From the NCBI GenBank assembly GCA_021821785.1, contig JAKACD010000003.1, forward strand, positions 8,462 through 72,461: a stretch of DNA of 64,000 nucleotides. The letters are read 5' to 3'. Positions within the stretch are counted from its first letter, which is position 1. Each line of letters starts with the position of its first letter. Both the position numbers and the translations under genes were made by a program. The notes below the pieces were generated by a model. The model did not search any database and was not told where the DNA came from. It was given only the letters and a program-made list of their open reading frames with translations. Shown here piece by piece: positions 1 through 64,000 of this stretch. The DNA is from Thermoplasmata archaeon. Its GTDB lineage: Archaea; Thermoplasmatota; Thermoplasmata; Lutacidiplasmatales; UBA184.

Positions 1-408
1 CTCCTGGACCGCGGCCTTCGGGTCGAGGAACTTGCCGCCGTCCGAGAAGGAGTCGGGGGTAACGTTCACGATCCCCATCACGCGCGGCCGGTCCCCGAGG
101 ACGAGCGTCCGGTGGGCTCCCTTCACCGTGCGCGGGCCGGCGGCGACGTAGCCGCGGAGCGCCCGCTCGACCTCCTCGGAGATCTCCTTGAGCCGGAACG
201 GCTGGCGCTTCAGCTTCGGCAACAGCCGCTGGTACTGGCCCCACGTGGCGAGCAGCACGGTCGGCGTGGTCTCGACCGAGTGGTCGGCGACGCCGCGGGC
301 GTGCGCCGCGTCGCCCCCGACGGAGAGGAGCTCCTGCTTCAGGAGCGGAGCCGCCTTCAGCGGGACCCGATCGAGCCGGACCGGATAGAGGCGCCCCTTA
401 CGGGTCAT
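1..408 (-). CDS. folP: dihydropteroate synthase, N-terminal part (gene runs off the window start)
   Basis: Not in the ORF track. Hand translation of the minus strand gives ...KGAHRTLVLGDRPRVMGIVNVTPDSFSDGGKFLDPKAAVQE, the canonical DHPS N-terminal motif. About 110 aa of N-terminal extension precede it from the ATG at 408. An alternative in-frame GTG lies near 537, and an upstream stop at 562-564. Confidence 0.7.
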   Translation of the reverse strand, partial: MTRKGRLYPVRLDRVPLKAAPLLKQELLSVGGDAAHARGVADHSVETTPTVLLATWGQYQRLLPKLKRQPFRLKEISEEVERALRGYVAAGPRTVKGAHRTLVLGDRPRVMGIVNVTPDSFSDGGKFLDPKAAVQE

Positions 409-630
409 GATCCCGACCCCCTCGGGGTCGCTCTCGGTCCGCTCGATCTCCCGGGCGATCTCGCTGAGCGTCTCGCTCTCGAGGACCCGGGCGTCGTAGC
501 GCCGGCGGAGCGCCCCCGCCGGCCGGACCGCCTTCACGGTCCGGGGGATGTCGATGCGCCGTCAAAAAGGCGGCGGACGCCGAGCGCCAACCCTTTCCTC
601 TCCGGTCGGGGTTCGGCCGAGGGGAACGGG

Positions 631-1398
631 ATGGCGCGTCGGGGCCGGCTCGTGGTGATCGAGGGCCCCTCGGGCGCGGGGAAGACGACGGTCGCCCGAC
701 GCGCCGCCGAGCTCCTCCACGGGTCCTATCTCGCCGAGGCGTTCGACCGTCTCCGCCCCTCCCCCTCGCTCGCCTTCTCGGACGAGGGCGAGCTGTTCGC
801 GATCGAGCGGCGGCTCCTCGCGGAGGAGCGCCGACGCGGGGCGGAGGCCGCCGCGCGCGTCCGCCGGGGCGAGACCGTCTTCGCGGACACCGGCTTTCTC
901 GGCCCGCTCACCTACACGGCCGGCCTGGTCGCCCGGGAAGGCGTCTCGCCCGAGCTGTTCGACCGGATCCGCCTCCTGGCGCGGCGTTCGGGCCGGACCC
1001 GGATCGCCCTCCCCGACCTCGTGGTCTACCTCGACGTCCGCTCCCGCACCGCGCGGGCCCGGGTCGCGGGCGACCCCCTCCGGCACCCGGCCGCCCTCGC
1101 GGGGCGGCACGAGCGGGTCGGCCGGTTCGAGCGCGCGTTCTACGTCACCACGTTCCGCGCCGCCTTCCCCAAGCGGTTCCGCCGTCTCTCGGCCGAGCCC
1201 TCCGTCGAGGAGATCGTGCGCCGCCTCGGCGCGCTCCTCGCGGCGCGGCCTTCGCCCCGCGGACCGCTACGGTCCGGGGCCCGGTCGCTCGACCGCCTCC
1301 TCGAGGGGCTCGTCCGCCGACGGCCCCCCCGCCGGCGGAACGGGCCGGCCGCCAGTCTTAAGAAGGTCGCCCGGTCTGGCCGGGACCCCCTTCCATGA
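631..1398 (+). CDS. P-loop nucleoside/nucleotide kinase-like protein (dNK/thymidylate-kinase-like fold)
   Basis: Internal ATG at 631 of ORF 112..1398. The sequence MARRGRLVVIEGPSGAGKTTVARR carries a Walker A motif. The upstream 173 aa of the tracked ORF are antisense to folP. The stop overlaps the Sm start (ATGA at 1395-1398). Confidence 0.55.
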   Translation: MARRGRLVVIEGPSGAGKTTVARRAAELLHGSYLAEAFDRLRPSPSLAFSDEGELFAIERRLLAEERRRGAEAAARVRRGETVFADTGFLGPLTYTAGLVAREGVSPELFDRIRLLARRSGRTRIALPDLVVYLDVRSRTARARVAGDPLRHPAALAGRHERVGRFERAFYVTTFRAAFPKRFRRLSAEPSVEEIVRRLGALLAARPSPRGPLRSGARSLDRLLEGLVRRRPPRRRNGPAASLKKVARSGRDPLP

Positions 1399-1607
1399 AG
1401 CCGCTCGATCTCCTCCAGCAGAGCCTCCACAAGCGGGTGCTCGTGGAGATGAAGGGCGGCCGCTCCTACCGGGGCGTCCTCGACGCCTACGACCAGCACC
1501 TGAATCTCGTCCTGTCGGCGGCCGAGGAGGTTGTCGGCGGGGAGGTCACTCCGCGCAGCGGGCTCACGCTCGTCCGGGGCGACTCGATCGTCTACATCTC
1601 ACCGTAG
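1395..1607 (+). CDS. Sm-like (LSm/SmAP) RNA-binding protein
   Basis: 70 aa. The Sm1/Sm2 pattern is present: VLVEMKGGRSYRGVLDAYDQHLNLVL...RGDSIVYISP. It lies directly upstream of eL37, a gene pair conserved in archaea. Confidence 0.9.
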   Translation: MKPLDLLQQSLHKRVLVEMKGGRSYRGVLDAYDQHLNLVLSAAEEVVGGEVTPRSGLTLVRGDSIVYISP

Positions 1608-1620
1608 GAGGCACTGACCG

Positions 1621-1782
1621 ATGGGAAAGGGAACACCGGCCCGCCGCGGCGGGAAGATCGTCCACATCATCTGCCGACGCTGCGGACGCCACTCCTACCA
1701 CCGCCAGAAGGGCGTCTGCGCGTCGTGCGGCTTCGGCGACTCTTCGCGCCGGCGCGGCTACCACTGGGCGAAGCTGAAGTGA
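1621..1782 (+). CDS. rpl37e: 50S ribosomal protein L37e (eL37)
   Basis: Below the ORF-track size cutoff, found by hand translation: MGKGTPARRGGKIVHIICRRCGRHSYHRQKGVCASCGFGDSSRRRGYHWAKLK*. It has the C4 zinc ribbon CxxC...CxxC. Confidence 0.9.
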   Translation: MGKGTPARRGGKIVHIICRRCGRHSYHRQKGVCASCGFGDSSRRRGYHWAKLK

Positions 1783-2332
1783 GTCGGCGGCCCCGGCCAC
1801 GCGGCCGAGGACGCGAGACCCACGGGCTCTCGAGAAGCAGATAGCGCAGCCGACGCGCTCGCGCCCGGCGGAGCCCGACGCGGGGGCCGACCGCGATCGG
1901 TCCGCGCCTCCCGCGCGACGGAAAGAGGAGGAACTTGCGACCCCGCGCGGCGTCCGCCCCATCGTCCTCGATGCGGATCCCGAGCGCCCGGCAGAGCCGG
2001 CCCGGTCCGCTCGGGCGGTCCCGCACCTCCCCGAGGGGCGCACCGGCGCGCAGGAGGACCGCCTCCCCCGGCCGGGTCACCAGGTTCGCGCAGACGACCT
2101 GGTGGATGCGGTAGACATAGAGGGTCCCCGGGCGCAGGAACATCGAGCGGTTCCGCCGGGTCGGGCCGCGGTAGGCGTGGTTCGCGGGATCGTGCGCGAC
2201 GTACGCTTCGGTTTCCACGAGGCGGACCGAACGGATCCCCCGACGGTCCCGGACCACGAACCGGTGCCCGAGGAGCTCCCGCGCGACGCGCTCGGTCGGT
2301 CGGTCGAAGAACGCCCGGCCCCGCCGCCGCAT
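1667..2332 (-). CDS. DNA-3-methyladenine glycosylase (MPG/AAG family)
   Basis: Family hallmarks are VETEAYVAHDPANHAYRGPTRRNRSMFLRPGTLYVYRIHQVVCANLV. The Arg-rich C-terminal tail overlaps convergent rpl37e, so the true functional C-terminus may be shorter. Confidence 0.85.
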   Translation of the reverse strand: MRRRGRAFFDRPTERVARELLGHRFVVRDRRGIRSVRLVETEAYVAHDPANHAYRGPTRRNRSMFLRPGTLYVYRIHQVVCANLVTRPGEAVLLRAGAPLGEVRDRPSGPGRLCRALGIRIEDDGADAARGRKFLLFPSRGRRGPIAVGPRVGLRRARARRLRYLLLESPWVSRPRPRGRGRRLTSASPSGSRAGAKSRRSRTTRRRPSGGGRSGVRSVGR

Positions 2333-2342
2333 CGCCCTCCCG

Positions 2343-3452
2343 CTAGAGCACCTTGCCTCGGTCGCAGAGCGGCTGGCCGTCGACCGCGACCGTCGCCTCG
2401 CCGACCGCGAGCCAAGAGAGGTAGCCGCAGCGGTTCCGGCCCCCGTAGAGCGTGTTCCCTCCGATCGCGAGCGTGACCGCGCCCTCCTCCTGGTCCTCGG
2501 CCTGCGGGACGCCGTGGGCGACGGCCGCGTTGAGCCCGAGCGCGAACAGGCTCACCGTCTCACGACCCCGAGGCGCGCCGACGAACTCCGACTCGAAGGC
2601 CTCCCCGCCCTCCGTGTACCAGTAGTTCCGCAGCCGGCCCCCCTCGACCTCCCACTGGCCGCCTTCGGCCCGGCCCCCCGCGAGGTAGCTCGGGCGGTTC
2701 GCGACGATCGTCCCCTGCGCGCTCCGCTCGTCGACCGCCACCACGACCGACCCCGCCGGCGCGGTCGCGAGGTGGCGTCCGAGGCGCAGGTCCTCGGCGT
2801 CGACCCGCCCGTCGTCGACCCACGGGCGTCGGCCGCGCAGGCGGAGGCGGAGCTCGGTGCCGTTCGGGGCCATGACGGTCAGCTCCCGCCCCCGGGAGAG
2901 CAGCCGGGCCGCGCGCGCCGCGCTCGCGCGCAGGGCCCCGTAGTCGACCTCGGTGATCCCGCGGATCAGCTGGCTGCGCCACGTGGCGCCCGGCACGTTC
3001 CAGTGCTCGGCCTGGGCGTCGGAGGCGTAGCCGAGCAGGCAGCGGACCCCGCGGACGCCGGCCGAGCGGGCCTGCATCAGCCACTCGTCGTCGGCGCCGA
3101 GGAACGGCGCGAGCAGGTTCGGCGGCAGGGCATGGAGTCGGGGTCGGTCGGCGGGACCGGGGAAGTAGACCAGCGCGTCGGCGCGCCCGAGCGCCGCCCG
3201 GATCGGCGTCGTGAGCCCGGACCAGCGGCGCGCCGACGGCGCGAGGTCGAGGCTCTTCCAGAACGCCGCCTCGTCCTCGAGCAGGAGGAACGGACGCGCG
3301 CCGACGCGGCGCGCCTCGGTGACGACCGCCGTCGCCCACGGGAGGGTGTGGTTCCAGCTCACCACGGCGAGGTGCTCGCCCTTGCGCAGGGCGAGGGCGC
3401 TCCCGACGAGCGCTCGGGCGACCGCGGGCGGGCTCGCCTCGTCCCCGGGCAT
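2343..3452 (-). CDS. M29 (aminopeptidase T/AmpS/NicX)-like protein
   Basis: Internal ATG at 3452 (MPGDEASPP...), 369 aa. The overall pattern is M29-like, ending ...EDQEEGAVTLAIGGNTLYGGRNRCGYLSWLAVGEATVAVDGQPLCDRGKVL. The upstream 120 aa of the tracked ORF are Arg/Gly/Ser junk overlapping the next gene. Confidence 0.65.
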   Translation of the reverse strand: MPGDEASPPAVARALVGSALALRKGEHLAVVSWNHTLPWATAVVTEARRVGARPFLLLEDEAAFWKSLDLAPSARRWSGLTTPIRAALGRADALVYFPGPADRPRLHALPPNLLAPFLGADDEWLMQARSAGVRGVRCLLGYASDAQAEHWNVPGATWRSQLIRGITEVDYGALRASAARAARLLSRGRELTVMAPNGTELRLRLRGRRPWVDDGRVDAEDLRLGRHLATAPAGSVVVAVDERSAQGTIVANRPSYLAGGRAEGGQWEVEGGRLRNYWYTEGGEAFESEFVGAPRGRETVSLFALGLNAAVAHGVPQAEDQEEGAVTLAIGGNTLYGGRNRCGYLSWLAVGEATVAVDGQPLCDRGKVL

Positions 3453-3477
3453 GACCGCCGGGAAAGGATGCGGGCGA

Positions 3478-4779
3478 TTAAGGATTCGAGCCGCGCCGCA
3501 CGCACGCCACCACGTCCGCGGCCGAGGCGCCGGGCCGGGCGAGCGCCCGGGCGACCCGGACCAGGAGCGCCCCGGCATCGTCGTACGGCGCCGAGAACCC
3601 CACCGTACGGCGTCGGAACGCGAAGCGACGCCACCCGCCGGACCGCCGGGCCGCTCGCTCGACCACCGCCGCGACCCGCCGGCCCCGACCGAAGTCGGCG
3701 AAGTCCTCTCGCACATCGCGCGGGAGACCGGCGGCCCGGGCGAGCGCGAGCAGGCGCTCGAGCTTCTCGGGCCGGTGCCGGCGGATCCGGTGGCCTTCGC
3801 CGAGGATCCCATTGAAGTAGAGGAACGGGCCGCCGACCTCGATCGCCTCGAGCAGCGAGCGGCTCCCGGTCACGATCCGCACGTCGGCCCGGGCGAACCG
3901 GGTGCGCCAGCGCCGCCACGGCTCGGGGTCGGTCGAGATCTTCCATCCCGTCGGGGCGGCAAACGTGCGCCACGGCCGGTTCGTGCGGACGTGGACCGAC
4001 GCCCGGTCGCCGACCGCGCGATGCAGCCCGTCCCGCACGGCCGGGGCGATCCGTTCGGCGCTCGCCGGGCTGGCGTACCACACCCACGCCGGGCGTGCGG
4101 ACCGAGCCTCGTCCCGCGCGGCCGCCCCGCGGCGCTCCGGCCAGAGGGGACCGACCTGGACGGCGGCGGGGAACTCCCGGGCGAACGCGCGGTCGGGCCG
4201 GAACGTGGCGTAGAGGTGGAGGACGTTCGCCCGGTCGAACGCCCGGAACCGCTCGAACGCCGATCGGAACGCCCGCACCTCCTCCGCGGCCGCGGCCCGC
4301 GCGACCCCGTCGGCGAGCGACCGCGAGCGGACCCCACCCTCCCGCAGCCGCTCCCGGGTCTCGGCGAGGCTCGTGAGCGTGCGGGCGAACTCCTCGAGGC
4401 TCACGTGGATCGTGCGGTCCGGCCCGTAGCGGGCCTCGATCTCGGCCGCCTCCTCCGCCCACGGGCCGGGACGCCCGAGCGGGCCGGGTCGGGTGGGGGC
4501 GGCGCTCACTCCGAACGACGGGCTGATCGTGAGGGCAACGGGCCGGGTCGGACGGAGGCGACGTACGCGCCGCAACGGCGGCCAGTCCCACGGTCCTTCG
4601 ACCGCCCGAGGCATCGGTCGACCGGCCGCCCGATAGAGGTGGATGGGCAGACCGACTCTCGCGAGGCGACGGCCGGCGGCGAGGACCTCCTCGATATCGC
4701 CGAGTCCGCCCCCGACGACGGCCGGCAGGAGATAGACATCGACCGGACCGGGCCGGGTCCGAGGCTCAGCGGACGCCAC
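3478..4779 (-). CDS. hypothetical protein, GT-B glycosyltransferase-like (family unresolved)
   Basis: 433 aa. The N-terminal beta-strand plus Gly-rich loop (VDVYLLPAVVGGGLGDIEEVLAAGRRLARVGLPIHLY) and the C-terminal ADVRIVTGSRSLLEAIEVGGPFLYF...H...KLERLL resemble GT-B nucleotide-sugar-binding halves. The start overlaps the upstream GNAT stop by 14 nt. Confidence 0.45.
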   Translation of the reverse strand: MASAEPRTRPGPVDVYLLPAVVGGGLGDIEEVLAAGRRLARVGLPIHLYRAAGRPMPRAVEGPWDWPPLRRVRRLRPTRPVALTISPSFGVSAAPTRPGPLGRPGPWAEEAAEIEARYGPDRTIHVSLEEFARTLTSLAETRERLREGGVRSRSLADGVARAAAAEEVRAFRSAFERFRAFDRANVLHLYATFRPDRAFAREFPAAVQVGPLWPERRGAAARDEARSARPAWVWYASPASAERIAPAVRDGLHRAVGDRASVHVRTNRPWRTFAAPTGWKISTDPEPWRRWRTRFARADVRIVTGSRSLLEAIEVGGPFLYFNGILGEGHRIRRHRPEKLERLLALARAAGLPRDVREDFADFGRGRRVAAVVERAARRSGGWRRFAFRRRTVGFSAPYDDAGALLVRVARALARPGASAADVVACVRRGSNP

Positions 4780-5707
4780 GGTAGAGCGTGAGGACGGGGA
4801 TGGCCTCCCGGAATCCGGCCCCCACGAGCGCGGCCCGGCCTCGTTCGTTCTCTCGCGGGACCATCGCGAGGACCCGAGGGCTCCCCCGGTCCGCGCACCA
4901 TCGGGTCGCGGTCGCGACCAGACCGAGCGCCCGCTCCGGATCGAGCGACTCGGCCAGGATCGGGCTCGAGAGGTGCCCTGCCTCGGTCGCCCGGGAGACC
5001 GCGGCGGCGACCCAGGCGACCGCCCCGGCGCCGTCGTCGATCACCCAGGCGGCGCGTTCGCTCGCGAGGAGGTCCCCTTCCCACGGCGAGCCGGTGAGCT
5101 CCCGCTCGGTGGCGGGCAACACCTCCTCGACGACCGCGGGGCGGACGCGGCGGGCGGTCGCGACCAGCGCACGGGCGTCCTCGGAACGGAACGGGCGAAG
5201 TCCCGGTACGGCGGCCGCGGGCGGCGCGCCGCCGTCGGGCCGTTCCTGGACAAAGTAGGCGGTCTCGCGCAGGGTCCGGAAGCCGAGCCGGTCGTAGAGC
5301 GCGCGCGCGGGCGTGTTCGCGGCGAGGACGTCCAGCACGAGGTACGGTCGTCGCCGGGCGCGGCTCGCGGCCCGGGCCCGCTCGAGGAGCGACTGCGCGA
5401 GGCCTCGACGGCGCCAGGCGGGGTCGACGACGACCATGCTGACATAGCCGGCCCGGCGCGAGAACGTCAGGAGGGTCGTGGCGACGAGACGGCCCGCCTC
5501 CTCGACCACGAAGAAGCGGAAGATCGGTCGGCCGACCAGGCGCAACAGACCGAGGACGAACCGGACGTCCCACCGGAAGATCCGGCGGACGACCTCGAAG
5601 AACCCCTCGGGACGGGTGCCGAGGAGCGCCTCCTCCTCGGGAAAGTACTGTTTCATGAAGCGCAGAAGGTCCGCGGCGTCCCGCCCTTGGAGTTCGCGGA
5701 CCGTCAC
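4766..5707 (-). CDS. GNAT family N-acetyltransferase (two GNAT-like halves)
   Basis: GTG start at 5707 forms a GTGA overlap with the HEAT-protein stop (5704-5706). The acetyl-CoA motif is VVVDPAWRRRGLAQSLLERA...NTPARALYDRLGF. Confidence 0.7.
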   Translation of the reverse strand: MTVRELQGRDAADLLRFMKQYFPEEEALLGTRPEGFFEVVRRIFRWDVRFVLGLLRLVGRPIFRFFVVEEAGRLVATTLLTFSRRAGYVSMVVVDPAWRRRGLAQSLLERARAASRARRRPYLVLDVLAANTPARALYDRLGFRTLRETAYFVQERPDGGAPPAAAVPGLRPFRSEDARALVATARRVRPAVVEEVLPATERELTGSPWEGDLLASERAAWVIDDGAGAVAWVAAAVSRATEAGHLSSPILAESLDPERALGLVATATRWCADRGSPRVLAMVPRENERGRAALVGAGFREAIPVLTLYRGVR

Positions 5708-7209
5708 GGCTCGTCGTCCTCGCCCGAGCTCGGGATCGCCGACTCGAAGAGGAGGCGGACGGTCGGCGGGGCCCGGTCGAGCGCGAGCTCGGGGAGCGGC
5801 AGCCGGGCCGCCCGGTCGAGCTCCTCCTCCGTGAGGCGTTCTCGCGCGTCCACGAGCGCCCGGTGGATGAGCGGGTCGGGGAGGCCGTGCGCAAGGCGGC
5901 CGAGCGCCTGGACGACCGCATCGAAGACGCGGCTCTCCGCGTCGGAGCGGAGGGGGTTCTCCCCCTGCGCGACCCGGAGGTGGTTCGGCACATCGATGGG
6001 GCGCGTCTCGTACAGCAGTCGCACGAGCGCCTCGCGCGCTCCGTCGTCCGCGAGCACGCCGAGCGCCCAGACCGCCGCGAGCCGCACCTCGGCGGCGGGA
6101 TCGAGGAGCTCCTCCCGGATCCGGGGGGCGGCCTCGGCGAGTCCCAGACGGCCGAGGGCGTAGATCGCGCCGCGGCGGGGCCAGGGGTGCTCGTCGCGCA
6201 GCAGGCCGAGCAGCGCGGAGAGGTGGGTCGGTCCCCCGACCGCGCCGAGCGCCACCGCCGCGGCGCCCCGGACCGACCACGCCGGGTCGGTGAGATGGTC
6301 GGCCGCGACCGGCGCGCCCTCCGGAGCGCCCATCTCGCCGAGCGCGTGGATCGCGCAGACGCGGACCCAGTGCGCCGGATGCTCGGCCGCTCGGAGCAGC
6401 TCGGGCAGGGCCTCCCGCGCCCCGATGCGGCCGAGCGCGATCAGCACCGCCGGCTTCTCCCACGTCTCGGGTCGATCGAGAAGGGCGAGGAGCGGGCCCA
6501 CGCTCGTGGGGTCGCGCCGTCGGCCCAGCACGACCGCGGCCGCCACCCGGACCCGACGCGACGGATCGGCGAGGTGGGCGCGGAGGATCGGGAGATCGAC
6601 CGGATCGTCCGAGCGGCCGAGCGCGAGCAGCGCCTCCCGGCGGACCCGGTCGTGCGGGTCCTCGAGGAGCGGGCGAAGGCAGGCACGGGCCTCGTCGGTC
6701 CCCAGCCGACCGAGCGCGGTCGCGACCGCGCGGCGTACCTCGGGAGCGGGATCGTTCCCGTGCGCGGAGAGCACCGGCAGCGAGCGCGCATCCTCGAGAA
6801 GGGCGAGCGCGTAGCCGGCTCGGGTCCGCACCGCCGCTTCGGGATCGGAGAGCGCGTGCTCGAGGGCCTCCCGGCTCTCCGCGTGGCCGATCGCCCCGAG
6901 CGCATCGACCGCCGCCCCCCGCACCGCCGGGTCCGGGTCGGTGAGCGCCGTGACGAGCGTCGAGCGGCCCCGCGGGTCCTTCAGGATCCCGAGCGCGACC
7001 GCAGCCGTCTCCCGGATCCCCGGGACCGGGTCGCTGAGCGCGACCAGGAGTGGACCCAGGTCCGCGACGTACCCCCGCGCCACGCTGGCCCGGATCGCCG
7101 CCGCCCGCTCCGACGGGGTCCGGGGCGGGGTCGTCTTCTTCCGACCGCCCGCGCGTCGGCGCGCGGCCGTCCCGGGCCTCTTCGAGCGATGGCGGGCTCG
7201 GTCGGGCAC
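5704..7209 (-). CDS. HEAT-repeat (PBS-lyase HEAT-like) protein
   Basis: 501 aa with more than 10 tandem repeats of the type L..aL.DpdpaVR..Aa.ALG.iG. The N-terminus is basic. GTG start. Confidence 0.8.
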   Translation of the reverse strand: MPDRARHRSKRPGTAARRRAGGRKKTTPPRTPSERAAAIRASVARGYVADLGPLLVALSDPVPGIRETAAVALGILKDPRGRSTLVTALTDPDPAVRGAAVDALGAIGHAESREALEHALSDPEAAVRTRAGYALALLEDARSLPVLSAHGNDPAPEVRRAVATALGRLGTDEARACLRPLLEDPHDRVRREALLALGRSDDPVDLPILRAHLADPSRRVRVAAAVVLGRRRDPTSVGPLLALLDRPETWEKPAVLIALGRIGAREALPELLRAAEHPAHWVRVCAIHALGEMGAPEGAPVAADHLTDPAWSVRGAAAVALGAVGGPTHLSALLGLLRDEHPWPRRGAIYALGRLGLAEAAPRIREELLDPAAEVRLAAVWALGVLADDGAREALVRLLYETRPIDVPNHLRVAQGENPLRSDAESRVFDAVVQALGRLAHGLPDPLIHRALVDARERLTEEELDRAARLPLPELALDRAPPTVRLLFESAIPSSGEDDEP

Positions 7210-7221
7210 GCCGAGCGGACC

Positions 7222-9567
7222 CTATGCGGGGCTAAAAGGTCCGCTCGGCCCCGGGCCGTTCGCGAGCTCCGATTGCGTCGCACGCTCGGGCGAGCGGTAC
7301 GGCGCGCGCGTCGGGGCCAGGGGCCCGCCCCACCGCTCGAGCAACGTCGCCCGGTCGATCCCGAGGGGGGCGAGGAGGGTCTCGGCGTCCCGTGCGAGCA
7401 GGTCGAGGTACGCCCCGACGTCGTAGCGCTCGTCGCCCGTGAGCTGCTCCGCGACCGCGACCCGACGGCGGAACGACCGACTCTCCCGATCGAGGAGGAC
7501 GAACCGGACGACCTCGCCCGCCTCCCGCCGGGCCCCGGCCTCCGCGAGCTGGCGCAGGGCGGCGACCGAGTCGGTGAACGTACCGAACGCCTCGGGCGCC
7601 TGGCCGACCCGGTGGCTCACGAGGAGCTCCTCGACCGGCCAGTCGCCCGCCGCGACGCGGGCGGCGATGAGGTCGGCCCGGGAGAGGGCCCGGGGGAGCA
7701 GCGCCCGGACGCCGGCCGCGTCGCGCGCGGTACGAAAGAGGGTCAGGACCTCGCTCTCGAACCGACGGACGAGCCCCGGCGTGTCGTGACGACGGCCGCC
7801 GATCCCGCGGAGTTTGAACTCCCCGTGCTCGTAGAGGCCGTAGTACCGGTTCGGCACGCCGAGCCCGTGCGTCACCGCCGGCAGGAACACGATCCAGCGG
7901 TACCGCCCCTCGTAGCCGAGGGGGAGGTCGAACCGCTCGCTCATGCGGGCCGCGAACCCCTCGGGGTCCGCGGGCCGCCCGAGGTCGACGGGCCGCAGCC
8001 AGAGCGAGTCAACGATCCCGTGCAGCACCGCGTAGCCGGCCCGCTCGGCCTCCGGAAGGAGGGCGGCGATGAGCTCCCGGGCGTAGGCGTTGATCGCCTC
8101 GTGGCATTCGATCCGGCCGAAGCGGGCGTTGCGGTAGCCCTGGTAGCCGAACGCCGTCACGAGGATCCACTTGAGCATCTTGACTCGGCGGCGGAGACGG
8201 CTCGCCTCCTCCGCGGGGAGGCCGGGGCGCTTCAGGGCCGCCTTGTAGGCGAGGCGTCGGGCGAGGAGCGGGGCGAGGGTGCGGGGGATGAGGCCGACCC
8301 GGCGGGTGCAGGAGCGGTAGCCGAGCCCCGGAGCCCGGATCGGGCTCTGCGGACAGCAGCGGCACTCGAGCGTCTCCGCGGAGAGGTTCTTGCGGACCAT
8401 GATGTGCGGGTAGAGGCTCGCGAAATCGAACTCGTCGACGTGGTCGTGGACCCCGACCGGCGGGAGGAAGATCACCCCCCCGCGGTCGGCCGCGACCAGG
8501 CGGTCGGCCCGGCGGAACCCCTCGGGACGGTTCTTCTTCCACGGCACGTGCGCGCCGAGCGCGAGCGCGTGGGCCATCTCCATCGCCGTGAAGCAGGTCC
8601 CCGGCGACTGGCGGACGACGGTCGCGAGCGAGAGGCGGGAGAGCCGGGCCGCGTCGACCAGGCCGGCGATCTCGGCGTCGTCGTAGAGGAAGGAGTTCTC
8701 TCGGTCGATATGGAACCGACCGGGGATCGGGTACGATGCGGAACGATGCAGCACGCGACCGTACGACTCGAACGAGCGCGCGGGCCGGCTCGCCCGGAAG
8801 CCGACCCGCTCGCGGCCGAGGGAGAACTCGGACGGAGGCAGCCCGCACGCCGCTGCCCGCCGGTAGAGCCACGGGAGGTCGAAGGAATCTCCGCCCTGGG
8901 TGAGCAGGATGTCGGGATCGCTCCGCGCGAGCTCATCGACCAGCGCGCGCAAGAGGTCCGCCTCGGGCCCCTCGAGCGTCACCTCGCCGAGGCGGACCGA
9001 CCCGATACGGCCGTCCGGCGGCGGGAGCCGGCCCCGGCGCATCCCGGCGAGACGGACCTCGAGCCGGGCGAGGCGCAGCGGCGGGGGAAGGTACTCGATC
9101 GCCTCGGGAGGCTCGGTCGCGGTGAGCGCGGCCCCGGTCCCCACGACCGGGGCGAACGGGTAGAGCGCATGGCCGAGGTGGTAGAGCTGCGGGGGGAGGA
9201 GGTCGACGTCGTAGAGCGAGAACGTCTCGTACTGCCCGGCGGCGTCGACCTCCCGGGCGAGCGCCCGGCGCTCCGGGTTCCGCATCGGGGTGACCGTGAG
9301 GACCGGGCGGGGGCGCCGATCGTAGAGCGACGGGCGCCCCGTCCCCAGCGCGACCGCGGCGACGGTCGGTCGCCCGGCGAGCGAGCGGGCGAGGTCGACG
9401 AGCGCGGGGCGGGGTCCCGTGACCAGGAACGGGGGACGGTACTCGACGGCGGTGCGGCGGACCCGTCCGGTCCGTCGCGACTTCACCCAGAGGACGATCG
9501 AGCGGCCGTCCTCGCTCTCGGTGATGTCGAGAAGCCAGCCGTCGGGGGTCGACGTCGGTCCGCTCAC
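7222..9567 (-). CDS. polB: family B DNA polymerase, divergent (altered Exo I, motif B, motif C, KKRY)
   Basis: 781 aa. Motif A is DFASLYPH, Exo II is GGDSFDLPWLYRRA, and motif B reads KWILVTAFGYQGY. Motif C reads HGIVDS (8005-8022) instead of YxDTDS. Exo I reads LEV instead of DxE. The segment LRGIGGRRHDTP matches tRGle.vRRD. Confidence 0.85.
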   Translation of the reverse strand: MSGPTSTPDGWLLDITESEDGRSIVLWVKSRRTGRVRRTAVEYRPPFLVTGPRPALVDLARSLAGRPTVAAVALGTGRPSLYDRRPRPVLTVTPMRNPERRALAREVDAAGQYETFSLYDVDLLPPQLYHLGHALYPFAPVVGTGAALTATEPPEAIEYLPPPLRLARLEVRLAGMRRGRLPPPDGRIGSVRLGEVTLEGPEADLLRALVDELARSDPDILLTQGGDSFDLPWLYRRAAACGLPPSEFSLGRERVGFRASRPARSFESYGRVLHRSASYPIPGRFHIDRENSFLYDDAEIAGLVDAARLSRLSLATVVRQSPGTCFTAMEMAHALALGAHVPWKKNRPEGFRRADRLVAADRGGVIFLPPVGVHDHVDEFDFASLYPHIMVRKNLSAETLECRCCPQSPIRAPGLGYRSCTRRVGLIPRTLAPLLARRLAYKAALKRPGLPAEEASRLRRRVKMLKWILVTAFGYQGYRNARFGRIECHEAINAYARELIAALLPEAERAGYAVLHGIVDSLWLRPVDLGRPADPEGFAARMSERFDLPLGYEGRYRWIVFLPAVTHGLGVPNRYYGLYEHGEFKLRGIGGRRHDTPGLVRRFESEVLTLFRTARDAAGVRALLPRALSRADLIAARVAAGDWPVEELLVSHRVGQAPEAFGTFTDSVAALRQLAEAGARREAGEVVRFVLLDRESRSFRRRVAVAEQLTGDERYDVGAYLDLLARDAETLLAPLGIDRATLLERWGGPLAPTRAPYRSPERATQSELANGPGPSGPFSPA

Positions 9568-9571
9568 ACGG

Positions 9572-9826
9572 TCAGCGTCGGGGGGCCCGCTCCGGAGGCT
9601 CGGGGCGAATCCGCGCGGCCAGGTCGGTGAGGACCGAGAGAAGGATCGACTCGAGGAGATCGGGGCTACCGACGTACGTCGCCTGGGCGGCGTAGCGACG
9701 GGCTCCCGAACGGACGAGGTCGAACGCGGCCCGCTCCTCGGGCGTCGTCAGGAGCCGCGCGAACTCGTCCCAGCGTTTCATCCGCTCCTCGAGCGCCTGC
9801 CGGTAGGTCGGGGCGGTACGTCCCAC
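9572..9826 (-). CDS. small hypothetical protein (69-84 aa, helical)
   Basis: The ORF lies between the RadB-like gene and polB. An internal ATG at 9781 forms an ATGA overlap with the upstream stop (9778-9780). Only 4 nt separate its stop from the polB GTG start. No recognisable domain. Confidence 0.45.
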   Translation of the reverse strand: MGRTAPTYRQALEERMKRWDEFARLLTTPEERAAFDLVRSGARRYAAQATYVGSPDLLESILLSVLTDLAARIRPEPPERAPRR

Positions 9827-10662
9827 GCAATCACCTCCTCGGCGGAAACGCCGCCGAACTCCTCGAGGCCGCGCTGTCCGCTCGGCCGGGCCACGAAGGT
9901 GAGCCGGGCATCGTCCCGCAGGGCCCGCAGGCGCAGGCCGGACGGCCCGCGCTCGAACGTGACGACGTCGGCCCAGCGGGGGCCCTCCTCGGCGAGCCCG
10001 GGGAACGTCGCGATCCCACCCGGGCCGAGCGTCAGGAGCAACGGCACCCGGACCCGGTCGATGAGCGGGACGAGGGTGCGGGCGAGGTGACGGAGGAGCG
10101 CGAGCCGTTCCTCCGCGGGGACCTCGGGGTCGGCGAACAGCGCCGGAAGGTCATGGCCGACGAGCAACGTCGGCGGGTGACGCCGCGCCTCGGCCTCCCA
10201 GCCGTCGACGAGCGCGACCATCTGATAGACGGTGAACGCCCGCGCGAGCCGGATCCCCTCGAGCGTCCGGCGCGCATCGACCCCCAACGACCGGCCGAGC
10301 TCGCCGATGCGGTACGGATGGAACCGGTTCGCCCCTTCGAGAAGGGAGATCCGTCCCCGGACGACCGCGCTTCCCGCGTAGAGGAGCTCGAGGATCGGCT
10401 CGACGGCGGCCCGGGGACCCGTCCAGAGCGTCAGCTCCCCGGGCGCGAAGCGCCGGTCGAGCCAGGGAAACAGCGCCGGCGCGGCGGGCAGGAGCGGTCC
10501 GGCCGACCTCCGTCGGGGACGCGCCCGGGCCCGCCGGGGGAACGGGAGGCGCGGAAGCCGGGGGACCGCCGGGGGAACGCTCTCGGGCAGGAACGGCGCC
10601 CACGGTTCGGGTTCCGGCACCTCCATCGGGACCGCCGGGGCGACCGGGGAACCGTCGAACAT
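9778..10662 (-). CDS. RadB/RecA-fold protein with degenerate Walker A and B (predicted pseudo-ATPase)
   Basis: After a ~65-aa Pro/Arg-rich N-terminus, LDRRFAPGELTLWTGPRAAVEPILELL...ISLLEGANRFHPYRIGELGRSLGVDARRTLEGIRLARAF...TLLVGHDL follows the archaeal RadB layout (FAPG..t.vyGp.gsGKT...yvDtEg.FspeR...). GKT is replaced by VEP, and hhhhD by LLVGHD. Confidence 0.5.
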   Translation of the reverse strand: MFDGSPVAPAVPMEVPEPEPWAPFLPESVPPAVPRLPRLPFPRRARARPRRRSAGPLLPAAPALFPWLDRRFAPGELTLWTGPRAAVEPILELLYAGSAVVRGRISLLEGANRFHPYRIGELGRSLGVDARRTLEGIRLARAFTVYQMVALVDGWEAEARRHPPTLLVGHDLPALFADPEVPAEERLALLRHLARTLVPLIDRVRVPLLLTLGPGGIATFPGLAEEGPRWADVVTFERGPSGLRLRALRDDARLTFVARPSGQRGLEEFGGVSAEEVIAWDVPPRPTGRRSRSG

Positions 10663-10753
10663 GAACCGAACGCGCCTCCCGGGAATCTAGCGCCGGGAAC
10701 GCTCTAAAGCGGCGGCTCGGGAGACCTTGAAACGCAGCGAGAACGGAGCGTTT

Positions 10754-11542
10754 CTATCCGTCCCGGGAGAGCTCGGGGGCATCGAGCCGTCCGCTCCCGG
10801 GCGGGGGCGGGAGCCCGAGCTCCTCGGAGAGCGTGCGGCAGTTCACGGCCGCGTCCCCCCGGAAGTGGTTGTTGAAGAACCCGTAGATGGTCGCCACCTG
10901 CTCGGTCAGCGCGCGCACCCGGGGGACCCAGGCCAGGAGCTCGGGAAGGGAATAGAGATAGTCGTACCAGAGGGGGCTCCCGTGGCCGTGCCAGCGCACG
11001 TAGGCGAACGGGGCGGTCACCTCGAACGCGATGGGGAGGTGCGGACCGTCCACGATCACGTGCGCGAGGCCGAACTCCCGCAGGAGCTCGTAGGACTCCC
11101 GGACCAGCCAGGAGCGCTCCCGGAACTCGACCGCGACCGGGAGGTCCCGGGGGAGCGTCTCGTAGAACCGGCGGACGGTCGCCGCCTCGAACGGAAGGGA
11201 CGGAGGGAGCTGGAGGAGCGCGGCGGTGAACTTCCCCGCCTCTCGAATCGGCTTCAGGACCGCGAGGAAGCGGGCGAGCTCCTCCTCGGTGCCGACCAGG
11301 CGCAGGTCGTGCGTGATCGTCTGGGGGAACTTCGCCGCGAAGCGGAACCGGGCCGGCGTGCGGTGGACCCAGGAGGCGGCGACGGAGGGCGGCGGCAGGC
11401 GATAGAACGTGGAGTTGACCTCGACGATCGGGAAGAGCTTCGCATAGTAGGCCAACCGATCGCTGACCCCCCGCGGCGGGTAGACCCGACCGACCCATTC
11501 GGGGTAGTCCCAGCCGCTGGTCCCGAGCAGGATGTCGCCCAC
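10754..11542 (-). CDS. DUF72 (UPF0759/YecE-like) family protein
   Basis: 262 aa. The pattern LGTSGWDYPEWVGRVYP...YAKLFPIVEVNSTFYRLP...VAVEFRERSW...FFNNH is typical of DUF72. Confidence 0.85.
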   Translation of the reverse strand: MGDILLGTSGWDYPEWVGRVYPPRGVSDRLAYYAKLFPIVEVNSTFYRLPPPSVAASWVHRTPARFRFAAKFPQTITHDLRLVGTEEELARFLAVLKPIREAGKFTAALLQLPPSLPFEAATVRRFYETLPRDLPVAVEFRERSWLVRESYELLREFGLAHVIVDGPHLPIAFEVTAPFAYVRWHGHGSPLWYDYLYSLPELLAWVPRVRALTEQVATIYGFFNNHFRGDAAVNCRTLSEELGLPPPPGSGRLDAPELSRDG

Positions 11543-11612
11543 GGTCGGCCGACCGGCCGTAGGGCTCTCGGCCGGTTAATGCCTCCGGCAGGACGGCGCG
11601 CGCGGGGTGGGC

Positions 11613-12917
11613 CTACCGCCGAAGGAGCGGGGCCTTCCCCACCGAGGGCGTCGCGAGCGCCGAGGTGGGGATAGCGCCCGGCGCACTGTCCGCGGTCGTC
11701 CGCCCCTGCCAGACCGGCGACCGCCAGAAGGTCAGGAGCCCGTAGATCGTGATCGGGAAGAGGAGCGCGGTGCCGAGCAGCCCGGCGGCGAGGGTGCGGG
11801 CCCGGTCGCCCGGAGGAAGGCGACGCGCCACCGCGGCGGAGAAGGTGCCGGCGGCGACGAGGCCGATCAGCGTCTCGGCGGAGAGGAAGAACCGCAGGAC
11901 GAGCGGCCCGTGCGCCGCGTACGGGAGCCGAAGGAACCCGTTCAACGAGGCGCCGAGGAGGGCAAGGAACTGCTCGCCGAGGTGCACGTAGAGCGGGAGG
12001 CGGACGATCCCGAGCGCGAGCGCGAGGAGCGGGAGCGCGTAGGTGCCGGCAAGCTCGAGGCGGTAGAAGAGGCCCGGGTCCTGGGGGCCGTTCCCCGAGA
12101 GATAGCGGCCGAGGCGGATCCAGCTCGAGCGGGACCAGCGGACGTTCTGGCGGACGAAGGCGGCGAGGCTCTCGGGTCGCTCGGTGATCGCCCCGACCGA
12201 GTAGGCCTTCACCGTGCGCAGGCCCTGGCGCAGCACATGGTCGGTGAGCTGCCAGTCGTCGCCGAGGCGGGTCGGCCGGCCGAGCACCGTGAGGTGCTGG
12301 AAGTCGTCCGATAGGACGTACGGGCGCACGACGTCGGTGCGGAACATCATGCACGCGCCGTCCAGGTAGAGGACGTTCCCGCGCGAGGACATCGCCCGAA
12401 GCACGACCTCGCGGGCCCGTTCCACGAACTCCGAGCAGCGGGCCGCGAGCGAGCCGTTGGGGCGGACGTACAGGTTCGCCCCGACCCCGCCGACCCCTGC
12501 CTCGAAGTACGTGGAGAGGTCCCGAACGGCGTGCTCGGGGATCTCGGTGTCGCTGTCCACAAAGAGGACGAACTCGGTCGAGACCTGATGGACGCCGGCG
12601 GCGAGCGCCCGCTTCTTCCCTCCTCGCTCGGCGAGCCCCACGAACTCCGCGCCGGCCTCGGTCGCGAGGGTACGGTACGGCTCGTCCACCCCGTCGCCCA
12701 CGACGATCACCCGGCACCCGTCCCGGGTCACCGAGCGCAGGCACTCCGCGAACCGCTCCGGGCGCTCGGCGTGCACGGGCACCACGATCGTGACGTCCCG
12801 CGGGTCGGCGGGCGGCGCACGGCCGACCGACCCCCGGTGCCGGGACAGGAAGGCGTTGACGAGCAGGTAGACGACCGGGACGAGGCCGACGAAGAACGCG
12901 ATGTCCCAGATGAACAC
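11613..12917 (-). CDS. family 2 glycosyltransferase, processive (hyaluronan/chitin/cellulose-synthase-like), membrane-integral
   Basis: Motifs are VVPVHAE, DSDT, GDDWQLT and QNVRWSRS (the QxxRW motif), plus N- and C-terminal TM segments. The start is uncertain: GTG at 12917 was chosen, and TTG near 12978 is possible. The tracked ORF upstream of this is antisense to the ferredoxin gene. Confidence 0.75.
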   Translation of the reverse strand: MFIWDIAFFVGLVPVVYLLVNAFLSRHRGSVGRAPPADPRDVTIVVPVHAERPERFAECLRSVTRDGCRVIVVGDGVDEPYRTLATEAGAEFVGLAERGGKKRALAAGVHQVSTEFVLFVDSDTEIPEHAVRDLSTYFEAGVGGVGANLYVRPNGSLAARCSEFVERAREVVLRAMSSRGNVLYLDGACMMFRTDVVRPYVLSDDFQHLTVLGRPTRLGDDWQLTDHVLRQGLRTVKAYSVGAITERPESLAAFVRQNVRWSRSSWIRLGRYLSGNGPQDPGLFYRLELAGTYALPLLALALGIVRLPLYVHLGEQFLALLGASLNGFLRLPYAAHGPLVLRFFLSAETLIGLVAAGTFSAAVARRLPPGDRARTLAAGLLGTALLFPITIYGLLTFWRSPVWQGRTTADSAPGAIPTSALATPSVGKAPLLRR

Positions 12918-13076
12918 GATCGCGATCGGACCTCCCCCCTGCCGCGCCCCGCCCTGCTGTGGGGAGCGAGCCCTCCCCCACAAAGAGGTTTGTCCCGAGG
13001 GGCCCCGATTCCTCGGGACCCGGCCGGGGGCCAGACGGGCCGACGGGCTCGGAACCCTACTTCGCGGGGCGGCCAA

Positions 13077-13087
13077 CACTAAATACG
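13077..13087 (+). promoter_or_regulatory. TATA-like box (CACTAAATACG) upstream of the ferredoxin gene
   Basis: An AT-rich island in a GC-rich context, ~35 nt upstream of the ATG at 13122. GGGAGGA lies just upstream of the start. Confidence 0.4.
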
Positions 13088-13121
13088 GGGCGTCGATGGT
13101 TTCCGCGGACGGGAGGAACCG

Positions 13122-13400
13122 ATGGTCACGGTCGACATTGACCTCGGCAAGTGCACCGGCTGCTCGCACTGCCGCGACGTCTGTCCGGTCAATGTCTTCG
13201 AGCTCCGCCCCCGCGACCAGCTCCCCGACCTCGTGGACGATCCCGCGGTCGGGGCGAAGTTCCAGTTCCGGGGCGAGAAGTCGATCTCGGTGAACGGTCC
13301 GGACTGCATCGTCTGCGAAGCGTGCCTTTTCGAGTGCGAGGGGGAGTGCATCCTCATCACGGACGAAGAAGGCCACGTCCACAACTCGGTCTACAAGTGA
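13122..13400 (+). CDS. 2x[4Fe-4S] ferredoxin-like protein
   Basis: CTGCSHCRDVCP and CIVCEACLFEC cluster motifs. 92 aa. Confidence 0.8.
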   Translation: MVTVDIDLGKCTGCSHCRDVCPVNVFELRPRDQLPDLVDDPAVGAKFQFRGEKSISVNGPDCIVCEACLFECEGECILITDEEGHVHNSVYK

Positions 13401-13426
13401 GCCACCGCCCTTCGGCCGGGGCAGCG

Positions 13427-13436
13427 CTTAAATACG
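13427..13436 (+). promoter_or_regulatory. TATA-like box (CTTAAATACG) for atpF
   Basis: About 21 nt upstream of the GTG start at 13455, consistent with a leaderless transcript. The core TAAATACG matches the box at 13077-13087. Confidence 0.45.
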
Positions 13437-13454
13437 CCGGAACCCCGCCCCGCC

Positions 13455-13793
13455 GTGGCCGAGACGCCGCAGGAGCCGGGGCCCACCGTCGTGCTCGGGG
13501 AGCGGGAGCTCGCGATCGGATTCCGTCTGATCGGTCTCAAGGATGTCATCGAAGTGACACCCGAGAACTCCATCGAGGAGTTCCAGCGCGTGATGAGCCA
13601 GGGCCGCTATAGCCTGGTCATCGCGAGCCAGTCGATCCGCGCCCGCCTCTCCGAGACCCAGCGGGCGGCCGCCGACGCCTCGCTCGCGCCGCTCGCGGTG
13701 TTCGTACCGACCCCCACGGGCGAGTTCGAGGTCGAGAGCATCAACACCCTCGCGAAGCGGGTGCTCGGGGTCACGCTCCAAGTTCCGTCGTAG
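13455..13793 (+). CDS. atpF: A-type ATP synthase subunit F
   Basis: 112 aa, LAIGFRLIGL...SLVIASQSI pattern, immediately upstream of atpA. Confidence 0.85.
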   Translation: MAETPQEPGPTVVLGERELAIGFRLIGLKDVIEVTPENSIEEFQRVMSQGRYSLVIASQSIRARLSETQRAAADASLAPLAVFVPTPTGEFEVESINTLAKRVLGVTLQVPS

Positions 13794-13802
13794 GAGAGGA
13801 AG

Positions 13803-15557
13803 ATGGCAGGGGTCATCGCGCGGGTTTCCGGTCCGGTCGTCATCGCCGAGGGTCTCGTGGGTGCGAAGATGTACGATGTCGTACGCGTCGGATCGCTCGG
13901 TCTCGTGGGGGAGATCATCCGGCTCGTGGGCGGCACGGCGACCGTGCAGGTCTACGAGGACACGACGGGGATCCGCCCCGGCGATCCCGTGGAGAACACC
14001 GGCCAGGCGCTGAGCGTCGAGCTCGGCCCGGGCCTCCTGAAGTCGATCTACGACGGCGTCCAACGCCCCCTCGATGTGATCCAGAAGAGCGTCGGGGACT
14101 TCATCACGCGAGGGTTCGCCGCCGCACCGCTCGACCCGGCGGCGAAATGGGAGTTCACCGCGACCGCGAAGACCGGGAGCGAAGTGACTCCGGGCGCGAT
14201 CCTCGGGACCGTCCAGGAGACCCAGCTCATCCTGCACAAGATCATGGTGCCCCCCGGCGTTCGGGGGACCCTGAAATCGCTCAAGTCCGGCTCCTATACC
14301 ATCCGGGACCCGATCGGGTCGGTCACGACCTCCTCGGGCGACGTCCCGCTCTACCTGTCCCAGAAGTGGGTCGTCCGGGTCGCCCGTCCGGTCGCGCAGA
14401 AGCTCCCGCCCGAGATCCCGCTCGTCACGGGCCAGCGGGTCGTCGACACCTTCTTCCCCGTCGCGAAGGGCGGAACGGCCGCGATCCCGGGTCCGTTCGG
14501 AAGCGGGAAGACGGTCACGCAGCAACAGCTCGCGAAGTGGGCCGACTCGGACATCGTCGTCTACGTCGGCTGCGGCGAGCGCGGCAACGAGATGACGGAA
14601 GTGCTCGCGACGTTCCCGAGCCTCCAGGACCCGAAGTCCAAGCGGCCGCTCATGGAGCGGACGATCCTGATCGCGAATACTTCGAACATGCCGGTCGCCG
14701 CCCGCGAGGCCAGCGTGTACACGGGGATCACGATCGCCGAGTACTACCGCGACATGGGCTACGACGTCGCGCTCATGGCCGACTCGACCAGCCGGTGGGC
14801 CGAGGCGATGCGCGAGATATCGGGGCGGCTCGAGGAGATGCCCGGTGAGGAAGGCTACCCGGCCTACCTCGGTCGGCGTATCGCAGAGTTCTACGAACGG
14901 GCCGGCCGCGTCGTGACCCTCTCCCCCGAGGGCCGGACGGGATCGGTCACGGTCGTCGGCGCGGTCTCGCCGCCCGGCGGGGACACCTCCGAGCCCGTCA
15001 GCCAGAACACGCTCCGGGTCGCCCGCGTCTTCTGGGCGCTCGATGCCTCGCTCGCCTCCCGGCGCCACTTCCCCTCGATCAACTGGCTCCAGAGCTACTC
15101 GCTCTACCTCACCGACCTCGAGCCGTGGTACCGCCGGGAGCTCTCGAAGGAGTTCGTCCAGCTCCGGCAGCGGGCCCTCGAGACCCTCCAGAAGGAGTCG
15201 GAGCTCCAGGAGATCGTCCAGCTGGTCGGCGTCGACGCGCTCCCCGAGCGGGAGAAGGCGACGCTCGACGTCGCCCGGATGCTGCGGGAGGACTACCTCC
15301 AGCAGAGCGCGTTCGACGACGTCGACACGTACACCTCGATCCAGAAGCAGGTCCGGATGCTGCGGGCGATCCTCGCCTTCGGCGACCGGGAACAGGAGGC
15401 GATCGGGAAGGGCGCGACCGTCGCGCAGCTCCAGAAGCTGCCCGTCCGCACCAAACTCTCCCGGATGAAGTGGATCCCCGAGGCGGACATGAAGAACTCG
15501 TTCGACCAGCTCGAGCTCGAGATGGCCGAGGCCGTGAGCGCGGTCGGAGGGGCCTAA
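13803..15557 (+). CDS. atpA: A-type ATP synthase catalytic subunit A
   Basis: 584 aa. Walker A is GPFGSGKTV, followed by GERGNEM and [10 protein letters not shown]. Confidence 0.95.
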
Positions 15558-15558
15558 G

Positions 15559-16995
15559 ATGGCCGCGAAGAACGCCGGGGCACCGAAGGGCGCGCCCGAG
15601 CTCCCGGTCCCCATCGACTACCGCACCATCGACCGGGTCTCGGGACCGCTGCTGTTCGTCCGCGAGGTCGCGAACGCCGCCTACGGGGAGATCGTCGAGA
15701 TCGCGCTCCCCAACGGGGAGCGCCGGCAGGGGCAGGTGCTCGACTCGAGAAAGGGGCTCGCGATCGTCCAGGTCTTCGGCCCGACGATGGGCATCAACGT
15801 GGAAGGCACGAGCGTGAAGTTCTTGGGCGAGGTCGCGACCCTCGCCGTCTCGGACGAGCTACTCGGCCGGGTCTTCAATGGTCTCGGCGAGCCGCGCGAC
15901 GGCGGGCCGAAGATCGTGAGCGATACCCGGCTCGAGATCGTCGGGAACGCGATGAACCCGTACTCGCGCGAGGAGCCGAGCGAGTTCATCCAGACCGGGA
16001 TCAGCACGATCGACGTCAACAACACGCTGGTCCGCGGCCAGAAGCTTCCGATCTTCTCCGCGGCGGGCCTGCCGCACAACCAGATCGCCGCGCAGATCGT
16101 CCGCCAGGCGAAGCTGCGCGATTCGACCGAAGGGTTCGCGGTCGTCTTCGCCGCGATGGGGATCACGAGCGAGGAGGCGAACTACTTCCTGAAGGAGTTC
16201 GAATCGACCGGCGCGCTCGAGCGGGCCGTCGTCTTCCTGAACCTCTCGAGCGACCCCTCCATGGAGCGGGTCGTCACGCCGCGGATGGCGCTCACGGCCG
16301 CGGAGTTCCTCGCCTACGAGCGGAACCTCCACGTCCTCGTCATCCTGACCGACATGACGAGCTACTGCGAGGCGCTCCGCGAGGTCTCCGCCGCGCGCGA
16401 GGAGGTGCCGGGCCGCCGGGGGTACCCGGGGTACCTCTATACCGACCTGGCCACGATCTACGAGCGGGCCGGGAAGATCCACGGCCGCAAGGGCTCGATC
16501 ACGCAGCTGCCGATCCTGACGATGCCGGCGGACGACGTCACGCACCCGATCCCGGACCTCACGGGCTACATCACCGAGGGCCAGGTCTACGTGAGCCGCG
16601 AGCTCCAGCGCAAGGGGGTCTACCCCCCGATCGATGTCCTGCCGAGCCTCTCCCGGCTGATGAGCCTCGGGATCGGCAAGGGCCGCACCCGGGAGGACCA
16701 CCGCGGGGTCTCCGACCAATTGTTCGCGGCGTACGCCACGGGCAAGGACCAGCGCGCGCTCAGCGCGATCGTCGGGGAGGAGGCGCTCAGCCCGACCGAC
16801 CGGATCTACCTGCGCGCCGCCGACCGCTACGAGAAGGAGTTCGTCAACCAGCGCCCCGACGAGGACCGGTCGATCGACCAGAGCCTCGCGATCGCCTGGA
16901 ACATCCTCTCCGACTTCCCCGACTCCGAACTCAAGCGGATCCGGCCCGAGTTCATCACCCAGTACCGCACGCACCCCCCGGTCGCGGGCGCCTAG
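15559..16995 (+). CDS. atpB: A-type ATP synthase subunit B
   Basis: 478 aa with the typical V/A-type B subunit sequence ([15 protein letters not shown]..., [15 protein letters not shown]). Confidence 0.95.
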
Positions 16996-17014
16996 GACCC
17001 GAGGAAGGGATGCC

Positions 17015-17659
17015 GTGGCGATCGAGAACGTCCGACCGACCCGACTCGAGCTCCTACGCACGCGCCGGCGCATCGGGGTCGCGAAGCGCGGGTTGAACCT
17101 GCTCAAGCTGAAACGCTCGGCCCTGATCGCCGAGTTCTTCGCGATCTCCCGCGAGGCCCTGCGCCTCCGCGGAGACCTCCAGCAGCGGATCGCCCGCGGC
17201 TACGAGTCGATCCGCAACGCGGAGATGATGGAAGGCCCGACGCGCCTCGAGAACATCTCGATGCTGCTCCCGGACGTTCGGCCGGTGACGGTCTCGACGA
17301 AGAACGTCATGGGCGTGCGCACGCCGCGCGTCGACCGGGGCGGCTACGCGCCCACGGAGGCGGCCTCGCTCCTCGACCTCCCGACCTCCGTGCAGGAGTC
17401 GATCCGCCACTTCCAGGGGATCTACCAGGTCGTGCTCGACATCGCCGAGAAGGAGAACGCGCTCCGTCGGCTGCTCAAGGAGATCGAGAAGACGAAGCGG
17501 CGGGCGAGCGCGATCGAGAACGTGCTCATCCCCCGGCTCGAGGCGACCGTGCGCTACATCAAGTTCCGGTTCGACGAGATGGAACGCGACGCGTTCAGCA
17601 TGTTGAAGACCGTCAAGCGCAAGATGGAGCAGGAGGGCTCGGGTGTCGCCGTCGCCTGA
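17015..17659 (+). CDS. atpD: A-type ATP synthase subunit D
   Basis: 214 aa. The coiled-coil pattern is PTRLELLRTRRRIGVAKRGLNLLKLKR... Confidence 0.9.
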   Translation: MAIENVRPTRLELLRTRRRIGVAKRGLNLLKLKRSALIAEFFAISREALRLRGDLQQRIARGYESIRNAEMMEGPTRLENISMLLPDVRPVTVSTKNVMGVRTPRVDRGGYAPTEAASLLDLPTSVQESIRHFQGIYQVVLDIAEKENALRRLLKEIEKTKRRASAIENVLIPRLEATVRYIKFRFDEMERDAFSMLKTVKRKMEQEGSGVAVA

Positions 17660-17771
17660 GGCCGCGGTCCGCCGGTTCTCCGCCGTCTGGGCCGCGAGCG
17701 TCGCGATCAAGGTCGCCGCGCTCGCCCTCTTCCTCGTCCTGATCACGAGCTACCTGGGAGGACACCTATGA
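17643..17771 (+). CDS. possible 42-aa single-TM micro-protein between atpD and atpH
   Basis: Hand-found GTG ORF: VSPSPEAAVRRFSAVWAASVAIKVAALALFLVLITSYLGGHL*. GC is very high at third codon positions. Its stop forms an ATGA overlap with the atpH start (17768). It fills an otherwise 108-nt gap inside a tight operon. Confidence 0.3.
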   Translation: MSPSPEAAVRRFSAVWAASVAIKVAALALFLVLITSYLGGHL

Positions 17772-18133
17772 GCACCACCGAAGCGACGGCCCCGCCGGCC
17801 GATACGGGCACGATCGAGGCGCTGAAGCGGATCAAGGCCGCCGAGGTCGAGTGGGACCAGCGGATCGCCGAAGCGAAACGCGAGGCCGCGCGCGCGCTGG
17901 AGCGGATGCGCCAGGAGACGGAGGCGGCGGTCGCGGCCGCGCACGAGCAGGCCGAGCGGGAGCGGACGCGGGCGGTCGAGGCCGCGCGCGCGAACGCGGA
18001 CCTCGAGGCCCAGGAGATTCTCGCCCGGGGCGAGCGAGAGGCCGCGACGGTCCTCGCCGGGGCGGGGACCGGCGTCGCCGGCAAGAAAGAGGAGATCCTC
18101 TCGGCCGTCCTGTCGAGCTTCTACGTGGAGTGA
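17768..18133 (+). CDS. atpH: A-type ATP synthase subunit H
   Basis: 121-aa Ala/Glu/Arg-rich coiled coil immediately upstream of atpI. Confidence 0.7.
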   Translation: MSTTEATAPPADTGTIEALKRIKAAEVEWDQRIAEAKREAARALERMRQETEAAVAAAHEQAERERTRAVEAARANADLEAQEILARGEREAATVLAGAGTGVAGKKEEILSAVLSSFYVE

Positions 18134-18145
18134 CGGGGTCGCTCG

Positions 18146-20149
18146 ATGGCGCTGCGTCCGATCCGGATGGTAAAGGTCGGCCTCCTCGGCCTGCGCGAGG
18201 ACGAGGAACGGGTCCTGACCATCCTGCACGACCTGCGCGTCGCCCAGGTCGAGCCGCTCACCCCCGCCGCGATGGCCGAGCTCGCCCCCGAGCGGGGCTC
18301 GGAGACCCTGCGGCGGGTCGGGGACGAGACGCTGCGCTTCCGCGGACTGTTGAGCGCGCTCCCCCCGGCGGGCACGGCGGCCCCCCGGCGGTTCGACTCG
18401 CTCGGCGACATCTTCCGGGCGGCCCAGTCCGTCCCGATCGACGCCGAGGTCGGCGAGCTGAAGCGCGAGGACGACCGGCTCCTGACCGAGAAGAAGGCCG
18501 CAACCGACACGGTCGAACTGCTCGAGGCGATGGCGTTCTACCGCGACCGGCTCGACCTCCTCCGGTCCGCGAACTTCCTCAGTTTCTACGGGGAGGCCCC
18601 GACCGAGGGGTTCGAGGCGCTCCGGGCGTCGCTCCCCGCCGAGGCCGACGCGCGCTTCCTCCTCGGGCCGACCGCGGACGAACGGGTCCGCTTCCTCGTC
18701 ATCGCCCGCCCGGCGGGGTCGGAGGCGCTCAGCCGCGCGGCCCAGAGCCGGGGCGTCCGCCTCACCGCGGTCCCCCCGCTCCACGGGACGCCGAACGAGG
18801 AGCTCGTCGAGCTCCGCGCCCGGCTCGACACGATCGCCGAGCGACGGCGCGCGATCGCCGGCCGGCTCCGGGAGATCGCCGAGCAATGGTATCCATTCGT
18901 CGCGGCGGTCGACGAAGCGCTCGAGATCGAGAACCGGAAGGCCGAGGTCCTCGCGAAGCTCGGCGCGAGTCGCGCGACCTTCGCGCTCGAGGCCTGGGTC
19001 CCGGCCCGGGACCTCGAGCGGCTGCGCGCGGTCGTCACCGAGGCGGCGGGGGGCCGGGTCCACTTCTACGAGGTCCCCACCCGGGAAGAGCCGCCGACGA
19101 TGATGAGCAACCCGAGCGGCGTCCGCCGCTTCGAGTTCTTCGTCCGGTTCTACTCCCTCCCGCAGGCGACCGAGTGGGACCCCACGCTCGTCTTCGCGAT
19201 CGCGTTCCCCATCTTCTTCGGCTTCATGCTCGGCGACTGGGGCTACGGCCTCACGATCCTCCTGATCTCGCTCTGGATGATCGCGGGATTCCCGGGCGCG
19301 CGCTACCTCCCGAAGGCCGGGAAGAACTTCGTGAAGATGATCATGGGGCCGCAGGGGATGCAGCAGCTCGCCTACGCGCTCCTGCCCGGCTGCGGGCTCG
19401 CGATCGCGCTCGGGCTCGTCTGGGACGAGTTCTTCGGCATCCACCTCTTCGGGCTCCTGTTCGGCTACACGACGCCGCTCGACCCCGCGAGCAAGGCCGG
19501 CGTCCCGGTGCTCCTCCTGTTCGCCGGTTTCGTCGGGCTCGGGATGGTCGTCCTCGGGTTCGTCTTCGGGGCGCTCAAGGAGTACTTCCACCACCACCCG
19601 CGCGGGGTCGTCGCGAAGTCGGGCGGGATCCTGTTCGCGTTCGGGGTGGCGTTCTTCGGGCTCTCGGTCATCCACAAGCAGACCTCCTTCGGGAACCCGC
19701 TCTTCGACCTCTACCTCGCGCTCCTCCTGGCCGGCCTCGTGCTCCTCGTCTTCGGCGAGGGAGTCCAGATGGGGATGATGGGGCTCATCGAGGTCGTGAG
19801 CCACATTCTCTCCTACACGCGGCTTGTGGGGATCCTGCTCGCGAGCGTGATCCTCGCGCTCGTGATCAACTCGATCGGCAGCGGCCTCGTCTACGGCGGG
19901 ACGGCCCTCGGGATCCTCTTCGGGCTCGTCATCCTCATCGTCGGCCAGTCGTTCAACGTCATCCTCGGGGTCTTCGAACCCGGGATCCAGGGAGCGCGAC
20001 TGATCTTCGTCGAGTACTTCTCGAAGTTCTACAGCGGGAACGGCCGGCCGTTCCGGCCGTTCGGGGCCGCGCGACGGCACACCGTGAGCTCGATCGGCCC
20101 GGACGGCGGGGTCGCGAAGGGGCCGATCCTGCAGGGCCCCGAGAGCTGA
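18146..20149 (+). CDS. atpI: A-type ATP synthase subunit I (membrane a-subunit)
   Basis: 667 aa with a soluble N-terminal half and a polytopic C-terminal half (SHILSYTRLVGILLAS motif). Confidence 0.9.
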   Translation: MALRPIRMVKVGLLGLREDEERVLTILHDLRVAQVEPLTPAAMAELAPERGSETLRRVGDETLRFRGLLSALPPAGTAAPRRFDSLGDIFRAAQSVPIDAEVGELKREDDRLLTEKKAATDTVELLEAMAFYRDRLDLLRSANFLSFYGEAPTEGFEALRASLPAEADARFLLGPTADERVRFLVIARPAGSEALSRAAQSRGVRLTAVPPLHGTPNEELVELRARLDTIAERRRAIAGRLREIAEQWYPFVAAVDEALEIENRKAEVLAKLGASRATFALEAWVPARDLERLRAVVTEAAGGRVHFYEVPTREEPPTMMSNPSGVRRFEFFVRFYSLPQATEWDPTLVFAIAFPIFFGFMLGDWGYGLTILLISLWMIAGFPGARYLPKAGKNFVKMIMGPQGMQQLAYALLPGCGLAIALGLVWDEFFGIHLFGLLFGYTTPLDPASKAGVPVLLLFAGFVGLGMVVLGFVFGALKEYFHHHPRGVVAKSGGILFAFGVAFFGLSVIHKQTSFGNPLFDLYLALLLAGLVLLVFGEGVQMGMMGLIEVVSHILSYTRLVGILLASVILALVINSIGSGLVYGGTALGILFGLVILIVGQSFNVILGVFEPGIQGARLIFVEYFSKFYSGNGRPFRPFGAARRHTVSSIGPDGGVAKGPILQGPES

Positions 20150-20195
20150 CCGGTCGGGACGGGCGCCTCGGCGGGCGCGATCGGCGGGACCGGAT

Positions 20196-21272
20196 TTAGA
20201 GCCGCGGCGAGATGAGGAGCGGCGTGAGGCGCTCCGGCGCGAAGCCGTAGAGGCGGCCGAAGACGAGGCGGCGCAGGTCCGAGCGCTCGAGCTCGGCGAG
20301 GAGCAGGTAGGTGAAGATCACTCCGAGGCTGAGCGGATACGCCCGCATTCGCTTGAGCTCGGTGAGCGCCCGGTCGCGCTGGATCGCGACCTCGTAGCCC
20401 GACAGGCTCGCGCCGTTGGTGAAGTCGCCGGTCCCGTCGGCGATCGACGGGAAGCGCGTCGCGAGCCGCTCGGCGAGCTCGGGGACGCCGCGGGCCGCGT
20501 AGAGGTCGGGGGCCTGGGCGGCGGTGAGGGTCCCCCCGTCGAGCCACCGACCGAGGACGGCCTCGACCGGAAGCGCCGCGCTCTTCCCCTTGAGGAGCAG
20601 CATCGCGTTGCGGACATCGAGCTCGCTCTGGATGAACGAGCGGACGACCCACTCGTCGCCCTGGAAGAACCGGGCCGCCTCGAGGACCGCCTTGAAGTAC
20701 TGGCGGTCGAGCGCCTGGAGGACCGGGAAGATGTCGTGCGTCCGCTCGAACGCCTCGAGGAGCGGCAGGATCGTGCCGCCGTAGCCGTACTTCACGAGCT
20801 GGCTCACCGTCGCCTCGAGGGTCGGCTGGCCGAGGACGATGCGGAAGTCGTCGAGCGTCATCACCCCGGCGTAGAGCCCCGCGGGGATGTCGCGGCTCGA
20901 GACGAGGTGGTCCTCGGTCTCGGTGATCGTCCGGCCGAGCGCCTTCGCGCTCAGGATCATCTCGATGTTCTGGATGTCCCACCGTCCGAGGTACGCCGCC
21001 ACGACCGCGCGTCCGGCGAACGGGGCCGCCTCGTAGGCGTGGCGGTTCCGCCGGACGAACGTGCGGTTGATCGCGACCTCGACCAGGGTCGATCCGGCGT
21101 GGGTCGCCCGGGCCCGCGCGACCTCGGGCGCGTACGGGGTCGTCTCGAGCAGCTTCGCGAACTCGTTCGGCTCCTTCGCGCCGGCGAGGCTCGGCCAGAG
21201 GTCGCGGCCGAGGAAGGTCGAGAACTCGGGCTTGAGCCGCCCGAGCGCGCTGGCGTAGGGGGAGCCGGCCAT
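20196..21272 (-). CDS. atpC: A-type ATP synthase subunit C (V0 d-like)
   Basis: 358 aa, typical AtpC sequence (WDIQNIEMILSAK..., LSLGVIFTYLLLAELE). Confidence 0.9.
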   Translation of the reverse strand: MAGSPYASALGRLKPEFSTFLGRDLWPSLAGAKEPNEFAKLLETTPYAPEVARARATHAGSTLVEVAINRTFVRRNRHAYEAAPFAGRAVVAAYLGRWDIQNIEMILSAKALGRTITETEDHLVSSRDIPAGLYAGVMTLDDFRIVLGQPTLEATVSQLVKYGYGGTILPLLEAFERTHDIFPVLQALDRQYFKAVLEAARFFQGDEWVVRSFIQSELDVRNAMLLLKGKSAALPVEAVLGRWLDGGTLTAAQAPDLYAARGVPELAERLATRFPSIADGTGDFTNGASLSGYEVAIQRDRALTELKRMRAYPLSLGVIFTYLLLAELERSDLRRLVFGRLYGFAPERLTPLLISPRL

Positions 21273-21287
21273 CGGTCGCGAACCCCC

Positions 21288-21839
21288 TTAGGCGAGCAGC
21301 TCGCGGACCCGGTCCTCGTGGAGGCGCAGGAGCTCGTCGAACGAGAGGTTGAGCCGTCGGGCACCGTCCGGGGTCTCCGCGATGAGCCCACCGAGGATCG
21401 TCTCCGGGGTCGGGTCGAACGTCTTGCCCGCGAGCTTCGCGAGGAGCGGCGCGTCCTCCGCCCGCCCGCGCACCCGGAGCTGCTTACCGAGCGTGTCGGA
21501 GGCGACGGCGACCATCCGCTTCAGGGTCGGGCCGTAGCGGTTCGTGTCGGTGTACGACTCGAGCAGCTTGCGGGTCTCGGCCATCCCCGCCGTCAGCCGC
21601 TGCTCCCGGGCGCCGTAGAGCCGCTTGCGCGACTGGAGCTTCGCGGCAGCGAGCCGCTGGGCGCGCTCCCGAGCGACCTCGACCTCGGTCGAGCGGGTCG
21701 CGTGGGTCTGGACCTCGCCGACTCGGCGATCGCGCTCGGCCCCGAGGCGGGCCTCCTCGGCGACCCGGGCCTTCTCGATCGACTCGAGCTCGGCCTGGCC
21801 CCGCCGGCGGATCTCCTCCACCAGGCTCTCGAGGGTCAT
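21288..21839 (-). CDS. atpE: A-type ATP synthase subunit E
   Basis: 183 aa with an N-terminal coiled coil and a C-terminal globular domain, located between atpK and atpC. Confidence 0.85.
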   Translation of the reverse strand: MTLESLVEEIRRRGQAELESIEKARVAEEARLGAERDRRVGEVQTHATRSTEVEVARERAQRLAAAKLQSRKRLYGAREQRLTAGMAETRKLLESYTDTNRYGPTLKRMVAVASDTLGKQLRVRGRAEDAPLLAKLAGKTFDPTPETILGGLIAETPDGARRLNLSFDELLRLHEDRVRELLA

Positions 21840-21858
21840 GGGGCGGCGGCCGGGGCCT

Positions 21859-22083
21859 TTAGGAGATGACCCCGAGCAGGAGGATGATCCCCAGCACGAA
21901 GCCGATGATCCAGAGCGTCTCAGGAATGACGAAGAAGAACAGTACCTGGCCGAACTTCTCCGGCTTCTCCGCGATGATCCCCATACCGGCAGCCCCGATT
22001 CCGGACTGGGCCATGCCCGTGCCGATCAGTCCACCGGCGATTGCGATCCCCGCGGCCAGCGTTGCGTAGTCTGACGCCACCAT
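21859..22083 (-). CDS. atpK: A-type ATP synthase proteolipid subunit K (c-subunit)
   Basis: Two-TM hairpin with the conserved carboxylate in FVIPETLWI. ATG at 22083 is preferred over the tracked start at 22107. Confidence 0.9.
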   Translation of the reverse strand: MVASDYATLAAGIAIAGGLIGTGMAQSGIGAAGMGIIAEKPEKFGQVLFFFVIPETLWIIGFVLGIILLLGVIS

Positions 22084-22113
22084 AGGCAAACCGGGCCGGC
22101 CGAGCAAGGTCGG

Positions 22114-22122
22114 GTATATAAC
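22114..22122 (-). promoter_or_regulatory. TATA box (GTTATATAC on the minus strand) for atpKEC
   Basis: An AT island ~31 nt upstream of the atpK ATG at 22083. Confidence 0.45.
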
Positions 22123-22174
22123 CGCCCCTCCCGGGACGCTCCCCGGCCGAGAGAGAACGCCGCCGTCGCGAGGG

Positions 22175-22666
22175 CTAAGCGGCGTCCCCTTCCGGGGACT
22201 CCGTCGGCCGCTCCTTCGCCGCGCCCTTCCCGCCCGGTCGAGGAGCGCGCACGAGCAGGATCGATCCGATCCACGCGAGCACTCCGAACGCTTCCGCGCT
22301 CGCGCAGACCACGCAGAAGGCGCCGATCTCCACGAGCTGGACGTAGAGGAAGTAGGCGGAGAAGGCGACCCCGAGCGTCGTGAGCAGGAGCAGGAGATAC
22401 GGCCAGACCCGCACCCGCGGCCGGGACTCGGCGATCCCCGCGACCACGAGGATGGCGATGAACCCCCCGACGCCGATCAGGTAGTCGGGGATGCCGAGGG
22501 TGGAGGTCTTGCCGCTCTGGTCGACGGTCGCGCAGGAGAAGAACTGGCTGATCGTGCAGAGGCTGCGGAGCGACGCTTCGTAGTACTCGAGGACCGCGAA
22601 GAACGAGATGATGAGCCCGATACCGGCGGCGAGGAAGATCAGCGACCGGATCGTTCGGGTCCGCAC
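22175..22666 (-). CDS. vitamin K epoxide reductase (VKOR) family protein
   Basis: 163 aa with four TM segments. The loop Cys pair is CTISQFFSC (C-x7-C), and the active site CVVC lies in the last TM. Confidence 0.8.
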   Translation of the reverse strand: MRTRTIRSLIFLAAGIGLIISFFAVLEYYEASLRSLCTISQFFSCATVDQSGKTSTLGIPDYLIGVGGFIAILVVAGIAESRPRVRVWPYLLLLLTTLGVAFSAYFLYVQLVEIGAFCVVCASAEAFGVLAWIGSILLVRAPRPGGKGAAKERPTESPEGDAA

Positions 22667-22687
22667 GGTTCGTTCCTACCCGGGGGC

Positions 22688-23887
22688 CTAGTGGATGGCC
22701 GCCACGTCGGCCGAGACGGCGCTCGCGGTCGCCGTAGACCAGCCATACTGGCTCGCGAGCGTGGTCACCGGCTCCCCGGACGCCTTCGCGATGAACGCCA
22801 TGGTCCACCAGGTCTGGCCCTGGACGACGAGCCACGCGCTGCCGGCCGCGGTATCCTCGCCCGCCACCTGGGCCGCGACCGTCGAGGGGGCCATCGGCTG
22901 GCCCCCCGGACGGAGGTCGCTCGGGTTGATGAGCGAACTGCCGCCGTGGACGTACTGGCCGTTCACGACCACGAACGGGATCGAGTTCCCGCTGTAGGCC
23001 GTGACATACGCCTGCTGCACGCAGCCCGCGGTCCCGGGGAACTGCCCGTCGACCCCCGAAGTGTCCTCGCTGACCTGGAACACCGCGGTCGGCGAGGTCG
23101 TCTGGACATAGGCCAGCACCATCTCCGGGGTGTTCGGATAAACGTCGTTGGGGCTCGAGGAACCGAGCTGGGCTCCCGGTACGAGGGTCGTGGACGAAGG
23201 ATTCGATTTGTGGCCGGGCTCGTAGTTGCTGAGCGCGGCCCAGACCGCCCAGCTGCTCGCCGAGCAGTACGGGCACCACGTAGCGCCGTAGAAATAGACG
23301 ACGGGCTCGCCGCCCTGCTGCCAGGGGGCGACCCCGACGGACGTCCAGCCGTCGGATTGGGAGGTCGTGGTCGCGGGGAGGAACGGACAGCCGAAGAAGG
23401 CGACGCCCCCGACCGCGATGAGGGCCGAGAAGACCAGTCCGAGGACCACGCCCGAGATGACCGTGCCCCGGAGCACCTTGCTCCACCGCGGTCCGCTCTG
23501 TCGCCAGAGGGCGAAGACGAGGAGGAACGCCACGACGGCGAAGGCGAGGGCGAGCCAGGGGATCGCCGGCAGCACGAGGCCGATCGGCGAAGGGACGAGG
23601 TAGGCGAACAGGAACCAGAGTCCGAAGACCGGTGTCAAAAGGAACCCGTACCGCTTCAGGGTCCAGCGCTGCTCGAGCTCGTCCGTCGCGCGCTTCGAGA
23701 CCTTCTTCTCGACCGGCGGGCCCTGGCGGGCCTCTCGGGAGCGACGGTGATGGTAGAGGGTGCGCAGCGCGCGCCCGGGATGGACCATCGCGGCGTCCGG
23801 GTGGAAGCCGACCTTCGCGTCGTCCGCGATCCGGTCCCACTCCCAGCCCTTCTCCCGAAGCTCCTCCACTCGGTCCCAGTCGACCAC
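22688..23887 (-). CDS. membrane-anchored DUF929 thioredoxin-like protein (paralogue 1)
   Basis: 399 aa with a cytoplasmic N-domain and three TM segments. The extracytoplasmic domain carries GATWCPYCSASSWAVWAAL and VVNGQYVHGGSSL, the DUF929 pattern. Confidence 0.75.
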   Translation of the reverse strand: MVDWDRVEELREKGWEWDRIADDAKVGFHPDAAMVHPGRALRTLYHHRRSREARQGPPVEKKVSKRATDELEQRWTLKRYGFLLTPVFGLWFLFAYLVPSPIGLVLPAIPWLALAFAVVAFLLVFALWRQSGPRWSKVLRGTVISGVVLGLVFSALIAVGGVAFFGCPFLPATTTSQSDGWTSVGVAPWQQGGEPVVYFYGATWCPYCSASSWAVWAALSNYEPGHKSNPSSTTLVPGAQLGSSSPNDVYPNTPEMVLAYVQTTSPTAVFQVSEDTSGVDGQFPGTAGCVQQAYVTAYSGNSIPFVVVNGQYVHGGSSLINPSDLRPGGQPMAPSTVAAQVAGEDTAAGSAWLVVQGQTWWTMAFIAKASGEPVTTLASQYGWSTATASAVSADVAAIH

Positions 23888-23959
23888 GGCCCTCTGAGCC
23901 GGGACCCCCTCTTCCCTTTTTGCCCCCCGGACCGCCGACCCGCGGCCGCAGGCGAGCCG

Positions 23960-25123
23960 CTAGTGGATCTGCGCGAGGTCCGCGCTGACCGCTGCCTGCG
24001 TGGCGGCCGACCAGTGGTAGGTCGCGGCGTACTCCCCGACCGTACCCCCGAGGGACCGGACCAGGATCGCCATTGCCCACCACGCCGGTTCCTCTACCGC
24101 CTGCCACGGCGTTCCGTTCTCCCCCAGCACCGAGGTGTAGACCGCCTGCGTTCCGCCTTGGGCGCCGTTCGCCCACGGGGCCAGGGCGCTCGCCGCCAGG
24201 AGCGAGGAACCCCCGTGGACGAACTGCCCGTTGACGACCAGGAACGGGATCGCGCCGCCCGAATAGGCGTTGAAGTACGCCTTCTGGTAGCAGTTCGACG
24301 GGCTCGGGAAATGCTGCACGACGCCCGAGAGGTCTTCGGAGACCTGGAGGGAGAGGAGCGAGGAGGAGAACGGGAGCCCGGCGAGGATCACCTCCGGGAT
24401 CCCGCCCTCGGCCGAGTAGCCCATCGTGGGCACCGGAGCCGGGCTCGTGGGGTCGAAGGCAACGAGCGCTTTCCAGATCGCCCAACTGCTCGCCGAGCAG
24501 TACGGACACCAGCTGGCCCCGTAGTAGTAGACCACGGGTCGCCCTCCCTCCTGCCAGGGGGCGGCGCCGACCGACGTCCAGCCCGCCGGTTGGGAGGTCG
24601 CGCTCGCCGCGGACGGGAGGTAAGGGCAACCGAAGAAGAGGATCCCACCGAGGGCGATGAGCCCCGAGATGACGAGCCCGAGCACGACCCCGATGACCAC
24701 GGTGGCGCGGAACGCCGGCGACCACCGCGGACCCCCGGCCCGCCAGAGACCGAAGACGAGCAGGAACGCTGCGACGGCGAGGGCGAGCGCGAGGTACGGG
24801 ACCGCGGCGAGCACCAGCCCGATGGGCGAGGGGACCAGGAAGGCGAGCGTGAACCAGATCGCGAAGATCGGAGTCAGTAGGTATCCGATCCGCGAGAGGG
24901 TCCAGCGAGACTCCCGCGCTTCTCGCGCCCGCCGGGATACGGCGGGGGCCTCGGTCGGACGCCGTCGCGCCCGCGAGCGCTCCCGCTGGTACAGGCCCCG
25001 AAGCGCGAGCCCCGGGTCGTGGACCGAGGGGTCGGGATGGAAGCCGACCTTGGTATCGGCCGCGATGCGGTCCCAACCCCATCCGCGCGACCGGAGCTCC
25101 CGGACCCGGTCGAAGTCGACCAT
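23960..25123 (-). CDS. membrane-anchored DUF929 thioredoxin-like protein (paralogue 2)
   Basis: 387 aa, colinear with 22688..23887 (GASWCPYCSASSWAIWKAL, VVNGQFVHGGSSL, and the same N- and C-termini). Confidence 0.75.
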   Translation of the reverse strand: MVDFDRVRELRSRGWGWDRIAADTKVGFHPDPSVHDPGLALRGLYQRERSRARRRPTEAPAVSRRAREARESRWTLSRIGYLLTPIFAIWFTLAFLVPSPIGLVLAAVPYLALALAVAAFLLVFGLWRAGGPRWSPAFRATVVIGVVLGLVISGLIALGGILFFGCPYLPSAASATSQPAGWTSVGAAPWQEGGRPVVYYYGASWCPYCSASSWAIWKALVAFDPTSPAPVPTMGYSAEGGIPEVILAGLPFSSSLLSLQVSEDLSGVVQHFPSPSNCYQKAYFNAYSGGAIPFLVVNGQFVHGGSSLLAASALAPWANGAQGGTQAVYTSVLGENGTPWQAVEEPAWWAMAILVRSLGGTVGEYAATYHWSAATQAAVSADLAQIH

Positions 25124-25255
25124 CGCAGCCCTAGCGGGACCGGGCCCCTCTTCCTGTTTCAGTTCAGGGAAGTTGACCTCGCGGGACGTCCGGAGGCGGG
25201 ACGTCTGGGCCGGCCTCCCCTCCTCCTTTTAGACGGCGACGAGTGCCACCGGGCG

Positions 25256-26158
25256 ATGCGGCTCACCTTCCTCGGCACGGCGGGCTCCTGGCCCACGAAG
25301 GAGCGCTCGGCCAGCGCGATCGCGCTCGACCTGGAGCGGGAGCTCATCCTCATGGACTGCGGCGAGGGCACGCAGCGTCAGTTCTTCCAGTCGAACGTGT
25401 CGTTCATGCGGGTGCGCCGGATCTTCATCACCCACTTCCACGGGGACCATTTCCTCGGTCTCCCGGGGCTCATCCAGAGCATGAGCCTCAACCATCGGAC
25501 CGAGCCGCTCGACATCTACGGCCCCCCCGACGCCGAGGAGATGGTCGGTCGCGCCCTGCGCATGGGCTACTTCACGCTGCGGTACCCGGTCGCCGTGCAT
25601 CCCCTCTCTCCAGGGTCGACCGTCGAGCTCGAGGGATACTCGGTCCGGACCTGCCGGGCCGACCACCCGGTGCCCGCGCTCTCCTACCGGATCGAGGAGG
25701 CGACCAAGCGCGGTCGGTTCGACGGGGATCGGGCCCGGGCCCTCGGGATCCGGGGCCGGGACTTCGCCCGGCTCGCGGCGGGCCACGCCGTCCAAGTCGG
25801 CGGGACCACGGTCCACCCCGCGGACGTGATGGGCCCCCCCCGACCGGGCCGATCGGTCGTCTACTCGGGCGACACCGCCCCGTCCGACGAGGTCCGCTCG
25901 CTCGCCCACCGCGCGACCCTCCTGATCCACGAGGCCACGGCCGGCCAGGAGATCGAGAAGGAGGCGAACGAATGGGGCCACTCCTCGGCGCGCCAAGCCG
26001 CCGAGCTGGCCCGGGTCGCCGAGGTCAGCGGCCTCTTCCTCACCCACTTCTCCGCCCGGTACAAAGAGCTCGAGCCGATCCTCGGCGAGGCGCGGCTGGT
26101 CTATCCCGGCGCCGAGGTCGCGCGGGACCTCCTCGACCACCTGATCCGGCAGCCATGA
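25256..26158 (+). CDS. rnz: ribonuclease Z (tRNA 3' endonuclease)
   Basis: Internal ATG at 25256. MRLTFLGTAGSWPT...ITHFHGDHFLGLPGL is the metallo-beta-lactamase HxHxDH motif. 300 aa. A TATA-like CCTTTTAGAC lies ~25 nt upstream. Confidence 0.9.
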   Translation: MRLTFLGTAGSWPTKERSASAIALDLERELILMDCGEGTQRQFFQSNVSFMRVRRIFITHFHGDHFLGLPGLIQSMSLNHRTEPLDIYGPPDAEEMVGRALRMGYFTLRYPVAVHPLSPGSTVELEGYSVRTCRADHPVPALSYRIEEATKRGRFDGDRARALGIRGRDFARLAAGHAVQVGGTTVHPADVMGPPRPGRSVVYSGDTAPSDEVRSLAHRATLLIHEATAGQEIEKEANEWGHSSARQAAELARVAEVSGLFLTHFSARYKELEPILGEARLVYPGAEVARDLLDHLIRQP

Positions 26159-27408
26159 TCGACGCCGACCTCTTCGTCACCGACCTCGCGGAGGTCGTGA
26201 CGCTCGCTCCCGGCCCGATCCCCCGCGTCGGCCGGGCGATGGGCCGGCTCGGGCGTATTCACGCGGGTGCGGTGGCGGCCCTGCGCGGACGCATCGTCGC
26301 CGTGGGCCCGGAGCGGTCGCTACGGCGCCTCGTCCGACTGCGGCCGGAGGGCCGCCGGGTCGACGGCCGCAACGGCACCCTCGTCCCGGGTTTCGTGGAC
26401 GCCCACTCCCACGTCCTCTTCGCCGGCGACCGCGCGTTCGAGCTGCCGCTCAAGGTCGGGGGTGCCTCCTACGCGGAGATCGCCCGGGCCGGGGGCGGCC
26501 TGTACTCGACCGTGCGGGCGACCCGGCGCGCCTCCGACGCGAAGCTCCTCGCCGAGACGGCGGCGCGGCTCGAGCGGATGGGCCGGGCCGGCGCCACGAC
26601 GGTCGAGGTGAAGAGCGGCTATGCGCTCGATCATGCGGGGGAGCTCCGTCTCCTTAGGCTCATTCCCCGTCTCGCGCGGCGGACGGGGCTGCGGCTAGTG
26701 CCGACCTACCTCGGCGCCCACGCGGTCGCCCCCGAGTACCGGGCGCGCCCCGACGCCTACGTCGACCAGATCGTGGAGCGGACGCTCCCCGTGGTGGCGC
26801 GGGAGCGGCTCGCGCGCTTCTGCGACGTGTTCTGCGAGCCGGGATTCTTCACCGTCCCCCAGTCCGAGCGGATCCTGCGCGCCGCGCTCGCCCTCGGCCT
26901 TGAGATCAAGGTGCACGCGGAGGAGTTCGTCCTCTCGGGCGGGGCGCGGCTCGCCGCGCGGCTCGGAGCGCGGTCGGCCGACCACCTCCTTCGGGCGACC
27001 GCCGCCGATCGCGCCCGCCTCGCCTCCGCGGGGGTGACCGCCGTCCTGTTGCCGCTCACCGCGTTCGCGAGCTCGCCCGAGCGGACGAGCCCGGGCCGCG
27101 CGCTCGTCGACGCCGGGGTCCCGGTCGCCCTCGGCACCGACTGCTCTCCGAACTCGTGGGTCGAGTCGATGCCGCTCGTCCTCGCGCACGCCGTCCACGG
27201 CGGCCACCTCACGCCGGCGGAGGCGCTCACGGCGGCGACGGTGAACGCCGCCCACGCGGTGGGCGTCGAGGGGGCCGGCCGCATCGCGCCGGGGTGCGCG
27301 GCCGATTTCGCGCTCTTCGACCTCCCGTCGGTCGACCAGCTCGGCTACCGGTTCGACGCGATTCCGGCGCTCGTTTTCCGTCAGGGAAAACCGGATTTTC
27401 CGCCGTAA
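26155..27408 (+). CDS. hutI: imidazolonepropionase (HutI)-like amidohydrolase
   Basis: ATG at 26155 forms an ATGA overlap with the rnz stop. Motifs are GFVDAHSHVLFAGDR, KSGYALD, YLGAHAVAPEY, DVFCE, KVHAEE, SADHL and LGTDCSPN. Confidence 0.8.
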   Translation: MIDADLFVTDLAEVVTLAPGPIPRVGRAMGRLGRIHAGAVAALRGRIVAVGPERSLRRLVRLRPEGRRVDGRNGTLVPGFVDAHSHVLFAGDRAFELPLKVGGASYAEIARAGGGLYSTVRATRRASDAKLLAETAARLERMGRAGATTVEVKSGYALDHAGELRLLRLIPRLARRTGLRLVPTYLGAHAVAPEYRARPDAYVDQIVERTLPVVARERLARFCDVFCEPGFFTVPQSERILRAALALGLEIKVHAEEFVLSGGARLAARLGARSADHLLRATAADRARLASAGVTAVLLPLTAFASSPERTSPGRALVDAGVPVALGTDCSPNSWVESMPLVLAHAVHGGHLTPAEALTAATVNAAHAVGVEGAGRIAPGCAADFALFDLPSVDQLGYRFDAIPALVFRQGKPDFPP

Positions 27409-27465
27409 CTCCGTCAGTACATTCAAATAGGAGGGCCTTTCTTCTCGCCGGTCGAGGTCGCCAAC

Positions 27466-27681
27466 ATGGCGGAGCGCGTAGGCAAGGAACAGATCAAGCG
27501 AGAGAAGGGCTACCTGTACTATCTCGGCAAGGACGGGTACCTGTGGAAGACCCCGACGAAGCTGAACAAGTCGGGCAAGAAGTCGCGTGTCGGAACGGAG
27601 AAGATCACCCGCCAGGACGGCTACATGTACTTCCTGGACAAGAAGGGCTTCGTTTCGCGCGCCAAGATGAAGAACGCCTGA
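27466..27681 (+). CDS. small basic protein with an internal duplicated G-Y-[LM]-Y-[YF]-L-[GD]-K-[DK]-G-[YF] motif
   Basis: 71 aa and Lys-rich. The two repeat units are EKGYLYYLGKDGYLW and QDGYMYFLDKKGFVS. The locus is locally lower in GC and has a TATA-like TTCAAATAGG ~37 nt upstream. Confidence 0.65.
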   Translation: MAERVGKEQIKREKGYLYYLGKDGYLWKTPTKLNKSGKKSRVGTEKITRQDGYMYFLDKKGFVSRAKMKNA

Positions 27682-27690
27682 ACGGCTCGC

Positions 27691-28368
27691 CTACTCTTTC
27701 AGGGGATTCCGCAAGGGTCCCCTTTCCCTACGCCATTTTTTTGGACCCCGCTCGACCGAACGGATTATCCTCCGAGAGCCGTTCGGACCGTCGATGGTCT
27801 GCCGCAACGACCCGGACGACCCGAGGAAGTGCGAGCGGTGCGGCGCCTTCCTCTGGGTGGCGGACGAGGGCTGGTACTGCGGGGACTGCGGCGCGCTGAT
27901 GCCCTGCACGATGCAGGTCAGGCCTCCGCCGCCGGCCCATCCTAGCGGGAAGGTCGTCGCCTTCGGCGGAGCCGGGGCGGCCCCGTAACGACGCCAGAGC
28001 ACGACGAAGAGCCCGTAGACCCCATCGATCCCGAGCCCGATCGGGAGCCCGATCTGCGCGATCAGCCCCAGGACCGCGATCGGCGGCGTCGCTCCGAGGG
28101 CGAGAAGGACGAGCGGCGCGGTGACGAGCGGATACACGCCCGTGGAGCCCGAGAGGTACTCCGGAATCGCCGGCGTGAGTGCGACCAGGCACAGCACCGG
28201 GTGCTGTCGGAAGAACGCGACGACCCGCGCCCCGACTACCGGAGGAGGCCCGCCGTCGACGTCCGTCACGGAGTGGGCGATCGACGATTCGAGCACATAG
28301 ATTCGGGGCGCGAGCGGAATCTGTTCTCGGCGGACGCTCGGGGCCGGTCCGTGCGCCGACGCACCCAC
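27691..28368 (-). CDS. possible membrane protein (three TM); C-terminal ~90 aa probably not genuine
   Basis: The central part VVAFFRQHPVLCLVALTPAIPEYLSGSTGVYPLVTAPLVLLALGATPPIAVLGLIAQIGLPIGLGIDGVYGLFVVLW looks like a real TM protein. The tail is antisense to the zinc-ribbon ORF and looks like noise. Confidence 0.35.
   Translation of the reverse strand: MGASAHGPAPSVRREQIPLAPRIYVLESSIAHSVTDVDGGPPPVVGARVVAFFRQHPVLCLVALTPAIPEYLSGSTGVYPLVTAPLVLLALGATPPIAVLGLIAQIGLPIGLGIDGVYGLFVVLWRRYGAAPAPPKATTFPLGWAGGGGLTCIVQGISAPQSPQYQPSSATQRKAPHRSHFLGSSGSLRQTIDGPNGSRRIIRSVERGPKKWRRERGPLRNPLKE
27736..27742 (+). terminator. oligo-T (T7) tract, candidate archaeal terminator
   Basis: A run of seven T residues 55 nt after the stop of the 27466..27681 gene. 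Such runs look very rare in this GC-rich window. Confidence 0.4.
27794..27988 (+). CDS. small zinc-ribbon protein
   Basis: MVCRNDPDDPRKCERCGAFLWVADEGWYCGDCG has a CxxC...CxxC pattern. A TATA-like GATTATCC lies ~25 nt upstream of the ATG. It shares wobble positions with the antisense ORF 27691..28368, so GC3 cannot discriminate between them. Confidence 0.45.
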   Translation: MVCRNDPDDPRKCERCGAFLWVADEGWYCGDCGALMPCTMQVRPPPPAHPSGKVVAFGGAGAAP

Positions 28369-28703
28369 ACGGAATCTCTCCTGCCGCGCGCGCGCGACTC
28401 CGTGGACCCGCGCGCAACCGAACTTACCAAGACACGCGTTGAGCGCTTCGGACGACGCGGTCGACGCGAAATCCGCGCGCCGTCGAACCTAGCAACCTTA
28501 TACTCAATCGTGGTTGGGCGCACCCGGAGGGTTTTCACGGTGTCCCGAGCGACACCATCCGCGTCGTCGACCCACTCCGACCGGGGGGAAACGCCCCTGC
28601 CCCAAGGGTGTTTCACCGACCGGCCGCGGGTGGAATAGGCGCTCGCGTCGTGGTACGGTCGGCTCGACGGATTCTCCGCGAGCTCTCCAAGGAGTGAGCC
28701 CGA

Positions 28704-31493
28704 ATGGCCGTTGCCAAGAAGCGTGCGATGCCCGTCGCGGACGAGTCGGCTAGCCGACCCGCCCGGCTCGGGCGCGAACCGATTCCCGTCCCCCGCCTGG
28801 TTCCCCGCGGCAAGACCGCGTTCGACACGGTCGAGTGGCGGAGCCACGATGCCGTCATCAAGAACGCGGAGGGGAAAGTGATCTTCGAGCAGAAGGGGAT
28901 CCGCGCCCCCACCACCTGGTCGGAGACCAGCGTCAACATCGCGGCGTCGAAGTACTTCCGCATCATCCAGGGCCGACGCGAGAGCTCGATCGACGGGATG
29001 ATCCGCCGCGTCTGCCACTGGATGGCCCACCAGGGCCTCGCGCTCGGCTACCTCGACACGCCCGAGGAGGCGACCACCTTCGAGGAGAGCCTCTCGTACC
29101 TCATGGTCCAGCAGATGGCGGCGTTCAACAGCCCCGTCTGGTTCAACGTCGGGGTCCGAGAACCGCCGCAGTGCTCCGCCTGCTTCATCCAGTCGGTCGC
29201 GGACGACATGGACTCGATCCTCAACCTCGCGACCAGCGAGGGCCGCCTGTTCAAGGGCGGGAGCGGCACGGGAACCAACCTCTCCTCGCTGCGCGGCAGC
29301 CACGAGAAGCTCGCGGGCGGCGGGATCGCCTCGGGACCGGTGTCGTTCATGCGGGCGTTCGACGCGCTCGCCGGCGTGATCAAGTCCGGCGGCACGACCC
29401 GGCGCGCCGCGAAGATGGTGATCCTGAACATGGACCACCCGGACGTGGTCGATTTCATCGACTGCAAGGTCCGCGAGGAGGACAAGGCGCTCGCCCTCAT
29501 CCGCGAGGGCTACTCCGCGAACTTCGACGGCACCGATCCCGACAGCGCCTACGCCTCGATCGCCTACCAGAACGCGAACCACTCGGTCCGCATCCCCGAC
29601 GCCTTCATGGACGCGGTCGTGCGCGACGGCGAGTGGAAGACGTACAACCGGACCGACCACGCGGTCGCCGGCACGTTCCGCGCCCGAGAGCTCTGGCGCA
29701 AGCTCGCCTACGCGGCGTGGCGCTGCGGGGACCCGGGGGTCCAGTACGACGATATCACGAACGACTGGCACACCTCTCCCAACACCGCCCGCATCAACGC
29801 CTCCAACCCGTGCAGCGAGTATCTCTTCCTGGACGATTCGGCGTGCAACCTCGCGTCGATCAACCTGATGCGGTTCCTGGACGCGAAGGGCCAGCTCGAC
29901 GTCGAGTTCTTCCGCCAGGCGGTGCGCACGATGATCCTCGCGATGGAGATCATCGTCGATGCCTCGAGCTATCCCACCGCCACCATCGCCCAGAACTCGC
30001 ACGACTACCGGCCGCTCGGGCTCGGGTACGCGAACCTCGGGGCGCTGCTGATGCACTACGGCCTCGCCTACGACTCGGACGCCGGCCGCACGCTCGCCGG
30101 GGGCATCTCGGCGCTCCTCTCCGCCGAGGGCTACCACATGTCCTCGGAGATTGCGAAGCGGATGGGCCCGTTCGCGGGGTTCGAGAAGAACCGGGCGCCG
30201 ATGCTCCGGGTGATGGGCAAGCATGCTCGGGCCGCGGAACAGATCGCGCTCAACGACCCGCGCCTGAAGGCGCTCGTCCAGGCCTCGGTCGACCGCTGGC
30301 ACGACACCGTGAAGGCCGGGGAGCTCTGGGGATACCGCAACGCCCAGATCTCGGTCATCGCGCCCACCGGGACGATCGGACTGTTGATGGGCTGCGACAC
30401 GCTCGGTCTCGAGCCCGAGCTCTCGCTCGTCAAGGTGAAGAACCTGGTCGGCGGCGGCGTCCTGCGGATGCTGAACCGGACGGTGCCGGACGGCCTCACC
30501 GCGCTCGGCTACTCGCCCGCGGAGATCCGGGCGATCACCGAGCACGTGGAGAAGACCGGCACGATCGAGGGCGCCCCCGGGCTCGACCCGGAGGACCTCA
30601 CGGTCTTCGACTGCGCGCTCGCGCCCGCGGGCGGAACCCGGACGATCCCGCCCATGGGCCACCTCAAAATGCTCGGCGCCGTCCAGCCGTTCCTGTCCGG
30701 CGGGGCGTCGAAGACGATCAACCTCCCCAACGAAGCGACCGTCGAGGACGTCGAGAAGATCTACCTCGAGGCCTGGCGGCTCGGGATCAAGTCGGTCGCG
30801 CTCTACCGCGACGGCTGCAAGGCCTCCCAGCCGTTCGAGACGGGAAAGGGGCGGGCCGGCGCGCCGGTCGGACCCCGCGGCCCCGCGCGAGAGCGCCTTC
30901 CCGACGAGCGGAAGGCGATCACGCACCACTTCTCGGTCGGCGGCCACGACGGCTACGTGACCGTCGGGCTCTATCCGGACGGCCGACCGGGCGAGGTGTT
31001 CTTCCGCGTCACGAAGGAAGGGTCGACCGTCAACGGTCTCATGGACTCGCTCGGGATCTCGATGTCGATGGCGCTCCAGCACGGGGTGCCCCTCAAGGAC
31101 CTCGTGCGGAAGCTCGCCCACCTCCGGTTCGAGCCGGCGGGCGCCACGAACAACCCGAAGATCCGCTTCGCGAAGTCAATCCCGGACTACGTCGCCCGCT
31201 GGCTCGCGATCGAGTTCCTGACCGAGGACGACCGACGCGCAATCGGGCTCGAGGGCCCGGCCGAGGGGAACGGCCACGGCGCGGCGCCGGCGGCCGCGCC
31301 GAAGCCGAGCCCCGCCGCGAGCCAGACCGTGAAGTTCGAGACCCGTCCGCTCGACGCGTTCGCGCCCGAGACGGCCGCCGGCGGAGCGACGAGCGAGGAC
31401 GCCCCCTCCTGCGCGGTGTGCGGCGGGATCATGATGCGCTCGGGCACGTGCTACGCGTGCACCGTCTGCGGCTCCACGAGCGGCTGCTCCTAA
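28704..31493 (+). CDS. nrdJ: adenosylcobalamin-dependent ribonucleotide reductase (class II)
   Basis: 929 aa. Typical class II RNR sequence (NPCSEY, SACNLASINL, GLGYANLG) with a C-terminal Cys cluster CAVCGG...CYACTVCGSTSGCS. The SD-like AAGGAGTG lies 8 nt upstream. Confidence 0.95.
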   Translation: MAVAKKRAMPVADESASRPARLGREPIPVPRLVPRGKTAFDTVEWRSHDAVIKNAEGKVIFEQKGIRAPTTWSETSVNIAASKYFRIIQGRRESSIDGMIRRVCHWMAHQGLALGYLDTPEEATTFEESLSYLMVQQMAAFNSPVWFNVGVREPPQCSACFIQSVADDMDSILNLATSEGRLFKGGSGTGTNLSSLRGSHEKLAGGGIASGPVSFMRAFDALAGVIKSGGTTRRAAKMVILNMDHPDVVDFIDCKVREEDKALALIREGYSANFDGTDPDSAYASIAYQNANHSVRIPDAFMDAVVRDGEWKTYNRTDHAVAGTFRARELWRKLAYAAWRCGDPGVQYDDITNDWHTSPNTARINASNPCSEYLFLDDSACNLASINLMRFLDAKGQLDVEFFRQAVRTMILAMEIIVDASSYPTATIAQNSHDYRPLGLGYANLGALLMHYGLAYDSDAGRTLAGGISALLSAEGYHMSSEIAKRMGPFAGFEKNRAPMLRVMGKHARAAEQIALNDPRLKALVQASVDRWHDTVKAGELWGYRNAQISVIAPTGTIGLLMGCDTLGLEPELSLVKVKNLVGGGVLRMLNRTVPDGLTALGYSPAEIRAITEHVEKTGTIEGAPGLDPEDLTVFDCALAPAGGTRTIPPMGHLKMLGAVQPFLSGGASKTINLPNEATVEDVEKIYLEAWRLGIKSVALYRDGCKASQPFETGKGRAGAPVGPRGPARERLPDERKAITHHFSVGGHDGYVTVGLYPDGRPGEVFFRVTKEGSTVNGLMDSLGISMSMALQHGVPLKDLVRKLAHLRFEPAGATNNPKIRFAKSIPDYVARWLAIEFLTEDDRRAIGLEGPAEGNGHGAAPAAAPKPSPAASQTVKFETRPLDAFAPETAAGGATSEDAPSCAVCGGIMMRSGTCYACTVCGSTSGCS

Positions 31494-31550
31494 GGTCGAC
31501 CGCGCGGCCGTCCCGCCGTCGAGCTCGCCCCGCGGGCGAACGCCGCCCGC

Positions 31551-33182
31551 CTACGGGTCGGGGGGTCGGACGACCGCCATCGGCGGCTCCTCCGGAACCG
31601 CGCGGGGGGCGCGACTCCGGCCCGGGAGGACCTCCTCGCGGCGCCCGTCCGCGAGGAAGCGGAAGTTGCGCAGGCCGAGGGAGAGCAGGAGCCCGAGGAG
31701 GGCCGCGACCGCGGTGATCGCGAAGACGAGCTCGAAGCCGGTAATGGTGTACACGGACAGCGGCTGCGTAGTGAGGCCGCTCGCGCCCTGGACCGGGAGG
31801 TAGATCGTGGTGACGAAGCTCGCGGTGACGGTCGCCACGATCACGGGACCGATCGCGCTGCCGAGGTTCCTGAACGTCTGGTTCATGCCGGTCTGGATAC
31901 CGAGCTCCTTCGGGGGCGAGGAGAGCACGATGATGTTCGACATCGCGATCAGCACCGCGACATTCCCGACGAGCGTCGGGATCGTGAGGAGGAGGAGCTC
32001 CAGGATCGAGCCGTGGAACAGGACGAGCCCGAGCGCCCCGAGGCCCATGATGGCGAACCCCCCGATCATGACCGGCTTCGGCCCGCGGGCGGTGACCCAG
32101 CGGCCCCAGACCGGCGCGAGCACGAGCATGCTGACCGACGAGGGCACGGAGACGAGCCCCATCTGGAACTCGTTGTAGTTGAACCCCGGAGCGAACGGGT
32201 ACTCGACCAGGATCGCCATCGCGATGAAGATCAGGAACATCGCGGTACCCACGATCACGCCGTTCACGTTCGAGATCCAGATGTTCCGTTGCTTCATGGC
32301 CGCGAACGACACGACGGGGAACTTCGCCCGCGGCTCCCAGAAGAGGAAGAAGCCGATGGCGAGGAGCGCGAGGAGGAAGAACTGGGGGACCCCCCAGGGG
32401 ACGCCGGCCAGGGAGACCGCGGACCAGTGGCCCCAGCCCCAGTAGGCCCCCTCGGTGAGGCCGAACATCGTGAACGCGAGGGCGAGTCCGAGGCTCCCGA
32501 TCCCGGGGAGGTCGAACGGATGCGGCGTGAGATGCGGGGACTCGCGCAGGAACAGGTAGGCGAGGACGGCGAGGGTCACCGCGAGCGGAATGACCGTGTG
32601 GTAGGTGAGCTGCCAGCCCCACTCGTAGGCGATGTACCCGCCGCCGACGAGGCCGACCGACGCACCGGCCGCGAACATGCTGCTGATGATCCCCTGCGCC
32701 GGGCCGACCCGCGCCGCGGGGTAGACCTCGGGGATCATCGCGAAGGCGAGCGGGAACATCCCCATCCCGAGGCCTTGGAACGCCCGAATCCCGATCAGCA
32801 CGTAGATCTGGTTCGCGCGGTCGAGGCCGAACGCCGCGCCGATGTTCGGCGCGAACCCCGCGAGGCTCACGGCGACGGCGTAGAGGCTCATGACGAGGAC
32901 GAGGATCCGCTTCTTGCCGTACTTGTCCCCGAGCTTCCCGAAGATCGGGGTCGCGACCGTGCCGACCAGCAGGTACGCCGAGACGATCCAGACGACGGTC
33001 GTGGCGGGCGCGTTGTCAAAGAACGTGACGAACGAGCGGAACGCGGGGATCACCATCGTCTCGACGTAGGTGACCATCGCCGCCATGAGCGTCAGCACGA
33101 CCAGGACCGCCCGCGCGGCCCCGGGATCGAACGGGGTCCCGGCCGCGGTGGTCGCCGTGGAGGGCGTCGGGGCCGCGCTCAC
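31551..33182 (-). CDS. MFS transporter (14-TM DHA2/EmrB-like)
   Basis: GTG at 33182 forms a GTGA overlap with the MarR stop. 543 aa and polytopic, with MFS motifs (GKLGDKYGKKRIL). Confidence 0.85.
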   Translation of the reverse strand: MSAAPTPSTATTAAGTPFDPGAARAVLVVLTLMAAMVTYVETMVIPAFRSFVTFFDNAPATTVVWIVSAYLLVGTVATPIFGKLGDKYGKKRILVLVMSLYAVAVSLAGFAPNIGAAFGLDRANQIYVLIGIRAFQGLGMGMFPLAFAMIPEVYPAARVGPAQGIISSMFAAGASVGLVGGGYIAYEWGWQLTYHTVIPLAVTLAVLAYLFLRESPHLTPHPFDLPGIGSLGLALAFTMFGLTEGAYWGWGHWSAVSLAGVPWGVPQFFLLALLAIGFFLFWEPRAKFPVVSFAAMKQRNIWISNVNGVIVGTAMFLIFIAMAILVEYPFAPGFNYNEFQMGLVSVPSSVSMLVLAPVWGRWVTARGPKPVMIGGFAIMGLGALGLVLFHGSILELLLLTIPTLVGNVAVLIAMSNIIVLSSPPKELGIQTGMNQTFRNLGSAIGPVIVATVTASFVTTIYLPVQGASGLTTQPLSVYTITGFELVFAITAVAALLGLLLSLGLRNFRFLADGRREEVLPGRSRAPRAVPEEPPMAVVRPPDP

Positions 33183-33655
33183 GGTCGGCCCTCCGGTGCC
33201 GCGCCGGTCGTCTCGTGGCTCAGGTGCGTCGCGAGCGTGCGCAGGGTCCGGGCGGTCACCGCGACATCCTCGGGGGGGAGGGTGGCGAGCGCGCTGTCGA
33301 GCGATGAGTCGAAGCGCCGCCAGACCGCGGCGAGGGTCCGCTTTCCCTTCGGGGTCACGGTGAGCACGATCTGGCGACGGTCCAAATCGGACGGGTGACG
33401 GGCGACCAGGCCGAGCGCGACCAGCTGATCGACCGACCAGGTGCACGCCGCGGCGGTGATCCCGAGCCGACGGGCGAGATCTCTGGGATGCTTGACGCCG
33501 CTCCACTCGAGGTGATGGAGATGCCAGAACGTCGGCGCGTTCAGCCCTTCGGAGACCGCCTGGGGCATGAGCCGGGCGACCACGGTGTGCGAGACGTCGC
33601 GGATCGCCTCGAGCAGCTCGGCCTCGGACGTCGATCGGTCGGTACGGGGCCCCAT
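33179..33655 (-). CDS. MarR family transcriptional regulator
   Basis: ATG at 33655, 158 aa. The wHTH is PRDLARRLGITAAACTWSVDQLVALGLVARHPSDLDRRQIVLTVTPKG. Confidence 0.85.
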   Translation of the reverse strand: MGPRTDRSTSEAELLEAIRDVSHTVVARLMPQAVSEGLNAPTFWHLHHLEWSGVKHPRDLARRLGITAAACTWSVDQLVALGLVARHPSDLDRRQIVLTVTPKGKRTLAAVWRRFDSSLDSALATLPPEDVAVTARTLRTLATHLSHETTGAAPEGRP

Positions 33656-33664
33656 CGGGGCGGG

Positions 33665-33705
33665 CGAATTCGTTAGACTATTTAACAATATAATTATCGA
33701 ATTAC
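33665..33705 (-). promoter_or_regulatory. AT-rich promoter with flanking inverted repeat (candidate MarR operator)
   Basis: The most AT-rich stretch I noticed by eye: gaattcgttagactatttaacaatataattatcgaatta. AATTCG (33666-33671) and CGAATT (33697-33702) form a perfect 6-bp inverted repeat bracketing TATA-like TTAAATA/ATAATTATA. It lies ~22 nt upstream of the marR ATG. Confidence 0.5.
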
Positions 33706-33726
33706 ATCCCCAGGACGATGCCGGAC

Positions 33727-34119
33727 TCACGCCAGGGCGTACCGGGCCAGCTCGACCAGGTCCCGCAGGGTCGGTCCGCCGGGTGCGGTCGGGGGGGCGC
33801 CCCACGTCGCCGCGAGGGCGCCCTGCGGGAACCGGGGAGCCGCGCCGGCCTCATGGGCTTCCAGGCTCGGGAGCGCGCCCCGCCGATCGGCCTCGAGCAG
33901 GATCACGAGCGCCCCCACCGGGCCGGAATCGACCTCCACTCCGCCCCCGGGCGTTCGTCCCCACGCCTCGATGCGGGCCTCCTCGTCGTGAAGGTGAGCG
34001 ATCCGCGCCCGCCGGCCCCGGGGCCCCTTCGTGGGGGCCGGCCGCCAGGCGATGGCCGCGCCCGCGGCCCGGAACCGTGCGAGCAGCCCGGCGTCGATGG
34101 AGAGCGGGCCCGCGCTCAT
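33727..34119 (-). CDS. hypothetical protein (130 aa)
   Basis: ATG at 34119 forms an ATGA overlap with the stop of the DUF2400 gene. No recognisable motif. Confidence 0.4.
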   Translation of the reverse strand: MSAGPLSIDAGLLARFRAAGAAIAWRPAPTKGPRGRRARIAHLHDEEARIEAWGRTPGGGVEVDSGPVGALVILLEADRRGALPSLEAHEAGAAPRFPQGALAATWGAPPTAPGGPTLRDLVELARYALA

Positions 34120-34985
34120 TCGGCGACCCCCCGACCCCGCCAGAGACGGCAGTCCGGGCGGACCGAGCAGGGGCCGCAAACGGCGAGGTCCCGGTGCTTT
34201 GGGCAGTCCCCCGAGATCCCGGTGTGGCAGAGGACGAAATCGTACTTCACGGGATCGATCGGGTCGATCCGTCGGAGCGCTTCGCTGACCTCCTCGACCG
34301 CCGCCCATGAGCGGGTACGTCGCGCCGTGAGCCCCAGGTGGTACGCGATCCAGTGGACGTGCTGGTCGAGCGGGATGCGAAGGCTGCCGGTCGGCACCCT
34401 TGGCCAGACCCCGAAGTCCGGGTACCCCGTGCGCACCATCCAGCGAACGAAGAGGGTGAGCCGTTTGCACGGGCTCCCCGCCGCGTCGAGCGGGCTCGGG
34501 AAGAGGGTCCGGTATCCCCGCGGCGCCCGGCTCGGTCCGCGGAGCGTGCGGGCCAACGCATCGAGCCCGGCGGCGAAGCCGCCCCCCTCCGAGCCGGAGA
34601 GGAATGCCGCCTCGAGCGAGGGGTGCGTCGCGTAGTAGTCGCTCAGCACCCCGGCGAGGTGGTCGAGCTGGTCGCCCCGGATCCAGCGGTGACGGAAGCC
34701 GGCAAGGCGCCGCGTCCGCTCCCGCGCGAAGGCCGGGTCGACCAGGCGCGCCAGGTCCCCCTCGGCGATCTCCGCCAGCCGGGCGATCGCTCCGCGGATC
34801 GCCGTGGTGTTCCCAATGGCGAGCGTCGAGCCGAAGACGCCGGCGATCTCCGCCCGCCGGGCGTCCGGCCCGAGCGGCCGCAGCACCGAGATCGGGTCGT
34901 CGGCCAGCGACCGGTCGAACGGGAAGCTGGCGTAGAGCCGGGCGAGATGCTGGGGGAACTCGGGGCTGGGCCGGTGGGCACGCAC
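34116..34985 (-). CDS. DUF2400/TIGR02757 family protein (HhH-GPD glycosylase-like fold with a C-terminal Cys cluster)
   Basis: 289 aa. KRLTLFVRWMVR...DFGVW...LRIPLDQHV...DPVKYDFVLCHTGISGDCP...CGPCSVRPDC resembles the family pattern as I recall it. Confidence 0.6.
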   Translation of the reverse strand: MRAHRPSPEFPQHLARLYASFPFDRSLADDPISVLRPLGPDARRAEIAGVFGSTLAIGNTTAIRGAIARLAEIAEGDLARLVDPAFARERTRRLAGFRHRWIRGDQLDHLAGVLSDYYATHPSLEAAFLSGSEGGGFAAGLDALARTLRGPSRAPRGYRTLFPSPLDAAGSPCKRLTLFVRWMVRTGYPDFGVWPRVPTGSLRIPLDQHVHWIAYHLGLTARRTRSWAAVEEVSEALRRIDPIDPVKYDFVLCHTGISGDCPKHRDLAVCGPCSVRPDCRLWRGRGVAE

Positions 34986-35071
34986 GCCCGCGCGACGACC
35001 GGCCAGAATTTACGCTTGTGTTCGGGGAAGGGGGCCGCGCAGTCTAACTAGTTTCGCGACCTCCCCCGGCC

Positions 35072-35869
35072 ATGACCGGTGCCCCGGTCGAGGTCCGGCC
35101 CACGGTGGACCGGGCCTGGCTCGAGCGGGCCGCGGCGGAGGAGCCGATCGCCCATGCCTTCGCCCTGTGGGACCTCGATCGGAACCCGGGCCGCATCCGG
35201 TTCTTCTCGGCCGTCCAGGGAGAGTCGACGATCGGCTATCTCCTGGTCTGGCTCGGCCATCCGGTCGCGCCAATCGTACACTGGTTCGGCCACGGGACCG
35301 CGGCGCGGGCGCTCGCCTCCGTGCTCCCGGAACGGCCCGCGGTCGCGATCGTTCCCGAGGAGGCGGCCGCGACCGTCGAGGCGGCGCGGGGCCCGGGGTC
35401 CCGGTACCCGCTCTTGGTCCTGGCCCGGGAAGCGACCGTCCCGGTCGCGCCGCCGGCCCGAGCCGGCCACGTGCGGCCGCTCTCACGGGACGACCTTCCG
35501 GCGCTCGCGGCCTGGGCGCGTCGCCTGAGCGACCCGGTCGTCGCGGAGTATCCGTTCCTCGACCCCGAGGCCGAACTCGTCTGGGGCGCGTTCGAGCGGA
35601 GGCACCTCCTCGGGGCGGTACGCGCCGAGGTCCGCTTGCCCCGCGTCTGGATCCTCGGCGGGGTCTATGTCCACGAGGACTACCGTGGTCAGGGGTGGGG
35701 CCGCGAGCTCCTCGGCGCGGCGCTCCGGGCCGCGAGCGCCGCCGGTGCCCGGGTCGCGCTGTACGTTCGGGAGGACCGGGTGGCGGCCCGGGCGCTCTAC
35801 GAACGGCTCGACTTCCGACCGGTCGACCGCCGCCTTTGGCTCGATCTCGGGTCGGGCCTCAGCCCGTGA
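35072..35869 (+). CDS. GNAT family N-acetyltransferase
   Basis: The C-terminal half VYVHEDYRGQGWGRELLGAALRAA...ARALYERLDF is a GNAT acetyl-CoA binding motif. Confidence 0.7.
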   Translation: MTGAPVEVRPTVDRAWLERAAAEEPIAHAFALWDLDRNPGRIRFFSAVQGESTIGYLLVWLGHPVAPIVHWFGHGTAARALASVLPERPAVAIVPEEAAATVEAARGPGSRYPLLVLAREATVPVAPPARAGHVRPLSRDDLPALAAWARRLSDPVVAEYPFLDPEAELVWGAFERRHLLGAVRAEVRLPRVWILGGVYVHEDYRGQGWGRELLGAALRAASAAGARVALYVREDRVAARALYERLDFRPVDRRLWLDLGSGLSP

Positions 35870-35922
35870 CCCATCCCAACGCGTAAGACGCTCTGGGACC
35901 GTCCTCGTCGGGCAGGACCACC

Positions 35923-37572
35923 GTGCCGTCCAACGCCGAGGCCGCGGAGATCTTCCGAAACATCGCCGACCTCCTGGACGTGCTCGGCGAACGGTTCAAG
36001 CCCGAGGCGTACCGTCGGGCCGCGCGCTCGATCGAGACGCTTGCCGAGGACCTCGGAGCCGTCGCGGCGCGGAACGAGCTCGGCTCGATCCCGGGGGTCG
36101 GCGAGGCGATCGGGGAGAAGATCCGCGAGTACCTCGCGACCGGCACGGTCCATTACTACGAGCGGCTGAAGCGCGAGGTCCCTCCCGGCGTCGTCGAGCT
36201 CCTGCGACTGCCCGGCCTCGGGCCGAAGACCGCCCGCCGCTTCTGGGTCGAGCTCGGCATCGAGGGCCCCGCGGAGCTCGCCACCGCGATCGAGGCCGGT
36301 CGGCTCACCGGGGTCAAGGGGTTCGGCGAGAAGAAGATCGACCAGATCCGTTTGGCGCTCGCCGCCGCCCGGGCGGCGCCCCGCTCGGGCCACGATCGGG
36401 CCGCGATCGAGTCGGTCTACCCGGTCGCGGAGCGGATCGTGCAGGCCCTCCGGGCCGTCCCCGGGACCGAACGAGCCGAGGCCGCCGGGAGCTTCCGACG
36501 CTGCCGGGAGTCGGTGGGCGACCTCGATATCCTCGTCACCTCGACGGCGCCCGAGAAGGTCTTCGACGCCTTCACCGCGCTCCCCGACGTACGCGAGGTG
36601 CGGGTCCGGGGCCCGACGAAAGAGACCGTGGTGCTCGCGAGCGGGCTCCAGGTCGACCTACGGGTCGTCGAGCCTGCCGCGTTCGGCGCGGCCCTCCAGT
36701 ATTTCACGGGCTCGAAGGACCACAACGTCCACCTTCGCTCGATCGCCCGGGCCCGCGGGCTCAAGGTGAACGAGTACGGTGTCTTCCGCGACGACGAGCG
36801 CGTCGCCGGCCGTACCGAGGAGGAGGTCTACGGGGCCCTCGGGCTTGCCTGGATCCCCCCCGAACTGCGCGAGGACCTCGGTGAGATCGAGCTCGCCGCG
36901 CGGGGGCCGCTCCCCCCGCTCGTCGCGCAGGAGGACCTCGTGGCGGAGTTCCACGTCCACCTCCCGCCCACGGCGTCGCCCTCCGACATCGATCGGCTTG
37001 TCGCGGAGGCCCGTTCCCGACGGCTCTCGTTCCTGGGCGTCGTCGTCGGTGAGGTCGATGCCGACGGCCACGCGCGGAGCCTGCCACCGAGCACGGTCCG
37101 TCGCCTCGGAGCCGCGGCCGTCGAGGGACTGACGGTCGCGCGCGCGATCGAGACGGGCCTCGGCCCCCGGCCCGAGCCGTTCGGCCGGCTCGCGGCCGAC
37201 TATCGCATCCTGCGCCCGACGCGCTCGGAGCCGGCGGCGTTCGCTCCCCCGACGGACCGGCCGGAGCCCCTAGTCATCGCCCACCTCGGCGCCGAGGGGA
37301 CCGCGCCCGAGACCGTCCGCCGCTGGATCGACCTCGCGCGCAGGGCGAGCGCCTCCGTGGAGGTCGGGCCCGGACCCGAGCGACTCGACTCGACGTGGGC
37401 CCGGATCGCGCGGGAGTCCGGGGTGCGGCTCGCCCTTCCGTCCGGGCTCGGCCTACCGCCCGAGGACCCGACGGTCGCGATCGCGCTGGGCTTCGCCCGA
37501 CGCGCCGGCGCGGGCGCCTCCGCGATCCTCCAGAAAAGGTCGCTTTCGGCCCGGTCGCGTTCCGGCACCTAA
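35923..37572 (+). CDS. polX: family X DNA polymerase (PolX) with a degenerate C-terminal PHP domain
   Basis: Features are HhH motifs (IPGVGEAIGEKI, LPGLGPKTARRF), the catalytic GSFRRCRESVGDLDILV and QVDLRVV. The C-terminal domain keeps FHVHL but lacks the TDH and DAH motifs. Confidence 0.9.
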   Translation: MPSNAEAAEIFRNIADLLDVLGERFKPEAYRRAARSIETLAEDLGAVAARNELGSIPGVGEAIGEKIREYLATGTVHYYERLKREVPPGVVELLRLPGLGPKTARRFWVELGIEGPAELATAIEAGRLTGVKGFGEKKIDQIRLALAAARAAPRSGHDRAAIESVYPVAERIVQALRAVPGTERAEAAGSFRRCRESVGDLDILVTSTAPEKVFDAFTALPDVREVRVRGPTKETVVLASGLQVDLRVVEPAAFGAALQYFTGSKDHNVHLRSIARARGLKVNEYGVFRDDERVAGRTEEEVYGALGLAWIPPELREDLGEIELAARGPLPPLVAQEDLVAEFHVHLPPTASPSDIDRLVAEARSRRLSFLGVVVGEVDADGHARSLPPSTVRRLGAAAVEGLTVARAIETGLGPRPEPFGRLAADYRILRPTRSEPAAFAPPTDRPEPLVIAHLGAEGTAPETVRRWIDLARRASASVEVGPGPERLDSTWARIARESGVRLALPSGLGLPPEDPTVAIALGFARRAGAGASAILQKRSLSARSRSGT

Positions 37573-37922
37573 AGGCTCGGGGGGGTTCCCCCGGGAGCAC
37601 TGGAGCGGCCGCCCGAGATCGACACGTCCGGAACGGCGCCGTGCGCAAGGCAGCTCGCGCATTGGTGCACCGCCGGTGTCAGGCCGTGGTGCCAGTAGCA
37701 GTCGACGCAGAGCGGACGGCCACACCCCCAGCAGAGCGGAGGCGGACCCGCCCGGGAGGCGATCGGGGTCGAGCAGCTCGCGCAGGCCAGGGATCCCTTC
37801 GCCGGGTGCGCGCGGAACGCCGGTGGCTCGGGCCAAGGGGAGATGGGCGGGACCGGTTCCCCCAGCAAGGGGGCGCCGGACGGGGGTGCGGGCTGGGGAC
37901 GGCGATCGCGGGACGGCTCCAT
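37569..37922 (-). CDS. small cysteine-rich zinc-binding protein (four CxxC)
   Basis: The motifs CASC...CWGC..PLCVDCYWHH...HQCASCLAH give four CxxC pairs in ~55 aa. The gene is convergent with polX and overlaps its stop by 4 nt. Confidence 0.5.
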   Translation of the reverse strand: MEPSRDRRPQPAPPSGAPLLGEPVPPISPWPEPPAFRAHPAKGSLACASCSTPIASRAGPPPLCWGCGRPLCVDCYWHHGLTPAVHQCASCLAHGAVPDVSISGGRSSAPGGTPPSL

Positions 37923-38097
37923 TCGTCGGTGCGACGACCCGGACGTTCTTTACCCCTCGGTTCCACCCCCTCCCTGCGCGTGGACCCGGAAGTTCATCTA
38001 CCGCGCCGGTCGAGGTCTCTTCGTGTCGGACGGCCGGGCCTACTATCCACGGGCGTACGTGCGGCCGGCCCCGTCCCGACCGGACCGGGAGAGCTCA

Positions 38098-38394
38098 ATG
38101 GAGTCCCGGCGGTCGAACGCCGCCATCCCGGTCGCGGTCGGCGTCGTGCTCCTCGGCCTCTATCTCGGCCAGTACTCGCTCCTCGCCCCGGGCAGCCTCG
38201 GCTTCCTCCTCGTCTTCTCGGGGCTCTCGTTCCTCTCGACGCGGATCAACCCCCTGAGCCCGCACTTCTACCTCACCCGCAAGCCGTCCTGGCTCGCGAC
38301 GGGGGTCGTCTTCCTCGGCGGGCTCATCCTGGTCTACGACGCCTACGTCCTCTTCGTCCACCAGTTCGGCTCGGTCACTCTGCCCCGCCTTTGA
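38098..38394 (+). CDS. small membrane protein (three TM)
   Basis: Internal ATG at 38098: MESRRSNAAIPVAVGVVLLGLYLGQYSLLAPGSLGFLLVFSGLSFL...WLATGVVFLGGLILVYDAYVLFV. Confidence 0.5.
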   Translation: MESRRSNAAIPVAVGVVLLGLYLGQYSLLAPGSLGFLLVFSGLSFLSTRINPLSPHFYLTRKPSWLATGVVFLGGLILVYDAYVLFVHQFGSVTLPRL

Positions 38395-38421
38395 GGGGGG
38401 CCGCGGCCGGGGCCGATCGGC

Positions 38422-39327
38422 CTAGGCCGCGACCATCCGCTCGAGCGCGCGACGGGCCTTCTCCGCGACCTCGGGCGCGACATCGATCCGGTAGCGGAGC
38501 TCCCGGAGGGAGTCCCGGATGTCCTCGAGCGTGATCTCCTTCATGTACGGGCAGACGGCCCCCGCATCGATGGGCGAGAAGTGGGTCGTCGGGTTCAGCT
38601 TGGCCATGCGGTGGAGGATGCCGACCTCGGTCGCCACGAGGACCTCCGGCGCCCGGGTCTCTTCGGCGTAGCGGAGCATCCCGTCGGTCGACAGGACCTG
38701 GTCGACCTGGGGGAGCACCTGGCTCGCGCACCCGCACTCCGGGTGGGCGATCACCGGCGCCCCCGGATGGTCGGCCCGGGAGTGCGCCAGGGTCTCGGGC
38801 CGCAGCTTCGCGTGGACCGGACAGTCGCCGACCCACAGGTGCATGGCCCGGCCGGTCCGGCGCCGCACGTAGTCCCCGAGGAACATGTCGGGGAGGAAGA
38901 GGATCTCCCGGTCCTTCGGGATCTGCTCGACGATCTTGACCGCGTTCGAGCTCGTGCAGCAGTAGTCGGCCTCCGCCTTCACCTCGGCGGAGGTGTTGAT
39001 GTAGGCGACCACGACCGCGCCGGGGTGCTCGGCCTTCCAGGCTCGGAGCTGTTCGACGGTGATCGCGTCGGCGAGGGCGCACCCGGCCTTCAGATCCGGC
39101 AAGAGCACCGTGCGCGACGGGTTCAGGATCTTCGCGGTCTCCGCCATGAAGCGCACGCCGGCGAAGACGATCACCGAGCGGTCGGACTCCATCGCCTTCC
39201 GCGAGAGATAGAGCGAATCCCCGACGTAGTCCGCGAGGTCCTGGATCTCGCCCCGCTGGTAGTTGTGCGCGAGGAGGACGGCGTCCCGTTCCTCCCTGAG
39301 CTGTCGAATCTCGGACTCGAGCGACAT
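38422..39327 (-). CDS. nadA: quinolinate synthase
   Basis: 301 aa with AHNYQ, GDSL and VRFMAETAKILNP, the typical NadA pattern. Confidence 0.92.
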   Translation of the reverse strand: MSLESEIRQLREERDAVLLAHNYQRGEIQDLADYVGDSLYLSRKAMESDRSVIVFAGVRFMAETAKILNPSRTVLLPDLKAGCALADAITVEQLRAWKAEHPGAVVVAYINTSAEVKAEADYCCTSSNAVKIVEQIPKDREILFLPDMFLGDYVRRRTGRAMHLWVGDCPVHAKLRPETLAHSRADHPGAPVIAHPECGCASQVLPQVDQVLSTDGMLRYAEETRAPEVLVATEVGILHRMAKLNPTTHFSPIDAGAVCPYMKEITLEDIRDSLRELRYRIDVAPEVAEKARRALERMVAA

Positions 39328-39352
39328 CGCCGGCGCCCCCTCGCCGAAGGTT

Positions 39353-40234
39353 CTAGTCGGCGCGGTGACTTAAGCGAGCGGGGCGGAGCGTGAGGTGGAA
39401 CGGCATCGCCGCCGCCGAGTGGGTAAGGGCGCCGAGGCTCGCCGCGTCGGCCCCGACGGACCGGTAGCGCGCGATCGTCTCGGGGGTGATCCCGCCCGAG
39501 AGTTCGAGGAAGCGACCCCGGCGCAGCCCGGCCCGTTCGAGCGCCCGCACGATCGCGCGGGCCCGGGCGGGGGAGGCGTTGTCGATCAGGAGGTCCCGGA
39601 TGCCCGCCCGCGCCGCCCGCAGCGCCTCCCGGCCCGTGCGCACCTCGACCTGGACCCGCTCGCCCGGCCGAGCGCCGGCCCGGGCGCGCTCGATCGCGGT
39701 CTCGAGCGGTACAAAGACGAGATGGTTGTTCTTCACGAGGATCGCGTCGGAGAGGTCCCGCCGGTGCGGTCGGCCCCCGCCGTGCACGACCGCGGCCTTC
39801 TCGAGGTCGCGGAGCCCGGGGAGCGTCTTGCGGGTGGCATAGACCGCGAGGCGCGGCCGTCCCCCGTCCGTCGCCCGGACCGCACGGTCGGTCGCGGTCG
39901 CGATGCCGCTCGCATGCATCAGGAAATTGAGCAGGGTCCGCTCGATGCCGAGGATCCGTCGCGCATCGCCCCCGAGCCGCGCGACCACGGTGCCCGGCCG
40001 GATCCGGCTCCCGTCCGCGCGGGCGGAGCGTACCTGTAGGCCGGCCGCCCGCGCGAGGGCGCGGACCGCCGCCATCCCCGAGAGCACCCCGGAGGCCTGG
40101 GCCGAGACGACGGCCTCGGCCGCGAGCGCGCGGGGGAACAGGAGGTGGGTCGTCCGGTCGTTCCGGACGCGGTCCTCCGCGAGCGCCCGCCGCACGAGGG
40201 CGTCGACGCCCGGGATCCCGCCCTCAGCGGGCAC
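39353..40234 (-). CDS. nadC: nicotinate-nucleotide pyrophosphorylase (quinolinate phosphoribosyltransferase)
   Basis: 293 aa with ERTLLNFLMHASGIAT, TRKTLPGLR, ILVKNNH and ELSGGIT. Confidence 0.9.
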   Translation of the reverse strand: MPAEGGIPGVDALVRRALAEDRVRNDRTTHLLFPRALAAEAVVSAQASGVLSGMAAVRALARAAGLQVRSARADGSRIRPGTVVARLGGDARRILGIERTLLNFLMHASGIATATDRAVRATDGGRPRLAVYATRKTLPGLRDLEKAAVVHGGGRPHRRDLSDAILVKNNHLVFVPLETAIERARAGARPGERVQVEVRTGREALRAARAGIRDLLIDNASPARARAIVRALERAGLRRGRFLELSGGITPETIARYRSVGADAASLGALTHSAAAMPFHLTLRPARLSHRAD

Positions 40235-42629
40235 GGTCCTCCTCCTCCCGCGACGCGAGCGCGGCCCTCAGCCGGTCGAAGTCCGGCACGACGTCCGGAC
40301 GGAGGGCGGGAAGGTTCTGGCGCTCGAGCTCCGCGACGCGGCGCCGGGCCGTGGCCCGGTCGCCCCGGGCGTACGAGAGCTGGGCGAGGCGGAGGACCAC
40401 GTCGACCTCATCGGCCGGGGCCTGGAGCTCGCGCACGAGCCGGTAGGCGTCGAGGAGGTCGGCCTCCGCGAGGTCGTATTCGCCCCGGTCGAGCCCGATC
40501 TTCCCCTGCACGATCATCGACTGGACCACGCCGAAGCGGTCCCCCATCCGCTCCAGGATCTCGCGCGCCCGACGGCAGCGCTCCGCCGCCTCGTCGAGGC
40601 GGCCGGCCTCGCGCAGGATGTCCGCCGAGTTGAACAGGGCCCAGCCGACCCGACGGGAGTCGTGCGCCTTCTCCGCCAGCCGGATCGCTTCGGTGAACTC
40701 CTCGGTCGCCTCCGCGTAGCGCGGAGCGAGGGTCGGGTTCCCGGCGATCACGACCCCGAGGAAGAGGTGCGCCTGCGCGGCCTCCCGAGCGTCCCCGAGA
40801 CGCTCGAGGATCCGCGCCGCATCGCGCGCCTCGTTCATCGCTCCCTCGGCCTCGCCGATCATCGCCAGGACGTAGGCCCGGCGGACCTGGCCGAGGGCCG
40901 TGGCGCGCTCGTTGCCGCTCTCGCGCGCGAGCCGCAGCTCCTCGGAATGCTCGGCGAGCGATTCCTGGTAGCGGCCCTGGTAGTAGAGCGCCTCCCCCCG
41001 CAGGCGGTGGAGTCCGATGCCGACGAGCGGATGCCCCTCGAGCCGAGCGGAGGCCAGCACCCCCGCGGTCGCCCGCTCGGCCGACGTCCACTCGCCCCGG
41101 CTCGTGAGGATCTGGGCGAGGTAGAGCTCGAGCATCGCCCGGACGTGCGGGGAGAGCGTCGGCGCTCGCCGGTCCAGCGCGCCGCGCAGGAGCGCCTCCG
41201 CCTCCTTGAGCTCGCCCAGGTGGTCGATCTGCTGGGCGATCGAGAGCAGAATCTCCGCCTCGCCGTCCGCGTCGGCCGGCCGCAAGTGGCGGTGGTTCTC
41301 GAGCGCCCGCTCGAGGTGCTCGCGGGCCGACTCGGGCGCGAACGATCGCTCGGCGATGTCGGCCGCCGCCCGGTTGTACTGGAGCGATTTCTCCTCGGCC
41401 TTGCCGAGGTAGAAGTGCCGGGCGAGGGCGTAGATCGTCGGGATGTCGACACCGGCGGACGCTTCCAGCGCGTCCCCGACCTTGCGGTGGAGCAGGCGAC
41501 GCCGGCTCTCCGTCAGCTGGCCGTAGACGGTCTCGCGCACCGCATCGTCGGTGAACGCCAGCACCTCGCCGGGCCGCTCGAGCAGGATCCCCCGGTTGAC
41601 CAGGAGGTCGGCGGTCTCGGCAAGGTGCTCCTCGTCCTCGCCGCTGGCCCGGAGGAGCAGCGCGAACGGGAACTCGGACCCGAGGACCGACGCGACGGCG
41701 AGCGCCCGGTGCCCTTCCTCGGGGAGGTCGAGCAGGTCGACCCGGCCGAGCGGGCCCGCGAGGTCCCCCTCGGCCCCGGCGGCCCCCCAGCGGGGCCCGA
41801 TGTGGCGGTCGAACTGCTCGAGCAGGAGGGGGTTCCCGCCGGTCTCAGAGTAGCGCCGGGCGATCTCCTCCGCCGAGAACTCCCGGTCGGGCTCGCGCCA
41901 GTGGAGGAACTGGGCGACCTCCTCCGAGGTGAACGCCCGGAGCACCAGCCGACGGGCGTGGGTCGCCGTCTCGAACGCCTCGAGACGGGCGCGCATCGTC
42001 GAGGAGAGCGTCTCGAGCGGGCGGGTCGTTGCCACGAGCCAGAGCGGCTGGTCCGCGAGCTGGCGGGCGACGACCTCGAATGCCTCCAGCGACGGCTCGT
42101 CACTCCGATGGAGGTCCTCGAGGACGAGGACCGTGGGGCCCCGGCGCGTGAACTCGAGGAACTGCTCGGTGATCCCGGTCCAGATCGGGTCGCGCACCGA
42201 CTCCATCCGTTCGTTGGCCTCCCCGAGCGCGGAGAGGAGCCGCTCCTCGACCTGGACCGGGGAGGAGAGGCGCGCGTCGTTCAGCCGGGGGGCGAAGCCG
42301 ATCAGGAACCGTTCGGCGCCGGGCACCCCGGGGACGAGGCCGGTCTCGGGGGGAGCGGCGACCCGCGCGCTCTCCAGCGCGGCCCGCACGAGCGTGAACG
42401 GAGGCGGGACGTCCAGGGCGGGGGCCCGACCGACCAGGACCTGGGTCCCGCGGGCCCGCATCGCGCGGACGAGCTCGGCGACGAGCGTCGACTTCCCGAC
42501 CCCGGTCGCCCCCACGAGGAGCGTCACCCCTCCACTGCCTGCCCGTGCGTCCTCGAACCGCCGGTAGAGGGCGTCCACCGCCTCCGCCCGGCCGACGAAC
42601 GAGCGACCGTTCCCGGCCTCGGCCGCCAT
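40224..42629 (-). CDS. STAND-type AAA (AAA_16-like) ATPase with C-terminal TPR array
   Basis: 801 aa. The N-terminal FVGRAEAVDALYRRF...GGVTLLVGATGVGKSTLV is a Walker A and VLVLEDLHRSD a Walker B. The C-terminal ~450 aa are TPR-like repeats. No HTH was seen. Confidence 0.8.
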   Translation of the reverse strand: MAAEAGNGRSFVGRAEAVDALYRRFEDARAGSGGVTLLVGATGVGKSTLVAELVRAMRARGTQVLVGRAPALDVPPPFTLVRAALESARVAAPPETGLVPGVPGAERFLIGFAPRLNDARLSSPVQVEERLLSALGEANERMESVRDPIWTGITEQFLEFTRRGPTVLVLEDLHRSDEPSLEAFEVVARQLADQPLWLVATTRPLETLSSTMRARLEAFETATHARRLVLRAFTSEEVAQFLHWREPDREFSAEEIARRYSETGGNPLLLEQFDRHIGPRWGAAGAEGDLAGPLGRVDLLDLPEEGHRALAVASVLGSEFPFALLLRASGEDEEHLAETADLLVNRGILLERPGEVLAFTDDAVRETVYGQLTESRRRLLHRKVGDALEASAGVDIPTIYALARHFYLGKAEEKSLQYNRAAADIAERSFAPESAREHLERALENHRHLRPADADGEAEILLSIAQQIDHLGELKEAEALLRGALDRRAPTLSPHVRAMLELYLAQILTSRGEWTSAERATAGVLASARLEGHPLVGIGLHRLRGEALYYQGRYQESLAEHSEELRLARESGNERATALGQVRRAYVLAMIGEAEGAMNEARDAARILERLGDAREAAQAHLFLGVVIAGNPTLAPRYAEATEEFTEAIRLAEKAHDSRRVGWALFNSADILREAGRLDEAAERCRRAREILERMGDRFGVVQSMIVQGKIGLDRGEYDLAEADLLDAYRLVRELQAPADEVDVVLRLAQLSYARGDRATARRRVAELERQNLPALRPDVVPDFDRLRAALASREEEDRAR

Positions 42630-42662
42630 GGCGTTGCCGAATAGATGGGCGGGTTCGAGTAC

Positions 42663-43847
42663 TTATCCTCGCGTCGGGGCCGCCCGGAGGAACGGCAGCG
42701 CCACGACCCGCCCCGGAACGGGCCGTCCGCGGATCTCGAGCTCGAGGGAGGTACCGACCGATGTGAGCTCGCGGGGCAGGTACGCGAGGGCGATCCCGTG
42801 GCCGAGGCTCGGCGACGTCCCCCCGCTCGTCGCCTCGGCGACGAGGGCCCCGTTCGCGTGGATCGGGGTCCCGTGCCGGGGGATCGCCCCGGCCTCGGTG
42901 ATCTCAATGCCGGCCAGGCGCCGGGCCGGCCCCTCGGCCCGCTCCTTCTCGAGCGGCGCCCGCCCCACGAACTCGTGGTCGAAATCGACGAACCGCTCCT
43001 GCGCCGCTTCGATCGGAGTGTGGTCGCGGTGGAACTCCTGGCCCGAGAGCAGGTAGCCCTTCTCGAGCCGCAGCGTGTCGCGGGCCCCGAGGCCGCACGG
43101 CACCGCGCCGTGGGCGATCAGGCGCTCCGCGAGCGCGTCGGCCGCCTCGCTCGGAACGAAGATCTCGTAGCCGAGCTCGCCGGTGTAGCCGGTCCGGCTG
43201 ACCAAGAATACCGTACCGAGCGCCCCCGGCATCGACCGGCCGAGCTCGCCGGCGGCGGCCGCCGCGCCGGGCTCCTTCGGGAAGAACGCCGCGTGGTAGA
43301 AGCCGAGCTTCGCGAGCGACCAGCCGAAGAGCTGCTCGAGGAGAGCGCGGGAGCCCGGCCCCTGGAGCGCGAGCAGCGCGACGGTCCCGTTCCACCGGGC
43401 GATCCGCGTGTCGGGCCCGCGGTGCTGGCGCAGGATCTCCTCGATCTCGTCGGCGCGGCCGGCGTTCGGAACGACGACGAACGAGCGCTCCAGCTCCTCG
43501 CCCCGGTCGATACGGGTGATGAGCAGGTCGTCGACGATCCGGCCCGTGGATTCGAGGAGGAACGTGTAGCGGACCTGGCCCGGGGCGAGCGCCGGGACGT
43601 TCGCGGTCGTCCGCCGCGCGAGGAGGTCGGCGGCGTGCCCTCCCTCGACGGTGAGGATCCCCATGTGGGAGACGTCGAACAGACCGACCGAGGCGCGCAC
43701 CGCCCGGTGCTCGCCGAGGATGCTCGAGTAGTAGAGCGGCATCTCCCAGCCGGCGAACGGCACGAGATGGGCCCCGTGGCGCCGGTGGAAGTCGTAGAGG
43801 GCGGTGCGTCGCAGGGGGCCGGCAGGGGCGGAAGGGACTTCGCTCAT
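42663..43847 (-). CDS. gcvT: aminomethyltransferase (glycine cleavage system T protein)
   Basis: ATG at 43847 forms an ATGA overlap with the purP stop. Motifs are TALYDFHRRHGA..VPFAGWEMPLYY, GLFDVSHMG, SRTGYTGELGYEI and GLGARDTLRLE. Confidence 0.9.
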   Translation of the reverse strand: MSEVPSAPAGPLRRTALYDFHRRHGAHLVPFAGWEMPLYYSSILGEHRAVRASVGLFDVSHMGILTVEGGHAADLLARRTTANVPALAPGQVRYTFLLESTGRIVDDLLITRIDRGEELERSFVVVPNAGRADEIEEILRQHRGPDTRIARWNGTVALLALQGPGSRALLEQLFGWSLAKLGFYHAAFFPKEPGAAAAAGELGRSMPGALGTVFLVSRTGYTGELGYEIFVPSEAADALAERLIAHGAVPCGLGARDTLRLEKGYLLSGQEFHRDHTPIEAAQERFVDFDHEFVGRAPLEKERAEGPARRLAGIEITEAGAIPRHGTPIHANGALVAEATSGGTSPSLGHGIALAYLPRELTSVGTSLELEIRGRPVPGRVVALPFLRAAPTRG

Positions 43848-45001
43848 GTGACGATCTCCTTCAATCGATTGGAATCGATCGCGTGGCGGATCTCGAGGGC
43901 GATCCGACGTCCCGTGCTCATCGGCATCCGCCAGAGCGCATTCCCGTACGGATGGCCGAGGCCGAGGTGGATGTTGGTCCCCCCGCCGATCCGGGCCGCC
44001 ACGTCGAACACCGTCGGCCGTCCGTCCTTGTCGATGCACGTCTGCAGGCAGAACGCCCCGAGGATCCCCGGGGCGTAGTGGGCGCGGCTCGCGTCGACGA
44101 ACTTCTCGCCGAGCCGGAAGACCTCCTCGAGGATCGACTCGCGGACGGTGAGGGTGCCGTGGCCGACGACCGTGTACTCGGGGATGCGGGCGGACTCGCT
44201 GAGCTCGAGCTGCTGCCCCGCGGGCAGGCGCACGAGGCCGTCGAGGTTGCTCTCCCGGCGCTCGTCGACGCCGAGCAGCTCGAGCCCCTGCGCGCGCGGC
44301 ACGAGCGGGGAGAAGAAGAAGTTGAAGTTGAAGACCGGTCCGAGGACGTACTCCTCGATGCGCGCGGCCGCGAGGTCGGCCGCCGCGATGGTCTTCCGCT
44401 CGATCAAGCGCTCGGACTTCGTCCGGTACTCCTCGGGGCTCGCGACCGTGAAAAACCCGCGCTCGAGCCGACGGACGGCGTGCGGGAGCTTCACGATCGC
44501 CAGGCGGTCGATCGCCTCGGGGCCGGCGATCGCGCGCGGGATCGGGATCCCGGCGCGTTCGAGGAGGGTGTAGTAGTTCTCCCGCTCGGTGCGCTCTTCG
44601 ATCCGGAGCAGGGTGCGAGAGCCGACGATCGGCACCCGGAGCTCCTCCTCGATCGTCGAGAGCGGGACGTACGAGCTGAGCGCGCGGTTCGGCACCAGGA
44701 GGACCCCGTGGTTGCGCAGGCGTTCCTGGACCGCCGGCGCCGCGATATCCGCGAACTTCGGGAACGTCCAGACGTCGTCGACGCAGCCCCGACGGCGGCC
44801 CCCGACATGGTCCCGCGTCGTCCGGAAGTACTGGGCGTACGTCGCCTCTCGACCGGCCTGGGCGAGTACGAGATTCGGCAGACCCTCCGTCGCGGCCCCG
44901 TCCGCGACGTCGATCGCCGAGTGCGAACCGACGGTACCGACCGTCGGGGTCCGTGGATATCCATCGAGGAGGGAACGGATCTCACCGAGAGGCAGCGGCA
45001 T
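43844..45001 (-). CDS. purP: 5-formaminoimidazole-4-carboxamide ribonucleotide (FAICAR) synthetase, archaeal PurP
   Basis: 385 aa with an ATP-grasp-like fold. The PurP-type pattern is TVGSHSAIDV...VGHGTLTVRESIL...FCLQTCIDKDG..VFDVAARIGGGTN. Confidence 0.8.
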   Translation of the reverse strand: MPLPLGEIRSLLDGYPRTPTVGTVGSHSAIDVADGAATEGLPNLVLAQAGREATYAQYFRTTRDHVGGRRRGCVDDVWTFPKFADIAAPAVQERLRNHGVLLVPNRALSSYVPLSTIEEELRVPIVGSRTLLRIEERTERENYYTLLERAGIPIPRAIAGPEAIDRLAIVKLPHAVRRLERGFFTVASPEEYRTKSERLIERKTIAAADLAAARIEEYVLGPVFNFNFFFSPLVPRAQGLELLGVDERRESNLDGLVRLPAGQQLELSESARIPEYTVVGHGTLTVRESILEEVFRLGEKFVDASRAHYAPGILGAFCLQTCIDKDGRPTVFDVAARIGGGTNIHLGLGHPYGNALWRMPMSTGRRIALEIRHAIDSNRLKEIVT

Positions 45002-45009
45002 CGGTCCGG

Positions 45010-47214
45010 CTACGGCTCCTCTCGCTTAAGGGCTCGCGCGATCCGCTCCGGATTGAGGGGTAGCTCGGTGACGTGCGCCCCGACCGCGGCGCGCACGGCC
45101 GAGGCGATCGCCGCGGGCACCGGAATGATCGGGGGCTCGCCGAGCCCCTTTGCTCCGAACGGCCCGGCGCCCGGATGGCCCTCCACGAACGTGACCTCGA
45201 TCGGCGGGGCCTCGCTGATCGTCGGAAGGCGGTAGTCGACGAGCCCCGCGTTGAGGAGCCGGCCCTCCGCGGACCAGATCGCTTCCTCGGTCAGCGCGGT
45301 GCCGAGCCCCATCACGATGCCGCCCTCGACCTGCGCCCGCGCGGTCGGCGGGTCGACGACGGTGCCGACGTCCTGGAACGCCGCGTAGCGCACGACCCGG
45401 ACCGAGCCGGTCTGCGCGTCGACCGCGACCTCGGCGACATGGGCGGCCCCGGTGAAGTCGGTGTACGCGTAGAACGTGCCGTCCACCACCAGCGACTCGT
45501 CGATCTTCCCCCCGCGTCCGTAGTGCTTGCCGTGCGCGGTGAGCCCGCCCTGCGCGCGCTCCTCGTCCGTCAGGAGGTCGGCGATCGGCCAGCGCTGGCC
45601 CCGACCCTCGAGCTCGACCCCGCGCTCGCCTTCCGCGAGGCGGACGGGGGTCGGCGCGCCGGCCCGTTGGGCGAGCGTGCCGAGGATCTGGACGAGCGCG
45701 TCGTCGACCGCGCGGCCGAGGGCCCCGACGGTCCGACTTCCGAACACGCCGGCATCGTACGGCGCCGAGGCGGTGTCGCCGTACTCCACTCGGATGCGGT
45801 GGCGCGAAAGGCCGGTCCTCCGCTCGGCGACCGCCGCGAGGCCGACCAGGACGCTCCCGCTGCCGATCTCGCGTTCTCCCTGAAGGATCCGGATCCCGTC
45901 CGCGGAGACCGTCACCCGCGCTTCCCCGCCGGCCCCCGTGCTCGTCGACCAGAAGCCCATCCCCAGCCCCACGCCATGGCCGGGGGGCGCGGCGCGACGC
46001 CAGTCGTCGGCGAGCTCCCGGGCCGCGGCGTGCGCCGCGGCGAGCCCGAAGTCCGTGATCGGCTGGCCGAAGGGGGTCGTCCCCCCGGTCTCCCAGAGGT
46101 GGGCCGCCTTGAACGCGGCCGGCTCGATTCCCACCCGTCGCGCGACCTCCTCGAGATGGGACTCCACGACGAACGCGCACTGCGGCGCGAACGGAGCCCG
46201 GTGCGGACCAAACGGGGGCTTGTTCGTCCGCACGGCGTACCCTTCGACCTCGAAGGTCGGGGTCCGGTAGGGACCGAGAAGGAACCCGATGGAGTAGCCG
46301 GTGGCGAAGTCGCGGCCGGGGAGCGAGGTCCCGACATCGAGGAGCAGGCGGACCCGGCGGGCCCGGATCGCCCCGGCGGAGACCGCGGTCTCCATGCGGA
46401 CGACGGCCGGCAAGGTCGTGCGTCCGAGGAGAAACTCTTGGCGGTAGGTGAGGGCGAGCCGCACGGGCCGGCCGGCGGCCCGGGCCAGGAGCAGCGCCCA
46501 CGGCTCGACGAAGGAGGCGCCCTTCCCACCGAACCCACCGCCGACCCACGTCCCCTCGACCACGATCGACTCTTCGGGAATCCCCAGGATCGATGCCACG
46601 TCCTCCCGAACCCCGAACGGGCTCTGGGTCGAGGTGCGGACGCGCCAGCGCTCCCCCTCGACCTCGGCAAGGCAGGCGTGGGGTTCGAGCGCGACCTGAT
46701 GCACGCTCGCCGTGCGGTAGGTCTCGCGCACGACCGTCTCGGCGGTGCGGAACGCCTCCTCCACATCCCCGCGCCGCGCATGGACATGCGCCGCGACCGA
46801 AGGGTGCTGGGCGGCCGACGACCCGGGCCAGTCCGGAAAGACGGCGTCCACGTCGCTCACGACCGGCAGGGGCTCGACCTCGACGCGGACCGCCTTCGCC
46901 GCGGCCCGGGCCTCCGCGAGCGACGGGGCGGCCACCGCGGCGACGGGCTGATGCAGGTACTCGACCCGCTCGCGCGGGAACGCGGGCCGGTCCCGGTCGC
47001 CCTGCCGACCCCCGACGAGCGCGGCCAGCTCGGTCGCGCTGATCGCCACGACGCCGGGGCGCGCTCGCGCGGGCCCGAGGTCGACCGTGCGCAGGCGACC
47101 GTGCGCCACCGGCGCCGGGACCAGAGCGCCCCAGAGCATGCCCGGGACCTCGAGGTCGGTCGCGTAACGCACCCGGCCGGCGATCTTCTCCGCGAGGTCG
47201 GGTCGGATCGTCAT
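45010..47214 (-). CDS. xanthine dehydrogenase/aldehyde oxidoreductase family molybdopterin-binding large subunit
   Basis: ATG at 47214 forms an ATGA overlap with the small-subunit stop. 734 aa with GGGFGGKG and ...GAKGLGEPPIIPVPAAIASAV. Substrate not assignable. Confidence 0.85.
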   Translation of the reverse strand: MTIRPDLAEKIAGRVRYATDLEVPGMLWGALVPAPVAHGRLRTVDLGPARARPGVVAISATELAALVGGRQGDRDRPAFPRERVEYLHQPVAAVAAPSLAEARAAAKAVRVEVEPLPVVSDVDAVFPDWPGSSAAQHPSVAAHVHARRGDVEEAFRTAETVVRETYRTASVHQVALEPHACLAEVEGERWRVRTSTQSPFGVREDVASILGIPEESIVVEGTWVGGGFGGKGASFVEPWALLLARAAGRPVRLALTYRQEFLLGRTTLPAVVRMETAVSAGAIRARRVRLLLDVGTSLPGRDFATGYSIGFLLGPYRTPTFEVEGYAVRTNKPPFGPHRAPFAPQCAFVVESHLEEVARRVGIEPAAFKAAHLWETGGTTPFGQPITDFGLAAAHAAARELADDWRRAAPPGHGVGLGMGFWSTSTGAGGEARVTVSADGIRILQGEREIGSGSVLVGLAAVAERRTGLSRHRIRVEYGDTASAPYDAGVFGSRTVGALGRAVDDALVQILGTLAQRAGAPTPVRLAEGERGVELEGRGQRWPIADLLTDEERAQGGLTAHGKHYGRGGKIDESLVVDGTFYAYTDFTGAAHVAEVAVDAQTGSVRVVRYAAFQDVGTVVDPPTARAQVEGGIVMGLGTALTEEAIWSAEGRLLNAGLVDYRLPTISEAPPIEVTFVEGHPGAGPFGAKGLGEPPIIPVPAAIASAVRAAVGAHVTELPLNPERIARALKREEP

Positions 47215-47693
47215 CGGGAGGCGGCCTCCGCTCGGAGCGCCGCGGCGGCCCGGACGATCGCGCCGTAGCCGGTGCACCGGCACAGGTTCCCTCCGAGCTC
47301 CTCCAGGAATTCGCCGAACGGTGCCGCGGCGCCCCGTTCCTTCAGGAGGCCGGTGAGCGCCATCACGAAGCCCGGCGTGCAGTAACCGCATTGCACCGCT
47401 CCGACGGCCTCGAAGGCGGCCTGGACCCGGTGCCCCTCGGCGTCGCTCCCGACCCCCTCGATGGTCGTGATCTCAGCCTCGGCCGCCTCCTGGGCGAGCG
47501 TGAGGCAGGAGAGCGTGCTCCGCCCGTCAACCAGGACGGTGCAGGCGCCGCAACCGCCGGTCCGACAGCCCTCCTTCGTCCCCTTGAGGTCGAGCCGCCC
47601 GCGCAGCGTGTCGAGCAGCCGCTCGGTCACGGGCACGTCGGCGAGCTCGACCGGGCGACCGTTCACCCGGAGCCGAAGAGGGTGGGCGCTCAT
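47211..47693 (-). CDS. (2Fe-2S)-binding small subunit of the molybdoenzyme
   Basis: ATG at 47693 (ATGA overlap). Motifs are GCRTGGCGACTV and QCGYCTPGF...LCRCTGY. Confidence 0.9.
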   Translation of the reverse strand: MSAHPLRLRVNGRPVELADVPVTERLLDTLRGRLDLKGTKEGCRTGGCGACTVLVDGRSTLSCLTLAQEAAEAEITTIEGVGSDAEGHRVQAAFEAVGAVQCGYCTPGFVMALTGLLKERGAAAPFGEFLEELGGNLCRCTGYGAIVRAAAALRAEAASR

Positions 47694-48532
47694 CCGCCGC
47701 CCCCGGTCGCCGCGCGGACGGCCCGCTCGAGGAGCGGACGGACGAGCTGACGGCGGTACTCTTCCGAGGCGCGGCGATCGGCCACGATCGGTGCCCGCTC
47801 GGTGATCTCTTGGGCCGCGCGCAGGACCGCGGGCGCGTCGGGGTGCTCCCCCCCGAGGAACGTAGCCGCTTCGGGGAGGAGGATCGGTCGCGGCGGGAAC
47901 CCGGCGACCGCGACCCGCCAACGGCGATCGCTCGGCGAGAAGGAGACGGCGATCGCCATGTGGGAGATGTCGTGGAACGGTCGGACCCGCTGGAGGACGT
48001 ACGCCGAGGGCCGGGCCTCGGGGATGCGGACGGCGCGGATCAGTTCGGAGGGGCCCCGCGCGGTCCGCCGCGAGCCCTGGACGAACCGGTCCACGGAGAG
48101 GGTGCGGGTCCCGGTGGGACCCAAGAGCTCGACCTCGGCGTCGAGCGCCAGCAGGACCGGCACGAGGTCGGAGGCCGGGGCCGAACGGCCGAGGTTCCCG
48201 CCGAGGGTCGCCCGGTGGCGAAGCGCGACGCTCCCGACCGCCCGGACCCCTTCGAGGAGGCCCGGTAGGCGCGTCCGCACCTCCGGGTCCAGCTCGAGGG
48301 TGCGCAACGGGAGCGTACTGCCGATGGTGAGCGTCGGACCGTTCCAATCGAGGGTGCGCCAAGGGAGGCGCCGCAACGACAGAAGATGTCGCGCGGAGAG
48401 GCGCCCCTCCTCGAGGTCGAAGAGGAGGTCGGTCCCGCCGGCGAGGATCGCGGTCTCTTCGGGGGGGAGGGTCCGCAGGGCCGCGACGGCCTCGTCCGAG
48501 GTGGCCGGTGTGACGAGGTCGAGGTCGGCCAT
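47690..48532 (-). CDS. FAD-binding medium subunit of the molybdoenzyme (CoxM/XdhB-like)
   Basis: 280 aa with ILAGGTDLL, ATLGGNL and a C-terminal CO-dehydrogenase flavoprotein domain pattern. Confidence 0.85.
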   Translation of the reverse strand: MADLDLVTPATSDEAVAALRTLPPEETAILAGGTDLLFDLEEGRLSARHLLSLRRLPWRTLDWNGPTLTIGSTLPLRTLELDPEVRTRLPGLLEGVRAVGSVALRHRATLGGNLGRSAPASDLVPVLLALDAEVELLGPTGTRTLSVDRFVQGSRRTARGPSELIRAVRIPEARPSAYVLQRVRPFHDISHMAIAVSFSPSDRRWRVAVAGFPPRPILLPEAATFLGGEHPDAPAVLRAAQEITERAPIVADRRASEEYRRQLVRPLLERAVRAATGGGG

Positions 48533-48633
48533 AGGTTCGGTTCACGGGTATCGCGGGCTTATCGTTTGGCGTCGCGTCCGGGTCGAACGAGCCCCGCTTT
48601 TTTATCCGAGGAGCGGTTTGGCAACCGGTCCGC

Positions 48634-49152
48634 ATGCCATTCGAACTCACATTGCGTTACTCGACCCCGCTGACCCCGATCGCGGACGTCGAGGAAGTGC
48701 TGCGGGAGTTCCTGCGGCTGATCGGCTACCTGCCCGAGGGGGAGGAGGGTCGGGGGTCGGAGGGGCCCATCGCCCAGAGCCTCGCCTATCGGCTCGTCCA
48801 TGACTGCCTCCTGCGCGAACCGGCCCGCCCGTGGTACGTCGACGAGCTCACGGCGGTCCTCAAGACCTCGAAGCCGACGGTCTACCGGCACATCAACAAA
48901 CTCAAAGCGCTCGATCTGCTGGAGGAGGTCGGAGGGGCCGCCGACGGGAAAGGACGGAAGGGCTACCGGTTGCGCTACGGGAACTTCGCCCGAGCCTGGG
49001 ACTTCACGGAAGCGAACGCCCAGAACGCCCTCCGACGATATCGGGAGACGGTGAATCACTTGCAGACCTTGGTGGAGAAGATGGCGAACGAGCCGACGAC
49101 GAAAGCGACGACCGCACCCCGTGCGACCCGGGAGCGGGTCTCGGCCCGATGA
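48634..49152 (+). CDS. winged-helix transcriptional regulator (family unresolved)
   Basis: The wHTH is YVDELTAVLKTSKPTVYRHINKLKALDLLEEV...GRKGYRL. A TATA-like TTTTTTATCC lies ~27 nt upstream of the ATG. Confidence 0.65.
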   Translation: MPFELTLRYSTPLTPIADVEEVLREFLRLIGYLPEGEEGRGSEGPIAQSLAYRLVHDCLLREPARPWYVDELTAVLKTSKPTVYRHINKLKALDLLEEVGGAADGKGRKGYRLRYGNFARAWDFTEANAQNALRRYRETVNHLQTLVEKMANEPTTKATTAPRATRERVSAR

Positions 49153-49457
49153 GCGCGGCGAACGCCGCCGCGGCCAAGAAGCCGGCGATCGCGCTGACGC
49201 CGGGCTCGCACGTCCGATTGCGTTCGGCCGGACCGGAGGATCAGGCGATCGTCTCCGTCGGGATATTCCGCGGTCTCGTCTCGATCGCCGGTGACAGCGC
49301 GCTCGCCATCGAGCTGGACGGCTCCGACGGCGAGCCGAAGGGCCGCATCCGCCTCGTCCCGACCCCGGCGATCCTCACGATCGACATCCTCGAGGCGGCG
49401 AAGGCCGAGGAAGAGAAGCGGGCGGAGACGACGCAGGCGCCCGGCTACTTCCGCTAG
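49149..49457 (+). CDS. hypothetical protein (102 aa)
   Basis: ATG at 49149 forms an ATGA overlap with the upstream regulator stop. The pattern is beta-rich (VSVGIFRGLVSIAGDSALAIELDG...RIRLVPTPAILTIDIL). Confidence 0.45.
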   Translation: MSAANAAAAKKPAIALTPGSHVRLRSAGPEDQAIVSVGIFRGLVSIAGDSALAIELDGSDGEPKGRIRLVPTPAILTIDILEAAKAEEEKRAETTQAPGYFR

Positions 49458-49469
49458 ACCGGGGACGGA

Positions 49470-49573
49470 CGGGCTTGCTGGGAGTTCCGTCGCGGTTCTT
49501 CGGTCCCGCGGTTTCGAACCCAGGTCGTTGGCTTCGAAGGCCAACAGGATAGTCCAGACTACCCCACAAGCCC
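49470..49573 (-). tRNA. tRNA-Arg (anticodon TCG) with a ~29-nt insertion (putative intron) in the T-loop
   Basis: The minus strand reads GGGCTTG TG GGGT AGTCTGGACT ATCC .. TTGGC CTTCGAA GCCAA CGAC CTGGG TTCGAA[ACCGCGGGACCGAAGAACCGCGACGGAAC]T CCCAG CAAGCCC G. The acceptor stem (7 bp), anticodon stem (5 bp) and T stem (5 bp) all pair. The anticodon loop is C-T-TCG-A-A. A TATA-like CCAAATAG lies ~25 nt upstream. Confidence 0.75.
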
Positions 49574-49621
49574 GACCGGGGCCGCGAGGGGGCCCGGTCT
49601 ATTTGGGCGTTCCGCGCCCGG

Positions 49622-52600
49622 TCACGGCATCTCCGAAGCGGCCGGGGCCCCGCCCCGGGGGCGGAATCGGTCGAGGGTCGTCTGCGCGGTCGAGCCCGGG
49701 AAGAGCGTCGCCACCGAGTCGGAGAGGATCTGAATCCGCTGGCGCACATACGGGGTGATTCCCTCGACCTCGCTCAGGCGCTGGGAGAGCGGGAGGTACT
49801 TGCGCACGGACGCTTCGTAGACGCTCGACAGGAGCTCGCCGTCGCACCGGGCGCCCCCTTTCCCGGTGGCCGTGCAGCGACCCGAGAGCGGCGGCCGGCG
49901 GTAGGCCTCGCCGCAGTCCTTGCATCGGAAGCTCTGGGTCGCGTAGCTCTTGAGGTTCCCCATCACGTCGGGCAGGAAGTGCGCGTTGAGCACGAGCGTG
50001 ACCGCCTCGGCCACATCGACCGCGCGGATCTGGGTCGCGAGCAGCACCGACCGCTCGACCATGTCGGTCATCGAGCGCCCGTCGCGGTAGGCGGAGCGGA
50101 CCGGTCCGCCCGCGATCCGCGAGGTGTCGTGGGTGAAGCCGTACTCCGACAGCGCCCGGCCCGAATCGAGCCGGTGCCCGACCAGGTCGAGGAGGGGCTC
50201 GACCTCCTTCGCCGAACGGCCCTCGGCGGCGGCCCGGTAGAGGGCGAGCGCGTGATGGCTCGAGACATCCACGTTGTGTGCCTCCTTGTCGACCTCGGTC
50301 GCGACGAGCCGGGTCGTCAGGACCAGCGGCTTGTCCATGAGCGCGCCCCGACTTTCGGGCAGGAACGACCGGGAGAAATTGAGCAGCGCGTCCAGGAGGA
50401 GCGTCACCGAGTCCTCATCGCCATCGCAGTTCCGCCGCTTCGCGGCGTGGAAGACCGGGGAGGCAAAGCACGCCTCGGCGTCCGTGAACCCGATCAGGCG
50501 GCCGGCGACCCCGCCCGACGTGTGCGGAGCGAGCGCGACCACGATCGCCCCGACGAGCCGATCGGGCCGATCGGCCGAGTAGAACGGGTCGAGGTTGTAG
50601 AAACGCACGAGCTCATCGTCGACGAACTGGGAGAGCCGGGTGAGGTACTCCCCGCACGAACGGGAGACGACCAGGTCCTGGGGGGCGAGCTCGACCAGCT
50701 GCTCGGGGTCGGTGAGCTCGGCCCCCGTCCAATCCCGCTCGTAGCCCAGCCGACGCAGGGTCGCGACGTCCGTCCCGATCTCCGCCGGCCGGAAGTGGGT
50801 GAGCGGAAGGTCCGTGAGGTCGAACCGGGCCGTGCCGTCCTGATAGACCGAGATCCCGTGGACCGCGCGCAGGATCCCCTTCTCGATCGGCTCCGGGACC
50901 TTCCCCGGGGAGGTGAGGCCCTTCACGCCCTTCACGACCGGGACCTTGGCGAGGTGCAGGCGCGAGACCGCGTCGCTCCAGATCCGCGCGATCGGTAGCG
51001 ACTGGCGGCCCACGTCGCCGGTCGGGTTCGTGTGCTGCCCGCAGGGACAGCGCATCCAGACGGTGGTCCGCCCGCAGGCAGGACAGCTGCGGATCCCGAG
51101 GTCGACGTCGGCTCCCTCCCGCATCGTGCGGCGGGCGGCCTCGGGCACCGAGCGGGTCGAACCCCCGGCACTGCCGACGGGAAAGAGCCCGTGAACGTTC
51201 GGTTGCATGCTCCGCTGGTACGCCTTCTCCGGCCGCCCGACCCGTCCCCCGACGCGTGACGGTCCGCGAGGGCGGAGGACGACCCCGGCAAGGCGGTGGA
51301 CGTACCGCAACGGGTCGACGTCGACCGGCTCGAGGGACGCGCGCCGCACGAGACGGTCTCCCTCGGGGTCGAGGCCGAGGCCACCGACGAGCGCCGCGCC
51401 CGGGTCGGGTTCCCCGCGCAGCCGGTTCGGCTCGACCGGGTAGAACAGGAAGCCGAGCCGCTCGAGGGTCTCCCGCCACGCCGGATCGTTGGGCAGTTCG
51501 ACCGAGCCCTCGACCCAGCGGCCCGTGCGCTCGACGAACTCGGCGAGCGCCCGGATCTCGGCGGAGGTAAGGTCGTGCCAGAAGAGCAGCCAGCGAGGAT
51601 GCAGCGGCACCCGATGGGTCTGCGAGAGGGCGACCGCCTCGGCGTACGTGCCCACGGCGAGCCCCACCGCGGGGTCGACCCCGGCCGCCTCGAGCTCGGC
51701 AGCATGCCAGTCGAGGGAGTAGGCGCCCGGGACGAGCGCGCGGTTGTTCTCGAGGAACTCCCCGAACGAGACGAGGATCTCCCCGAGGTCGACGATCCGA
51801 CGCACGCGGCGGCGGAGCGACTCGGCCCGGGGGGTCTCGTGGACCGCGGTGACGGTCCCGTCGTCGAGCTCGACGATCGGCCCTTCGACAGTGTCGCACA
51901 CGCCCATGGCCGTGGCCTTTCCGGGGTACTCGAGCTTCACCTGGGTCCCGATCGCGACGAAGTGCTGGAGGATCACCATCGTCGCGGGGTTCACCGCGCA
52001 CGCCGCGAGCCCGGTCGTGCGGGCCCGGCCGTAGACGAGCCGGAACCCACCGGGGTGGTTCGGATGGGCGAGGACCGGGCGGCCGCCGACCGAGTCCTGA
52101 AGGTACTTCGGGGTCCGGGCCTCCTCTTCGTCGGTCTTGCGGTGACCGAGCTCGGCGAGGAACTCCCATCCGTCGAGGCCGAGCTTGTCGACGATCTTCC
52201 GGATCTTCGCCGCCTTCTGGCAGAGCCCCTCGGCGATGACCAGGCAGGCACCGCCCCGGATCCCGTTCGTCGGGACGCGCGGCAGGTTGCGGAACGCGCT
52301 CACCTCGGCGTCGCCCTCGGTCGACTCGCCCGAGATCGCGACCGGGACGTGCCGAACGACGAGGTCGATCTCCTCGGGCGTCGGGACGTACTGCAGGTGC
52401 TGGTGGTACTTGTACAGAGGAATCTCCTCCTTGTACCGCTCGATCTCGTCCGGCTCGGGGTGGAACGGCTCGAGGCCGAGGTCGCGGCGGACGATGTCGG
52501 CGAGCAGCACGCTGAGCGCCTGCGCGGTCCCGCCGGCGGCTCGAATCGGTCCCGCGTAGTAGAGCTCGATGTATCCTCGACGGTCCCGGCCCTCCCGCAC

Positions 52601-53038
52601 GTGGACCTCGGCGAGCCCCTCGAGCGGAGCCACGAGGATGCCCTCCGTGAGGATCGCGAGCCCGACGCGGAGCGCGGCGTCCAGACGGTCCGCGAGCGCC
52701 GCGCCGCGTCGCGTGTCCTTCGCGAGGCGCCGTGCGATCGTGACCGCGACCTCCTCGCGAGGCATTTCGGCCGCGAGGGCTCGGATCTCCTCCGAAATCC
52801 CCTCGATGCCGAGGTGGGCGAGAAGCTTCTCGACCCGCATCGCCATGTCCTGGGCGCGGGGGATCTCGGGGCGGAGCTCGGGGTCGAGCCCTTCGCGGCG
52901 AGCCCGATCGGCGACCTCGTAGGCGCGGTCGACCGAGGACTCGATCGTGCGAAAATACGATTCCACGGCGGGCGGAGGGCGGGCCCGTCTCATAAGCCTA
53001 GGGCGCGCGACGTGCGCGGCCCGGACGGCTAAGCTCAA
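49622..53038 (-). CDS. polD2: DNA polymerase II (PolD) large subunit DP2
   Basis: 1138 aa, typical DP2 sequence throughout, including the zinc motifs CPACGRTTVWMRCPCG and CKDCGEAYRRPPLSGRC...C. An alternative start is the ATG at 52993. Confidence 0.92.
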   Translation of the reverse strand: MSLAVRAAHVARPRLMRRARPPPAVESYFRTIESSVDRAYEVADRARREGLDPELRPEIPRAQDMAMRVEKLLAHLGIEGISEEIRALAAEMPREEVAVTIARRLAKDTRRGAALADRLDAALRVGLAILTEGILVAPLEGLAEVHVREGRDRRGYIELYYAGPIRAAGGTAQALSVLLADIVRRDLGLEPFHPEPDEIERYKEEIPLYKYHQHLQYVPTPEEIDLVVRHVPVAISGESTEGDAEVSAFRNLPRVPTNGIRGGACLVIAEGLCQKAAKIRKIVDKLGLDGWEFLAELGHRKTDEEEARTPKYLQDSVGGRPVLAHPNHPGGFRLVYGRARTTGLAACAVNPATMVILQHFVAIGTQVKLEYPGKATAMGVCDTVEGPIVELDDGTVTAVHETPRAESLRRRVRRIVDLGEILVSFGEFLENNRALVPGAYSLDWHAAELEAAGVDPAVGLAVGTYAEAVALSQTHRVPLHPRWLLFWHDLTSAEIRALAEFVERTGRWVEGSVELPNDPAWRETLERLGFLFYPVEPNRLRGEPDPGAALVGGLGLDPEGDRLVRRASLEPVDVDPLRYVHRLAGVVLRPRGPSRVGGRVGRPEKAYQRSMQPNVHGLFPVGSAGGSTRSVPEAARRTMREGADVDLGIRSCPACGRTTVWMRCPCGQHTNPTGDVGRQSLPIARIWSDAVSRLHLAKVPVVKGVKGLTSPGKVPEPIEKGILRAVHGISVYQDGTARFDLTDLPLTHFRPAEIGTDVATLRRLGYERDWTGAELTDPEQLVELAPQDLVVSRSCGEYLTRLSQFVDDELVRFYNLDPFYSADRPDRLVGAIVVALAPHTSGGVAGRLIGFTDAEACFASPVFHAAKRRNCDGDEDSVTLLLDALLNFSRSFLPESRGALMDKPLVLTTRLVATEVDKEAHNVDVSSHHALALYRAAAEGRSAKEVEPLLDLVGHRLDSGRALSEYGFTHDTSRIAGGPVRSAYRDGRSMTDMVERSVLLATQIRAVDVAEAVTLVLNAHFLPDVMGNLKSYATQSFRCKDCGEAYRRPPLSGRCTATGKGGARCDGELLSSVYEASVRKYLPLSQRLSEVEGITPYVRQRIQILSDSVATLFPGSTAQTTLDRFRPRGGAPAASEMP

Positions 53039-53062
53039 ATCGGACGGCGGGGTCCAACCTTC

Positions 53063-53114
53063 GGGTGATGAAGTCCACCCTCAACCGCTCCGCCCGGGGC
53101 TGATGACTTCTAGC
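53063..53114 (+). promoter_or_regulatory. fluoride riboswitch (crcB RNA motif)
   Basis: GGGUGAUGAAGUCCACCCUCAACCGCUCCGCCCGGGGCUGAUGACUUCUAGC aligns element by element with the Thermotoga petrophila fluoride aptamer as I recall it (GGGCGAUGAGGCCCGCCCAAACUGCCCUGAAAAGGGCUGAUGGCCUCUACUG). P1 is GGGUG/CACCC, the pseudoknot GAAGUC/GACUUC and P3 GCUCC-GCCC-GGGGC, and the conserved GAUG, AAC and CUGAUG are present. It lies 50 nt upstream of crcB. Confidence 0.85.
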
Positions 53115-53163
53115 ACGCGCCGGGCGCCGCCGGGGGGCGTATCCCCGGGAACGGAGGAGAGCG

Positions 53164-53553
53164 GTGGACATCTCGCAAGCCCGCCTGGTGGCCCTGGTCG
53201 CCGCGGGGGGAGCCATCGGGTCGGTGCTGCGCTACGGCGTGACCGGAGTGCTGACCACCCGGGACTTCCCCTGGGGCACCTTCGTGGTCAACTTCACCGG
53301 GACGTTCCTCCTGGCGCTGCTGTTCTTCGCCTTCCTGCAGGGAGGTTCGCTCCCGCCGGGGCTGCGGACATTCCTGTTCATCGGCATCTTCGGCGGCTAT
53401 ACCACCTTCTCGACCTTCGGCCTCGAGACGATCTCCCTGTACGCAGAAGGGCAGCCGCTCCTCGCCGGTGCCAACATTCTCTTGAACGCCGGGCTCTGCT
53501 TGGTCGGAGCCTATCTGGGCCGGGCCGCCGGCCTCGCTGTCGGGATTCGGTGA
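53164..53553 (+). CDS. crcB: fluoride ion channel CrcB/FluC
   Basis: 129 aa, four TM, with GAIGSVLRY, WGTFVVNFTG and GGYTTFSTF. GTG start preceded by GGAGGAG. Confidence 0.9.
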   Translation: MDISQARLVALVAAGGAIGSVLRYGVTGVLTTRDFPWGTFVVNFTGTFLLALLFFAFLQGGSLPPGLRTFLFIGIFGGYTTFSTFGLETISLYAEGQPLLAGANILLNAGLCLVGAYLGRAAGLAVGIR

Positions 53554-53558
53554 ACGAA

Positions 53559-53888
53559 ATGGAGCTCGTGGAGCGGGCGGTCCGGGTGAAGATCTACGTC
53601 GGGGAGTCGGACCAGTACGAGGGACGGCCGGCGTACAAGGCCGTGGTCGAGTTCCTGCGAGAACGCGGGCTCTGGGGCGCGACCGTGACGCGCGGCATCT
53701 ACGGCTACGGAAAGCGCAGCCGGCTCCACTCCGCCTCCGCGTTGCGGCTGAGCGAGGACCTGCCGCTGGTCATCGAGGCGGTCGATACGGAGAGCAAGAT
53801 CCTGCCCCTCATCCCTGCGCTCAGCGAGATGGTGAAGGGTGGCCTCATCACGATGGACGATGTGCGCGTGCTGCGCCACATTGGGTGA
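53559..53888 (+). CDS. DUF190 domain protein (PII-like, CrcB-associated)
   Basis: The pattern is VRVKIYVGESDQYEGRPAYKAVVEFLRERGLWGATVTRGIYGYGKRS...LPLVIEAVD. An alternative GTG at 53550 forms a GTGA overlap with the crcB stop. Confidence 0.8.
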   Translation: MELVERAVRVKIYVGESDQYEGRPAYKAVVEFLRERGLWGATVTRGIYGYGKRSRLHSASALRLSEDLPLVIEAVDTESKILPLIPALSEMVKGGLITMDDVRVLRHIG

Positions 53889-53945
53889 GGTGCGGCCGGA
53901 CGGCGCGACCCGCGCGGACCCCGCGCCGGGCGCGACGCGGGACCC

Positions 53946-54452
53946 TTACGCCTTCGGAGGTTCGGCCGCCGGCGCGCTCGCGGCCGGGGGATTCGCCGCT
54001 CCGGCGGGGATCGAGGCGGTCGCCGGGGTCGGGCTGCCGGCCGGCGGCACGTAGTCGGGCCAAGGGAGCACCCGCGCATAGATCAGGAGCAGCAGGATTC
54101 CCGGTAGCACCCCGAAAACGAGCGCCAGAATCCCCCAGAGCAAGAGGGGCTCCTTGAGGCTCTGATACTGTCCGGCCGAGAGGTGGGCGTGGTAGCCGCC
54201 GATCCGGTCGAGGAGCATGAGGTCGACCACGACCCAGATGATCGCATAGACGAGACCTCCGACCCCGCCCCCGTAGAAGTGGAGGGCGATGATCGAGAGA
54301 ACGATCGAGATGATGCTCAAGAGGCCGACCACGAGGCCGACGAGCACCCAGATCCGCGTGAGCGTGCGGGTCGTGCCGAGCAGCGAGACCAGATTTGCGT
54401 TCTCCACCGAGCCGGGCGCGGGCCCGCCGGAAGGGGGGGAAGGTGCGACCAC
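53946..54452 (-). CDS. membrane protein (four TM) with a Pro/Ala-rich C-terminal tail
   Basis: 168 aa with clear hydrophobic helices. A TATA-like ATTTATGA lies ~20-25 nt upstream of the GTG start. Confidence 0.55.
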   Translation of the reverse strand: MVAPSPPSGGPAPGSVENANLVSLLGTTRTLTRIWVLVGLVVGLLSIISIVLSIIALHFYGGGVGGLVYAIIWVVVDLMLLDRIGGYHAHLSAGQYQSLKEPLLLWGILALVFGVLPGILLLLIYARVLPWPDYVPPAGSPTPATASIPAGAANPPAASAPAAEPPKA

Positions 54453-54705
54453 GAACCTACACCAGAGCTCCTCTCATAAATCATCACCGCCCCGGGGCCC
54501 GGCGGCGCCCGTTCGCGCGGCCGCGCCGCGGAGACCGTTCCCTCCCCCCACCTCGGAGGAATGGAGCGCCGGCGGGTTCCCGCCCTACGTCTCCCGTCAG
54601 ACTCCCGACGACTTCCGCTAAACGCAAACGTTTATGTACGAAACTCAAGAGTCCATTGACGGAGCGTATGACGCTCGTCTGACAAATGGGAGCGAGGAAC
54701 TACCG

Positions 54706-55839
54706 ATGAAGTCTATCATCCAGGAAGCGATCGCGAAGCACCAGGAGAACCAATCCCTGGTCGAAGAGAAGAAGCCGACCGCGCCAATGTACGCGAACCC
54801 GGACGATGCCGAGCTCGCGAAGCTGGCCGAGACGCTGAAGGTCAACATCCGTATCGTGGGCTGCGGTGGCGGCGGATCCAACACCATCAACCGCTGCGTC
54901 GAAGAGGGGATCCAGGGCGCCGAGATGTGCGCCATCAACACCGACGCGAAACACCTCCTCACCATCCACGCTCCCCGCAAGATCCTCATCGGCCGCCGCG
55001 CCACGAAGGGGCTCGGCGCCGGCGCCCGCCCCGAGATCGGAGAGGAGGCGGCCCGGGAGAACGAGGAGGAGCTGCGCCAGTTCCTCAACGGCGCGCACAT
55101 CGTGTTCATCACCGCGGGGATGGGCGGCGGCACCGGTACCGGTTCCGCGCACCTCGTGGCCCGGCTCGCGAAGGAGGCCGGCGCGCTCACGATGGGCGTC
55201 GTCACCCTCCCGTTCGCCGGCGAGGGTGCGGCGCGCATGGAGCAGGCCCGCGACGGGCTTGAGCGCCTGCGCCGCGTCTGCGACACCACTATCGTCATCC
55301 AGAACGACAAGCTCCTCGAGCTCGTTCCCCGGATGCCCCTCGATTCCGCCTTCAAGCTCGCCGACGCGGTCCTGATGACCGCGATCAAGGGGATCACCGA
55401 GATCGTCACCCGTCCCGGCCTCGTCAACCTCGACTACGCCGATATCCTGACCGTCATGAAGGACGGCGGGGTCGCCCTGATCGGGCTCGGCGAGAGCGAA
55501 AGCGCGACCGACCGGGTCACCGAGGCGGTCACGGAGGCCCTCACTTCCCCCCTCCTCGGCTCGGTCGAGCTCAAGGACGCCACCGGCGCCCTGGTCCGGG
55601 TCATCGGCGGACCGACGATGACGGTCAGCGAGGCCGAGAAGGCCGCGGCCCTCGTCGGTGGGAAGATCTCGAAGCGCGCCCGCATCATCTGGGGTTGCTC
55701 CGTGGAGAACTCCCCCGAGATGGAGAACACCATCAAGGTGCTCCTCATCATCACGGGCGTCCGCGCGCAGAGCCTCCTCGGACAGAAGGGAGGCTACGCG
55801 GCCGGTGAGTCCGAGGAAGTCATCGACCTCGTCCGGTAA
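54706..55839 (+). CDS. ftsZ: cell division GTPase FtsZ
   Basis: Motifs are GCGGGGSNTINR, GMGGGTGTGSA and NLDYADI. ATG at 54706 is preferred because GAGG lies upstream and a TATA-like AACGTTTATGTAC sits at ~54620-54632. The tracked start is 54634. Confidence 0.92.
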   Translation: MKSIIQEAIAKHQENQSLVEEKKPTAPMYANPDDAELAKLAETLKVNIRIVGCGGGGSNTINRCVEEGIQGAEMCAINTDAKHLLTIHAPRKILIGRRATKGLGAGARPEIGEEAARENEEELRQFLNGAHIVFITAGMGGGTGTGSAHLVARLAKEAGALTMGVVTLPFAGEGAARMEQARDGLERLRRVCDTTIVIQNDKLLELVPRMPLDSAFKLADAVLMTAIKGITEIVTRPGLVNLDYADILTVMKDGGVALIGLGESESATDRVTEAVTEALTSPLLGSVELKDATGALVRVIGGPTMTVSEAEKAAALVGGKISKRARIIWGCSVENSPEMENTIKVLLIITGVRAQSLLGQKGGYAAGESEEVIDLVR

Positions 55840-56182
55840 GCGACCCCTCTCCCGACCCCGCTACCTCGGCATCGAGGTGGCGGGGGAACACCTTCCCGCC
55901 TTCCTTTCCCCGCGTTGGTGGGAGGCCGAGTTGCAGGCGGCCCTCCCGCCGGACGACCGGAGGATGCCGAAGGCCCTACGCGTGCTTCGCACCGAGGGAA
56001 CCCGGGCGGTGGTCCAGGTCGACCAGTTCCATGCGGTCCGGTTCCGTTCGGTTTGGAATCAGACGATACCGGGAGGCAGCGGTCCCCGCTTCACCACCCG
56101 ACGGACGTGGGGAACCCTCGTGAATGCGAAGGCCTGGGTGCGCCGGGGGAGTCCCGGGCGTCCAGAGCCTTGGCTGCGCTGA
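55805..56182 (+). CDS. RNase P protein component 2 (Pop5-like)
   Basis: GTG at 55805 overlaps the ftsZ 3' end by 35 nt. RPRYLGIEVAGE...LRVLRTEGTRAVVQVDQFHAVRFRSVW...TTRRTWGTLVNAKAW follows the archaeal Pop5 layout (RYiafev...giVrc.r.......vsGTi...k). Confidence 0.55.
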   Translation: MSPRKSSTSSGKRPLSRPRYLGIEVAGEHLPAFLSPRWWEAELQAALPPDDRRMPKALRVLRTEGTRAVVQVDQFHAVRFRSVWNQTIPGGSGPRFTTRRTWGTLVNAKAWVRRGSPGRPEPWLR

Positions 56183-56203
56183 CACGGGGTGCCCGCCGCC
56201 CGG

Positions 56204-58000
56204 TCAGTGAAGCGAGACCGAGTAGACCGCGAGCACGAGGGAGAGCGAGGTCGCAGGGAGATCGAACGTGACGGTGCCGAGTGGGCCGTTCGGCTCAAAC
56301 GGTCCGACACACGCAGCCGAGGTGAGGGGAGCGCACGAGACGTACGGCGCAATCGTTGGCACGCCTTTGAAGTAGTGAAGCCATGCATAGGCGTACGGCG
56401 TCTGGAACTTCATGACCAAGGGGTGGTGGTGGGGATCCAGGACCCACCCGAAACCGGGGAAGGAGTACCGGGAGGCCGCCACGAGGTGGAGGGAGACCGC
56501 GGCCATTCCGATCCCGCTCTCGCTCCCCACGAGGTTCAGGAACGCCGGGATGACCACCGTCGCGGCCCCGTACGCATACGAGATGGCCGGTGGGTCGATC
56601 ATGATTGGGTACCCCCCTGGCTGCGCGTAGATCACCGCCCCCTGATCGAACGCGACGTCCGCTGCCGGGGCGTAGGTGTTCGCCATACGAACGAGGAGGC
56701 TGGCGGCGTAGACGCTGGCCCCGCCACCGGGATACTGAGCGAAATAGATGCAGGCGTACGGGGTCGGAGTGTTGTAGATCACATTCCAGCCGCCTAGGAT
56801 CGCCGTGTTGTTGTAGACCGTGTTGTTGTAGGAAACCGTTCCCGACTCCTTACTTCGGGTGAGGGGCCCCACGGAGTCGGTGCTCGAGACATTGCCGTAC
56901 GGGCAGAATGGCTCGGTCGGGTTCTCCGCGTTAAAGCCGGTCCACCACACGGAGTAGGCCCCGCCCGTTCCCGGATTGAACGTGTCGTTCGAACCCCAGC
57001 CCGAGACGTAGACGTTGTTGCTGAACCCGTTCGTCGTGGAGAGAGTGACCGTGTCGTGGTCACCGACCATCCGAACGGTCACGGTAGAGCCGGAGGTAGC
57101 GTTGAGGTTCACGTCGTCGTAGTTCCCGATCACGGTCAGGTTCTGGGTCGCTCCGCCCGCGGCGTTGATCCAAGCGGTGTTGTTGTTCCCCACGATTTGG
57201 ATGTTCTCGAACCCCTTTCCCCCGTTCCCGGTCACGTCCACGATGATAAGCGAATTGTTCGCCGAGTAGTTGAGCGTCAGGTCGGCGCCGCCCGTTCCCG
57301 ACAGGTGGAAGAGGATGACGCCGCCTTGGTTCGTGAAGTTATAGGTGACGTTCGCACCCCCCGTGCAGTCAAAGTTCGGATAAGGGCCCGTACAGCCGGC
57401 CGGCGTCCCCGTTCCGGCAATCCACCCGGTCGGCGGCCCGTATCGGGTGCTGACGACACCGAAACTCACGTTCGCCGGTGGCTCGAACGGGATGGAGGAG
57501 ACCGTCGCGCCATCGGGGGCCGCGAACGGAGGTGCCCCCTCGGAGCCCAGCGCGATGGCCTGGACGGAGGGGGCTCCCGCAGGGCCACCGCGGGCAATGC
57601 CGTTCAAGACCGCCTGAAAGTGACCCAGCTGGTTCTCGACCGCGATCTCGTGGTTGAGGTCGTTGACCGACATCTGGGCGGGAAGGGTCGTCGCAAGGTA
57701 GTTCGCGATCACCGTCACGACGAGCAAAAGCCCTAGGATGGTCGCCACCGGTGCGACCTGGGCCTTACGGGCATGCCGGCGCCACTTCCTCGCCGGGGCA
57801 CGACGCGACGCGGGGCGGTGCGGCCCTCGAGCCTTCTCTGCCGAGCGAACCGCCCGGTCCGGTCGAAACGGAGGCGGTCTTGAGTGGGCGATGCGGACCA
57901 CATGGGGAGACGCGTGGGCGGATGCCACCTCGGGTCGGGCGAGACGGATCCGTCGAGCGACGGGCTCGGGCGTGGCCCGAGGGATGCGGATACGATGCAT
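56204..58000 (-). CDS. secreted/surface protein with an archaeal class III (type IV pilin-like) signal motif and a beta-helix-like, sequon-rich ectodomain
   Basis: Only the C-terminal ~600 aa of tracked ORF 56204..59764 are taken as real. RKAQVAPVATILGLLLVVTVIANY matches [KR][GA][Q..][V..] plus a hydrophobic stretch. Repeats include LTLNYSANNSLIIVDVTGNGG.../NLTVIGNYDDVNLNATSGSTVTVRMVGDHDTVTL, and there are at least 12 N-x-S/T sequons. The start is uncertain: ATG at 58000 with a TATA-like TCTTAATAC ~35 nt upstream, or GTG at 57748. Confidence 0.6.
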   Translation of the reverse strand: MHRIRIPRATPEPVARRIRLARPEVASAHASPHVVRIAHSRPPPFRPDRAVRSAEKARGPHRPASRRAPARKWRRHARKAQVAPVATILGLLLVVTVIANYLATTLPAQMSVNDLNHEIAVENQLGHFQAVLNGIARGGPAGAPSVQAIALGSEGAPPFAAPDGATVSSIPFEPPANVSFGVVSTRYGPPTGWIAGTGTPAGCTGPYPNFDCTGGANVTYNFTNQGGVILFHLSGTGGADLTLNYSANNSLIIVDVTGNGGKGFENIQIVGNNNTAWINAAGGATQNLTVIGNYDDVNLNATSGSTVTVRMVGDHDTVTLSTTNGFSNNVYVSGWGSNDTFNPGTGGAYSVWWTGFNAENPTEPFCPYGNVSSTDSVGPLTRSKESGTVSYNNTVYNNTAILGGWNVIYNTPTPYACIYFAQYPGGGASVYAASLLVRMANTYAPAADVAFDQGAVIYAQPGGYPIMIDPPAISYAYGAATVVIPAFLNLVGSESGIGMAAVSLHLVAASRYSFPGFGWVLDPHHHPLVMKFQTPYAYAWLHYFKGVPTIAPYVSCAPLTSAACVGPFEPNGPLGTVTFDLPATSLSLVLAVYSVSLH

Positions 58001-58159
58001 AGCGCGGCCGGGAGTGTATCTAGCCGAGTTCACCGTATTAAGAGCTATGGGCCGGCGGCGGTGGTCGGTCCGGGGGTTCCGGGGCGCCCCGGGGGAGGAA
58101 CGCCGCCCGCTTCCGAGAATCTTATCTCTCCCCCTCCCTCCCCGTTCGGGGTACGGGTC

Positions 58160-59728
58160 GTGGGGCCGGAGGATCTCGCCGCGGTCCGGATCGAGCGCGC
58201 GCTGCTGTCGACCGACGACAAGTCGGGGCTTCCGGGGCTGGCGCGGGCCCTGACCGAGCTGGGGATCGAGCTCTGGGCCACCAGTGGGACCCGCCGGGCC
58301 CTTCTGGACGGCAATGTTCCGGTCCGCCCCGCGGAGGATCTCACGGGCATCGCGGCGTGGTTCGGGGGCCGGATCAAGACCCTCCACCCCGGCCTCCTCG
58401 GGGGGGTCCTTGCGCCGCGGACCGATACGGGGCGGCGGGAGCTCGCTGAGCGGGGGCTCCTCCCGTTCGATCTCGTGGTCGTGAACTTCTACCCGTTCGA
58501 GCGGCACCTCGCCGAACACCCCGACGCCCGGGATCGGGAGGAGTTCATCGACATCGGGGGCGTCACGCTCGCGCGGGCGGCGGCCAAGAACCATGAGTGG
58601 GTCACGGTCGTCACCGACCCCCGCGAGTATCCCGGGCTCGTGGAGGAGCTGCGGGCGAACCAGGGAGCGGTCTCCGCGGCGACCCGACGACGGCTCGCGA
58701 TCCGCGCGTTCGAGCGCTGCACGGACTACGACGCCGCGATCGCCCGCGGGCTCGGGGTCGCGACCGGAGCCGCGGACGGATTTCCCGAGACGATCGTCTT
58801 CCGCCGCGAGCCGCTCAAGCTGCGCTACGGAGAGAACCCGCACCAGCGGGCGGCCACCTACGATACCGTGAGCCCGGTCGATGCCGGTCTCCGGGCCTCG
58901 CCGTTCGCCGTCGTGAAGGGCGACGCGCTCTCCTACACGAACCTCCTCGACGTCGATACCGCCCTCGGGATCGTGAGCGAGTTCGACGAACCTGCGGCCG
59001 CCGTGGTGAAGCACGCGACCCCCTGCGGCGTCGCGACCGCCCCGACCCTCACCGAGGCGCTCGCCCAGGCGATCGCGACGGACCCCGTGGCCCGGTACGG
59101 CTGCGCGATCGCGGTCAACCGCCCGTTCGGGGGAGACGAACCGGCCGCCCTCAAGGGGATCTTCGTCGACCTGCTCGCCGCGCCGGCGTTCGACCCGGCG
59201 GCGCTCGAGCCGCTCGGGCATCGCGCGAAGCTCAAGCTCATCCGGACCGCCCCACCGTCGCGCGCCCAGCCCCGATGGGAAGCGAAGAGCGCCCTCGGCC
59301 GTCTTCTCCTGCAGGAGGCGGACCGCCGGGAGCTGAAACGGGAGGAGCTCAAGTGCGTCACCCCGACGACCGTCGACGAGCACGCGCTCGAGAGCTTCGC
59401 GTTCGCCTGGAAGGTCGTCCGTCACGCGAAGTCGAACGCGATCGTACTCGCGGACGGGACCCGGACGGTCGGGATCGGCTCCGGCCAGCCGACGCGGGTG
59501 AAGGCGGTAGAGCTCGCCTGCGAGGTCGCCGGGTCGCGCGCGCCGGGATCCGTCCTCGCCTCCGACGCGTTCTTCCCGTTCCCGGACGGGGTCGAGGTCG
59601 CGGCGAAGGCGGGCGTGCGCGCAATCGTCCAGCCGGGCGGGAGCCTGCGCGACCCCGAAGTGATCCGGCTCGCGACCGACCGTGGGATCGCGATGTACTT
59701 CACCGGCTGGCGGGTCTTCCGCCATTAG
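58160..59728 (+). CDS. purH: bifunctional AICAR transformylase / IMP cyclohydrolase
   Basis: The GTG at 58160 gives 522 aa. Motifs are RALLSTDDKSGL, GGRIKTLHP, VVNFYPF, YGENPHQ and GSGQPTRV. A TATA-like ATCTTATC lies ~36 nt upstream. Confidence 0.9.
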   Translation: MGPEDLAAVRIERALLSTDDKSGLPGLARALTELGIELWATSGTRRALLDGNVPVRPAEDLTGIAAWFGGRIKTLHPGLLGGVLAPRTDTGRRELAERGLLPFDLVVVNFYPFERHLAEHPDARDREEFIDIGGVTLARAAAKNHEWVTVVTDPREYPGLVEELRANQGAVSAATRRRLAIRAFERCTDYDAAIARGLGVATGAADGFPETIVFRREPLKLRYGENPHQRAATYDTVSPVDAGLRASPFAVVKGDALSYTNLLDVDTALGIVSEFDEPAAAVVKHATPCGVATAPTLTEALAQAIATDPVARYGCAIAVNRPFGGDEPAALKGIFVDLLAAPAFDPAALEPLGHRAKLKLIRTAPPSRAQPRWEAKSALGRLLLQEADRRELKREELKCVTPTTVDEHALESFAFAWKVVRHAKSNAIVLADGTRTVGIGSGQPTRVKAVELACEVAGSRAPGSVLASDAFFPFPDGVEVAAKAGVRAIVQPGGSLRDPEVIRLATDRGIAMYFTGWRVFRH

Positions 59729-59957
59729 CCCTGCGCGGGGTTGCGGCTCGCTTTCCTCCCTCACACTTCGACCGGTCCCCGCCCCACCTTCGTGGCCCTC
59801 GCTCGCTCCGGACAGCGAGTGCGGAGGCGTCAGGAGATCGATTGCTGCGCGCTGCTTCTCCCGGAGGTCCTGGTAGATACCCCGCGTTAGGTGACAGTGG
59901 CCCCTAGCGACGGAGCCGGGTTCCCTATCCTGGGCCAGGGCCTTGATGCGGGGGGGC

Positions 59958-60389
59958 TCAATCCACCGCCTTCTTTACGAGGGCCGAGATCCGGGCCTCG
60001 TCGGACGGCGTCAGCTCCTTCACGGCGAACGAGGTCGGCCATACGGCGCCGTCATCGAGCTTCGCCGCGTCGTTGAACCCCAGCGTTCCGTACCGTGCCT
60101 TGAACTTGCTCGCGGGCTGGAAGAAGCACAGGACGTCACCGTCCTTAGTGTAGGCCGGCATTCCGTACCAAAGTCTCGGAGAGAGCTCCGGGGCGGACGT
60201 CGTGATGATCGAGTGAAGTCGCTGGCCCATCGAGCGGTCCGGCTCCGGAAACGTGGCGATCTTGGCGAGCACCGCGCGCTCGTCGTCCGCCCGGTTCTTC
60301 CCCCACACGATCTTCCGTTCCTGGGTTGCCTCCTTCACTGCGGCGCGCTCCTCTTCGGTGAGGCTCGGGGTACCCTTCTTGACGGGCAT
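59958..60389 (-). CDS. DUF1801 (YdhG-like) domain protein
   Basis: 143 aa with [34 protein letters not shown] is locally lower. Confidence 0.65.
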
Positions 60390-60541
60390 ACGAAGCCGCT
60401 AGGAGAAGACGCCCCTAAAAACACCGCCTTCGAAAGGTTCGGGCCCGGTCTCCGGGCTCGGTGGGGCCAAGCTCGGCCACCGAGCCGCAGCCGGCCGCAA
60501 AGGGAACGGCGGCCGGTCACCGACCGCCCGGACCGGCGAGC

Positions 60542-61420
60542 TCAGGTCCTCTCGTGCGCCCCGGCCGCTGCCGGCTCAGGACCGTCCCGTCGGCCGAGCT
60601 CGCGGGAGCGTCGGGTGGCCGCCTCGACCGCATCCATGAGCATGGCCTTGAGCCCGTTCCGCTCGAGCGAGTGCAGGGCCGTGATCGCGGTACCGCCGGG
60701 GCTCGTGACGAGGTCCCTCAGCTTCGCCGGGTGCTCTCCGGTCGCCCGGACGAGCTGGGCCGAGCCGACCAGGGTCTGGATGGCGAGATGGGTCGCCGTC
60801 TCGCGGGAGAGCCCGACCTTCACGCCCGCGTCGGAGAGGCTCTCGAGGATCAGGAAGAGGTAGAGGGGTCCGGTCCCGCTGAGACCGGTGACGGCATCCA
60901 TCAGCGACTCGTCGACCTCGACCACGGTCCCGATCGACTCGAGGATCGTCCGGGCCCGATCGCGGTCCCGGCGACCGGCGCTCTTCCCGAGGCAGTAGGC
61001 CGTCGCGGAGGCCCGGACCGAGGCGGCGACGTTGGGCATCGCCCGGACCACGCCGACCTCGGGACCGGCCCGGGATTCGAGGAACGCGGTAGGGATGCCC
61101 GCGGCGATCGACAGGATCGTGCTGCCGGCGTGGAGGGCGGGCCGGATCTCCTCCAGGACCGTCGGCAGGATCTGGGGCTTGACCGCGAGCACGATGGTGT
61201 CCGCAGCGCCGACCGCTTCCGGGTTCGTTCGGGCGAACCGCACCCCGAGTCGGGAGGCGGCGGCGCGTACGCGTGCCGGGTCCCGGCCGCTCAGCGTGAC
61301 CGTCGTGCGAGCGGAGGGCCAGGTCTCCTGGAGACCCCGGGCGAAAGCGGTGCCCATGTTCCCCGAGCCGACGATCGCGACCCGCTCTCCCGCGGTCGAC
61401 ATCGCGCCGGGAGCGCCCAC
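60542..61420 (-). CDS. proC: pyrroline-5-carboxylate reductase
   Basis: Motifs are VAIVGSGNMGTAF, LAVKPQ, RAMPN, GSGPLY-type GTGPLYLF and TSPGGTAI. Confidence 0.9.
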   Translation of the reverse strand: MGAPGAMSTAGERVAIVGSGNMGTAFARGLQETWPSARTTVTLSGRDPARVRAAASRLGVRFARTNPEAVGAADTIVLAVKPQILPTVLEEIRPALHAGSTILSIAAGIPTAFLESRAGPEVGVVRAMPNVAASVRASATAYCLGKSAGRRDRDRARTILESIGTVVEVDESLMDAVTGLSGTGPLYLFLILESLSDAGVKVGLSRETATHLAIQTLVGSAQLVRATGEHPAKLRDLVTSPGGTAITALHSLERNGLKAMLMDAVEAATRRSRELGRRDGPEPAAAGAHERT

Positions 61421-61492
61421 GCCAGTACATCATGATGTTGATGCGCCCGAGGTCGCCCCACCGACCCGGCGGATTGTGCCGGCTCGGAACCC

Positions 61493-61873
61493 CTATCGAG
61501 TCTTGGGGTGCGATCTGGCCACCCCGTAGATACCGGGTACTCCACCACCAGGTGCCCGCGCGGCGAGCACAAAGTGCCGCGCCAGGATCAGGCGGAACGC
61601 GATCGGGTCGATCGGGCCGACGGCTCGAGCCTTCTCCTCGCCCTCCTCCACGAACAGGAACGTCGGGAGCGCCTGGATCCCGTACGATCGGGTCACACCG
61701 ACCGCCTCGTCCACGTTCACCGTCGCGAACTTCACCCGGCCCGAGAGCTTCTCCGCGAGCTCCTGGACGGTCGGCTCCGTCGTACGGCACGGCCCGCACC
61801 AATCCGCGTAGAAATCGACGACCACGGGCAAGAGCGAGCGCACCACCTCTTGCTCGAAGGTCGCATCCGTGAC
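61493..61873 (-). CDS. trxA: thioredoxin (start codon unresolved)
   Basis: VTDATFEQEVVRSLLPVVVDFYADWCGPCRTTEPTVQELAEK...ALPTFLF carries the WCGPC active site. No ATG, GTG or TTG lies in frame between the shared TATA at 61934-61939 and the conserved N-terminus, so the 5' coordinate marks only the start of the conserved domain. Confidence 0.75.
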   Translation of the reverse strand, partial: VTDATFEQEVVRSLLPVVVDFYADWCGPCRTTEPTVQELAEKLSGRVKFATVNVDEAVGVTRSYGIQALPTFLFVEEGEEKARAVGPIDPIAFRLILARHFVLAARAPGGGVPGIYGVARSHPKTR

Positions 61874-61933
61874 GCGCCGGGGCCGGTGCGATTCGGACGT
61901 GGCTCGCCTGACGGGGGAGTGTCGGCGCTCCGC

Positions 61934-61939
61934 TTTAAA
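61934..61939. promoter_or_regulatory. palindromic TTTAAA box shared by divergent trx and mutY
   Basis: It is the only AT hexamer in the 92-nt divergent spacer, and lies 27 nt upstream of the mutY GTG (61966). Confidence 0.4.
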
Positions 61940-61965
61940 CTCATGCTTCGTCCGGCGGGTGGCCC

Positions 61966-63177
61966 GTGCGTTCCACCGTCCGTCCGAGGGACCCCCGACC
62001 GCTCCCGGGGACGCTCGCTCCCGCGCTCCTCGAGTGGTTCGCCGCGCATCGTCGGCCGCTTCCCTGGCGCCGCGACCGCGACCCGTACCACGTCTGGGTC
62101 GCCGAGGTCCTGTTGCAACAGACCCGCGTCGTGCAGGCGCTCCCCTACTACGAGGGATTCCTTCGGGCGTTTCCGGACCTCCCGACGCTCGCGCGCAGCC
62201 CGCTCGGGCGGGTACTGAGAGCCTGGCAGGGCGCGGGGTACTACGCCCGCGCCCGGCACCTTCACGCGGCCGCCCGCACGATCCTCCGGGAGCACGGGGG
62301 ACGCTTCCCGACGACCGTCGCCGAGCTCGAGGCGCTCCCGGGCGTTGGACCGTACATCGCGCGGGCGGTCGCCGCCCTGGCCTTCGACGCACCCGTGGTC
62401 GCACTCGAGGCGAACGGCCTCCGCGTCGCCGCACGCTGGACCGGGGAGCGGGGGGACGTTCGCACCCACGCGGTACGCCAACGTCTCGAGACGGCGCTGA
62501 ACGACGTGCGAGGAGCCGCGCCCGGGGGCTCGTTCAACGAGGCGGTCATGGAGCTCGGCGAGACCGTGTGCGCGCCGCAACACCCCCGCTGCGAGCGATG
62601 CCCCGTCGCCTTCGGCTGCCGGGCGCACCGGGAGCTGGACGATCCCTCCATCCTGCCGCGCCGAGCGCCCCGGCGCCGGCGACCCCGCATCCGGGGGGTC
62701 GTGGTCATCCTGACCGATCCCGACGGCCGCTGGCTCGTCCAGCGCCGGCCCCCCCGGGGCCTGTTGGGAGGGCTTTGGGAGTTCCCCGGGGGGAAAATCG
62801 AGCCCGGCGAGCGCCGGGAGGAAGCGGCCCGTCGCGAGCTCCGCGAGGAGACGGGGGTGTCGGTCGGCCGCCTTGAGCCGCTCGGGGTGGTGCGCCACGC
62901 CTACAGCCACTTCTCGGTCGAGCTCCACGCCTTCCGGGCCGAGGTCGCGGCCTCGACCGTGGTCGTTCGTGCGCCGGACCGTCGGTGGGTGCGTCCGGCC
63001 GGGCTTACTCGGCTGCCGGTCCCGAAAGCGACGGAGAAAATCGCCCGGCTGGCCCGGACGCGGAAGGATAGAGCTTCCCCGGGTTCAAGATTCCATCCGG
63101 GTCGCACCGCCGCTTCACGGACCCGAGGAGATCGGTCGGTACCGGGCCGAGCTCACGGGCCAGGAAGTCGGCCTTGA
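61966..63177 (+). CDS. mutY: A/G-specific adenine DNA glycosylase (MutY) with a C-terminal NUDIX-like domain
   Basis: Motifs are PWRRDRDPYHVWVAEVLLQQTRV, LPGVGPYIARAV and the Fe-S cluster CAPQHPRCERCPVAFGC. The NUDIX-like part is WEFPGGKIEPGE...ELREETG. The last ~55 codons overlap the convergent oxidase gene, so the true C-terminus is uncertain. Confidence 0.85.
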   Translation: MRSTVRPRDPRPLPGTLAPALLEWFAAHRRPLPWRRDRDPYHVWVAEVLLQQTRVVQALPYYEGFLRAFPDLPTLARSPLGRVLRAWQGAGYYARARHLHAAARTILREHGGRFPTTVAELEALPGVGPYIARAVAALAFDAPVVALEANGLRVAARWTGERGDVRTHAVRQRLETALNDVRGAAPGGSFNEAVMELGETVCAPQHPRCERCPVAFGCRAHRELDDPSILPRRAPRRRRPRIRGVVVILTDPDGRWLVQRRPPRGLLGGLWEFPGGKIEPGERREEAARRELREETGVSVGRLEPLGVVRHAYSHFSVELHAFRAEVAASTVVVRAPDRRWVRPAGLTRLPVPKATEKIARLARTRKDRASPGSRFHPGRTAASRTRGDRSVPGRAHGPGSRP

Positions 63178-64000
63178 GCCGGCCGATGCCGTGCTCGGAG
63201 CTCACGGTCCCTCCGAGCTCGAGCGCCGCGGTGAGGACCGCGGCCCGGATCCGCTCGCCGGTCGGGGAGGCCGGCTCGACCACGAAGTTCGGATGGAAGC
63301 TCCCCTCGCCGAGGTGGCCGTAGAGGAAGAGCCCGACCCCGGCGCTCGCGGCGATCGCACCGAGCCGCTCCAAGAGCTCATCGATCCGCCCGAGCGGGAC
63401 CGCGATGTCCTCCCGGACCCGGGGGCCCATCCGCTCGTCGAGCGCGACCCCGCTCGCTCCGCGGAGGGTCCAGAGCTCGTCGGCGTCCGAGTAGACCGTC
63501 GGCGGCCGGTCGACGCCGACGGCCCGAAGGTCAGCGACGATCCCCGCCCGTTGCTCCTCGGCGTCGCGCGCGTTCCGCGCCTCGACCTCGAGGAGCAGGA
63601 GGGCCGCATCGGCCGGCCAGTCGACCTGACGGCGCTCAGCGAGGACGGCGGCCGAGGATCGGTCGATCAGCTCCACGGCCGAGAGCCCCGCGCCGCTGCG
63701 AAGCCGGAGCCGTCGGGCGACCGCGGAGAGGGAGACCGGGGCCGGGAGCGGCACGACCAGACCCTCCCTCCGGGCCGGGAGCGGGGCGAGGCGAACGGTG
63801 ACCTCCGTCAGGATGCCGAGCGTTCCCTCGCTCCCGACCAATAGGTGCAGGAGCTCCGGCCCTACGGAGCGCTTCGCGACCCGGTGTCCGAAGCGGGCCC
63901 GGTCCCCGGTGCCGAGGACCGCCTCCAATTCCCGGATCCACGAGCGGGTAGGTCCGTACTTGAACGAGCGGGGGCCCGAGGCGTTCGTCGCAACGTGCCC
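63005..64000 (-). CDS. FAD-linked oxidase (GlcD/D-lactate dehydrogenase-like), C-terminal part; gene continues beyond the window end
   Basis: Motifs are LLVGSEGTLGILTEVTVRL, GHLGEGSFHPN and SSEHGIGRLK...DPDGILNPGKL. The reading frame stays open to position 64000 (...ATNASGPRSFKYGPTRSWIRELEAVLG). Confidence 0.8.
   Translation of the reverse strand, partial: GHVATNASGPRSFKYGPTRSWIRELEAVLGTGDRARFGHRVAKRSVGPELLHLLVGSEGTLGILTEVTVRLAPLPARREGLVVPLPAPVSLSAVARRLRLRSGAGLSAVELIDRSSAAVLAERRQVDWPADAALLLLEVEARNARDAEEQRAGIVADLRAVGVDRPPTVYSDADELWTLRGASGVALDERMGPRVREDIAVPLGRIDELLERLGAIAASAGVGLFLYGHLGEGSFHPNFVVEPASPTGERIRAAVLTAALELGGTVSSEHGIGRLKADFLARELGPVPTDLLGSVKRRCDPDGILNPGKLYPSASGPAGRFSPSLSGPAAE

What the first reader, a model, noticed from the sequence alone, without database searches (positions are those of the whole stretch)
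2343..10662. Tightly coupled gene array built around a divergent PolB, with several apparently de-catalysed homologues
Seven consecutive minus-strand genes, plus MPG 10 nt further downstream, are separated by overlaps or at most 25 nt. The RadB-like gene (10662-9778) overlaps the small ORF by ATGA, and a 4-nt gap follows to polB (9567-7222). A 12-nt gap leads to the HEAT-repeat protein (7209-5704), which overlaps the GNAT (5707-4766) by GTGA. The GNAT overlaps the GT-B-like protein (4779-3478) by 14 nt. A 25-nt gap leads to the M29-like protein (3452-2343), and a 10-nt gap to the MPG glycosylase (2332-1667). Three members look like homologues whose canonical catalytic residues are replaced: RadB-like Walker A/B, PolB motif C/Exo I, and M29 His/Asp ligands. 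The same window encodes PolD (DP2), so this PolB need not be the replicase. A polymerase combined with a RecA-fold pseudo-ATPase, a small subunit-sized protein, a HEAT scaffold and an acetyltransferase is not an operon I recognise as described. Partial precedents exist from memory. In Pyrococcus, radB sits in the PolD operon and RadB binds PolD. Crenarchaeal PolB1 has two small accessory subunits. My inference is that this is a non-replicative polymerase-centred repair, tolerance or regulatory complex.
Basis: partly seen in the sequence, partly recalled or inferred. Interest (0 to 1): 0.75.

Follow-up and report, generated by a model that had tools for sequence, protein, structure and literature searches.

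The report
Known PolB2 operon abutting undescribed five-gene module
The gene array is real, but its polymerase core is the already-described archaeal iRadA-PPB2-PolB2 "mutasome" (damage-tolerance polymerase) operon. The HEAT, acetyltransferase, glycosyltransferase-fold, dead-peptidase and DNA-glycosylase genes behind it form a separate conserved module that also exists without the polymerase.

Summary
Eight co-directional minus-strand genes (10662-1667) are separated by overlaps or by at most 25 nt, and PolD DP2 is in the same window.

The RadA-like, small and PolB genes are the known iRadA-PPB2-PolB2 operon (Makarova 2014; Timinskas 2025), with its known neighbour DUF72 upstream. This Thermoplasmata clade (UBA184/Lutacidiplasmatales-like MAGs) is already listed in the 2025 paper's supplement.

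One coordinate needs correcting. PPB2 starts at GTG 9826 (84 aa, N-terminal MGRT motif, strong SD), not at ATG 9781.

PolB2 keeps the motif A Asp and the second motif C Asp (IVD). Sulfolobus Dpo2, which has IID, is an active lesion extender, so "de-catalysed" is unlikely for the polymerase.

HEAT-GNAT-X-M29-like-MPG follows PolB2 in 51 of 56 sufficiently long clade loci. It follows PolB2 in 0 of 45 more distant PolB2 loci with at least 1.5 kb downstream. Two related lineages carry it in the same order without the PolB2 trio. It is therefore an independent module, joined to the operon only in this lineage.

X has a GT-B fold and no sequence family. The M29-like protein has the M29 fold but all five metal-ligand positions are replaced. 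The module's function is unknown. Interest is moderate.

The parts
10754..11542 (-). DUF72 (TIM-barrel protein related to UV-damage endonuclease). A known neighbour of PolB2 operons and probably a separate transcription unit.
   Evidence: Pfam PF01904, E = 1.9e-63. GC3 of 0.93 in this frame. Listed as enriched next to polB2. The gap to iRadA is 91 nt here; its median is 486 nt in 73 related loci.
9778..10662 (-). iRadA: RadA/Rad51-fold protein without an ATPase site. It carries a PCNA-binding-like motif, QRGLEEFG, at residues 263-270 (window 9853-9876).
   Evidence: Weak Rad51/RadA/Dmc1 hits over residues 102-176. GPRAAVEP (residues 82-89) stands at the Walker A position. It is 22-37% identical to the gene upstream of PPB2-PolB2 in distant PolB2 loci. 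The supplement to PMC11791011 lists a motif of the same type (QRGMEEFG) for a member of this clade.
9572..9826 (-). PPB2 (arCOG07300 / Pfam DUF8156): 84-aa helical subunit with the N-terminal MGRT arm. The start is corrected to GTG 9826.
   Evidence: The translation begins (M)GRTAPTYR, with GGAGGTGA upstream. The MGRT motif with Arg3/Arg9 is described in PMC11791011. Orthologues carry PF26485. Most conserved protein of the array within the clade (mean top-residue frequency 0.85).
7222..9567 (-). PolB2-group family B DNA polymerase. Motif A is DFASLYP (residues 381-387), motif B is KWILVTAFGYQGY and motif C is HGIVDSLWL (IVD, residues 518-520).
   Evidence: NCBIfam PRK05761.1-4, E = 2.6e-119. 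Alignment to P. abyssi PolB shows the three motifs. It is 32-36% identical to catalogued PolB2 sequences. The clade motif FGYQGYRNARFGRIECHE is present in the PolB2 catalogue.
5704..7209 (-). HEAT-repeat protein (about 8 HEAT_2 units) with a basic, poorly conserved N-terminal ~45 aa. First gene of the second module.
   Evidence: HEAT_2, E = 1e-85. Orthologues 38-52% identical head the PolB2-less module in L163/L165. Absent in L029, L032 and L054.
4766..5707 (-). GNAT acetyltransferase of 313 aa. The N-terminal GNAT domain has an intact acetyl-CoA loop (RRRGLA, residues 99-104). The C-terminal ~150 aa have no family hit.
   Evidence: Acetyltransf_1, E = 7.8e-15. Best NCBIfam hits are RimI-like and fall below cut-off. 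A 4-nt overlap with HEAT is conserved (median -4).
3478..4779 (-). X: orphan protein with a GT-B glycosyltransferase fold. Invariant residues include GGGLGD (23-28) and TGSR...HRPEK (304-339).
   Evidence: No Pfam or NCBIfam hit, even across 110 members. No PDB sequence hit. AlphaFold2 model with pLDDT 92.2 and pTM 0.91. Foldseek matches GT1 antibiotic glycosyltransferases, UGTs, EarP, SenB and BshA, probability 1.0, E about 1e-6. 503 homologue clusters found; every source-given name among the 120 listed is 'hypothetical protein', attributed to Thermoplasmata archaeon where an organism is given.
2343..3452 (-). M29-fold protein lacking all five canonical metal ligands; a pseudo-aminopeptidase.
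   Evidence: Weak PF02073 hit. AlphaFold2 model with pLDDT 87.7. Foldseek matches PepS, AmpT, AmpS, NicX and CgnE, E down to 4e-19, TM 0.6-0.73. Ligand columns read S, L, T, L, W against E, E, H, H, D. Conservation within the clade is 69-97% identity.
1667..2332 (-). MPG/AAG-family 3-methyladenine DNA glycosylase with the VETEAY motif. Last gene of the module. Its 3' end overlaps the convergent L37e gene.
   Evidence: PF02245, E = 3.2e-41. GGGAGGG Shine-Dalgarno-like sequence upstream. Follows the M29-like gene in the clade (median gap -23 nt), in L163 and in L165.

Best explanation
The locus is a composite of two conserved modules set head-to-tail on one strand.

Module 1 (10662-7222, with DUF72 just upstream) is the known archaeal PolB2 'mutasome' operon.
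- By homology with the modelled and characterised systems, PolB2 binds one iRadA and a PPB2 trimer. The MGRT arm of one PPB2 inserts between PolB2 and iRadA.
- The complex is probably recruited to PCNA through the iRadA C-terminal QRGLEEFG motif.
- It would act as a non-proofreading, damage-tolerance (lesion/mismatch extender) polymerase alongside the replicative PolD encoded elsewhere in the window.

Module 2 (7209-1667) is HEAT, GNAT, a GT-B-fold protein, a metal-less M29-fold protein and MPG.
- It is an independent five-gene operon found in high-GC soil Thermoplasmata.
- In the UBA184/Lutacidiplasmatales-like clade it lies 12 nt behind polB2, so the two are probably co-transcribed by read-through.
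- This would give a lineage-specific DNA-damage 'super-operon' combining TLS and base excision.

Inferred, not shown: the four non-glycosylase proteins of module 2 form a protein- or ligand-modifying assembly. The M29-fold protein would be a non-catalytic binding subunit, GNAT and GT-B the modifying enzymes, and HEAT the scaffold. Its expression is tied to MPG. It is not a set of polymerase subunits.
For: Core trio:
- Family hits.
- Motif A Asp, motif B Lys and IVD in motif C.
- PPB2 MGRT arm.
- iRadA lacks Walker A and carries a PIP-like motif.
- Gene order 1a, DUF72-iRadA-PPB2-PolB2, and this clade's own sequences appear in the published catalogue.
- The trio is retained in 80 distant loci.
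- Dpo2 is active and lacks exonuclease activity.

Two modules:
- All five tail genes follow PolB2 in 51 of 56 clade loci with at least 7.5 kb downstream. HEAT or GNAT follows in 61 of 62 loci with at least 3 kb.
- None follows PolB2 in 45 distant PolB2 loci with at least 1.5 kb downstream, 30 of which have at least 3 kb.
- L163/L164 and L165 carry orthologues of HEAT (38-52%), GNAT (31-39%), X (32-51%), M29-like (43-44%) and MPG (55-62%) in the same order and tightly spaced. No iRadA, PPB2 or PolB2 lies in those loci.
- In L163 DUF72 directly follows MPG.

Tight spacing is conserved.

Folds:
- X has a GT-B fold.
- The M29 fold is present with the ligands lost.
- M29-derived non-peptidase peptide binders exist: CgnB and CgnE.
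- HTH fusions of the M29-like family point to a binding or sensor role.
Against: - No transcript data. The 12-nt PolB2-HEAT junction has no obvious Shine-Dalgarno sequence, and archaeal promoters could not be scanned.
- Within the clade the flanks (A-ATPase, Fer4, L37e/LSM, Pterin_bind) are also syntenic. Conservation of adjacency alone therefore does not prove a functional link between the two modules.
- Whether the PolB2-less lineages hold PolB2 elsewhere in their genomes is unknown.
- Only three lineages define module 2.
- The functional proposal for HEAT, GNAT, GT-B and M29-like rests on fold analogies only.
- Contexts of more distant M29-like paralogues are heterogeneous.
Confidence: 0.75

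Rival explanations
1. First reader's model. All eight products, including the HEAT scaffold and the acetyltransferase, are subunits or dedicated regulators of one polymerase-centred complex built largely from de-catalysed homologues.
For: Overlaps or gaps of at most 25 nt between all eight genes. The order is kept in 51 of 56 clade loci. PolB2, PPB2 and M29-like are similarly strongly conserved.
Against: The tail exists without the trio, and the trio exists without the tail in every distant locus examined. Individual tail genes are missing in some clade members: HEAT in L029/L032/L054 and M29-like in L074/L077. GNAT, MPG and probably X look catalytically intact. PolB2-type enzymes are active polymerases.
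Confidence: 0.1
2. Pure neighbourhood accident. Module 2 is an unrelated housekeeping or metabolic operon, for example synthesis or modification of a small glycoside or of a protein N-terminus. It merely sits next to polB2 and MPG because local synteny is frozen in this lineage, and there is no shared regulation or DNA-damage role.
For: The whole region, from the A-ATPase to L37e/LSM, is syntenic across the clade. The closest fold relatives of X and the best GNAT hits act on small molecules or proteins, not DNA. Distant M29-like paralogues sit in unrelated contexts.
Against: MPG is joined to the M29-like gene by overlaps or gaps of at most 64 nt in three lineages, despite rearrangement of DUF72 and the presence or absence of the trio. 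A strong Shine-Dalgarno sequence before MPG fits an internal operon gene. Upstream neighbours vary while the array stays intact.
Confidence: 0.15
3. Older view of PolB2 (Rogozin 2008; Makarova 2014). The polymerase is catalytically dead, and the trio serves a structural or regulatory role at stalled forks or origins rather than synthesising DNA.
For: The first Asp of DxD is replaced (IVD). Motif B Asn/Ser are changed to Val/Thr, and Exo I cannot be aligned. iRadA has no ATPase site.
Against: The motif A Asp and the second motif C Asp are retained. Sulfolobus Dpo2, with IID, has robust polymerase activity and extends from lesions. [quoted passage not shown]
Confidence: 0.1

Closest known systems
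Archaeal PolB2 mutasome operon, arrangement 1a (DUF72-iRadA-PPB2-PolB2); Makarova et al. 2014 (PMC4104785), Timinskas et al. 2025 (PMC11791011)
   Same: Same three genes in the same order and orientation. IVD motif C, MGRT arm on PPB2, ATPase-less iRadA with a PCNA-type motif, and DUF72 upstream. Sequences of this clade are in the published table.
   Different: Here five further co-directional genes follow polB2 after 12 nt. The published neighbourhood analysis reports only orc1/cdc6, lexA, SRAP and DUF72 as enriched. A term search of the stored (truncated) supplements found no HEAT, acetyltransferase, M29, aminopeptidase or glycosylase.
E. coli Pol V mutasome (UmuD'2C-RecA-ATP)
   Same: A translesion polymerase working with a RecA-family protein and a small oligomeric accessory protein, as argued in PMC11791011.
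   Different: Pol V is a Y-family polymerase using active RecA and is under LexA control. Here the polymerase is B-family, the RadA paralogue is inactive and dedicated, and no LexA is present.
CgnB/CgnE of crocagin biosynthesis (PDB 6zsu; PMC10070186)
   Same: M29-aminopeptidase-derived fold without aminopeptidase activity, used as a peptide-binding protein. CgnE is a Foldseek hit of the window's M29-like model (E = 1.3e-8).
   Different: Similarity is at fold level only (13% identity). CgnB still binds Zn. The context differs: a bacterial RiPP cluster there, an archaeal operon ending in MPG here. No precursor peptide gene is evident.
GT-B glycosyltransferases (GT1 antibiotic GTs/UGTs, EarP arginine rhamnosyltransferase, SenB, BshA)
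   Same: Two Rossmann-like domains with a conserved inter-domain cleft. Foldseek probability 1.0. EarP gives the highest target-normalised TM-score (0.48).
   Different: No sequence-level membership in any Pfam or NCBIfam GT family. TM-scores are only 0.32-0.48. Donor and acceptor are unknown. The apparent likeness of GGGLGDI...RLAR and TGSRSLLEA..GGPF to EarP motifs rests on my memory only and was not tested.
RadB-PolD linkage in Pyrococcus and the small subunits of crenarchaeal PolB1
   Same: A RecA-family paralogue, or small proteins, associated with an archaeal DNA polymerase.
   Different: RadB keeps its Walker motifs and is linked to PolD (from memory), and PolB1-binding proteins are unrelated to PPB2 (from memory). 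The gene here groups with iRadA next to PolB2, while PolD DP2 lies about 40 kb away.

Membership tests
PolB2 mutasome operon | Family B polymerase of the PolB2 group, with the first Asp of the DxD motif usually substituted | tested here: met
   HGIVDSLWL aligns to YIDTDGLYA of P. abyssi PolB. The same IVD is annotated for clade members in the catalogue. It is 32-36% identical to catalogued PolB2 sequences.
PolB2 mutasome operon | Proofreading exonuclease active site lost | tested here: inconclusive
   The N-terminal 190 residues, including Exo I, do not align to solved PolBs. The Exo II region aligns (GGDSFDLPWL) with Asn changed to Gly and the Asp kept. The Pfam exo1 hit is weak (1.4e-6, residues 195-289 only).
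PolB2 mutasome operon | iRadA: RadA/Rad51 core without ATPase residues and without the N-terminal helical domain | tested here: met
   Only marginal Rad51/RadA hits to the core, residues 102-176. No GxxxxGK[ST]; GPRAAVEP stands at that position. The N-terminal 60 aa are Pro-rich and unconserved. Homologous to the gene upstream of PPB2 in 80 distant loci. No structure model was made.
PolB2 mutasome operon | PPB2: helical protein of about 85-90 aa with a conserved N-terminal MGRT arm | tested here: met
   84 aa starting (M)GRTAPTYR. Orthologues carry PF26485/DUF8156. The local Pfam copy gave no hit for the window protein.
PolB2 mutasome operon | Three genes adjacent and co-directional (order iRadA-PPB2-PolB2) | tested here: met
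   Coordinates 10662-9778, 9826-9572 and 9567-7222, with a 49-nt overlap and a 4-nt gap.
PolB2 mutasome operon | Heteropentamer PolB2:iRadA:PPB2(3), clamp binding and damage-inducible expression | not testable with these tools
   Only single-chain prediction was available and there are no expression data. The PIP-like motif QRGLEEFG was seen by sequence only.
Peptidase M29 (aminopeptidase T/S, PepS) | M29 two-domain fold | tested here: met
   Foldseek against 4icr, 2ayi, 1zjc and 7cn3: E from 4e-19 to 7e-17, TM 0.55-0.73.
Peptidase M29 (aminopeptidase T/S, PepS) | Dinuclear metal site. AmpS ligands are Glu253, Glu319, His348, His381 and Asp383; the residue numbers are from memory, but the columns were fixed by alignment to AmpS, PepS and NicX fragments. 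| tested here: not met
   The columns read S234, L302, T327, L345 and W347 in the window protein. Most relatives with E < 1e-30 also lack them, whereas P0462 keeps all five and P0471 keeps four. It is therefore M29-derived and not a member of the active peptidase family.
GT-B glycosyltransferases | Two facing Rossmann-like domains | tested here: met
   AlphaFold2 pLDDT 92.2. 107 PDB matches with E of 1e-3 or better; all 50 listed are GT-B glycosyltransferases.
GT-B glycosyltransferases | Sequence membership in a defined GT family, and known donor and acceptor | tested here: not met
   No Pfam or NCBIfam hit for the window protein or for any of 110 homologues. No PDB sequence hit with the profile. 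Activity is untestable here.
GNAT acetyltransferases | GNAT domain with the acetyl-CoA-binding loop (R/Q-x-x-G-x-G/A) | tested here: met
   PF00583, E = 7.8e-15, above cut-off, residues 61-143. RRRGLA at residues 99-104. No equivalog-level assignment: every NCBIfam hit is far below cut-off.
MPG/AAG 3-methyladenine DNA glycosylase | Pur_DNA_glyco domain with the catalytic Glu in the ETEAY motif (human AAG Glu125, from memory) | tested here: met
   PF02245, 141 bits against a cut-off of 27, covering profile positions 2-179 of 181. VETEAY at residues 39-44 is conserved in the clade. NCBIfam equivalogs fall below cut-off.
   No Walker A. The gene is linked to PPB2-PolB2, not to DP2, which lies at 49622-53080.

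The most novel reading that the evidence does not exclude
HEAT-GNAT-GT-B-M29-like is a previously unrecognised DNA-damage-response assembly. It would be a protein (or damaged-base/ligand) recognition and modification machine built around a metal-less M29-fold binder, and would function with the MPG glycosylase. In Lutacidiplasmatales it would have been wired directly onto the PolB2 translesion polymerase, for instance to modify or recruit the mutasome or PCNA at alkylation-derived abasic sites.
Probability: 0.15. Interest if true: 0.6.

Novelty: new variant of a known kind. Interest (0 to 1): 0.35.

Why it matters
The core needs no new explanation. It adds a well-conserved, PolD-containing Thermoplasmata example to the PolB2 mutasome family, and it corrects the PPB2 start.

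The new element is the five-gene module behind it. It contains two families without functional annotation: an orphan GT-B-fold protein and a ligand-less M29-fold protein that elsewhere is fused to HTH domains. In three lineages the module is welded to a base-excision glycosylase. In one large soil clade it is also welded to a translesion polymerase.

If the physical link reflects co-regulation, it would point to unknown accessory steps in archaeal alkylation-damage tolerance. It would also give a context-based handle on two uncharacterised protein families. If it does not, the locus illustrates how frozen synteny can mimic a 'complex'.

Tried and rejected
- Single-sequence and profile searches of X and M29-like against PDB sequences gave only chance hits.
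- A Pfam scan of all 110 X homologues at E up to 10 found no recurrent family.
- A PADLOC scan gave only generic HEAT hits and a PolB-like segment inside a homing-endonuclease model. There is no indication of a defence system.
- The sigma-70 promoter and intrinsic-terminator scan is not meaningful for an archaeon. It gave 0 promoters, and terminators at background level. An AT-rich-patch scan was inconclusive.
- The idea that X is fused to M29-like in the 740-aa relatives was rejected. The N-terminal ~380 aa of those proteins carry IS630-type HTH domains in their first ~140 residues (HTH_23/29/32), not X.
- The idea that the M29-like family is generally linked to DNA or nucleotide-damage genes is not robust. 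AlkZ-like lies near it in L166 and NUDIX in L169/L170, but L171-L174 and L168 show nothing of the kind.
- DOHH-like function for the HEAT protein was considered and dropped, because no His-Glu motif pairs are visible in the repeats (DOHH features from memory).
- The genome-contig scan returned only the 80 closest of 341 PolB2 loci. Distant PolB2 contexts therefore had to come from a metagenome scan seeded with catalogue sequences.

Full report
**1. Observation**

The window is about 72% G+C, so mechanical ORFs are abundant. Even so, the eight proposed minus-strand genes are all present. They are supported by third-position GC, by family hits or by conserved homologues.

- PPB2 to PolB2: 4-nt gap.
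- PolB2 to HEAT: 12-nt gap.
- HEAT/GNAT: 4-nt overlap.
- GNAT/X: 14-nt overlap.
- X to M29-like: 25-nt gap.
- M29-like to MPG: 10-nt gap.

The exception is the small gene, which starts at GTG 9826 rather than ATG 9781.
- The 84-aa product begins (M)GRTAPTYR. This is the conserved 'MGRT' N-terminal arm, with Arg3 and Arg9, that defines PPB2.
- It is preceded by GGAGGTGA.
- Orthologues are called at 84-85 aa.
- The resulting 49-nt overlap with the upstream gene recurs in related loci (-49 at the 10th, 50th and 90th percentile of 77).

PolD DP2 is in the window at 49622-53080 (-). The organism is an archaeon of the Thermoplasmata. The closest loci are MAGs labelled Thermoplasmata archaeon, and they include UBA184 and a 'Ca. 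Lutacidiplasmatales' MAG. This group is the high-GC soil TMEG lineage (PMC9287336).

**2. The core is a known system**

The literature tools showed that the RadA-like, small and PolB genes are the iRadA-PPB2(arCOG07300)-PolB2 operon.
- It was recognised by Makarova and Koonin (PMC4104785).
- Timinskas et al. 2025 (PMC11791011) analysed it as a heteropentameric 'PolB2 mutasome'.
- They found DUF72, SRAP and orc1/cdc6 (archaea) or lexA (bacteria) enriched nearby.

In the window a DUF72 gene (10754-11542, E = 1.9e-63) lies 91 nt upstream of iRadA. This gives their arrangement '1a'. Their supplement already lists members of this clade, identifiable by FGYQGYRNARFGRIECHE, IVD and an iRadA PCNA-type motif QRGMEEFG. 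The window has QRGLEEFG at iRadA residues 263-270.

Alignment to P. abyssi PolB shows:
- Motif A: DFASLYP, Asp kept.
- Motif B: KWILVTAFGYQGY.
- Motif C: IVD in place of DTD, second Asp kept.
- Exo II: aligns, with its Asp kept.
- Exo I: not alignable.

S. islandicus Dpo2 has IID. It is a robust, exonuclease-free polymerase specialised in extending from lesions and mismatches (PMC8764526). 'De-catalysed' is therefore an unsafe reading for the polymerase. It is correct for iRadA, which has GPRAAVEP at the Walker A position.

**3. The tail within the clade**

Three contigs carrying close PolB2 homologues (75-81% identity) and 79 GTDB species-representative loci (64-90%) were compared with the window proteins by tblastn.
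- All five tail genes follow PolB2 on the same strand in 51 of 56 loci with at least 7.5 kb downstream.
- HEAT or GNAT follows in 61 of 62 loci with at least 3 kb downstream.

Median spacings:

| Junction | Median gap (nt) |
|---|---|
| iRadA/PPB2 | -49 |
| PPB2/PolB2 | 2 |
| PolB2/HEAT | 21.5 |
| HEAT/GNAT | -4 |
| GNAT/X | -41 |
| X/M29-like | 26 |
| M29-like/MPG | -23 |
| DUF72/iRadA | 486 |

The DUF72-iRadA gap is also highly variable, so DUF72 is probably a separate unit.

Exceptions:
- HEAT is missing in L029, L032 and L054.
- M29-like is missing in L074 and L077.
- Insertions occur in L060, L070, L079 and L080.
- L055 is rearranged.

The flanks (A-type ATPase and ferredoxin upstream, L37e/LSM and Pterin_bind downstream) are also syntenic in this clade. 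Within-clade conservation alone therefore does not prove a functional link.

**4. Beyond the clade: two modules**

A metagenome scan was seeded with catalogue PolB2 sequences from other Thermoplasmatota, Bathyarchaeota and a bacterium. It returned 80 loci whose PolB2 is 28-41% identical to the window's.
- Nearly all of those with enough upstream sequence keep iRadA-PPB2-PolB2, and many keep DUF72.
- None shows HEAT, GNAT, X, M29-like or MPG at tblastn E of 1e-3 or better.
- 45 of these loci have at least 1.5 kb downstream of PolB2, and 30 have at least 3 kb.

The converse test started from a full HMMER search of the M29-like profile. The nearest out-of-clade relatives were then looked up.
- L163/L164 (GCA_021798195.1) reads Fer4(-) | 525 aa - GNAT - 458 aa - M29-like - MPG - DUF72 | L37e, LSM.
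- L165 reads DUF72 ... 487 aa - GNAT - 421 aa - M29-like - MPG ... L37e, LSM.
- tblastn confirms orthology of all five genes: HEAT 38-52%, GNAT 31-39%, X 32-51%, M29-like 43-44%, MPG 55-62%.
- It finds no iRadA, PPB2 or PolB2 in these loci.

HEAT-GNAT-X-M29-like-MPG is thus a self-standing operon-like module, and the PolB2 trio is a separate one. Only in the window's clade are they fused into one array.

**5. What the tail proteins are**

- **X** has no Pfam, NCBIfam or PDB sequence relative, even with profiles or across 110 homologues.
  - Its AlphaFold2 model is confident (pLDDT 92.2, pTM 0.91) and has a GT-B glycosyltransferase fold.
  - Foldseek matches include GT1 antibiotic GTs, plant UGTs, EarP, SenB, BshA and GlgM, with probability 1.0 and E about 1e-6. 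TM-scores are only 0.32-0.48, as expected when domain orientation differs.
  - Invariant residues cluster in GGGLGD (23-28), H125-S127-EEFAR and TGSR...HRPEK (304-339).
- **The M29-like protein** (model pLDDT 87.7) matches PepS, AmpT, AmpS and NicX (E down to 4e-19, TM 0.6-0.73). It also matches the non-peptidase CgnE.
  - The alignment was anchored on AmpS, PepS and NicX fragments and on ligand-retaining relatives.
  - The five metal-ligand columns read S, L, T, L, W.
  - The protein is nevertheless 69-97% conserved across the clade.
  - Its wider family has 145 clusters at E < 1e-30. It includes fusions to IS630-type and ArsR-type HTH domains.
  - CgnB and CgnE are a precedent for M29-derived peptide-binding proteins without aminopeptidase activity.
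- **GNAT** has an intact acetyl-CoA loop and RimI-like best hits that fall below cut-off.
- **HEAT** is a canonical repeat protein with about eight repeats.
- **MPG** is a full-length AAG-family glycosylase with VETEAY.

**6. Mechanism**

Shown:
- The identity and arrangement of module 1.
- The independence of module 2.
- The folds of X and M29-like.
- The loss of the M29 metal ligands.

Inferred from published work:
- PolB2, iRadA and a PPB2 trimer form a PCNA-tethered, proofreading-free extender polymerase for damage tolerance.

Inferred from context only:
- Read-through co-expression of module 2 with module 1 in this clade.
- A DNA-damage theme, with MPG creating abasic sites, DUF72 related to UV-damage endonuclease and PolB2 performing TLS.
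- A role for HEAT, GNAT, GT-B and M29-like as a binding and modification assembly rather than as polymerase subunits.

Contexts of more distant M29-like paralogues are heterogeneous: AlkZ-like once, NUDIX twice, otherwise unrelated. They do not settle the function.

**7. Verdict**

The polymerase-centred tolerance complex is real but already described. The HEAT, GNAT, GT-B and M29-like genes are not shown to be part of it, and they belong to an autonomous, apparently undescribed module. No mention of that module was found in the PolB2 papers, in their stored supplements or in the Lutacidiplasmatales paper.

Novelty: a lineage-specific variant of a known operon, plus an uncharacterised companion module. 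Interest is moderate (0.35).

Noticed in passing
window 1621-1782 (+) and 1667-2332 (-): The MPG ORF runs 116 nt into the convergent ribosomal protein L37e gene (Pfam E = 3.8e-17), with LSM at 1395-1607 (+). MPG residues beyond about 175 are Arg/Ser-rich and not conserved among orthologues. The functional C-terminus may therefore be shorter, or the overlap may simply be tolerated in this stop-poor high-GC genome.
   Followed up: partly
window 53055-53119 (+): A fluoride riboswitch (Rfam RF01734, 39.7 bits against a gathering score of 34). It overlaps the 5' end of the minus-strand PolD DP2 gene (49622-53080) and sits immediately upstream of a plus-strand 149-aa ORF (53107-53553).
   Followed up: no
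P0371, P0377, P0390, P0431 and P0471 (relatives of window 2343-3452): The ligand-poor M29-like domain occurs fused to DNA-binding HTH domains. In proteins of about 740 aa the domains are IS630-type HTH_23/29/32. In a 485-aa protein related to PH1932 the domain is an ArsR-type HTH_20. This suggests a sensor or effector-binding role for the fold.
   Followed up: partly
L163 9162-10585; L165 372-1142: DUF72 changes place between lineages. It is upstream of iRadA in the window's clade, directly after MPG with a 4-nt overlap in L163, and several genes upstream of the HEAT gene in L165. It nevertheless stays in the neighbourhood of the module.
   Followed up: partly
L055; L060, L070, L079, L080: Rearranged members of the clade. 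In L055 PolB2 is separated from an inverted DUF72-iRadA-PPB2 block and has no tail within 2.3 kb; misassembly is possible. In the other four, insertions of 1-5 kb lie between PolB2 and HEAT, between PPB2 and PolB2, or between X and M29-like.
   Followed up: no
L001 1511-4651: The A-ATPase catalytic subunit of a related 1.7-Mb contig carries an intein with a LAGLIDADG endonuclease. The window's copy (13803-15557, 584 aa) is intein-free.
   Followed up: no
L004 (DAIDCO010000015.1): The closest GTDB locus (PolB2 90% identical, full array present) is titled 'bacterium isolate clean3188'. Its content is clearly that of a Thermoplasmata archaeon, so the record is probably mislabelled.
   Followed up: no
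window 11613-13382 (-) and 40224-42662 (-): A GT2-family membrane glycosyltransferase lies between DUF72 and the ferredoxin/A-ATPase genes; L001-L003 have no Pfam-annotated GT2 gene at that position. A STAND-type AAA_16 + TPR NTPase lies further along the window.
   Followed up: no

What the first reader, a model, noticed from the sequence alone, without database searches (positions are those of the whole stretch)
7222..9567. Family-B polymerase with motif C HGIVDS and Exo I LEV
Motif A (DFASLYPH, aa 381-388) and Exo II (FDLPWL) are intact. Motif C reads VLHGIVDSLWL where archaeal PolBs have YxDTDS, so the first Asp is Ile and only the second Asp is kept (DNA 8005-8022: CAC GGG ATC GTT GAC TCG). 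Motif B reads KWILVTAFGYQGY instead of KxxxNSxYG. KKRY reads PNRY. The Exo I DxE position reads LEV (~9055-9066), and the Exo III region is shortened. In RB69 and phi29 polymerases the second Asp of DTD is the metal ligand, so polymerase activity cannot be excluded, but proofreading looks compromised. Inactivated PolB paralogues have been described in Euryarchaeota (from memory), and this gene may belong to such a clade or a related one.
Basis: partly seen in the sequence, partly recalled or inferred. Interest (0 to 1): 0.6.

Follow-up and report, generated by a model that had tools for sequence, protein, structure and literature searches.

The report
Known PolB2 translesion polymerase gene
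This gene is an ordinary copy of PolB2, an already described archaeal DNA polymerase that has lost proofreading and sits in its usual operon with two partner proteins, so its odd active-site motifs are the family's normal signature and not a new finding.

Summary
The ORF 7222-9567 (-) is real and encodes a 781-aa family-B polymerase in an uncultured Thermoplasmata archaeon. Exo I has no DxE.

These features are the family signature of archaeal PolB2 (Dpo2-like). All 116 diverse relatives keep the motif A Asp and the distal motif C Asp, and 111 of 116 have His in place of Tyr ("HxxxD"). The invariant D(K/R) loop motif is present.

The gene lies in the canonical iRadA-PPB2-PolB2 operon:
- iRadA has a RadA fold with Walker A and B lost.
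- PPB2 starts with MGRT.
- A DUF72 gene lies upstream, as published.

The genome also has a canonical PolB3, PolD and a Y-family polymerase.

By homology to Sulfolobus Dpo2, the protein is most likely an active, proofreading-deficient translesion "extender" polymerase working as a PolB2-iRadA-PPB2 complex. It is not a dead enzyme.

Verdict: observation confirmed, interpretation supported, low novelty.

One side observation: a conserved palindrome is shared by the operon's promoter and the ribonucleotide reductase promoter.

The parts
7222..9567 (-). PolB2 (Dpo2-like family-B DNA polymerase), 781 aa
   Evidence: Pfam PF00136 8.4e-17 and PF03104 1.4e-06. NCBIfam NF004418 2.6e-119 over the full length, but below the cut-off. 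AlphaFold model pLDDT 82.3; Foldseek match to P. abyssi PolB E 8e-35, TM 0.67, over the whole length. Placed in the PolB2 clade.
8005..8022 (-). Motif C, H516-G-I-V-D520-S ('HxxxD' of PolB2); distal metal-ligand Asp kept
   Evidence: D520 is present in 116/116 and H516 in 111/116 family representatives.
8404..8427 (-). Motif A, DFASLYPH (D381 metal ligand)
   Evidence: D381 is present in 116/116.
8134..8172 (-). Motif B, KWILVTAFGYQGY (K466 kept); matches the PolB2 consensus KWxLV[TV][CS]FGYxGY
7843..7854 (-). KKRY-equivalent, P572-N-R-Y575 (family consensus [LPA]-N-R-Y)
9052..9060 (-). Exo I-equivalent positions E170-V171-R172 (no DxE)
   Evidence: hhalign; strand 166-173 in the model; positions 170 and 172 vary in the clade and the family.
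8878..8895 (-). Exo II-equivalent G225-G-D-S-F-D230 (Asn lost, Asp kept)
8482..8517 (-). Loop with an FxxA-like motif (F351-R-R-A354) and the invariant D361-R362 (the D(K/R) motif). The AlphaFold multimer models of Timinskas 2025 (PMC11791011), not reproduced here, place this region against iRadA and the PPB2 N-terminal arm.
   Evidence: D361 is 56/56 and 116/116; position 362 is R or K in 53/56. An 8-residue insertion relative to PolB3. pLDDT <50 at 344-365 in the monomer model.
9572..9826 (-). PPB2 (arCOG07300), 84 aa, N-terminus MGRTAPTYR
   Evidence: An MGRT-initiated small ORF lies directly upstream of PolB2 in 77/80 related loci. It aligns with the H. marismortui pNG600 PPB2 (MGRTNPTYR); M1 G2 R3 T4 P6 T7 Y8 are invariant. 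The motif is described in PMC11791011. It ends 4 nt before the PolB2 GTG.
9778..10662 (-). iRadA (inactivated RadA paralogue), 294 aa; overlaps PPB2 by 49 nt
   Evidence: Profile against PDB hits RadA at 4e-10. AlphaFold pLDDT 82; Foldseek hits Rad51/RadA/DMC1 at E 6e-12. hhalign against the genome's own RadA aligns the Walker B Asp with the invariant H170. No GK[TS] and no Lys anywhere in the protein. The first ~60 residues are disordered, so the RadA N-terminal domain is absent.
9856..9876 (-). PIP-like motif Q263-R-G-L-E-E-F269 near the iRadA C-terminus (candidate PCNA-binding box)
   Evidence: Q263 and G265 are invariant, and [LIM]266 and F/Y269 are conserved, in 30 sequences. A short helix at 266-269 appears in the model. 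Timinskas 2025 reports such motifs mostly in iRadA.
10729..10754 (.). Palindrome GAAAC-N16-GTTTC upstream of the operon promoter (candidate regulator site)
   Evidence: Conserved in 45/46 related loci while the flanks vary. One of only two exact sites in the 1.69-Mb genome.
10701..10711 (-). TATA-like box CGCTTTAGAGC, about 41 nt upstream of the iRadA ATG; GGAGG lies at 10676-10680
   Evidence: Conserved in the alignment of upstream regions.
10754..11542 (-). DUF72 gene upstream on the same strand (TIM barrel related to UV damage endonuclease, per PMC11791011)
   Evidence: Pfam PF01904 1.9e-63. Found upstream of the operon in 58/80 related loci. Enrichment near polB2 is reported in PMC11791011.
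5704..7209 (-). HEAT-repeat protein gene 12 nt downstream; a lineage-specific neighbour, probably with its own promoter
   Evidence: Pfam HEAT_2 9.9e-86. Found in 66/80 related loci, mostly directly downstream of PolB2; not found in the 16 more distant genome loci except a same-genus one, some of which were cut short by contig ends. TTTTAG at 7230-7235 lies about 22 nt before GTG 7209.

Best explanation
The gene encodes a PolB2-group family-B DNA polymerase (Dpo2-like). Shown here: it has the complete PolB fold. It keeps the two catalytic metal-ligand aspartates (D381 in motif A, D520 in motif C), the dNTP-binding Lys of motif B (K466) and R574-Y575 of the KKRY motif. It lacks a functional DEDDy exonuclease site. 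It is encoded in the family's defining operon with iRadA (a RadA fold without an ATPase site) and PPB2 (a small protein with the MGRT N-terminus). Inferred from the characterised Sulfolobus enzyme and from published complex models: the protein is an active, distributive, proofreading-deficient polymerase that extends mismatched or lesion-opposed primer ends during translesion synthesis. It probably works as a PolB2-iRadA-(PPB2)3 'mutasome'. In that model the FxxA-containing loop of PolB2 docks on iRadA in the manner of RadA oligomerisation, the PPB2 N-terminal arm contacts the D361-R362 motif, and a PIP-like box (QRGLEEF) in iRadA tethers the complex to PCNA. The genome's canonical PolB3 and PolD would do replication, and its Y-family polymerase could act as the inserter. 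Expression is probably controlled from a dedicated promoter that carries a conserved palindrome.
For: Family identity:
- Motif registers agree between phmmer and hhalign.
- Across 116 representatives at 50% identity, D381 is 116/116, D520 is 116/116, H516 is 111/116 and K466 is 114/116. D361 is invariant.
- In the tree, 56 HxxxD proteins, including the window protein and the named H. marismortui pNG600 PolB2, split from 18 PolB3 with SH-aLRT 100.
- The H. marismortui protein scores 1431 bits on NF004418, above the cut-off. Its locus has iRadA, an MGRT-PPB2, PolB2 (VVHGIVDSIWV) and orc1/cdc6.

Operon:
- PPB2 is present in 77/80 and iRadA in 76/80 related loci, and also in more distant Thermoplasmatota.
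- iRadA matches RadA by profile and by fold.

Genome context:
- PolB3 with FDIEN, DFKSMYPS, KVLMNSFYG, YSDTDS and KKRY.
- PolD DP2.
- A Y-family polymerase.
- RadA and RadB.

Activity of the family: S. islandicus and S. solfataricus Dpo2 show robust polymerase activity, no 3'-5' exonuclease, and act as mismatch/lesion extenders (PMC8764526). Heteropentamer models and clamp motifs are described in PMC11791011.
Against: - No biochemical or expression data exist for this protein or its clade. Activity is extrapolated from Sulfolobus enzymes that are much shorter and only distantly related.
- No Sulfolobus Dpo2 sequence could be placed in my tree. The named anchor is haloarchaeal.
- The protein scores below the curated cut-offs of both PolB2-type NCBIfam models (399.5 against 692, and 353 against 516), so it is a separate subfamily.
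- The complex was not modelled here. The monomer model simply leaves the FxxA/DR loop disordered.
- The iRadA PIP-like box lacks the second aromatic residue and is not at the extreme C-terminus.
- This clade keeps three of the four acidic exonuclease positions as acidic residues (E170, D230, D297), so residual nuclease activity is not formally excluded.
Confidence: 0.8

Rival explanations
1. It is a truly inactivated polymerase that serves only as a structural or regulatory subunit, for example of a replication or origin-related complex. This was the original proposal for the family in 2008-2014.
For: Loss of the motif C Tyr and first Asp, of the motif B N/S, of the KK of KKRY and of the Exo I DxE. 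Mutating the first Asp strongly reduces activity in Pol alpha and in viral PolBs (discussed in PMC8764526).
Against: Dpo2 enzymes with the same HxxxD motif are as active as the replicase in nucleotide incorporation (PMC8764526). The two metal-ligand Asp residues and the motif B Lys are conserved across 116 diverse family members (Asp 116/116, Lys 114/116). That is hard to explain without catalysis.
Confidence: 0.08
2. It is an active polymerase whose main role is not lesion bypass. It could work in recombination-associated or origin-independent DNA synthesis together with the RadA-like partner.
For: The partner is a RadA paralogue. orc1/cdc6 genes neighbour many euryarchaeal PolB2 operons, including H. 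marismortui. Makarova 2014 speculated on replication initiation or regulation.
Against: iRadA has no ATPase site and no N-terminal DNA-binding domain. Genetic data in S. islandicus tie Dpo2 to damage-induced mutagenesis (cited in PMC8764526 and PMC11791011). DUF72, which is related to UV damage endonuclease, lies next to the operon here. No orc1/cdc6 gene lies beside this operon.
Confidence: 0.08
3. This clade keeps a weak or altered 3'-5' nuclease activity, because it retains more of the exonuclease domain than Sulfolobus Dpo2.
For: The full-size Exo domain is modelled with high confidence. E170 is frequent (22/33), and D230 and D297 are invariant in the clade (33/33).
Against: The Exo I Glu position is Arg here and is variable (R/T/H/E) in the clade. 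E170 is not conserved. The Exo II Asn and the Exo III Tyr are lost. Dpo2 shows no exonuclease activity (PMC8764526).
Confidence: 0.04

Closest known systems
Sulfolobus (Saccharolobus) islandicus/solfataricus Dpo2, the characterised PolB2, and its predicted PolB2-iRadA-PPB2 mutasome (Feng 2022, PMC8764526; Timinskas 2025, PMC11791011)
   Same: The HxxxD motif C with Ile at the first-Asp position (Sis 401-IID-403; here I518-V-D520). The invariant D(K/R) loop motif. Degenerate Exo motifs. An operon with iRadA and an MGRT-PPB2. DUF72 in the neighbourhood.
   Different: This protein is 781 aa, whereas PMC8764526 calls the Sulfolobus enzymes the smallest PolB2 known. It keeps a structurally complete Exo domain with D230 and D297. 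It comes from a high-GC (~72%) Thermoplasmata MAG. No direct sequence comparison with Dpo2 was possible with the tools. Its activity is untested.
Haloarchaeal PolB2 (NCBIfam NF004418, 'type B DNA-directed DNA polymerase'), e.g. Haloarcula marismortui pNG600 WP_011222486.1
   Same: Identical HGIVDS motif C. KWILVxxFGYQG motif B. DRGG loop. 33% identity over 93% of the length. The same gene order, iRadA-PPB2-...-PolB2.
   Different: The window protein scores 399.5 bits, below the 692-bit cut-off of NF004418. The haloarchaeal locus is on a plasmid, has an extra small ORF and has an orc1/cdc6 neighbour. This locus is chromosomal, with DUF72 and HEAT-repeat neighbours.
Canonical archaeal PolB3 (Pfu/Tgo/KOD/P. 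abyssi PolB; the genome's own 820-aa PolB3)
   Same: The same overall fold across all domains (Foldseek TM 0.6-0.7). Motif A and the distal motif C Asp.
   Different: PolB3 has DxE, NxxxFD, YxxxD, KxxxNSxYG, YxDTD and KKRY. PolB2 lacks or alters all of these and adds the FxxA/DR loop and a CxCC..C cluster.
Eukaryotic Pol zeta and the E. coli Pol V mutasome (functional analogues)
   Same: Exonuclease-deficient translesion polymerases that work with accessory subunits. Pol V uses RecA, and PolB2 uses a RecA/RadA-fold partner (PMC11791011). Pol zeta has an extender role (PMC8764526).
   Different: They are not orthologous. Pol V belongs to the Y family. The Pol zeta accessory subunits are unrelated to iRadA and PPB2.

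Membership tests
PolB2 group of archaeal family-B polymerases | Motif C YxDTD changed to HxxxD (Tyr to His, first Asp lost, distal Asp invariant) | tested here: met
   H516-G-I-V-D520. Family counts are H 111/116 and D 116/116. The definition is in PMC8764526 and PMC2527604.
PolB2 group of archaeal family-B polymerases | Invariant D(K/R) motif in a flexible loop before motif A | tested here: met
   D361-R362. D is 116/116 and 56/56, and R or K is 53/56. The loop has pLDDT <50.
PolB2 group of archaeal family-B polymerases | Exonuclease motifs deleted or radically altered | tested here: met
   Exo I D-I-E aligns with E-V-R. The Exo II Asn is Gly. The Exo III Tyr is deleted. D230 and D297 are retained.
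PolB2 group of archaeal family-B polymerases | Falls in the PolB2 clade, separate from PolB3 and PolB1 | tested here: met
   In the IQ-TREE quick tree, 56 HxxxD proteins (including the window protein and H. marismortui PolB2) split from 18 PolB3 with SH-aLRT 100. Caveat: no PolB1, Sulfolobus Dpo2 or bacterial PolB2 could be included.
PolB2 group of archaeal family-B polymerases | Encoded next to iRadA and PPB2 (arCOG07300) | tested here: met
   The gene order is iRadA 9778-10662, PPB2 9572-9826, PolB2 7222-9567. It is conserved in 76-77 of 80 related loci.
PolB2 group of archaeal family-B polymerases | Polymerase active, 3'-5' exonuclease absent, mismatch/lesion extension | not testable with these tools
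   Known only for Sulfolobus Dpo2 (PMC8764526).
PolB2 group of archaeal family-B polymerases | DNA-damage-inducible expression | not tested
   No RNA data were examined. Only a conserved palindrome plus TATA box upstream of the operon was found.
NCBIfam NF004418 / NF004416 (type B DNA-directed DNA polymerase) | Score above the curated cut-off | tested here: not met
   399.5 bits against 692, and 353 bits against 516. These are the best-matching models but they do not cover this subfamily. H. marismortui PolB2 scores 1431 bits.
PPB2 (arCOG07300) | A protein of about 90 aa (helical per PMC4104785) with a conserved N-terminal MGRT arm and Arg at positions 3 and 9 | tested here: met
   MGRTAPTYR has R3 and R9, and the protein is 84 aa. 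It aligns with haloarchaeal PPB2. Helicity was not modelled.
iRadA | RadA/Rad51 ATPase-core fold with Walker A/B residues lost and without the N-terminal domain | tested here: met
   The Walker B Asp position is H170. There is no GK[TS]. Residues 1-60 are disordered.
Canonical replicative PolB (PolB3) | Intact DxE, NxxxFD, YxxxD, KxxxNSxYG, YxDTD and KKRY | tested here: not met
   The genome has a separate PolB3 that meets all of these.

The most novel reading that the evidence does not exclude
In this soil Thermoplasmata family, the PolB2 mutasome operon and the B12-dependent ribonucleotide reductase gene share a conserved palindromic operator. It reads GAAAC-N16/17-GTTTC and lies about 20 nt upstream of the TATA box. 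This would define a small DNA-damage or replication-stress regulon, controlled by an unidentified regulator. That regulator might be an Orc1/Cdc6-type protein, like Sulfolobus Orc1-2, which binds ANTTTC. The lineage-specific HEAT-repeat gene just downstream of PolB2 could be an added component.
Probability: 0.3. Interest if true: 0.45.

Novelty: new member of a known kind. Interest (0 to 1): 0.15.

Why it matters
This matters mainly for annotation. NCBI names these Thermoplasmata proteins only 'DNA polymerase domain-containing protein' or 'hypothetical protein', and the two partner genes match no Pfam or NCBIfam model. The three genes can be labelled PolB2, PPB2 and iRadA.

PolB2 homologues are present in 84 of 201 sampled Thermoplasmatota genomes, so damage-tolerance synthesis by this complex is probably common in these soil archaea.

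The clade is a large PolB2 with a complete but de-catalysed Exo domain. It could be useful for structural work on how HxxxD polymerases catalyse synthesis.

The shared promoter palindrome with ribonucleotide reductase is a testable lead to DNA-damage regulation outside Sulfolobales.

Tried and rejected
1. Named anchors. The listing of cluster members on 10 diverse relatives gave only MAG names such as Thermoplasmatota and Helarchaeota. The control-genome read-outs for NF004418 and NF004416 did not say which genome passed. A tblastn search of plasmids then gave named haloarchaeal PolB2 loci.
2. A profile-versus-PDB alignment gave yet another, low-confidence register for this region, which I did not adopt.
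3. A PIP box at the PolB2 C-terminus. Only a conserved RSPE..Q..L without aromatic residues is present, which is not convincing. The recurrent '...GTF*' endings are better explained by a TTTTAG promoter box for the next gene that overlaps the stop codon.
4. The HEAT-repeat protein as an operon member. It is downstream in 66/80 close loci, but it has its own TATA-like box and was not found in the more distant PolB2 loci fetched, so I treat it as a neighbour.
5. The promoter palindrome as an RNA or DNA hairpin. The inner arms are not complementary above chance in the PolB2-operon copies, so a protein-binding site is more likely.
6. Other genomic copies of the palindrome showed no recurrent gene association beyond the PolB2 operon and the ribonucleotide reductase gene.
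7. A mobile-element polymerase (casposon or pPolB) was rejected. The chromosomal synteny is conserved, and no Cas1 or terminal-protein context is present.
Full report
**What is there**

The window is high-GC DNA, 66-77% GC in 2-kb windows. It lies on contig C56 of a 1.69-Mb, 91%-complete genome. Close relatives of the gene all come from uncultured Thermoplasmata MAGs.

ORF 7222..9567 on the minus strand is intact and encodes 781 aa from a GTG start. Pfam finds DNA_pol_B (8.4e-17) and the PolB exonuclease domain (1.4e-06). In NCBIfam the two best models are the roughly 700-aa 'type B DNA-directed DNA polymerase' families. NF004418 gives 399.5 bits over the full length and NF004416 gives 353 bits. 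Both scores are below the curated cut-offs. The replicative PolB models score only 65-115 bits.

**Check of the observation**

Two independent alignments give identical registers in the polymerase domain. One is phmmer against Pyrococcus abyssi PolB. The other is hhalign of a 56-sequence family profile against a profile of 18 Thermoplasmatota PolB3 proteins (probability 100, E 1.6e-85). The registers are:
- Motif A: DFASLYPH opposite DFKSMYPS, with D381 kept.
- Motif B: KWILVTAFGYQGY opposite KVLMNSFYG, with K466 kept and N and S lost.
- Motif C: LHGIVDS opposite YSDTDS, with Y to H516, first Asp to I518, and second Asp kept as D520.
- KKRY: PNRY opposite KKRY.

No canonical DTD or DxE exists elsewhere in the protein.

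In the exonuclease domain, hhalign places the PolB3 Exo I D-I-E opposite E170-V171-R172. The AlphaFold model has the matching first strand at 166-173. Positions 170 and 172 vary even among close relatives. Exo II keeps the Asp (D230) but has Gly for the Asn. In Exo III the Tyr is deleted and the Asp is kept (D297).

**These substitutions are a family signature**

An exhaustive HMMER search found 635 clusters (at 50% identity) with E<=1e-30. In 116 full-length representatives:
- The motif A Asp is 116/116.
- The distal motif C Asp is 116/116.
- The His replacing the motif C Tyr is 111/116.
- The first-Asp position is Ile or Leu in 105/116.
- The motif B consensus is KWxLV[TV][CS]FGYxGY.
- The KKRY equivalent is [LPA]-N-R-Y.

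This is the 'HxxxD' PolC motif that Feng et al. give as the hallmark of PolB2 (PMC8764526). It also matches the pattern Rogozin et al. described: at least two replacements in YGDTD, with the distal Asp conserved and no clear Exo I counterpart (PMC2527604).

The invariant D(K/R) motif of PolB2 is present as D361-R362. It lies in an 8-residue insertion relative to PolB3, and the monomer model leaves this stretch disordered (pLDDT <50 at 344-365). Just before it is F351-R-R-A354 (family consensus F-K-[ST]-A). This is an FxxA-type motif. It fits the published model in which this loop binds iRadA the way RadA/Rad51 subunits bind each other (PMC11791011).

**Named anchor and tree**

A tblastn search of plasmids found haloarchaeal homologues annotated 'type B DNA-directed DNA polymerase'. 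The Haloarcula marismortui pNG600 copy has VVHGIVDSIWV, KWILVACFGYQGF and DADRGG. It scores 1431 bits on NF004418. It is flanked by a 312-aa RadA-like ORF, a small ORF that begins MGRTNPTYRDAL, and orc1/cdc6.

In a maximum-likelihood tree, the 56 HxxxD proteins, including the window protein and the Haloarcula protein, are separated from 18 PolB3 proteins by a branch with SH-aLRT 100. Sulfolobus Dpo2 itself could not be fetched, so its placement with these sequences rests on the shared motifs and operon.

**The operon**

Directly upstream on the same strand lie two ORFs with no Pfam or NCBIfam hit.

The first is ORF 9572..9826, 84 aa, which begins MGRTAPTYR. The 'MGRT' arm with Arg3 and Arg9 is the conserved N-terminus of PPB2 (arCOG07300) (PMC11791011). 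The same ORF precedes PolB2 in 77 of 80 related loci and aligns with the Haloarcula PPB2.

The second is ORF 9778..10662, 294 aa. The evidence that it is iRadA is:
- A profile of 30 orthologues hits P. furiosus RadA at 4e-10.
- The AlphaFold model (pLDDT 82) matches Rad51, RadA and DMC1 cores at E about 1e-11.
- The Walker B Asp aligns with an invariant His.
- There is no GK[TS], and in fact no lysine at all.
- The first ~60 residues are disordered, so the N-terminal RadA domain is absent.

Near its C-terminus is a conserved Q263-x-G-[LIM]-E-x-F box. It resembles the PCNA-binding motifs that Timinskas et al. found mainly in iRadA.

A DUF72 gene (Pfam 1.9e-63) lies upstream in the window and in 58 of 80 related loci. 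DUF72 is one of the neighbours reported as enriched near polB2 (PMC11791011). The iRadA-PPB2-PolB2 order also holds in more distant Thermoplasmatota. PolB2 homologues occur in 84 of 201 sampled genomes of the phylum.

**Genome context**

The same genome encodes:
- A canonical 820-aa PolB3 with FDIEN, DFKSMYPS, KVLMNSFYG, YSDTDS and KKRY.
- The PolD large subunit, inside this window.
- A Y-family polymerase.
- RadA and RadB.

PolB2 is therefore an extra, specialised polymerase.

**Mechanism**

Shown here:
- The full PolB architecture (Foldseek TM 0.6-0.7 to Pab, 9°N and KOD PolB over about 825 columns).
- Retention of the catalytic carboxylates and the dNTP-binding Lys.
- Loss of the DEDDy site.
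- Physical linkage to PPB2 and iRadA.

Inferred from homology to Sulfolobus Dpo2, which has robust incorporation, no exonuclease, distributive synthesis, efficient extension of mismatched and lesion-opposed termini, and is required for induced mutagenesis (PMC8764526, PMC11791011): the protein is most likely an active, proofreading-less translesion extender. It probably works as a PolB2-iRadA-(PPB2)3 complex, tethered to PCNA through iRadA, with the Y-family enzyme as a possible inserter.

The alternative of a purely structural, dead polymerase is now unlikely, though it is not excluded for this clade.

**Regulation (side finding)**

The region upstream of iRadA contains a perfect palindrome, GAAAC-N16-GTTTC (10729-10754). 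It lies 21 nt upstream of a TATA-like CGCTTTAGAGC, with a GGAGG before the ATG. Both elements are conserved in 45 of 46 related loci while the surrounding sequence varies.

The only other exact copy in the genome (28588-28614) lies at the same distance from a TATA-like AATAGG, upstream of the B12-dependent ribonucleotide reductase gene. That copy is conserved in 24 of 30 genomes of the family.

In eight genomes of the genus the pattern occurs 26 times, against 4 times for a reversed control. The inner arms of the PolB2-operon copies are not complementary above chance, so a protein-binding site is more likely than a hairpin.

The half-site resembles the Sulfolobus damage-response element ANTTTC, which Orc1-2 binds (PMC6061795). 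That resemblance is a lead, not a test.

**The HEAT-repeat gene**

A HEAT-repeat gene follows PolB2 after 12 nt and is found in 66 of 80 close loci, mostly directly downstream. A TTTTAG box inside the last PolB2 codons, about 22 nt before its GTG, suggests it has its own promoter. Among the 16 loci fetched from other genomes of the phylum, it was found only in a same-genus one, though some of those loci were cut short by contig ends. I treat it as a lineage-specific neighbour.

**Verdict**

The gene is a new member of the well-described PolB2 family in its textbook operon. Earlier notes of this scan reached the same conclusion for the adjacent iRadA gene and for equivalent operons in other genomes. 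Interest is low. The promoter palindrome shared with ribonucleotide reductase is the only element that may be unreported.

Noticed in passing
window 10729-10754 and 28588-28614: A perfect palindrome, GAAAC-N16/17-GTTTC, lies about 20 nt upstream of a TATA-like box in two promoters: the iRadA-PPB2-PolB2 operon and the B12-dependent ribonucleotide reductase gene (28704..31493 +). These are the only two exact copies in the 1.69-Mb genome. They are conserved in 45/46 and 24/30 related genomes. This is a candidate shared operator of a damage or replication-stress regulon.
   Followed up: partly
window 5704-7209 (-), and 7230-7235: A 501-aa HEAT-repeat (PBS-lyase type) gene starts 12 nt after the PolB2 stop. 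It follows PolB2 in 66/80 close loci and was not found in the more distant PolB2 loci fetched. A TTTTAG box overlapping the PolB2 stop region probably drives it as a near-leaderless transcript. This would also explain the recurrent '...GTF*' C-termini of PolB2 homologues.
   Followed up: partly
window 8308-8364 (-), PolB2 residues C402, C404, C405, C420: A CxCC...C cluster between motif A and the fingers is conserved in at least 90% of PolB2 family members and is absent from the genome's own PolB3. It may be a metal-binding or disulfide site. I did not find it discussed in the papers I read.
   Followed up: no
proteins P0124, P0125, P0149, P0154 and others: Several PolB2 relatives are about 1250-1300 aa, with the match split at about residue 473, inside motif B. 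Two aligned sequences carry an insert of about 190 residues there. These are probably inteins in PolB2 genes.
   Followed up: no
window about 52145-52960 (-): The PolD large subunit (DP2 N-terminal domain, E 1.3e-104) is encoded in the same window, about 43 kb from PolB2.
   Followed up: no
window 9778-9826: iRadA and PPB2 overlap by 49 nt in different frames. The true PPB2 start is the GTG at 9826, which gives the conserved MGRT.
   Followed up: yes
window 4766-5700 (-): A GNAT acetyltransferase gene lies downstream of the HEAT gene. It was detectable in only 2 of 80 related loci within the fetched flanks.
   Followed up: no

What the first reader, a model, noticed from the sequence alone, without database searches (positions are those of the whole stretch)
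9778..10662. RadB-like RecA-fold protein lacking Walker A Lys/Thr and the Walker B Asp context
After a ~65-aa Pro/Arg-rich region the sequence follows archaeal RadB. FAPGELTLWTGPRAAVEPILELL corresponds to FAPGvlTqvYGPyaSGKTtLaLQ, and ISLLEGANRFHPYRIGELGRSLGVDARRTLEGIRLARAF to vayvDTEGgFSPERl.qma...gl.pee.L..i.... The P-loop GKT is VEP (10396-10425), DTEG is LEGA, and the Walker B hhhhDS is LLVGHD. This predicts a nucleotide-independent scaffold derived from a recombinase paralogue, translationally coupled to the genes upstream of polB.
Basis: partly seen in the sequence, partly recalled or inferred. Interest (0 to 1): 0.65.

Follow-up and report, generated by a model that had tools for sequence, protein, structure and literature searches.

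The report
Inactive RadA subunit of PolB2 polymerase

Summary
Window 9778..10662 (minus strand) encodes a 294-aa protein. It has a disordered Pro/Arg-rich N-terminus followed by a RadA/Rad51-type core. The family profile matches RadA structures at E=2.3e-8. The AlphaFold2 model has pLDDT 86.9, and its Foldseek top 50 are all Rad51/RadA/Dmc1. The Walker A Lys/Thr, the catalytic Glu and the Walker B Asp are all replaced. This is true of all 73 orthologues examined and all 150 best family representatives, and the core is under purifying selection, so it is neither a sequencing error nor a pseudogene.

It is not novel. It is iRadA, the inactivated RadA encoded in the iRadA-PPB2-PolB2 operon (Makarova 2014; Timinskas 2025). 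The next gene starts MGRTAPTYR, the PPB2 hallmark. The polymerase has the PolB2 motif C IVD and no ExoI motif. DUF72 lies upstream. The 2025 paper's supplement lists close Thermoplasmata relatives with the same HGIVDSLWL and the same iRadA PCNA-type motif, QRGLEEFG.

"RadB-like" is imprecise, because the family matches RadA models far more often than RadB models. Small additions from this work: a 49-nt iRadA/PPB2 overlap found in every locus examined, a conserved promoter-proximal inverted repeat, and a HEAT-repeat gene conserved downstream.

The parts
9778..10662 (-). iRadA: a 294-aa inactivated RadA/Rad51-core protein (the finding)
   Evidence: ORF. Profile against PDB RadA E=2.3e-8. AF2 pLDDT 86.9. 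Foldseek top 50 all Rad51/RadA/Dmc1. 403+ homologues in the database. Core dN/dS 0.19-0.34.
10498..10662 (-). Residues 1-55: Pro/Arg-rich, disordered, weakly constrained N-terminal extension. It is not the helical N-terminal domain of RadA.
   Evidence: pLDDT 58-67 with no secondary structure. dN/dS 0.5-1.1. Most loci have an in-frame ATG 47-68 codons upstream of the core.
10396..10425 (-). Position equivalent to Walker A: WTGPRAAVEP, with no GK[ST]
   Evidence: Translation. Strand 77-81 then helix 84-100. 0 of 73 orthologues and 0 of 150 representatives have GxxxxGK[ST].
10327..10344 (-). LLEGAN, equivalent to RadA IDTEN/G. The catalytic Glu is replaced by Ala111.
   Evidence: HMMER alignments to RadA. 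The family consensus is (V/L)DGGN.
10150..10167 (-). LLVGHD, equivalent to Walker B LLIVDS. The Asp is replaced by His170.
   Evidence: Alignment. H170 is invariant in the 21-sequence alignment. Across the wider family this position is S/T/L/H/A.
9853..9876 (-). QRGLEEFG: a PCNA-interaction (PIP)-like box, residues 263-270
   Evidence: Qx[GT][LIM]xx[FY]x is present in 72 of the 73 orthologues, 31-33 residues from the C-terminus. QxxLxxF is the family-wide C-terminal consensus. The identical motif is listed as the iRadA PCNA motif for a Thermoplasmata MAG in PMC11791011 suppl. file 1.
9778..9840 (-). iRadA 3' end. It carries the PPB2 Shine-Dalgarno sequence (GAGGAGGTGA, 9831-9840) and a 49-nt dual-coding overlap with PPB2 (9778-9826).
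   Evidence: Sequence. The overlap is exactly 49 nt, with an SD, in all 79 loci scored (78 relatives plus the window). dS is 0.07-0.14 here against 0.5-0.76 in the core.
9572..9826 (-). PPB2 (arCOG07300): an 84-aa partner of PolB2 with the N-terminal MGRTAPTYR arm
   Evidence: ORF. MGRT[AVS]PTY[RH]QAL in 76 of 76 orthologues. BLASTP to the Sulfolobales PPB2 sequence gives E=4e-5, aligned from residue 1. No Pfam or NCBIfam hit.
7222..9567 (-). PolB2: a 781-aa B-family polymerase with motif C HGIVDS (first Asp replaced by Ile), no ExoI DxE, and a conserved D288-R289
   Evidence: Pfam DNA_pol_B and exo1. NCBIfam PRK05761.1-4. Alignment to Pyrococcus abyssi PolB puts ...lhgivdslw opposite ...lyidtdgly. 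Motif conservation in 64 orthologues.
10702..10754 (-). Conserved upstream element: GAAACGC-N12-GCGTTTCAAGG-N7-CCGAGCCGCC-GCTTTAGAG. Probably a TATA box with an upstream operator.
   Evidence: Inverted repeat. Conserved at nucleotide level in 64 related loci, always just upstream of iRadA. One copy in the 64-kb window. No Rfam family.
10754..11542 (-). DUF72 gene, the conserved upstream neighbour
   Evidence: Pfam PF01904 E=1.9e-63. Upstream in 71 of 80 loci. Reported as enriched near polB2 (PMC11791011).
5704..7209 (-). HEAT-repeat protein gene, 12 nt downstream of PolB2, conserved in this clade
   Evidence: Pfam HEAT_2 E=9.9e-86. Found downstream on the same strand in 56 loci. No occurrence of 'HEAT' in the paper's held (truncated) supplements.

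Best explanation
The ORF encodes iRadA, the catalytically dead RadA/Rad51-core subunit of the archaeal PolB2 (Dpo2-type) translesion-synthesis complex.

It is transcribed with PPB2 and PolB2 from its own promoter. Translation of PPB2 is coupled to it through a Shine-Dalgarno sequence and start codon that lie inside the iRadA 3' end.

The protein keeps the RecA-fold core as a protein-protein interaction module and cannot bind or hydrolyse ATP in the canonical way. In the published model, one iRadA docks on a RadA-oligomerisation-like beta-alpha motif in a PolB2 exonuclease-domain loop. Together with PolB2 it forms the cleft that receives the MGRT arm of one subunit of a PPB2 trimer. In this lineage its C-proximal QRGLEEFG box would tether the complex to PCNA.

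Shown here: the fold, the loss of all three ATPase elements, purifying selection, operon structure and conservation, and the presence of the motifs.

Inferred from the literature: complex formation, PCNA binding, damage induction and a translesion-synthesis role.
For: - Fold and homology. The profile matches RadA at E=2.3e-8. The AF2 model has pLDDT 86.9. The Foldseek top 50 are all Rad51/RadA/Dmc1, at E around 1e-11.
- ATPase loss is conserved: 0 of 150 representatives and 0 of 73 orthologues have a Walker A. A111 and H170 sit at the catalytic Glu and Walker B Asp positions.
- It is not a pseudogene. Core dN/dS is 0.19-0.34, and relatives were found in 236 stretches of the one-genome-per-species collection.
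- Operon. In 80 related loci PPB2 follows in 79, PolB2 in 76, and DUF72 precedes in 71.
- PPB2 hallmark. The MGRT arm with R3 and R9 is present. BLASTP to a Sulfolobales PPB2 gives E=4e-5.
- PolB2 hallmarks. Motif C is IVD, ExoI is lost, and the DR motif is conserved.
- Literature. Makarova 2014 describes the inactivated RadA + arCOG07300 + PolB2 operon. Timinskas 2025 defines iRadA and PPB2, the 1a gene order, DUF72 enrichment and PCNA motifs in iRadA. Its supplement lists Thermoplasmata operons with HGIVDSLWL/IVD and QRGLEEFG, identical to the window.
Against: - No experiment has yet shown a PolB2-iRadA-PPB2 complex. The 2026 Sulfolobales review still calls it a prediction to be verified. 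Purified Dpo2 alone is active (PMC11791011).
- I could not run multimer modelling, so the iRadA-PolB2 and iRadA-PCNA contacts are untested for this protein.
- Direct profile similarity to the Sulfolobales iRadA sequence is weak (hhalign probability 19.5%). This fits the reported fast divergence among iRadA arCOGs, but it is not independent proof of orthology.
- The PIP-like box lies 25-32 residues from the C-terminus rather than at the end.
Confidence: 0.88

Rival explanations
1. A degenerate RadB orthologue: the genome's RadB that has lost its ATPase site, with a recombination-mediator role unrelated to the polymerase.
For: Like RadB, it is a core-only RecA-fold protein without the N-terminal helical domain. 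RadB models hit a minority of family members, 18 of 103 with best E 1.6e-9.
Against: RadA, Dmc1 and Rad51 models hit far more members (75, 70 and 53 of 103) with better E-values, down to 8.6e-18. All top structural matches are Rad51/RadA/Dmc1. The gene is locked to PPB2 and PolB2 in 76-79 of 80 genomes, which is the defining context of iRadA and not of RadB.
Confidence: 0.04
2. A recent pseudogene, a sequencing artefact or a spurious high-GC ORF.
For: High-GC DNA yields many long spurious ORFs. The N-terminal 55 codons evolve almost neutrally.
Against: The ORF is intact in all 73 orthologues extracted, with the same substitutions at the ATPase motifs. Core dN/dS is 0.19-0.34. The codon-position GC signature is that of real genes. 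The structure model is confident.
Confidence: 0.01
3. iRadA acts mainly on DNA or on the RadA filament rather than as a structural polymerase subunit. It might cap or mimic a RadA protomer to couple PolB2 to recombination intermediates or stalled forks, as RecA does in Pol V or as Rad51 paralogues do.
For: The fold is that of filament-forming recombinases, and top structural hits include Rad51-paralogue complexes capping filaments. Makarova 2014 suggested roles at stalled forks or in replication initiation. The N-terminal extension contains an Arg-rich stretch, RRARARPRRR.
Against: The published modelling found that PolB2 binds iRadA but not RadA (ranking score 0.28 for RadA). iRadA lacks the N-terminal domain and linker that carry the RadA polymerisation motif. 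The N-terminal extension is weakly constrained.
Confidence: 0.07

Closest known systems
iRadA (inactivated RadA; arCOG07763/arCOG04294/arCOG08101) of the PolB2 operon (Makarova et al. 2014, PMC4104785; Timinskas, Timinskas and Venclovas 2025, PMC11791011)
   Same: RadA/Rad51 core without the N-terminal helical domain. ATPase residues replaced. Gene order iRadA-PPB2-PolB2 (type 1a). DUF72 neighbour. C-proximal PCNA-type motif: the paper's supplement lists QRGLEEFG for a Thermoplasmata MAG, identical to the window.
   Different: Nothing essential differs. This clade adds a disordered Pro/Arg-rich N-terminal extension of about 55 aa and a 24-aa tail after the PIP-like box. The tail exists because the gene overlaps PPB2 by 49 nt. 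Sequence similarity to the Sulfolobales iRadA is only marginal.
Archaeal RadA / eukaryotic Rad51 and Dmc1 recombinases
   Same: The same ATPase-core fold (rmsd about 2.8-3.5 A over about 200 columns). Recognisable blocks after the P-loop: xDTEx-F-P-x-R, ARAF and hhhhDS.
   Different: No N-terminal HhH domain and no polymerisation linker. Walker A Lys/Thr, the catalytic Glu and the Walker B Asp are all replaced. About 17-20% identity.
RadB (euryarchaeal RadA paralogue)
   Same: Core-only architecture of about 220-230 residues.
   Different: RadB retains an intact Walker A and B (established knowledge). RadB models match only 18 of 103 family members. RadB is not linked to PolB2 or PPB2.
E. coli Pol V mutasome (UmuD'2C-RecA-ATP)
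   Same: A translesion polymerase that uses a RecA-family protomer as an accessory subunit, bound through a filament-like interface, plus a small subunit whose N-terminal arm reaches towards the active site (analogy drawn in PMC11791011).
   Different: Pol V uses a Y-family rather than a B-family catalytic subunit. RecA there is the active cellular recombinase with ATP, whereas iRadA is a dedicated, dead paralogue. UmuD' is a dimer and PPB2 a predicted trimer. The clamp motif is on UmuC there and on iRadA here.

Membership tests
iRadA (PolB2-operon inactivated RadA) | RadA/Rad51-type ATPase-core fold | tested here: met
   The profile matches PDB RadA at E=2.3e-8. The AF2 model has pLDDT 86.9. 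The Foldseek top 50 are all Rad51/RadA/Dmc1, at E 7e-12 to 9e-11.
iRadA (PolB2-operon inactivated RadA) | ATP-binding and hydrolysis residues replaced (Walker A, catalytic Glu, Walker B) | tested here: met
   WTGPRAAVEP, LLEGAN (A111) and LLVGHD (H170). No GxxxxGK[ST] in 73 orthologues or 150 family representatives.
iRadA (PolB2-operon inactivated RadA) | Lacks the N-terminal helical (HhH) domain of RadA | tested here: met
   Residues 1-55 are predicted unstructured (pLDDT 58-67, no helices) and the core starts at about residue 57. No Pfam N-terminal domain hit.
iRadA (PolB2-operon inactivated RadA) | Encoded next to PPB2 (arCOG07300) and PolB2 in one orientation | tested here: met
   Window order is iRadA-PPB2-PolB2, with a 49-nt overlap and a 4-nt gap. 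Conserved in 79 and 76 of 80 related loci.
iRadA (PolB2-operon inactivated RadA) | Binds PolB2 through a Rad51-oligomerisation-like beta-alpha motif and forms a PolB2:iRadA:PPB2(3) complex | not testable with these tools
   No multimer modelling or biochemistry is available here. The loop region before the conserved D288-R289 of PolB2 exists and is conserved, but the contact itself was not examined.
iRadA (PolB2-operon inactivated RadA) | Sequence homology to the Sulfolobales reference iRadA | tested here: inconclusive
   hhalign of the family profile against the Sulfolobales iRadA sequence taken from the paper's supplement gives probability 19.5% and E=0.0012, with the DPY and RRAF blocks aligned. 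Makarova 2014 reports that iRadA arCOGs have diverged beyond easy detection.
PPB2 / arCOG07300 (the 84-aa ORF) | Small (about 90 aa) protein with a conserved N-terminal MGRT arm and Arg at positions 3 and 9 | tested here: met
   MGRTAPTYR. Conserved in 76 of 76 orthologues. BLASTP to a Sulfolobales PPB2 gives E=4e-5 from residue 1.
PPB2 / arCOG07300 (the 84-aa ORF) | Three-helix fold forming a trimer | not tested
PolB2 (Dpo2-type B-family polymerase) | First Asp of the motif C DxD replaced, and the exonuclease active site lost | tested here: met
   HGIVDS aligns to YIDTDG of Pyrococcus abyssi PolB. The IVD is conserved in orthologues, and the ExoI-equivalent ARLEVRL lacks DxE by inspection of the conserved block. 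The same HGIVDSLWL/IVD is listed for Thermoplasmata PolB2 in the paper's supplement.
PolB2 (Dpo2-type B-family polymerase) | Conserved D(K/R) motif in the exonuclease-domain loop | tested here: met
   The block GRFHIDRENSF (D288-R289) is at least 70% conserved, and mostly 90% or more, across 64 orthologues.
RadB | Best match to RadB models, with an intact Walker A and B | tested here: not met
   The window protein does not hit TIGR02237 at E<=1. RadB models hit 18 of 103 family members against 75 of 103 for RadA. Walker A and B are absent.
KaiC-like RecA-superfamily ATPases | Match to KaiC models, with P-loop ATPase motifs | tested here: not met
   KaiC-type models hit only 1-2 of 103 family members, at E>=1e-4. 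No KaiC among the top 50 structural hits.

The most novel reading that the evidence does not exclude
The gene itself is known. What the published descriptions I read do not cover is operon-level.

The Thermoplasmata iRadA-PPB2-PolB2 operon carries a strongly conserved promoter-proximal element: G(G/A)AAC-N5-GTTC(C/T)C, then GTTTCAAC, then GCTTTAGAG. This could be the operator of a euryarchaeal DNA-damage response, analogous to the Orc1-2-bound ANTTTC element of Sulfolobales.

The operon is also followed by a conserved HEAT-repeat gene, which could encode a lineage-specific extra partner of the complex.

A more speculative add-on: the invariant 49-nt iRadA/PPB2 overlap might allow an occasional frameshift that yields an iRadA-PPB2 fusion like the true fusions seen in other lineages.
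Probability: 0.25. Interest if true: 0.45.

Novelty: already known. Interest (0 to 1): 0.15.

Why it matters
PolB2 with iRadA and PPB2 is proposed to be the main damage-induced mutagenic polymerase system of many archaea and some bacteria, and an architectural analogue of bacterial Pol V. Recognising the window's ORF as iRadA gives a firm annotation for three genes that the Pfam and NCBIfam models tested here do not name: iRadA falls below the Rad51 Pfam gathering score, and PPB2 has no Pfam or NCBIfam model. It also shows the system is common in uncultured soil Thermoplasmata. It does not open a new question. The conserved upstream element and the HEAT-repeat neighbour are modest leads for anyone studying regulation of the archaeal damage response outside Sulfolobales.

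Tried and rejected
- The first AF2 model used 21 close orthologues and was poor (mean pLDDT 54.9). I did not use it. I replaced it with a model built on a 103-sequence diverse alignment.
- The search for related loci with the diverse alignment failed because there was no conserved stretch. I used the close alignment instead.
- I looked for more copies of the upstream element, to define a regulon. There is only the one copy in the window and one per related locus. So a regulon could not be shown.
- I looked for an Orc1/Cdc6 or SRAP gene near the operon, since both are reported as enriched neighbours. None was found among 12 window ORFs scanned with Pfam. The window was not annotated exhaustively.
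- Rfam search of 9400-11000 found nothing. The sigma-70 and terminator scan was uninformative.
- A family HMM against the six-frame translation of the window found no second RecA-like gene.
- RadB, KaiC, pseudogene and spurious-ORF readings were considered and rejected.
- I considered an internal start codon that would remove the Pro/Arg-rich N-terminus. No conserved in-frame start lies nearer the core, while in most loci an ATG sits 47-68 codons upstream of it. So I kept the long form, noting that it is weakly constrained.
Full report
**1. What is in the sequence**

The window is about 72% GC. Its closest relatives are uncultured Thermoplasmata from metagenome assemblies.

On the minus strand, genes lie head to tail:
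- DUF72, 10754..11542
- a 294-aa ORF, 9778..10662 (the finding)
- an 84-aa ORF, 9572..9826
- a 781-aa B-family polymerase, 7222..9567
- a HEAT-repeat protein, 5704..7209

The 294-aa ORF has the codon-position GC signature of real genes in this window (GC3 0.89, GC2 0.57).

**2. Check of the observation**

- Residues 1-65 are 42% Pro+Arg.
- 10396-10425 encodes WTGPRAAVEP.
- HMMER alignments to P. furiosus RadA put ISLLEGANRFHPYRI opposite MWIDTENTFRPERI, and TLLVGHDLPALF opposite KLLIVDSLTSHF. So the catalytic Glu is Ala111 and the Walker B Asp is His170.

The similarity is weak for the single sequence: PDB RadA E=7.8e-4, and Pfam Rad51 E=0.014, below the gathering score. It becomes clear with a profile of 21 orthologues, at E=2.3e-8 against RadA, followed by Rad51 and Dmc1.

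A first AF2 model on a shallow alignment was poor. A second, on 103 diverse family members, has mean pLDDT 86.9, with residues 61-260 above 90 in every 10-residue block. Its 50 best Foldseek matches in the PDB are all Rad51, RadA or Dmc1 cores: E 7e-12 to 9e-11, prob 1.00, rmsd mostly about 3 A over about 200 columns.

The strand-loop-helix that holds the P-loop in RecA-fold proteins is strand 77-81, G82-P83, helix 84-100. It has no Lys or Thr.

**3. It is conserved, not an error or a pseudogene**

- The word-indexed search found 403 homologues, and the best 120 listed were almost all 287-303 aa long.
- The exhaustive representative search found 1010 clusters at E<=1e-3. None of the best 150 has GxxxxGK[ST].
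- 236 stretches in the one-genome-per-species collection encode a relative.
- In 73 extracted orthologous ORFs the Walker A-equivalent is GPxxAVEP-like, LLEGANRF is nearly invariant, and none has a canonical P-loop.
- Pairwise Nei-Gojobori estimates give dN/dS 0.19-0.34 for the core (residues 56-262) and 0.5-1.1 for the N-terminal 55 codons.

The core is therefore under purifying selection. The Pro/Arg-rich extension is weakly constrained. It is probably still translated, because most loci keep an in-frame ATG 47-68 codons upstream of the core.

**4. What it is**

The literature search led directly to the answer.

Makarova et al. 2014 (PMC4104785) described a conserved predicted operon of PolB2, the small alpha-helical arCOG07300, and RadA-family proteins that "all appear to be inactivated".

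Timinskas et al. 2025 (PMC11791011) made several additions:
- They named the partners iRadA and PPB2.
- They showed that iRadA lacks the RadA N-terminal domain and ATPase residues.
- They showed that PPB2 carries a conserved N-terminal MGRT arm with Arg3 and Arg9.
- They showed that most PolB2 lack the first Asp of the DxD motif and the exonuclease site, and have a conserved D(K/R) loop motif.
- They reported that the commonest gene order is iRadA-PPB2-PolB2, that DUF72 is an enriched neighbour, and that many iRadA carry a C-terminal PCNA-binding motif.

The window meets every testable point:
- The 84-aa ORF begins MGRTAPTYR. It aligns from residue 1 to a Sulfolobales PPB2 at E=4e-5.
- The polymerase has DFASLYP (motif A), HGIVDS in place of YxDTDS, ARLEVRL where FDIET should be, and a conserved HIDR.
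- iRadA has QRGLEEFG at residues 263-270. A Qx[GT][LIM]xx[FY]x box is present in 72 of the 73 orthologues, and QxxLxxF is the C-terminal consensus of the whole family.
- The paper's supplementary table lists Thermoplasmata MAG operons of type 1a with a DUF72 neighbour. They carry PolB2 '...HGIVDSLWL / IVD' and the iRadA PCNA motifs 'QRGLEEFG' and 'QRGIEEFG'. Close relatives of this operon are therefore already catalogued.
- Among 80 related loci, PPB2 follows iRadA in 79, PolB2 follows in 76 and DUF72 precedes in 71. Most of the misses are at contig ends.

**5. RadA versus RadB**

NCBIfam RadA, Dmc1 and Rad51 models hit 75, 70 and 53 of 103 family members (best E 8.6e-18). RadB hits 18 (best 1.6e-9) and KaiC-type models hit 1-2. 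The window protein itself hits Dmc1 and RadA models, not RadB.

**6. Mechanism**

Shown here:
- a RecA-fold core with all three ATPase elements replaced
- purifying selection
- obligate genomic linkage and translational coupling to PPB2 and PolB2
- a conserved PIP-like box

Inferred from the published AlphaFold-Multimer and AF3 models:
- One iRadA binds a Rad51-oligomerisation-like beta-alpha motif in the PolB2 loop before the D(K/R) motif.
- Together with PolB2 it forms the cleft for the MGRT arm of one protomer of a PPB2 trimer.
- It can supply the clamp-binding motif.

The complex would act as a damage-induced lesion or mismatch extender, as Dpo2 does in Sulfolobus. Dpo2 induction there depends on Orc1-2.

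The complex has not been shown experimentally, and I could not run multimer modelling.

**7. Things not in the papers I read**

(a) The iRadA stop lies 49 nt inside PPB2 in all 79 loci scored (78 relatives plus the window). In nearly all of them the sequence GAGGAGGTGAT sits 4 nt before the PPB2 start; the same stretch encodes the iRadA residues EEVI. Synonymous divergence drops from 0.5-0.76 in the core to 0.07-0.14 in the overlap, and iRadA-frame dN/dS there is about 1. So the striking conservation of the iRadA tail (EEVIAW...RRSRSG) is most simply a by-product of the PPB2 ribosome-binding site and its invariant N-terminal arm.

(b) A non-coding element of about 55 nt precedes iRadA in 64 related loci and in the window (10702-10754): G(G/A)AAC-N5-GTTC(C/T)C, then GTTTCAAC, then CCGAGCCGCC-GCTTTAGAG.
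- The TTTAGAG begins 18-55 nt upstream of the ATG, which fits a TATA box.
- The upstream inverted repeat and GTTTC box look like a regulator site.
- They share GTTTC with the Orc1-2-bound ANTTTC element of Sulfolobales damage-response promoters.
- It occurs once per locus and once in the window, so no regulon could be defined.

(c) A HEAT-repeat gene follows PolB2 on the same strand in 56 loci.

**8. Verdict**

Novelty: already known. Interest is low. The promoter element, the overlap and the HEAT neighbour are minor leads.

Noticed in passing
window 10702-10754 (minus strand); e.g. L001 4904-4960, L006 4855-4907: A non-coding element is conserved at nucleotide level just upstream of iRadA in 64 related loci. 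It reads G(G/A)AAC-N5-GTTC(C/T)C, then GTTTCAAC, then CCGAGCCGCC-GCTTTAGAG. It is probably a TATA box plus an upstream operator. It shares GTTTC with the Sulfolobales Orc1-2 damage-response motif ANTTTC. There is one copy per locus and one in the window.
   Followed up: partly
window 9778-9840 (minus strand): iRadA and PPB2 overlap by exactly 49 nt in all 79 loci scored (78 relatives plus the window), and the PPB2 Shine-Dalgarno sequence (GAGGAGGTGA) is encoded by the iRadA residues EEV. Synonymous divergence collapses in the overlap. So the conserved iRadA C-tail looks like a by-product of dual coding. The frames differ by one base, so a frameshift fusion is conceivable but has no support.
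   Followed up: partly
window 5704-7209 (minus strand): A 501-aa HEAT-repeat protein gene starts 12 nt after the PolB2 stop. It is conserved in that position and orientation in 56 related loci. The word 'HEAT' does not occur in the held (truncated) supplements of the 2025 paper. Its function and any link to the polymerase complex are unknown.
   Followed up: partly
window 10498-10662 (minus strand): The N-terminal extension of iRadA (about 55 aa, Pro/Arg-rich, containing RRARARPRRR) evolves almost neutrally (dN/dS 0.5-1.1) and is predicted disordered. It appears specific to this Thermoplasmata clade.
   Followed up: partly
L067 (DAIDCO010000015.1): The closest genome-collection relative of the operon (PolB2 90% identical, PPB2 95%) is deposited as 'bacterium isolate clean3188'. 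Its operon is of the Thermoplasmata type, so the taxonomic label is probably wrong.
   Followed up: no
window 13455-21287: An A/V-type ATP synthase gene cluster lies on both strands next to the operon region. It includes a 584-aa ORF at 13803..15557 with a GPFGSGKT P-loop (probable catalytic subunit, assigned by inspection only), a subunit I-like gene at 18134..20149 and a C/AC39-like gene at 20196..21287. A GT2 glycosyltransferase (11613..13382) and a small ORF with a Cys-rich CxxCxxCxxxCP motif (13122..13400, 4Fe-4S ferredoxin-like by inspection only) lie in between.
   Followed up: no
window 22688-25228 (minus strand): Two tandem paralogous genes of about 420 aa each carry a DUF929 domain.
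   Followed up: no
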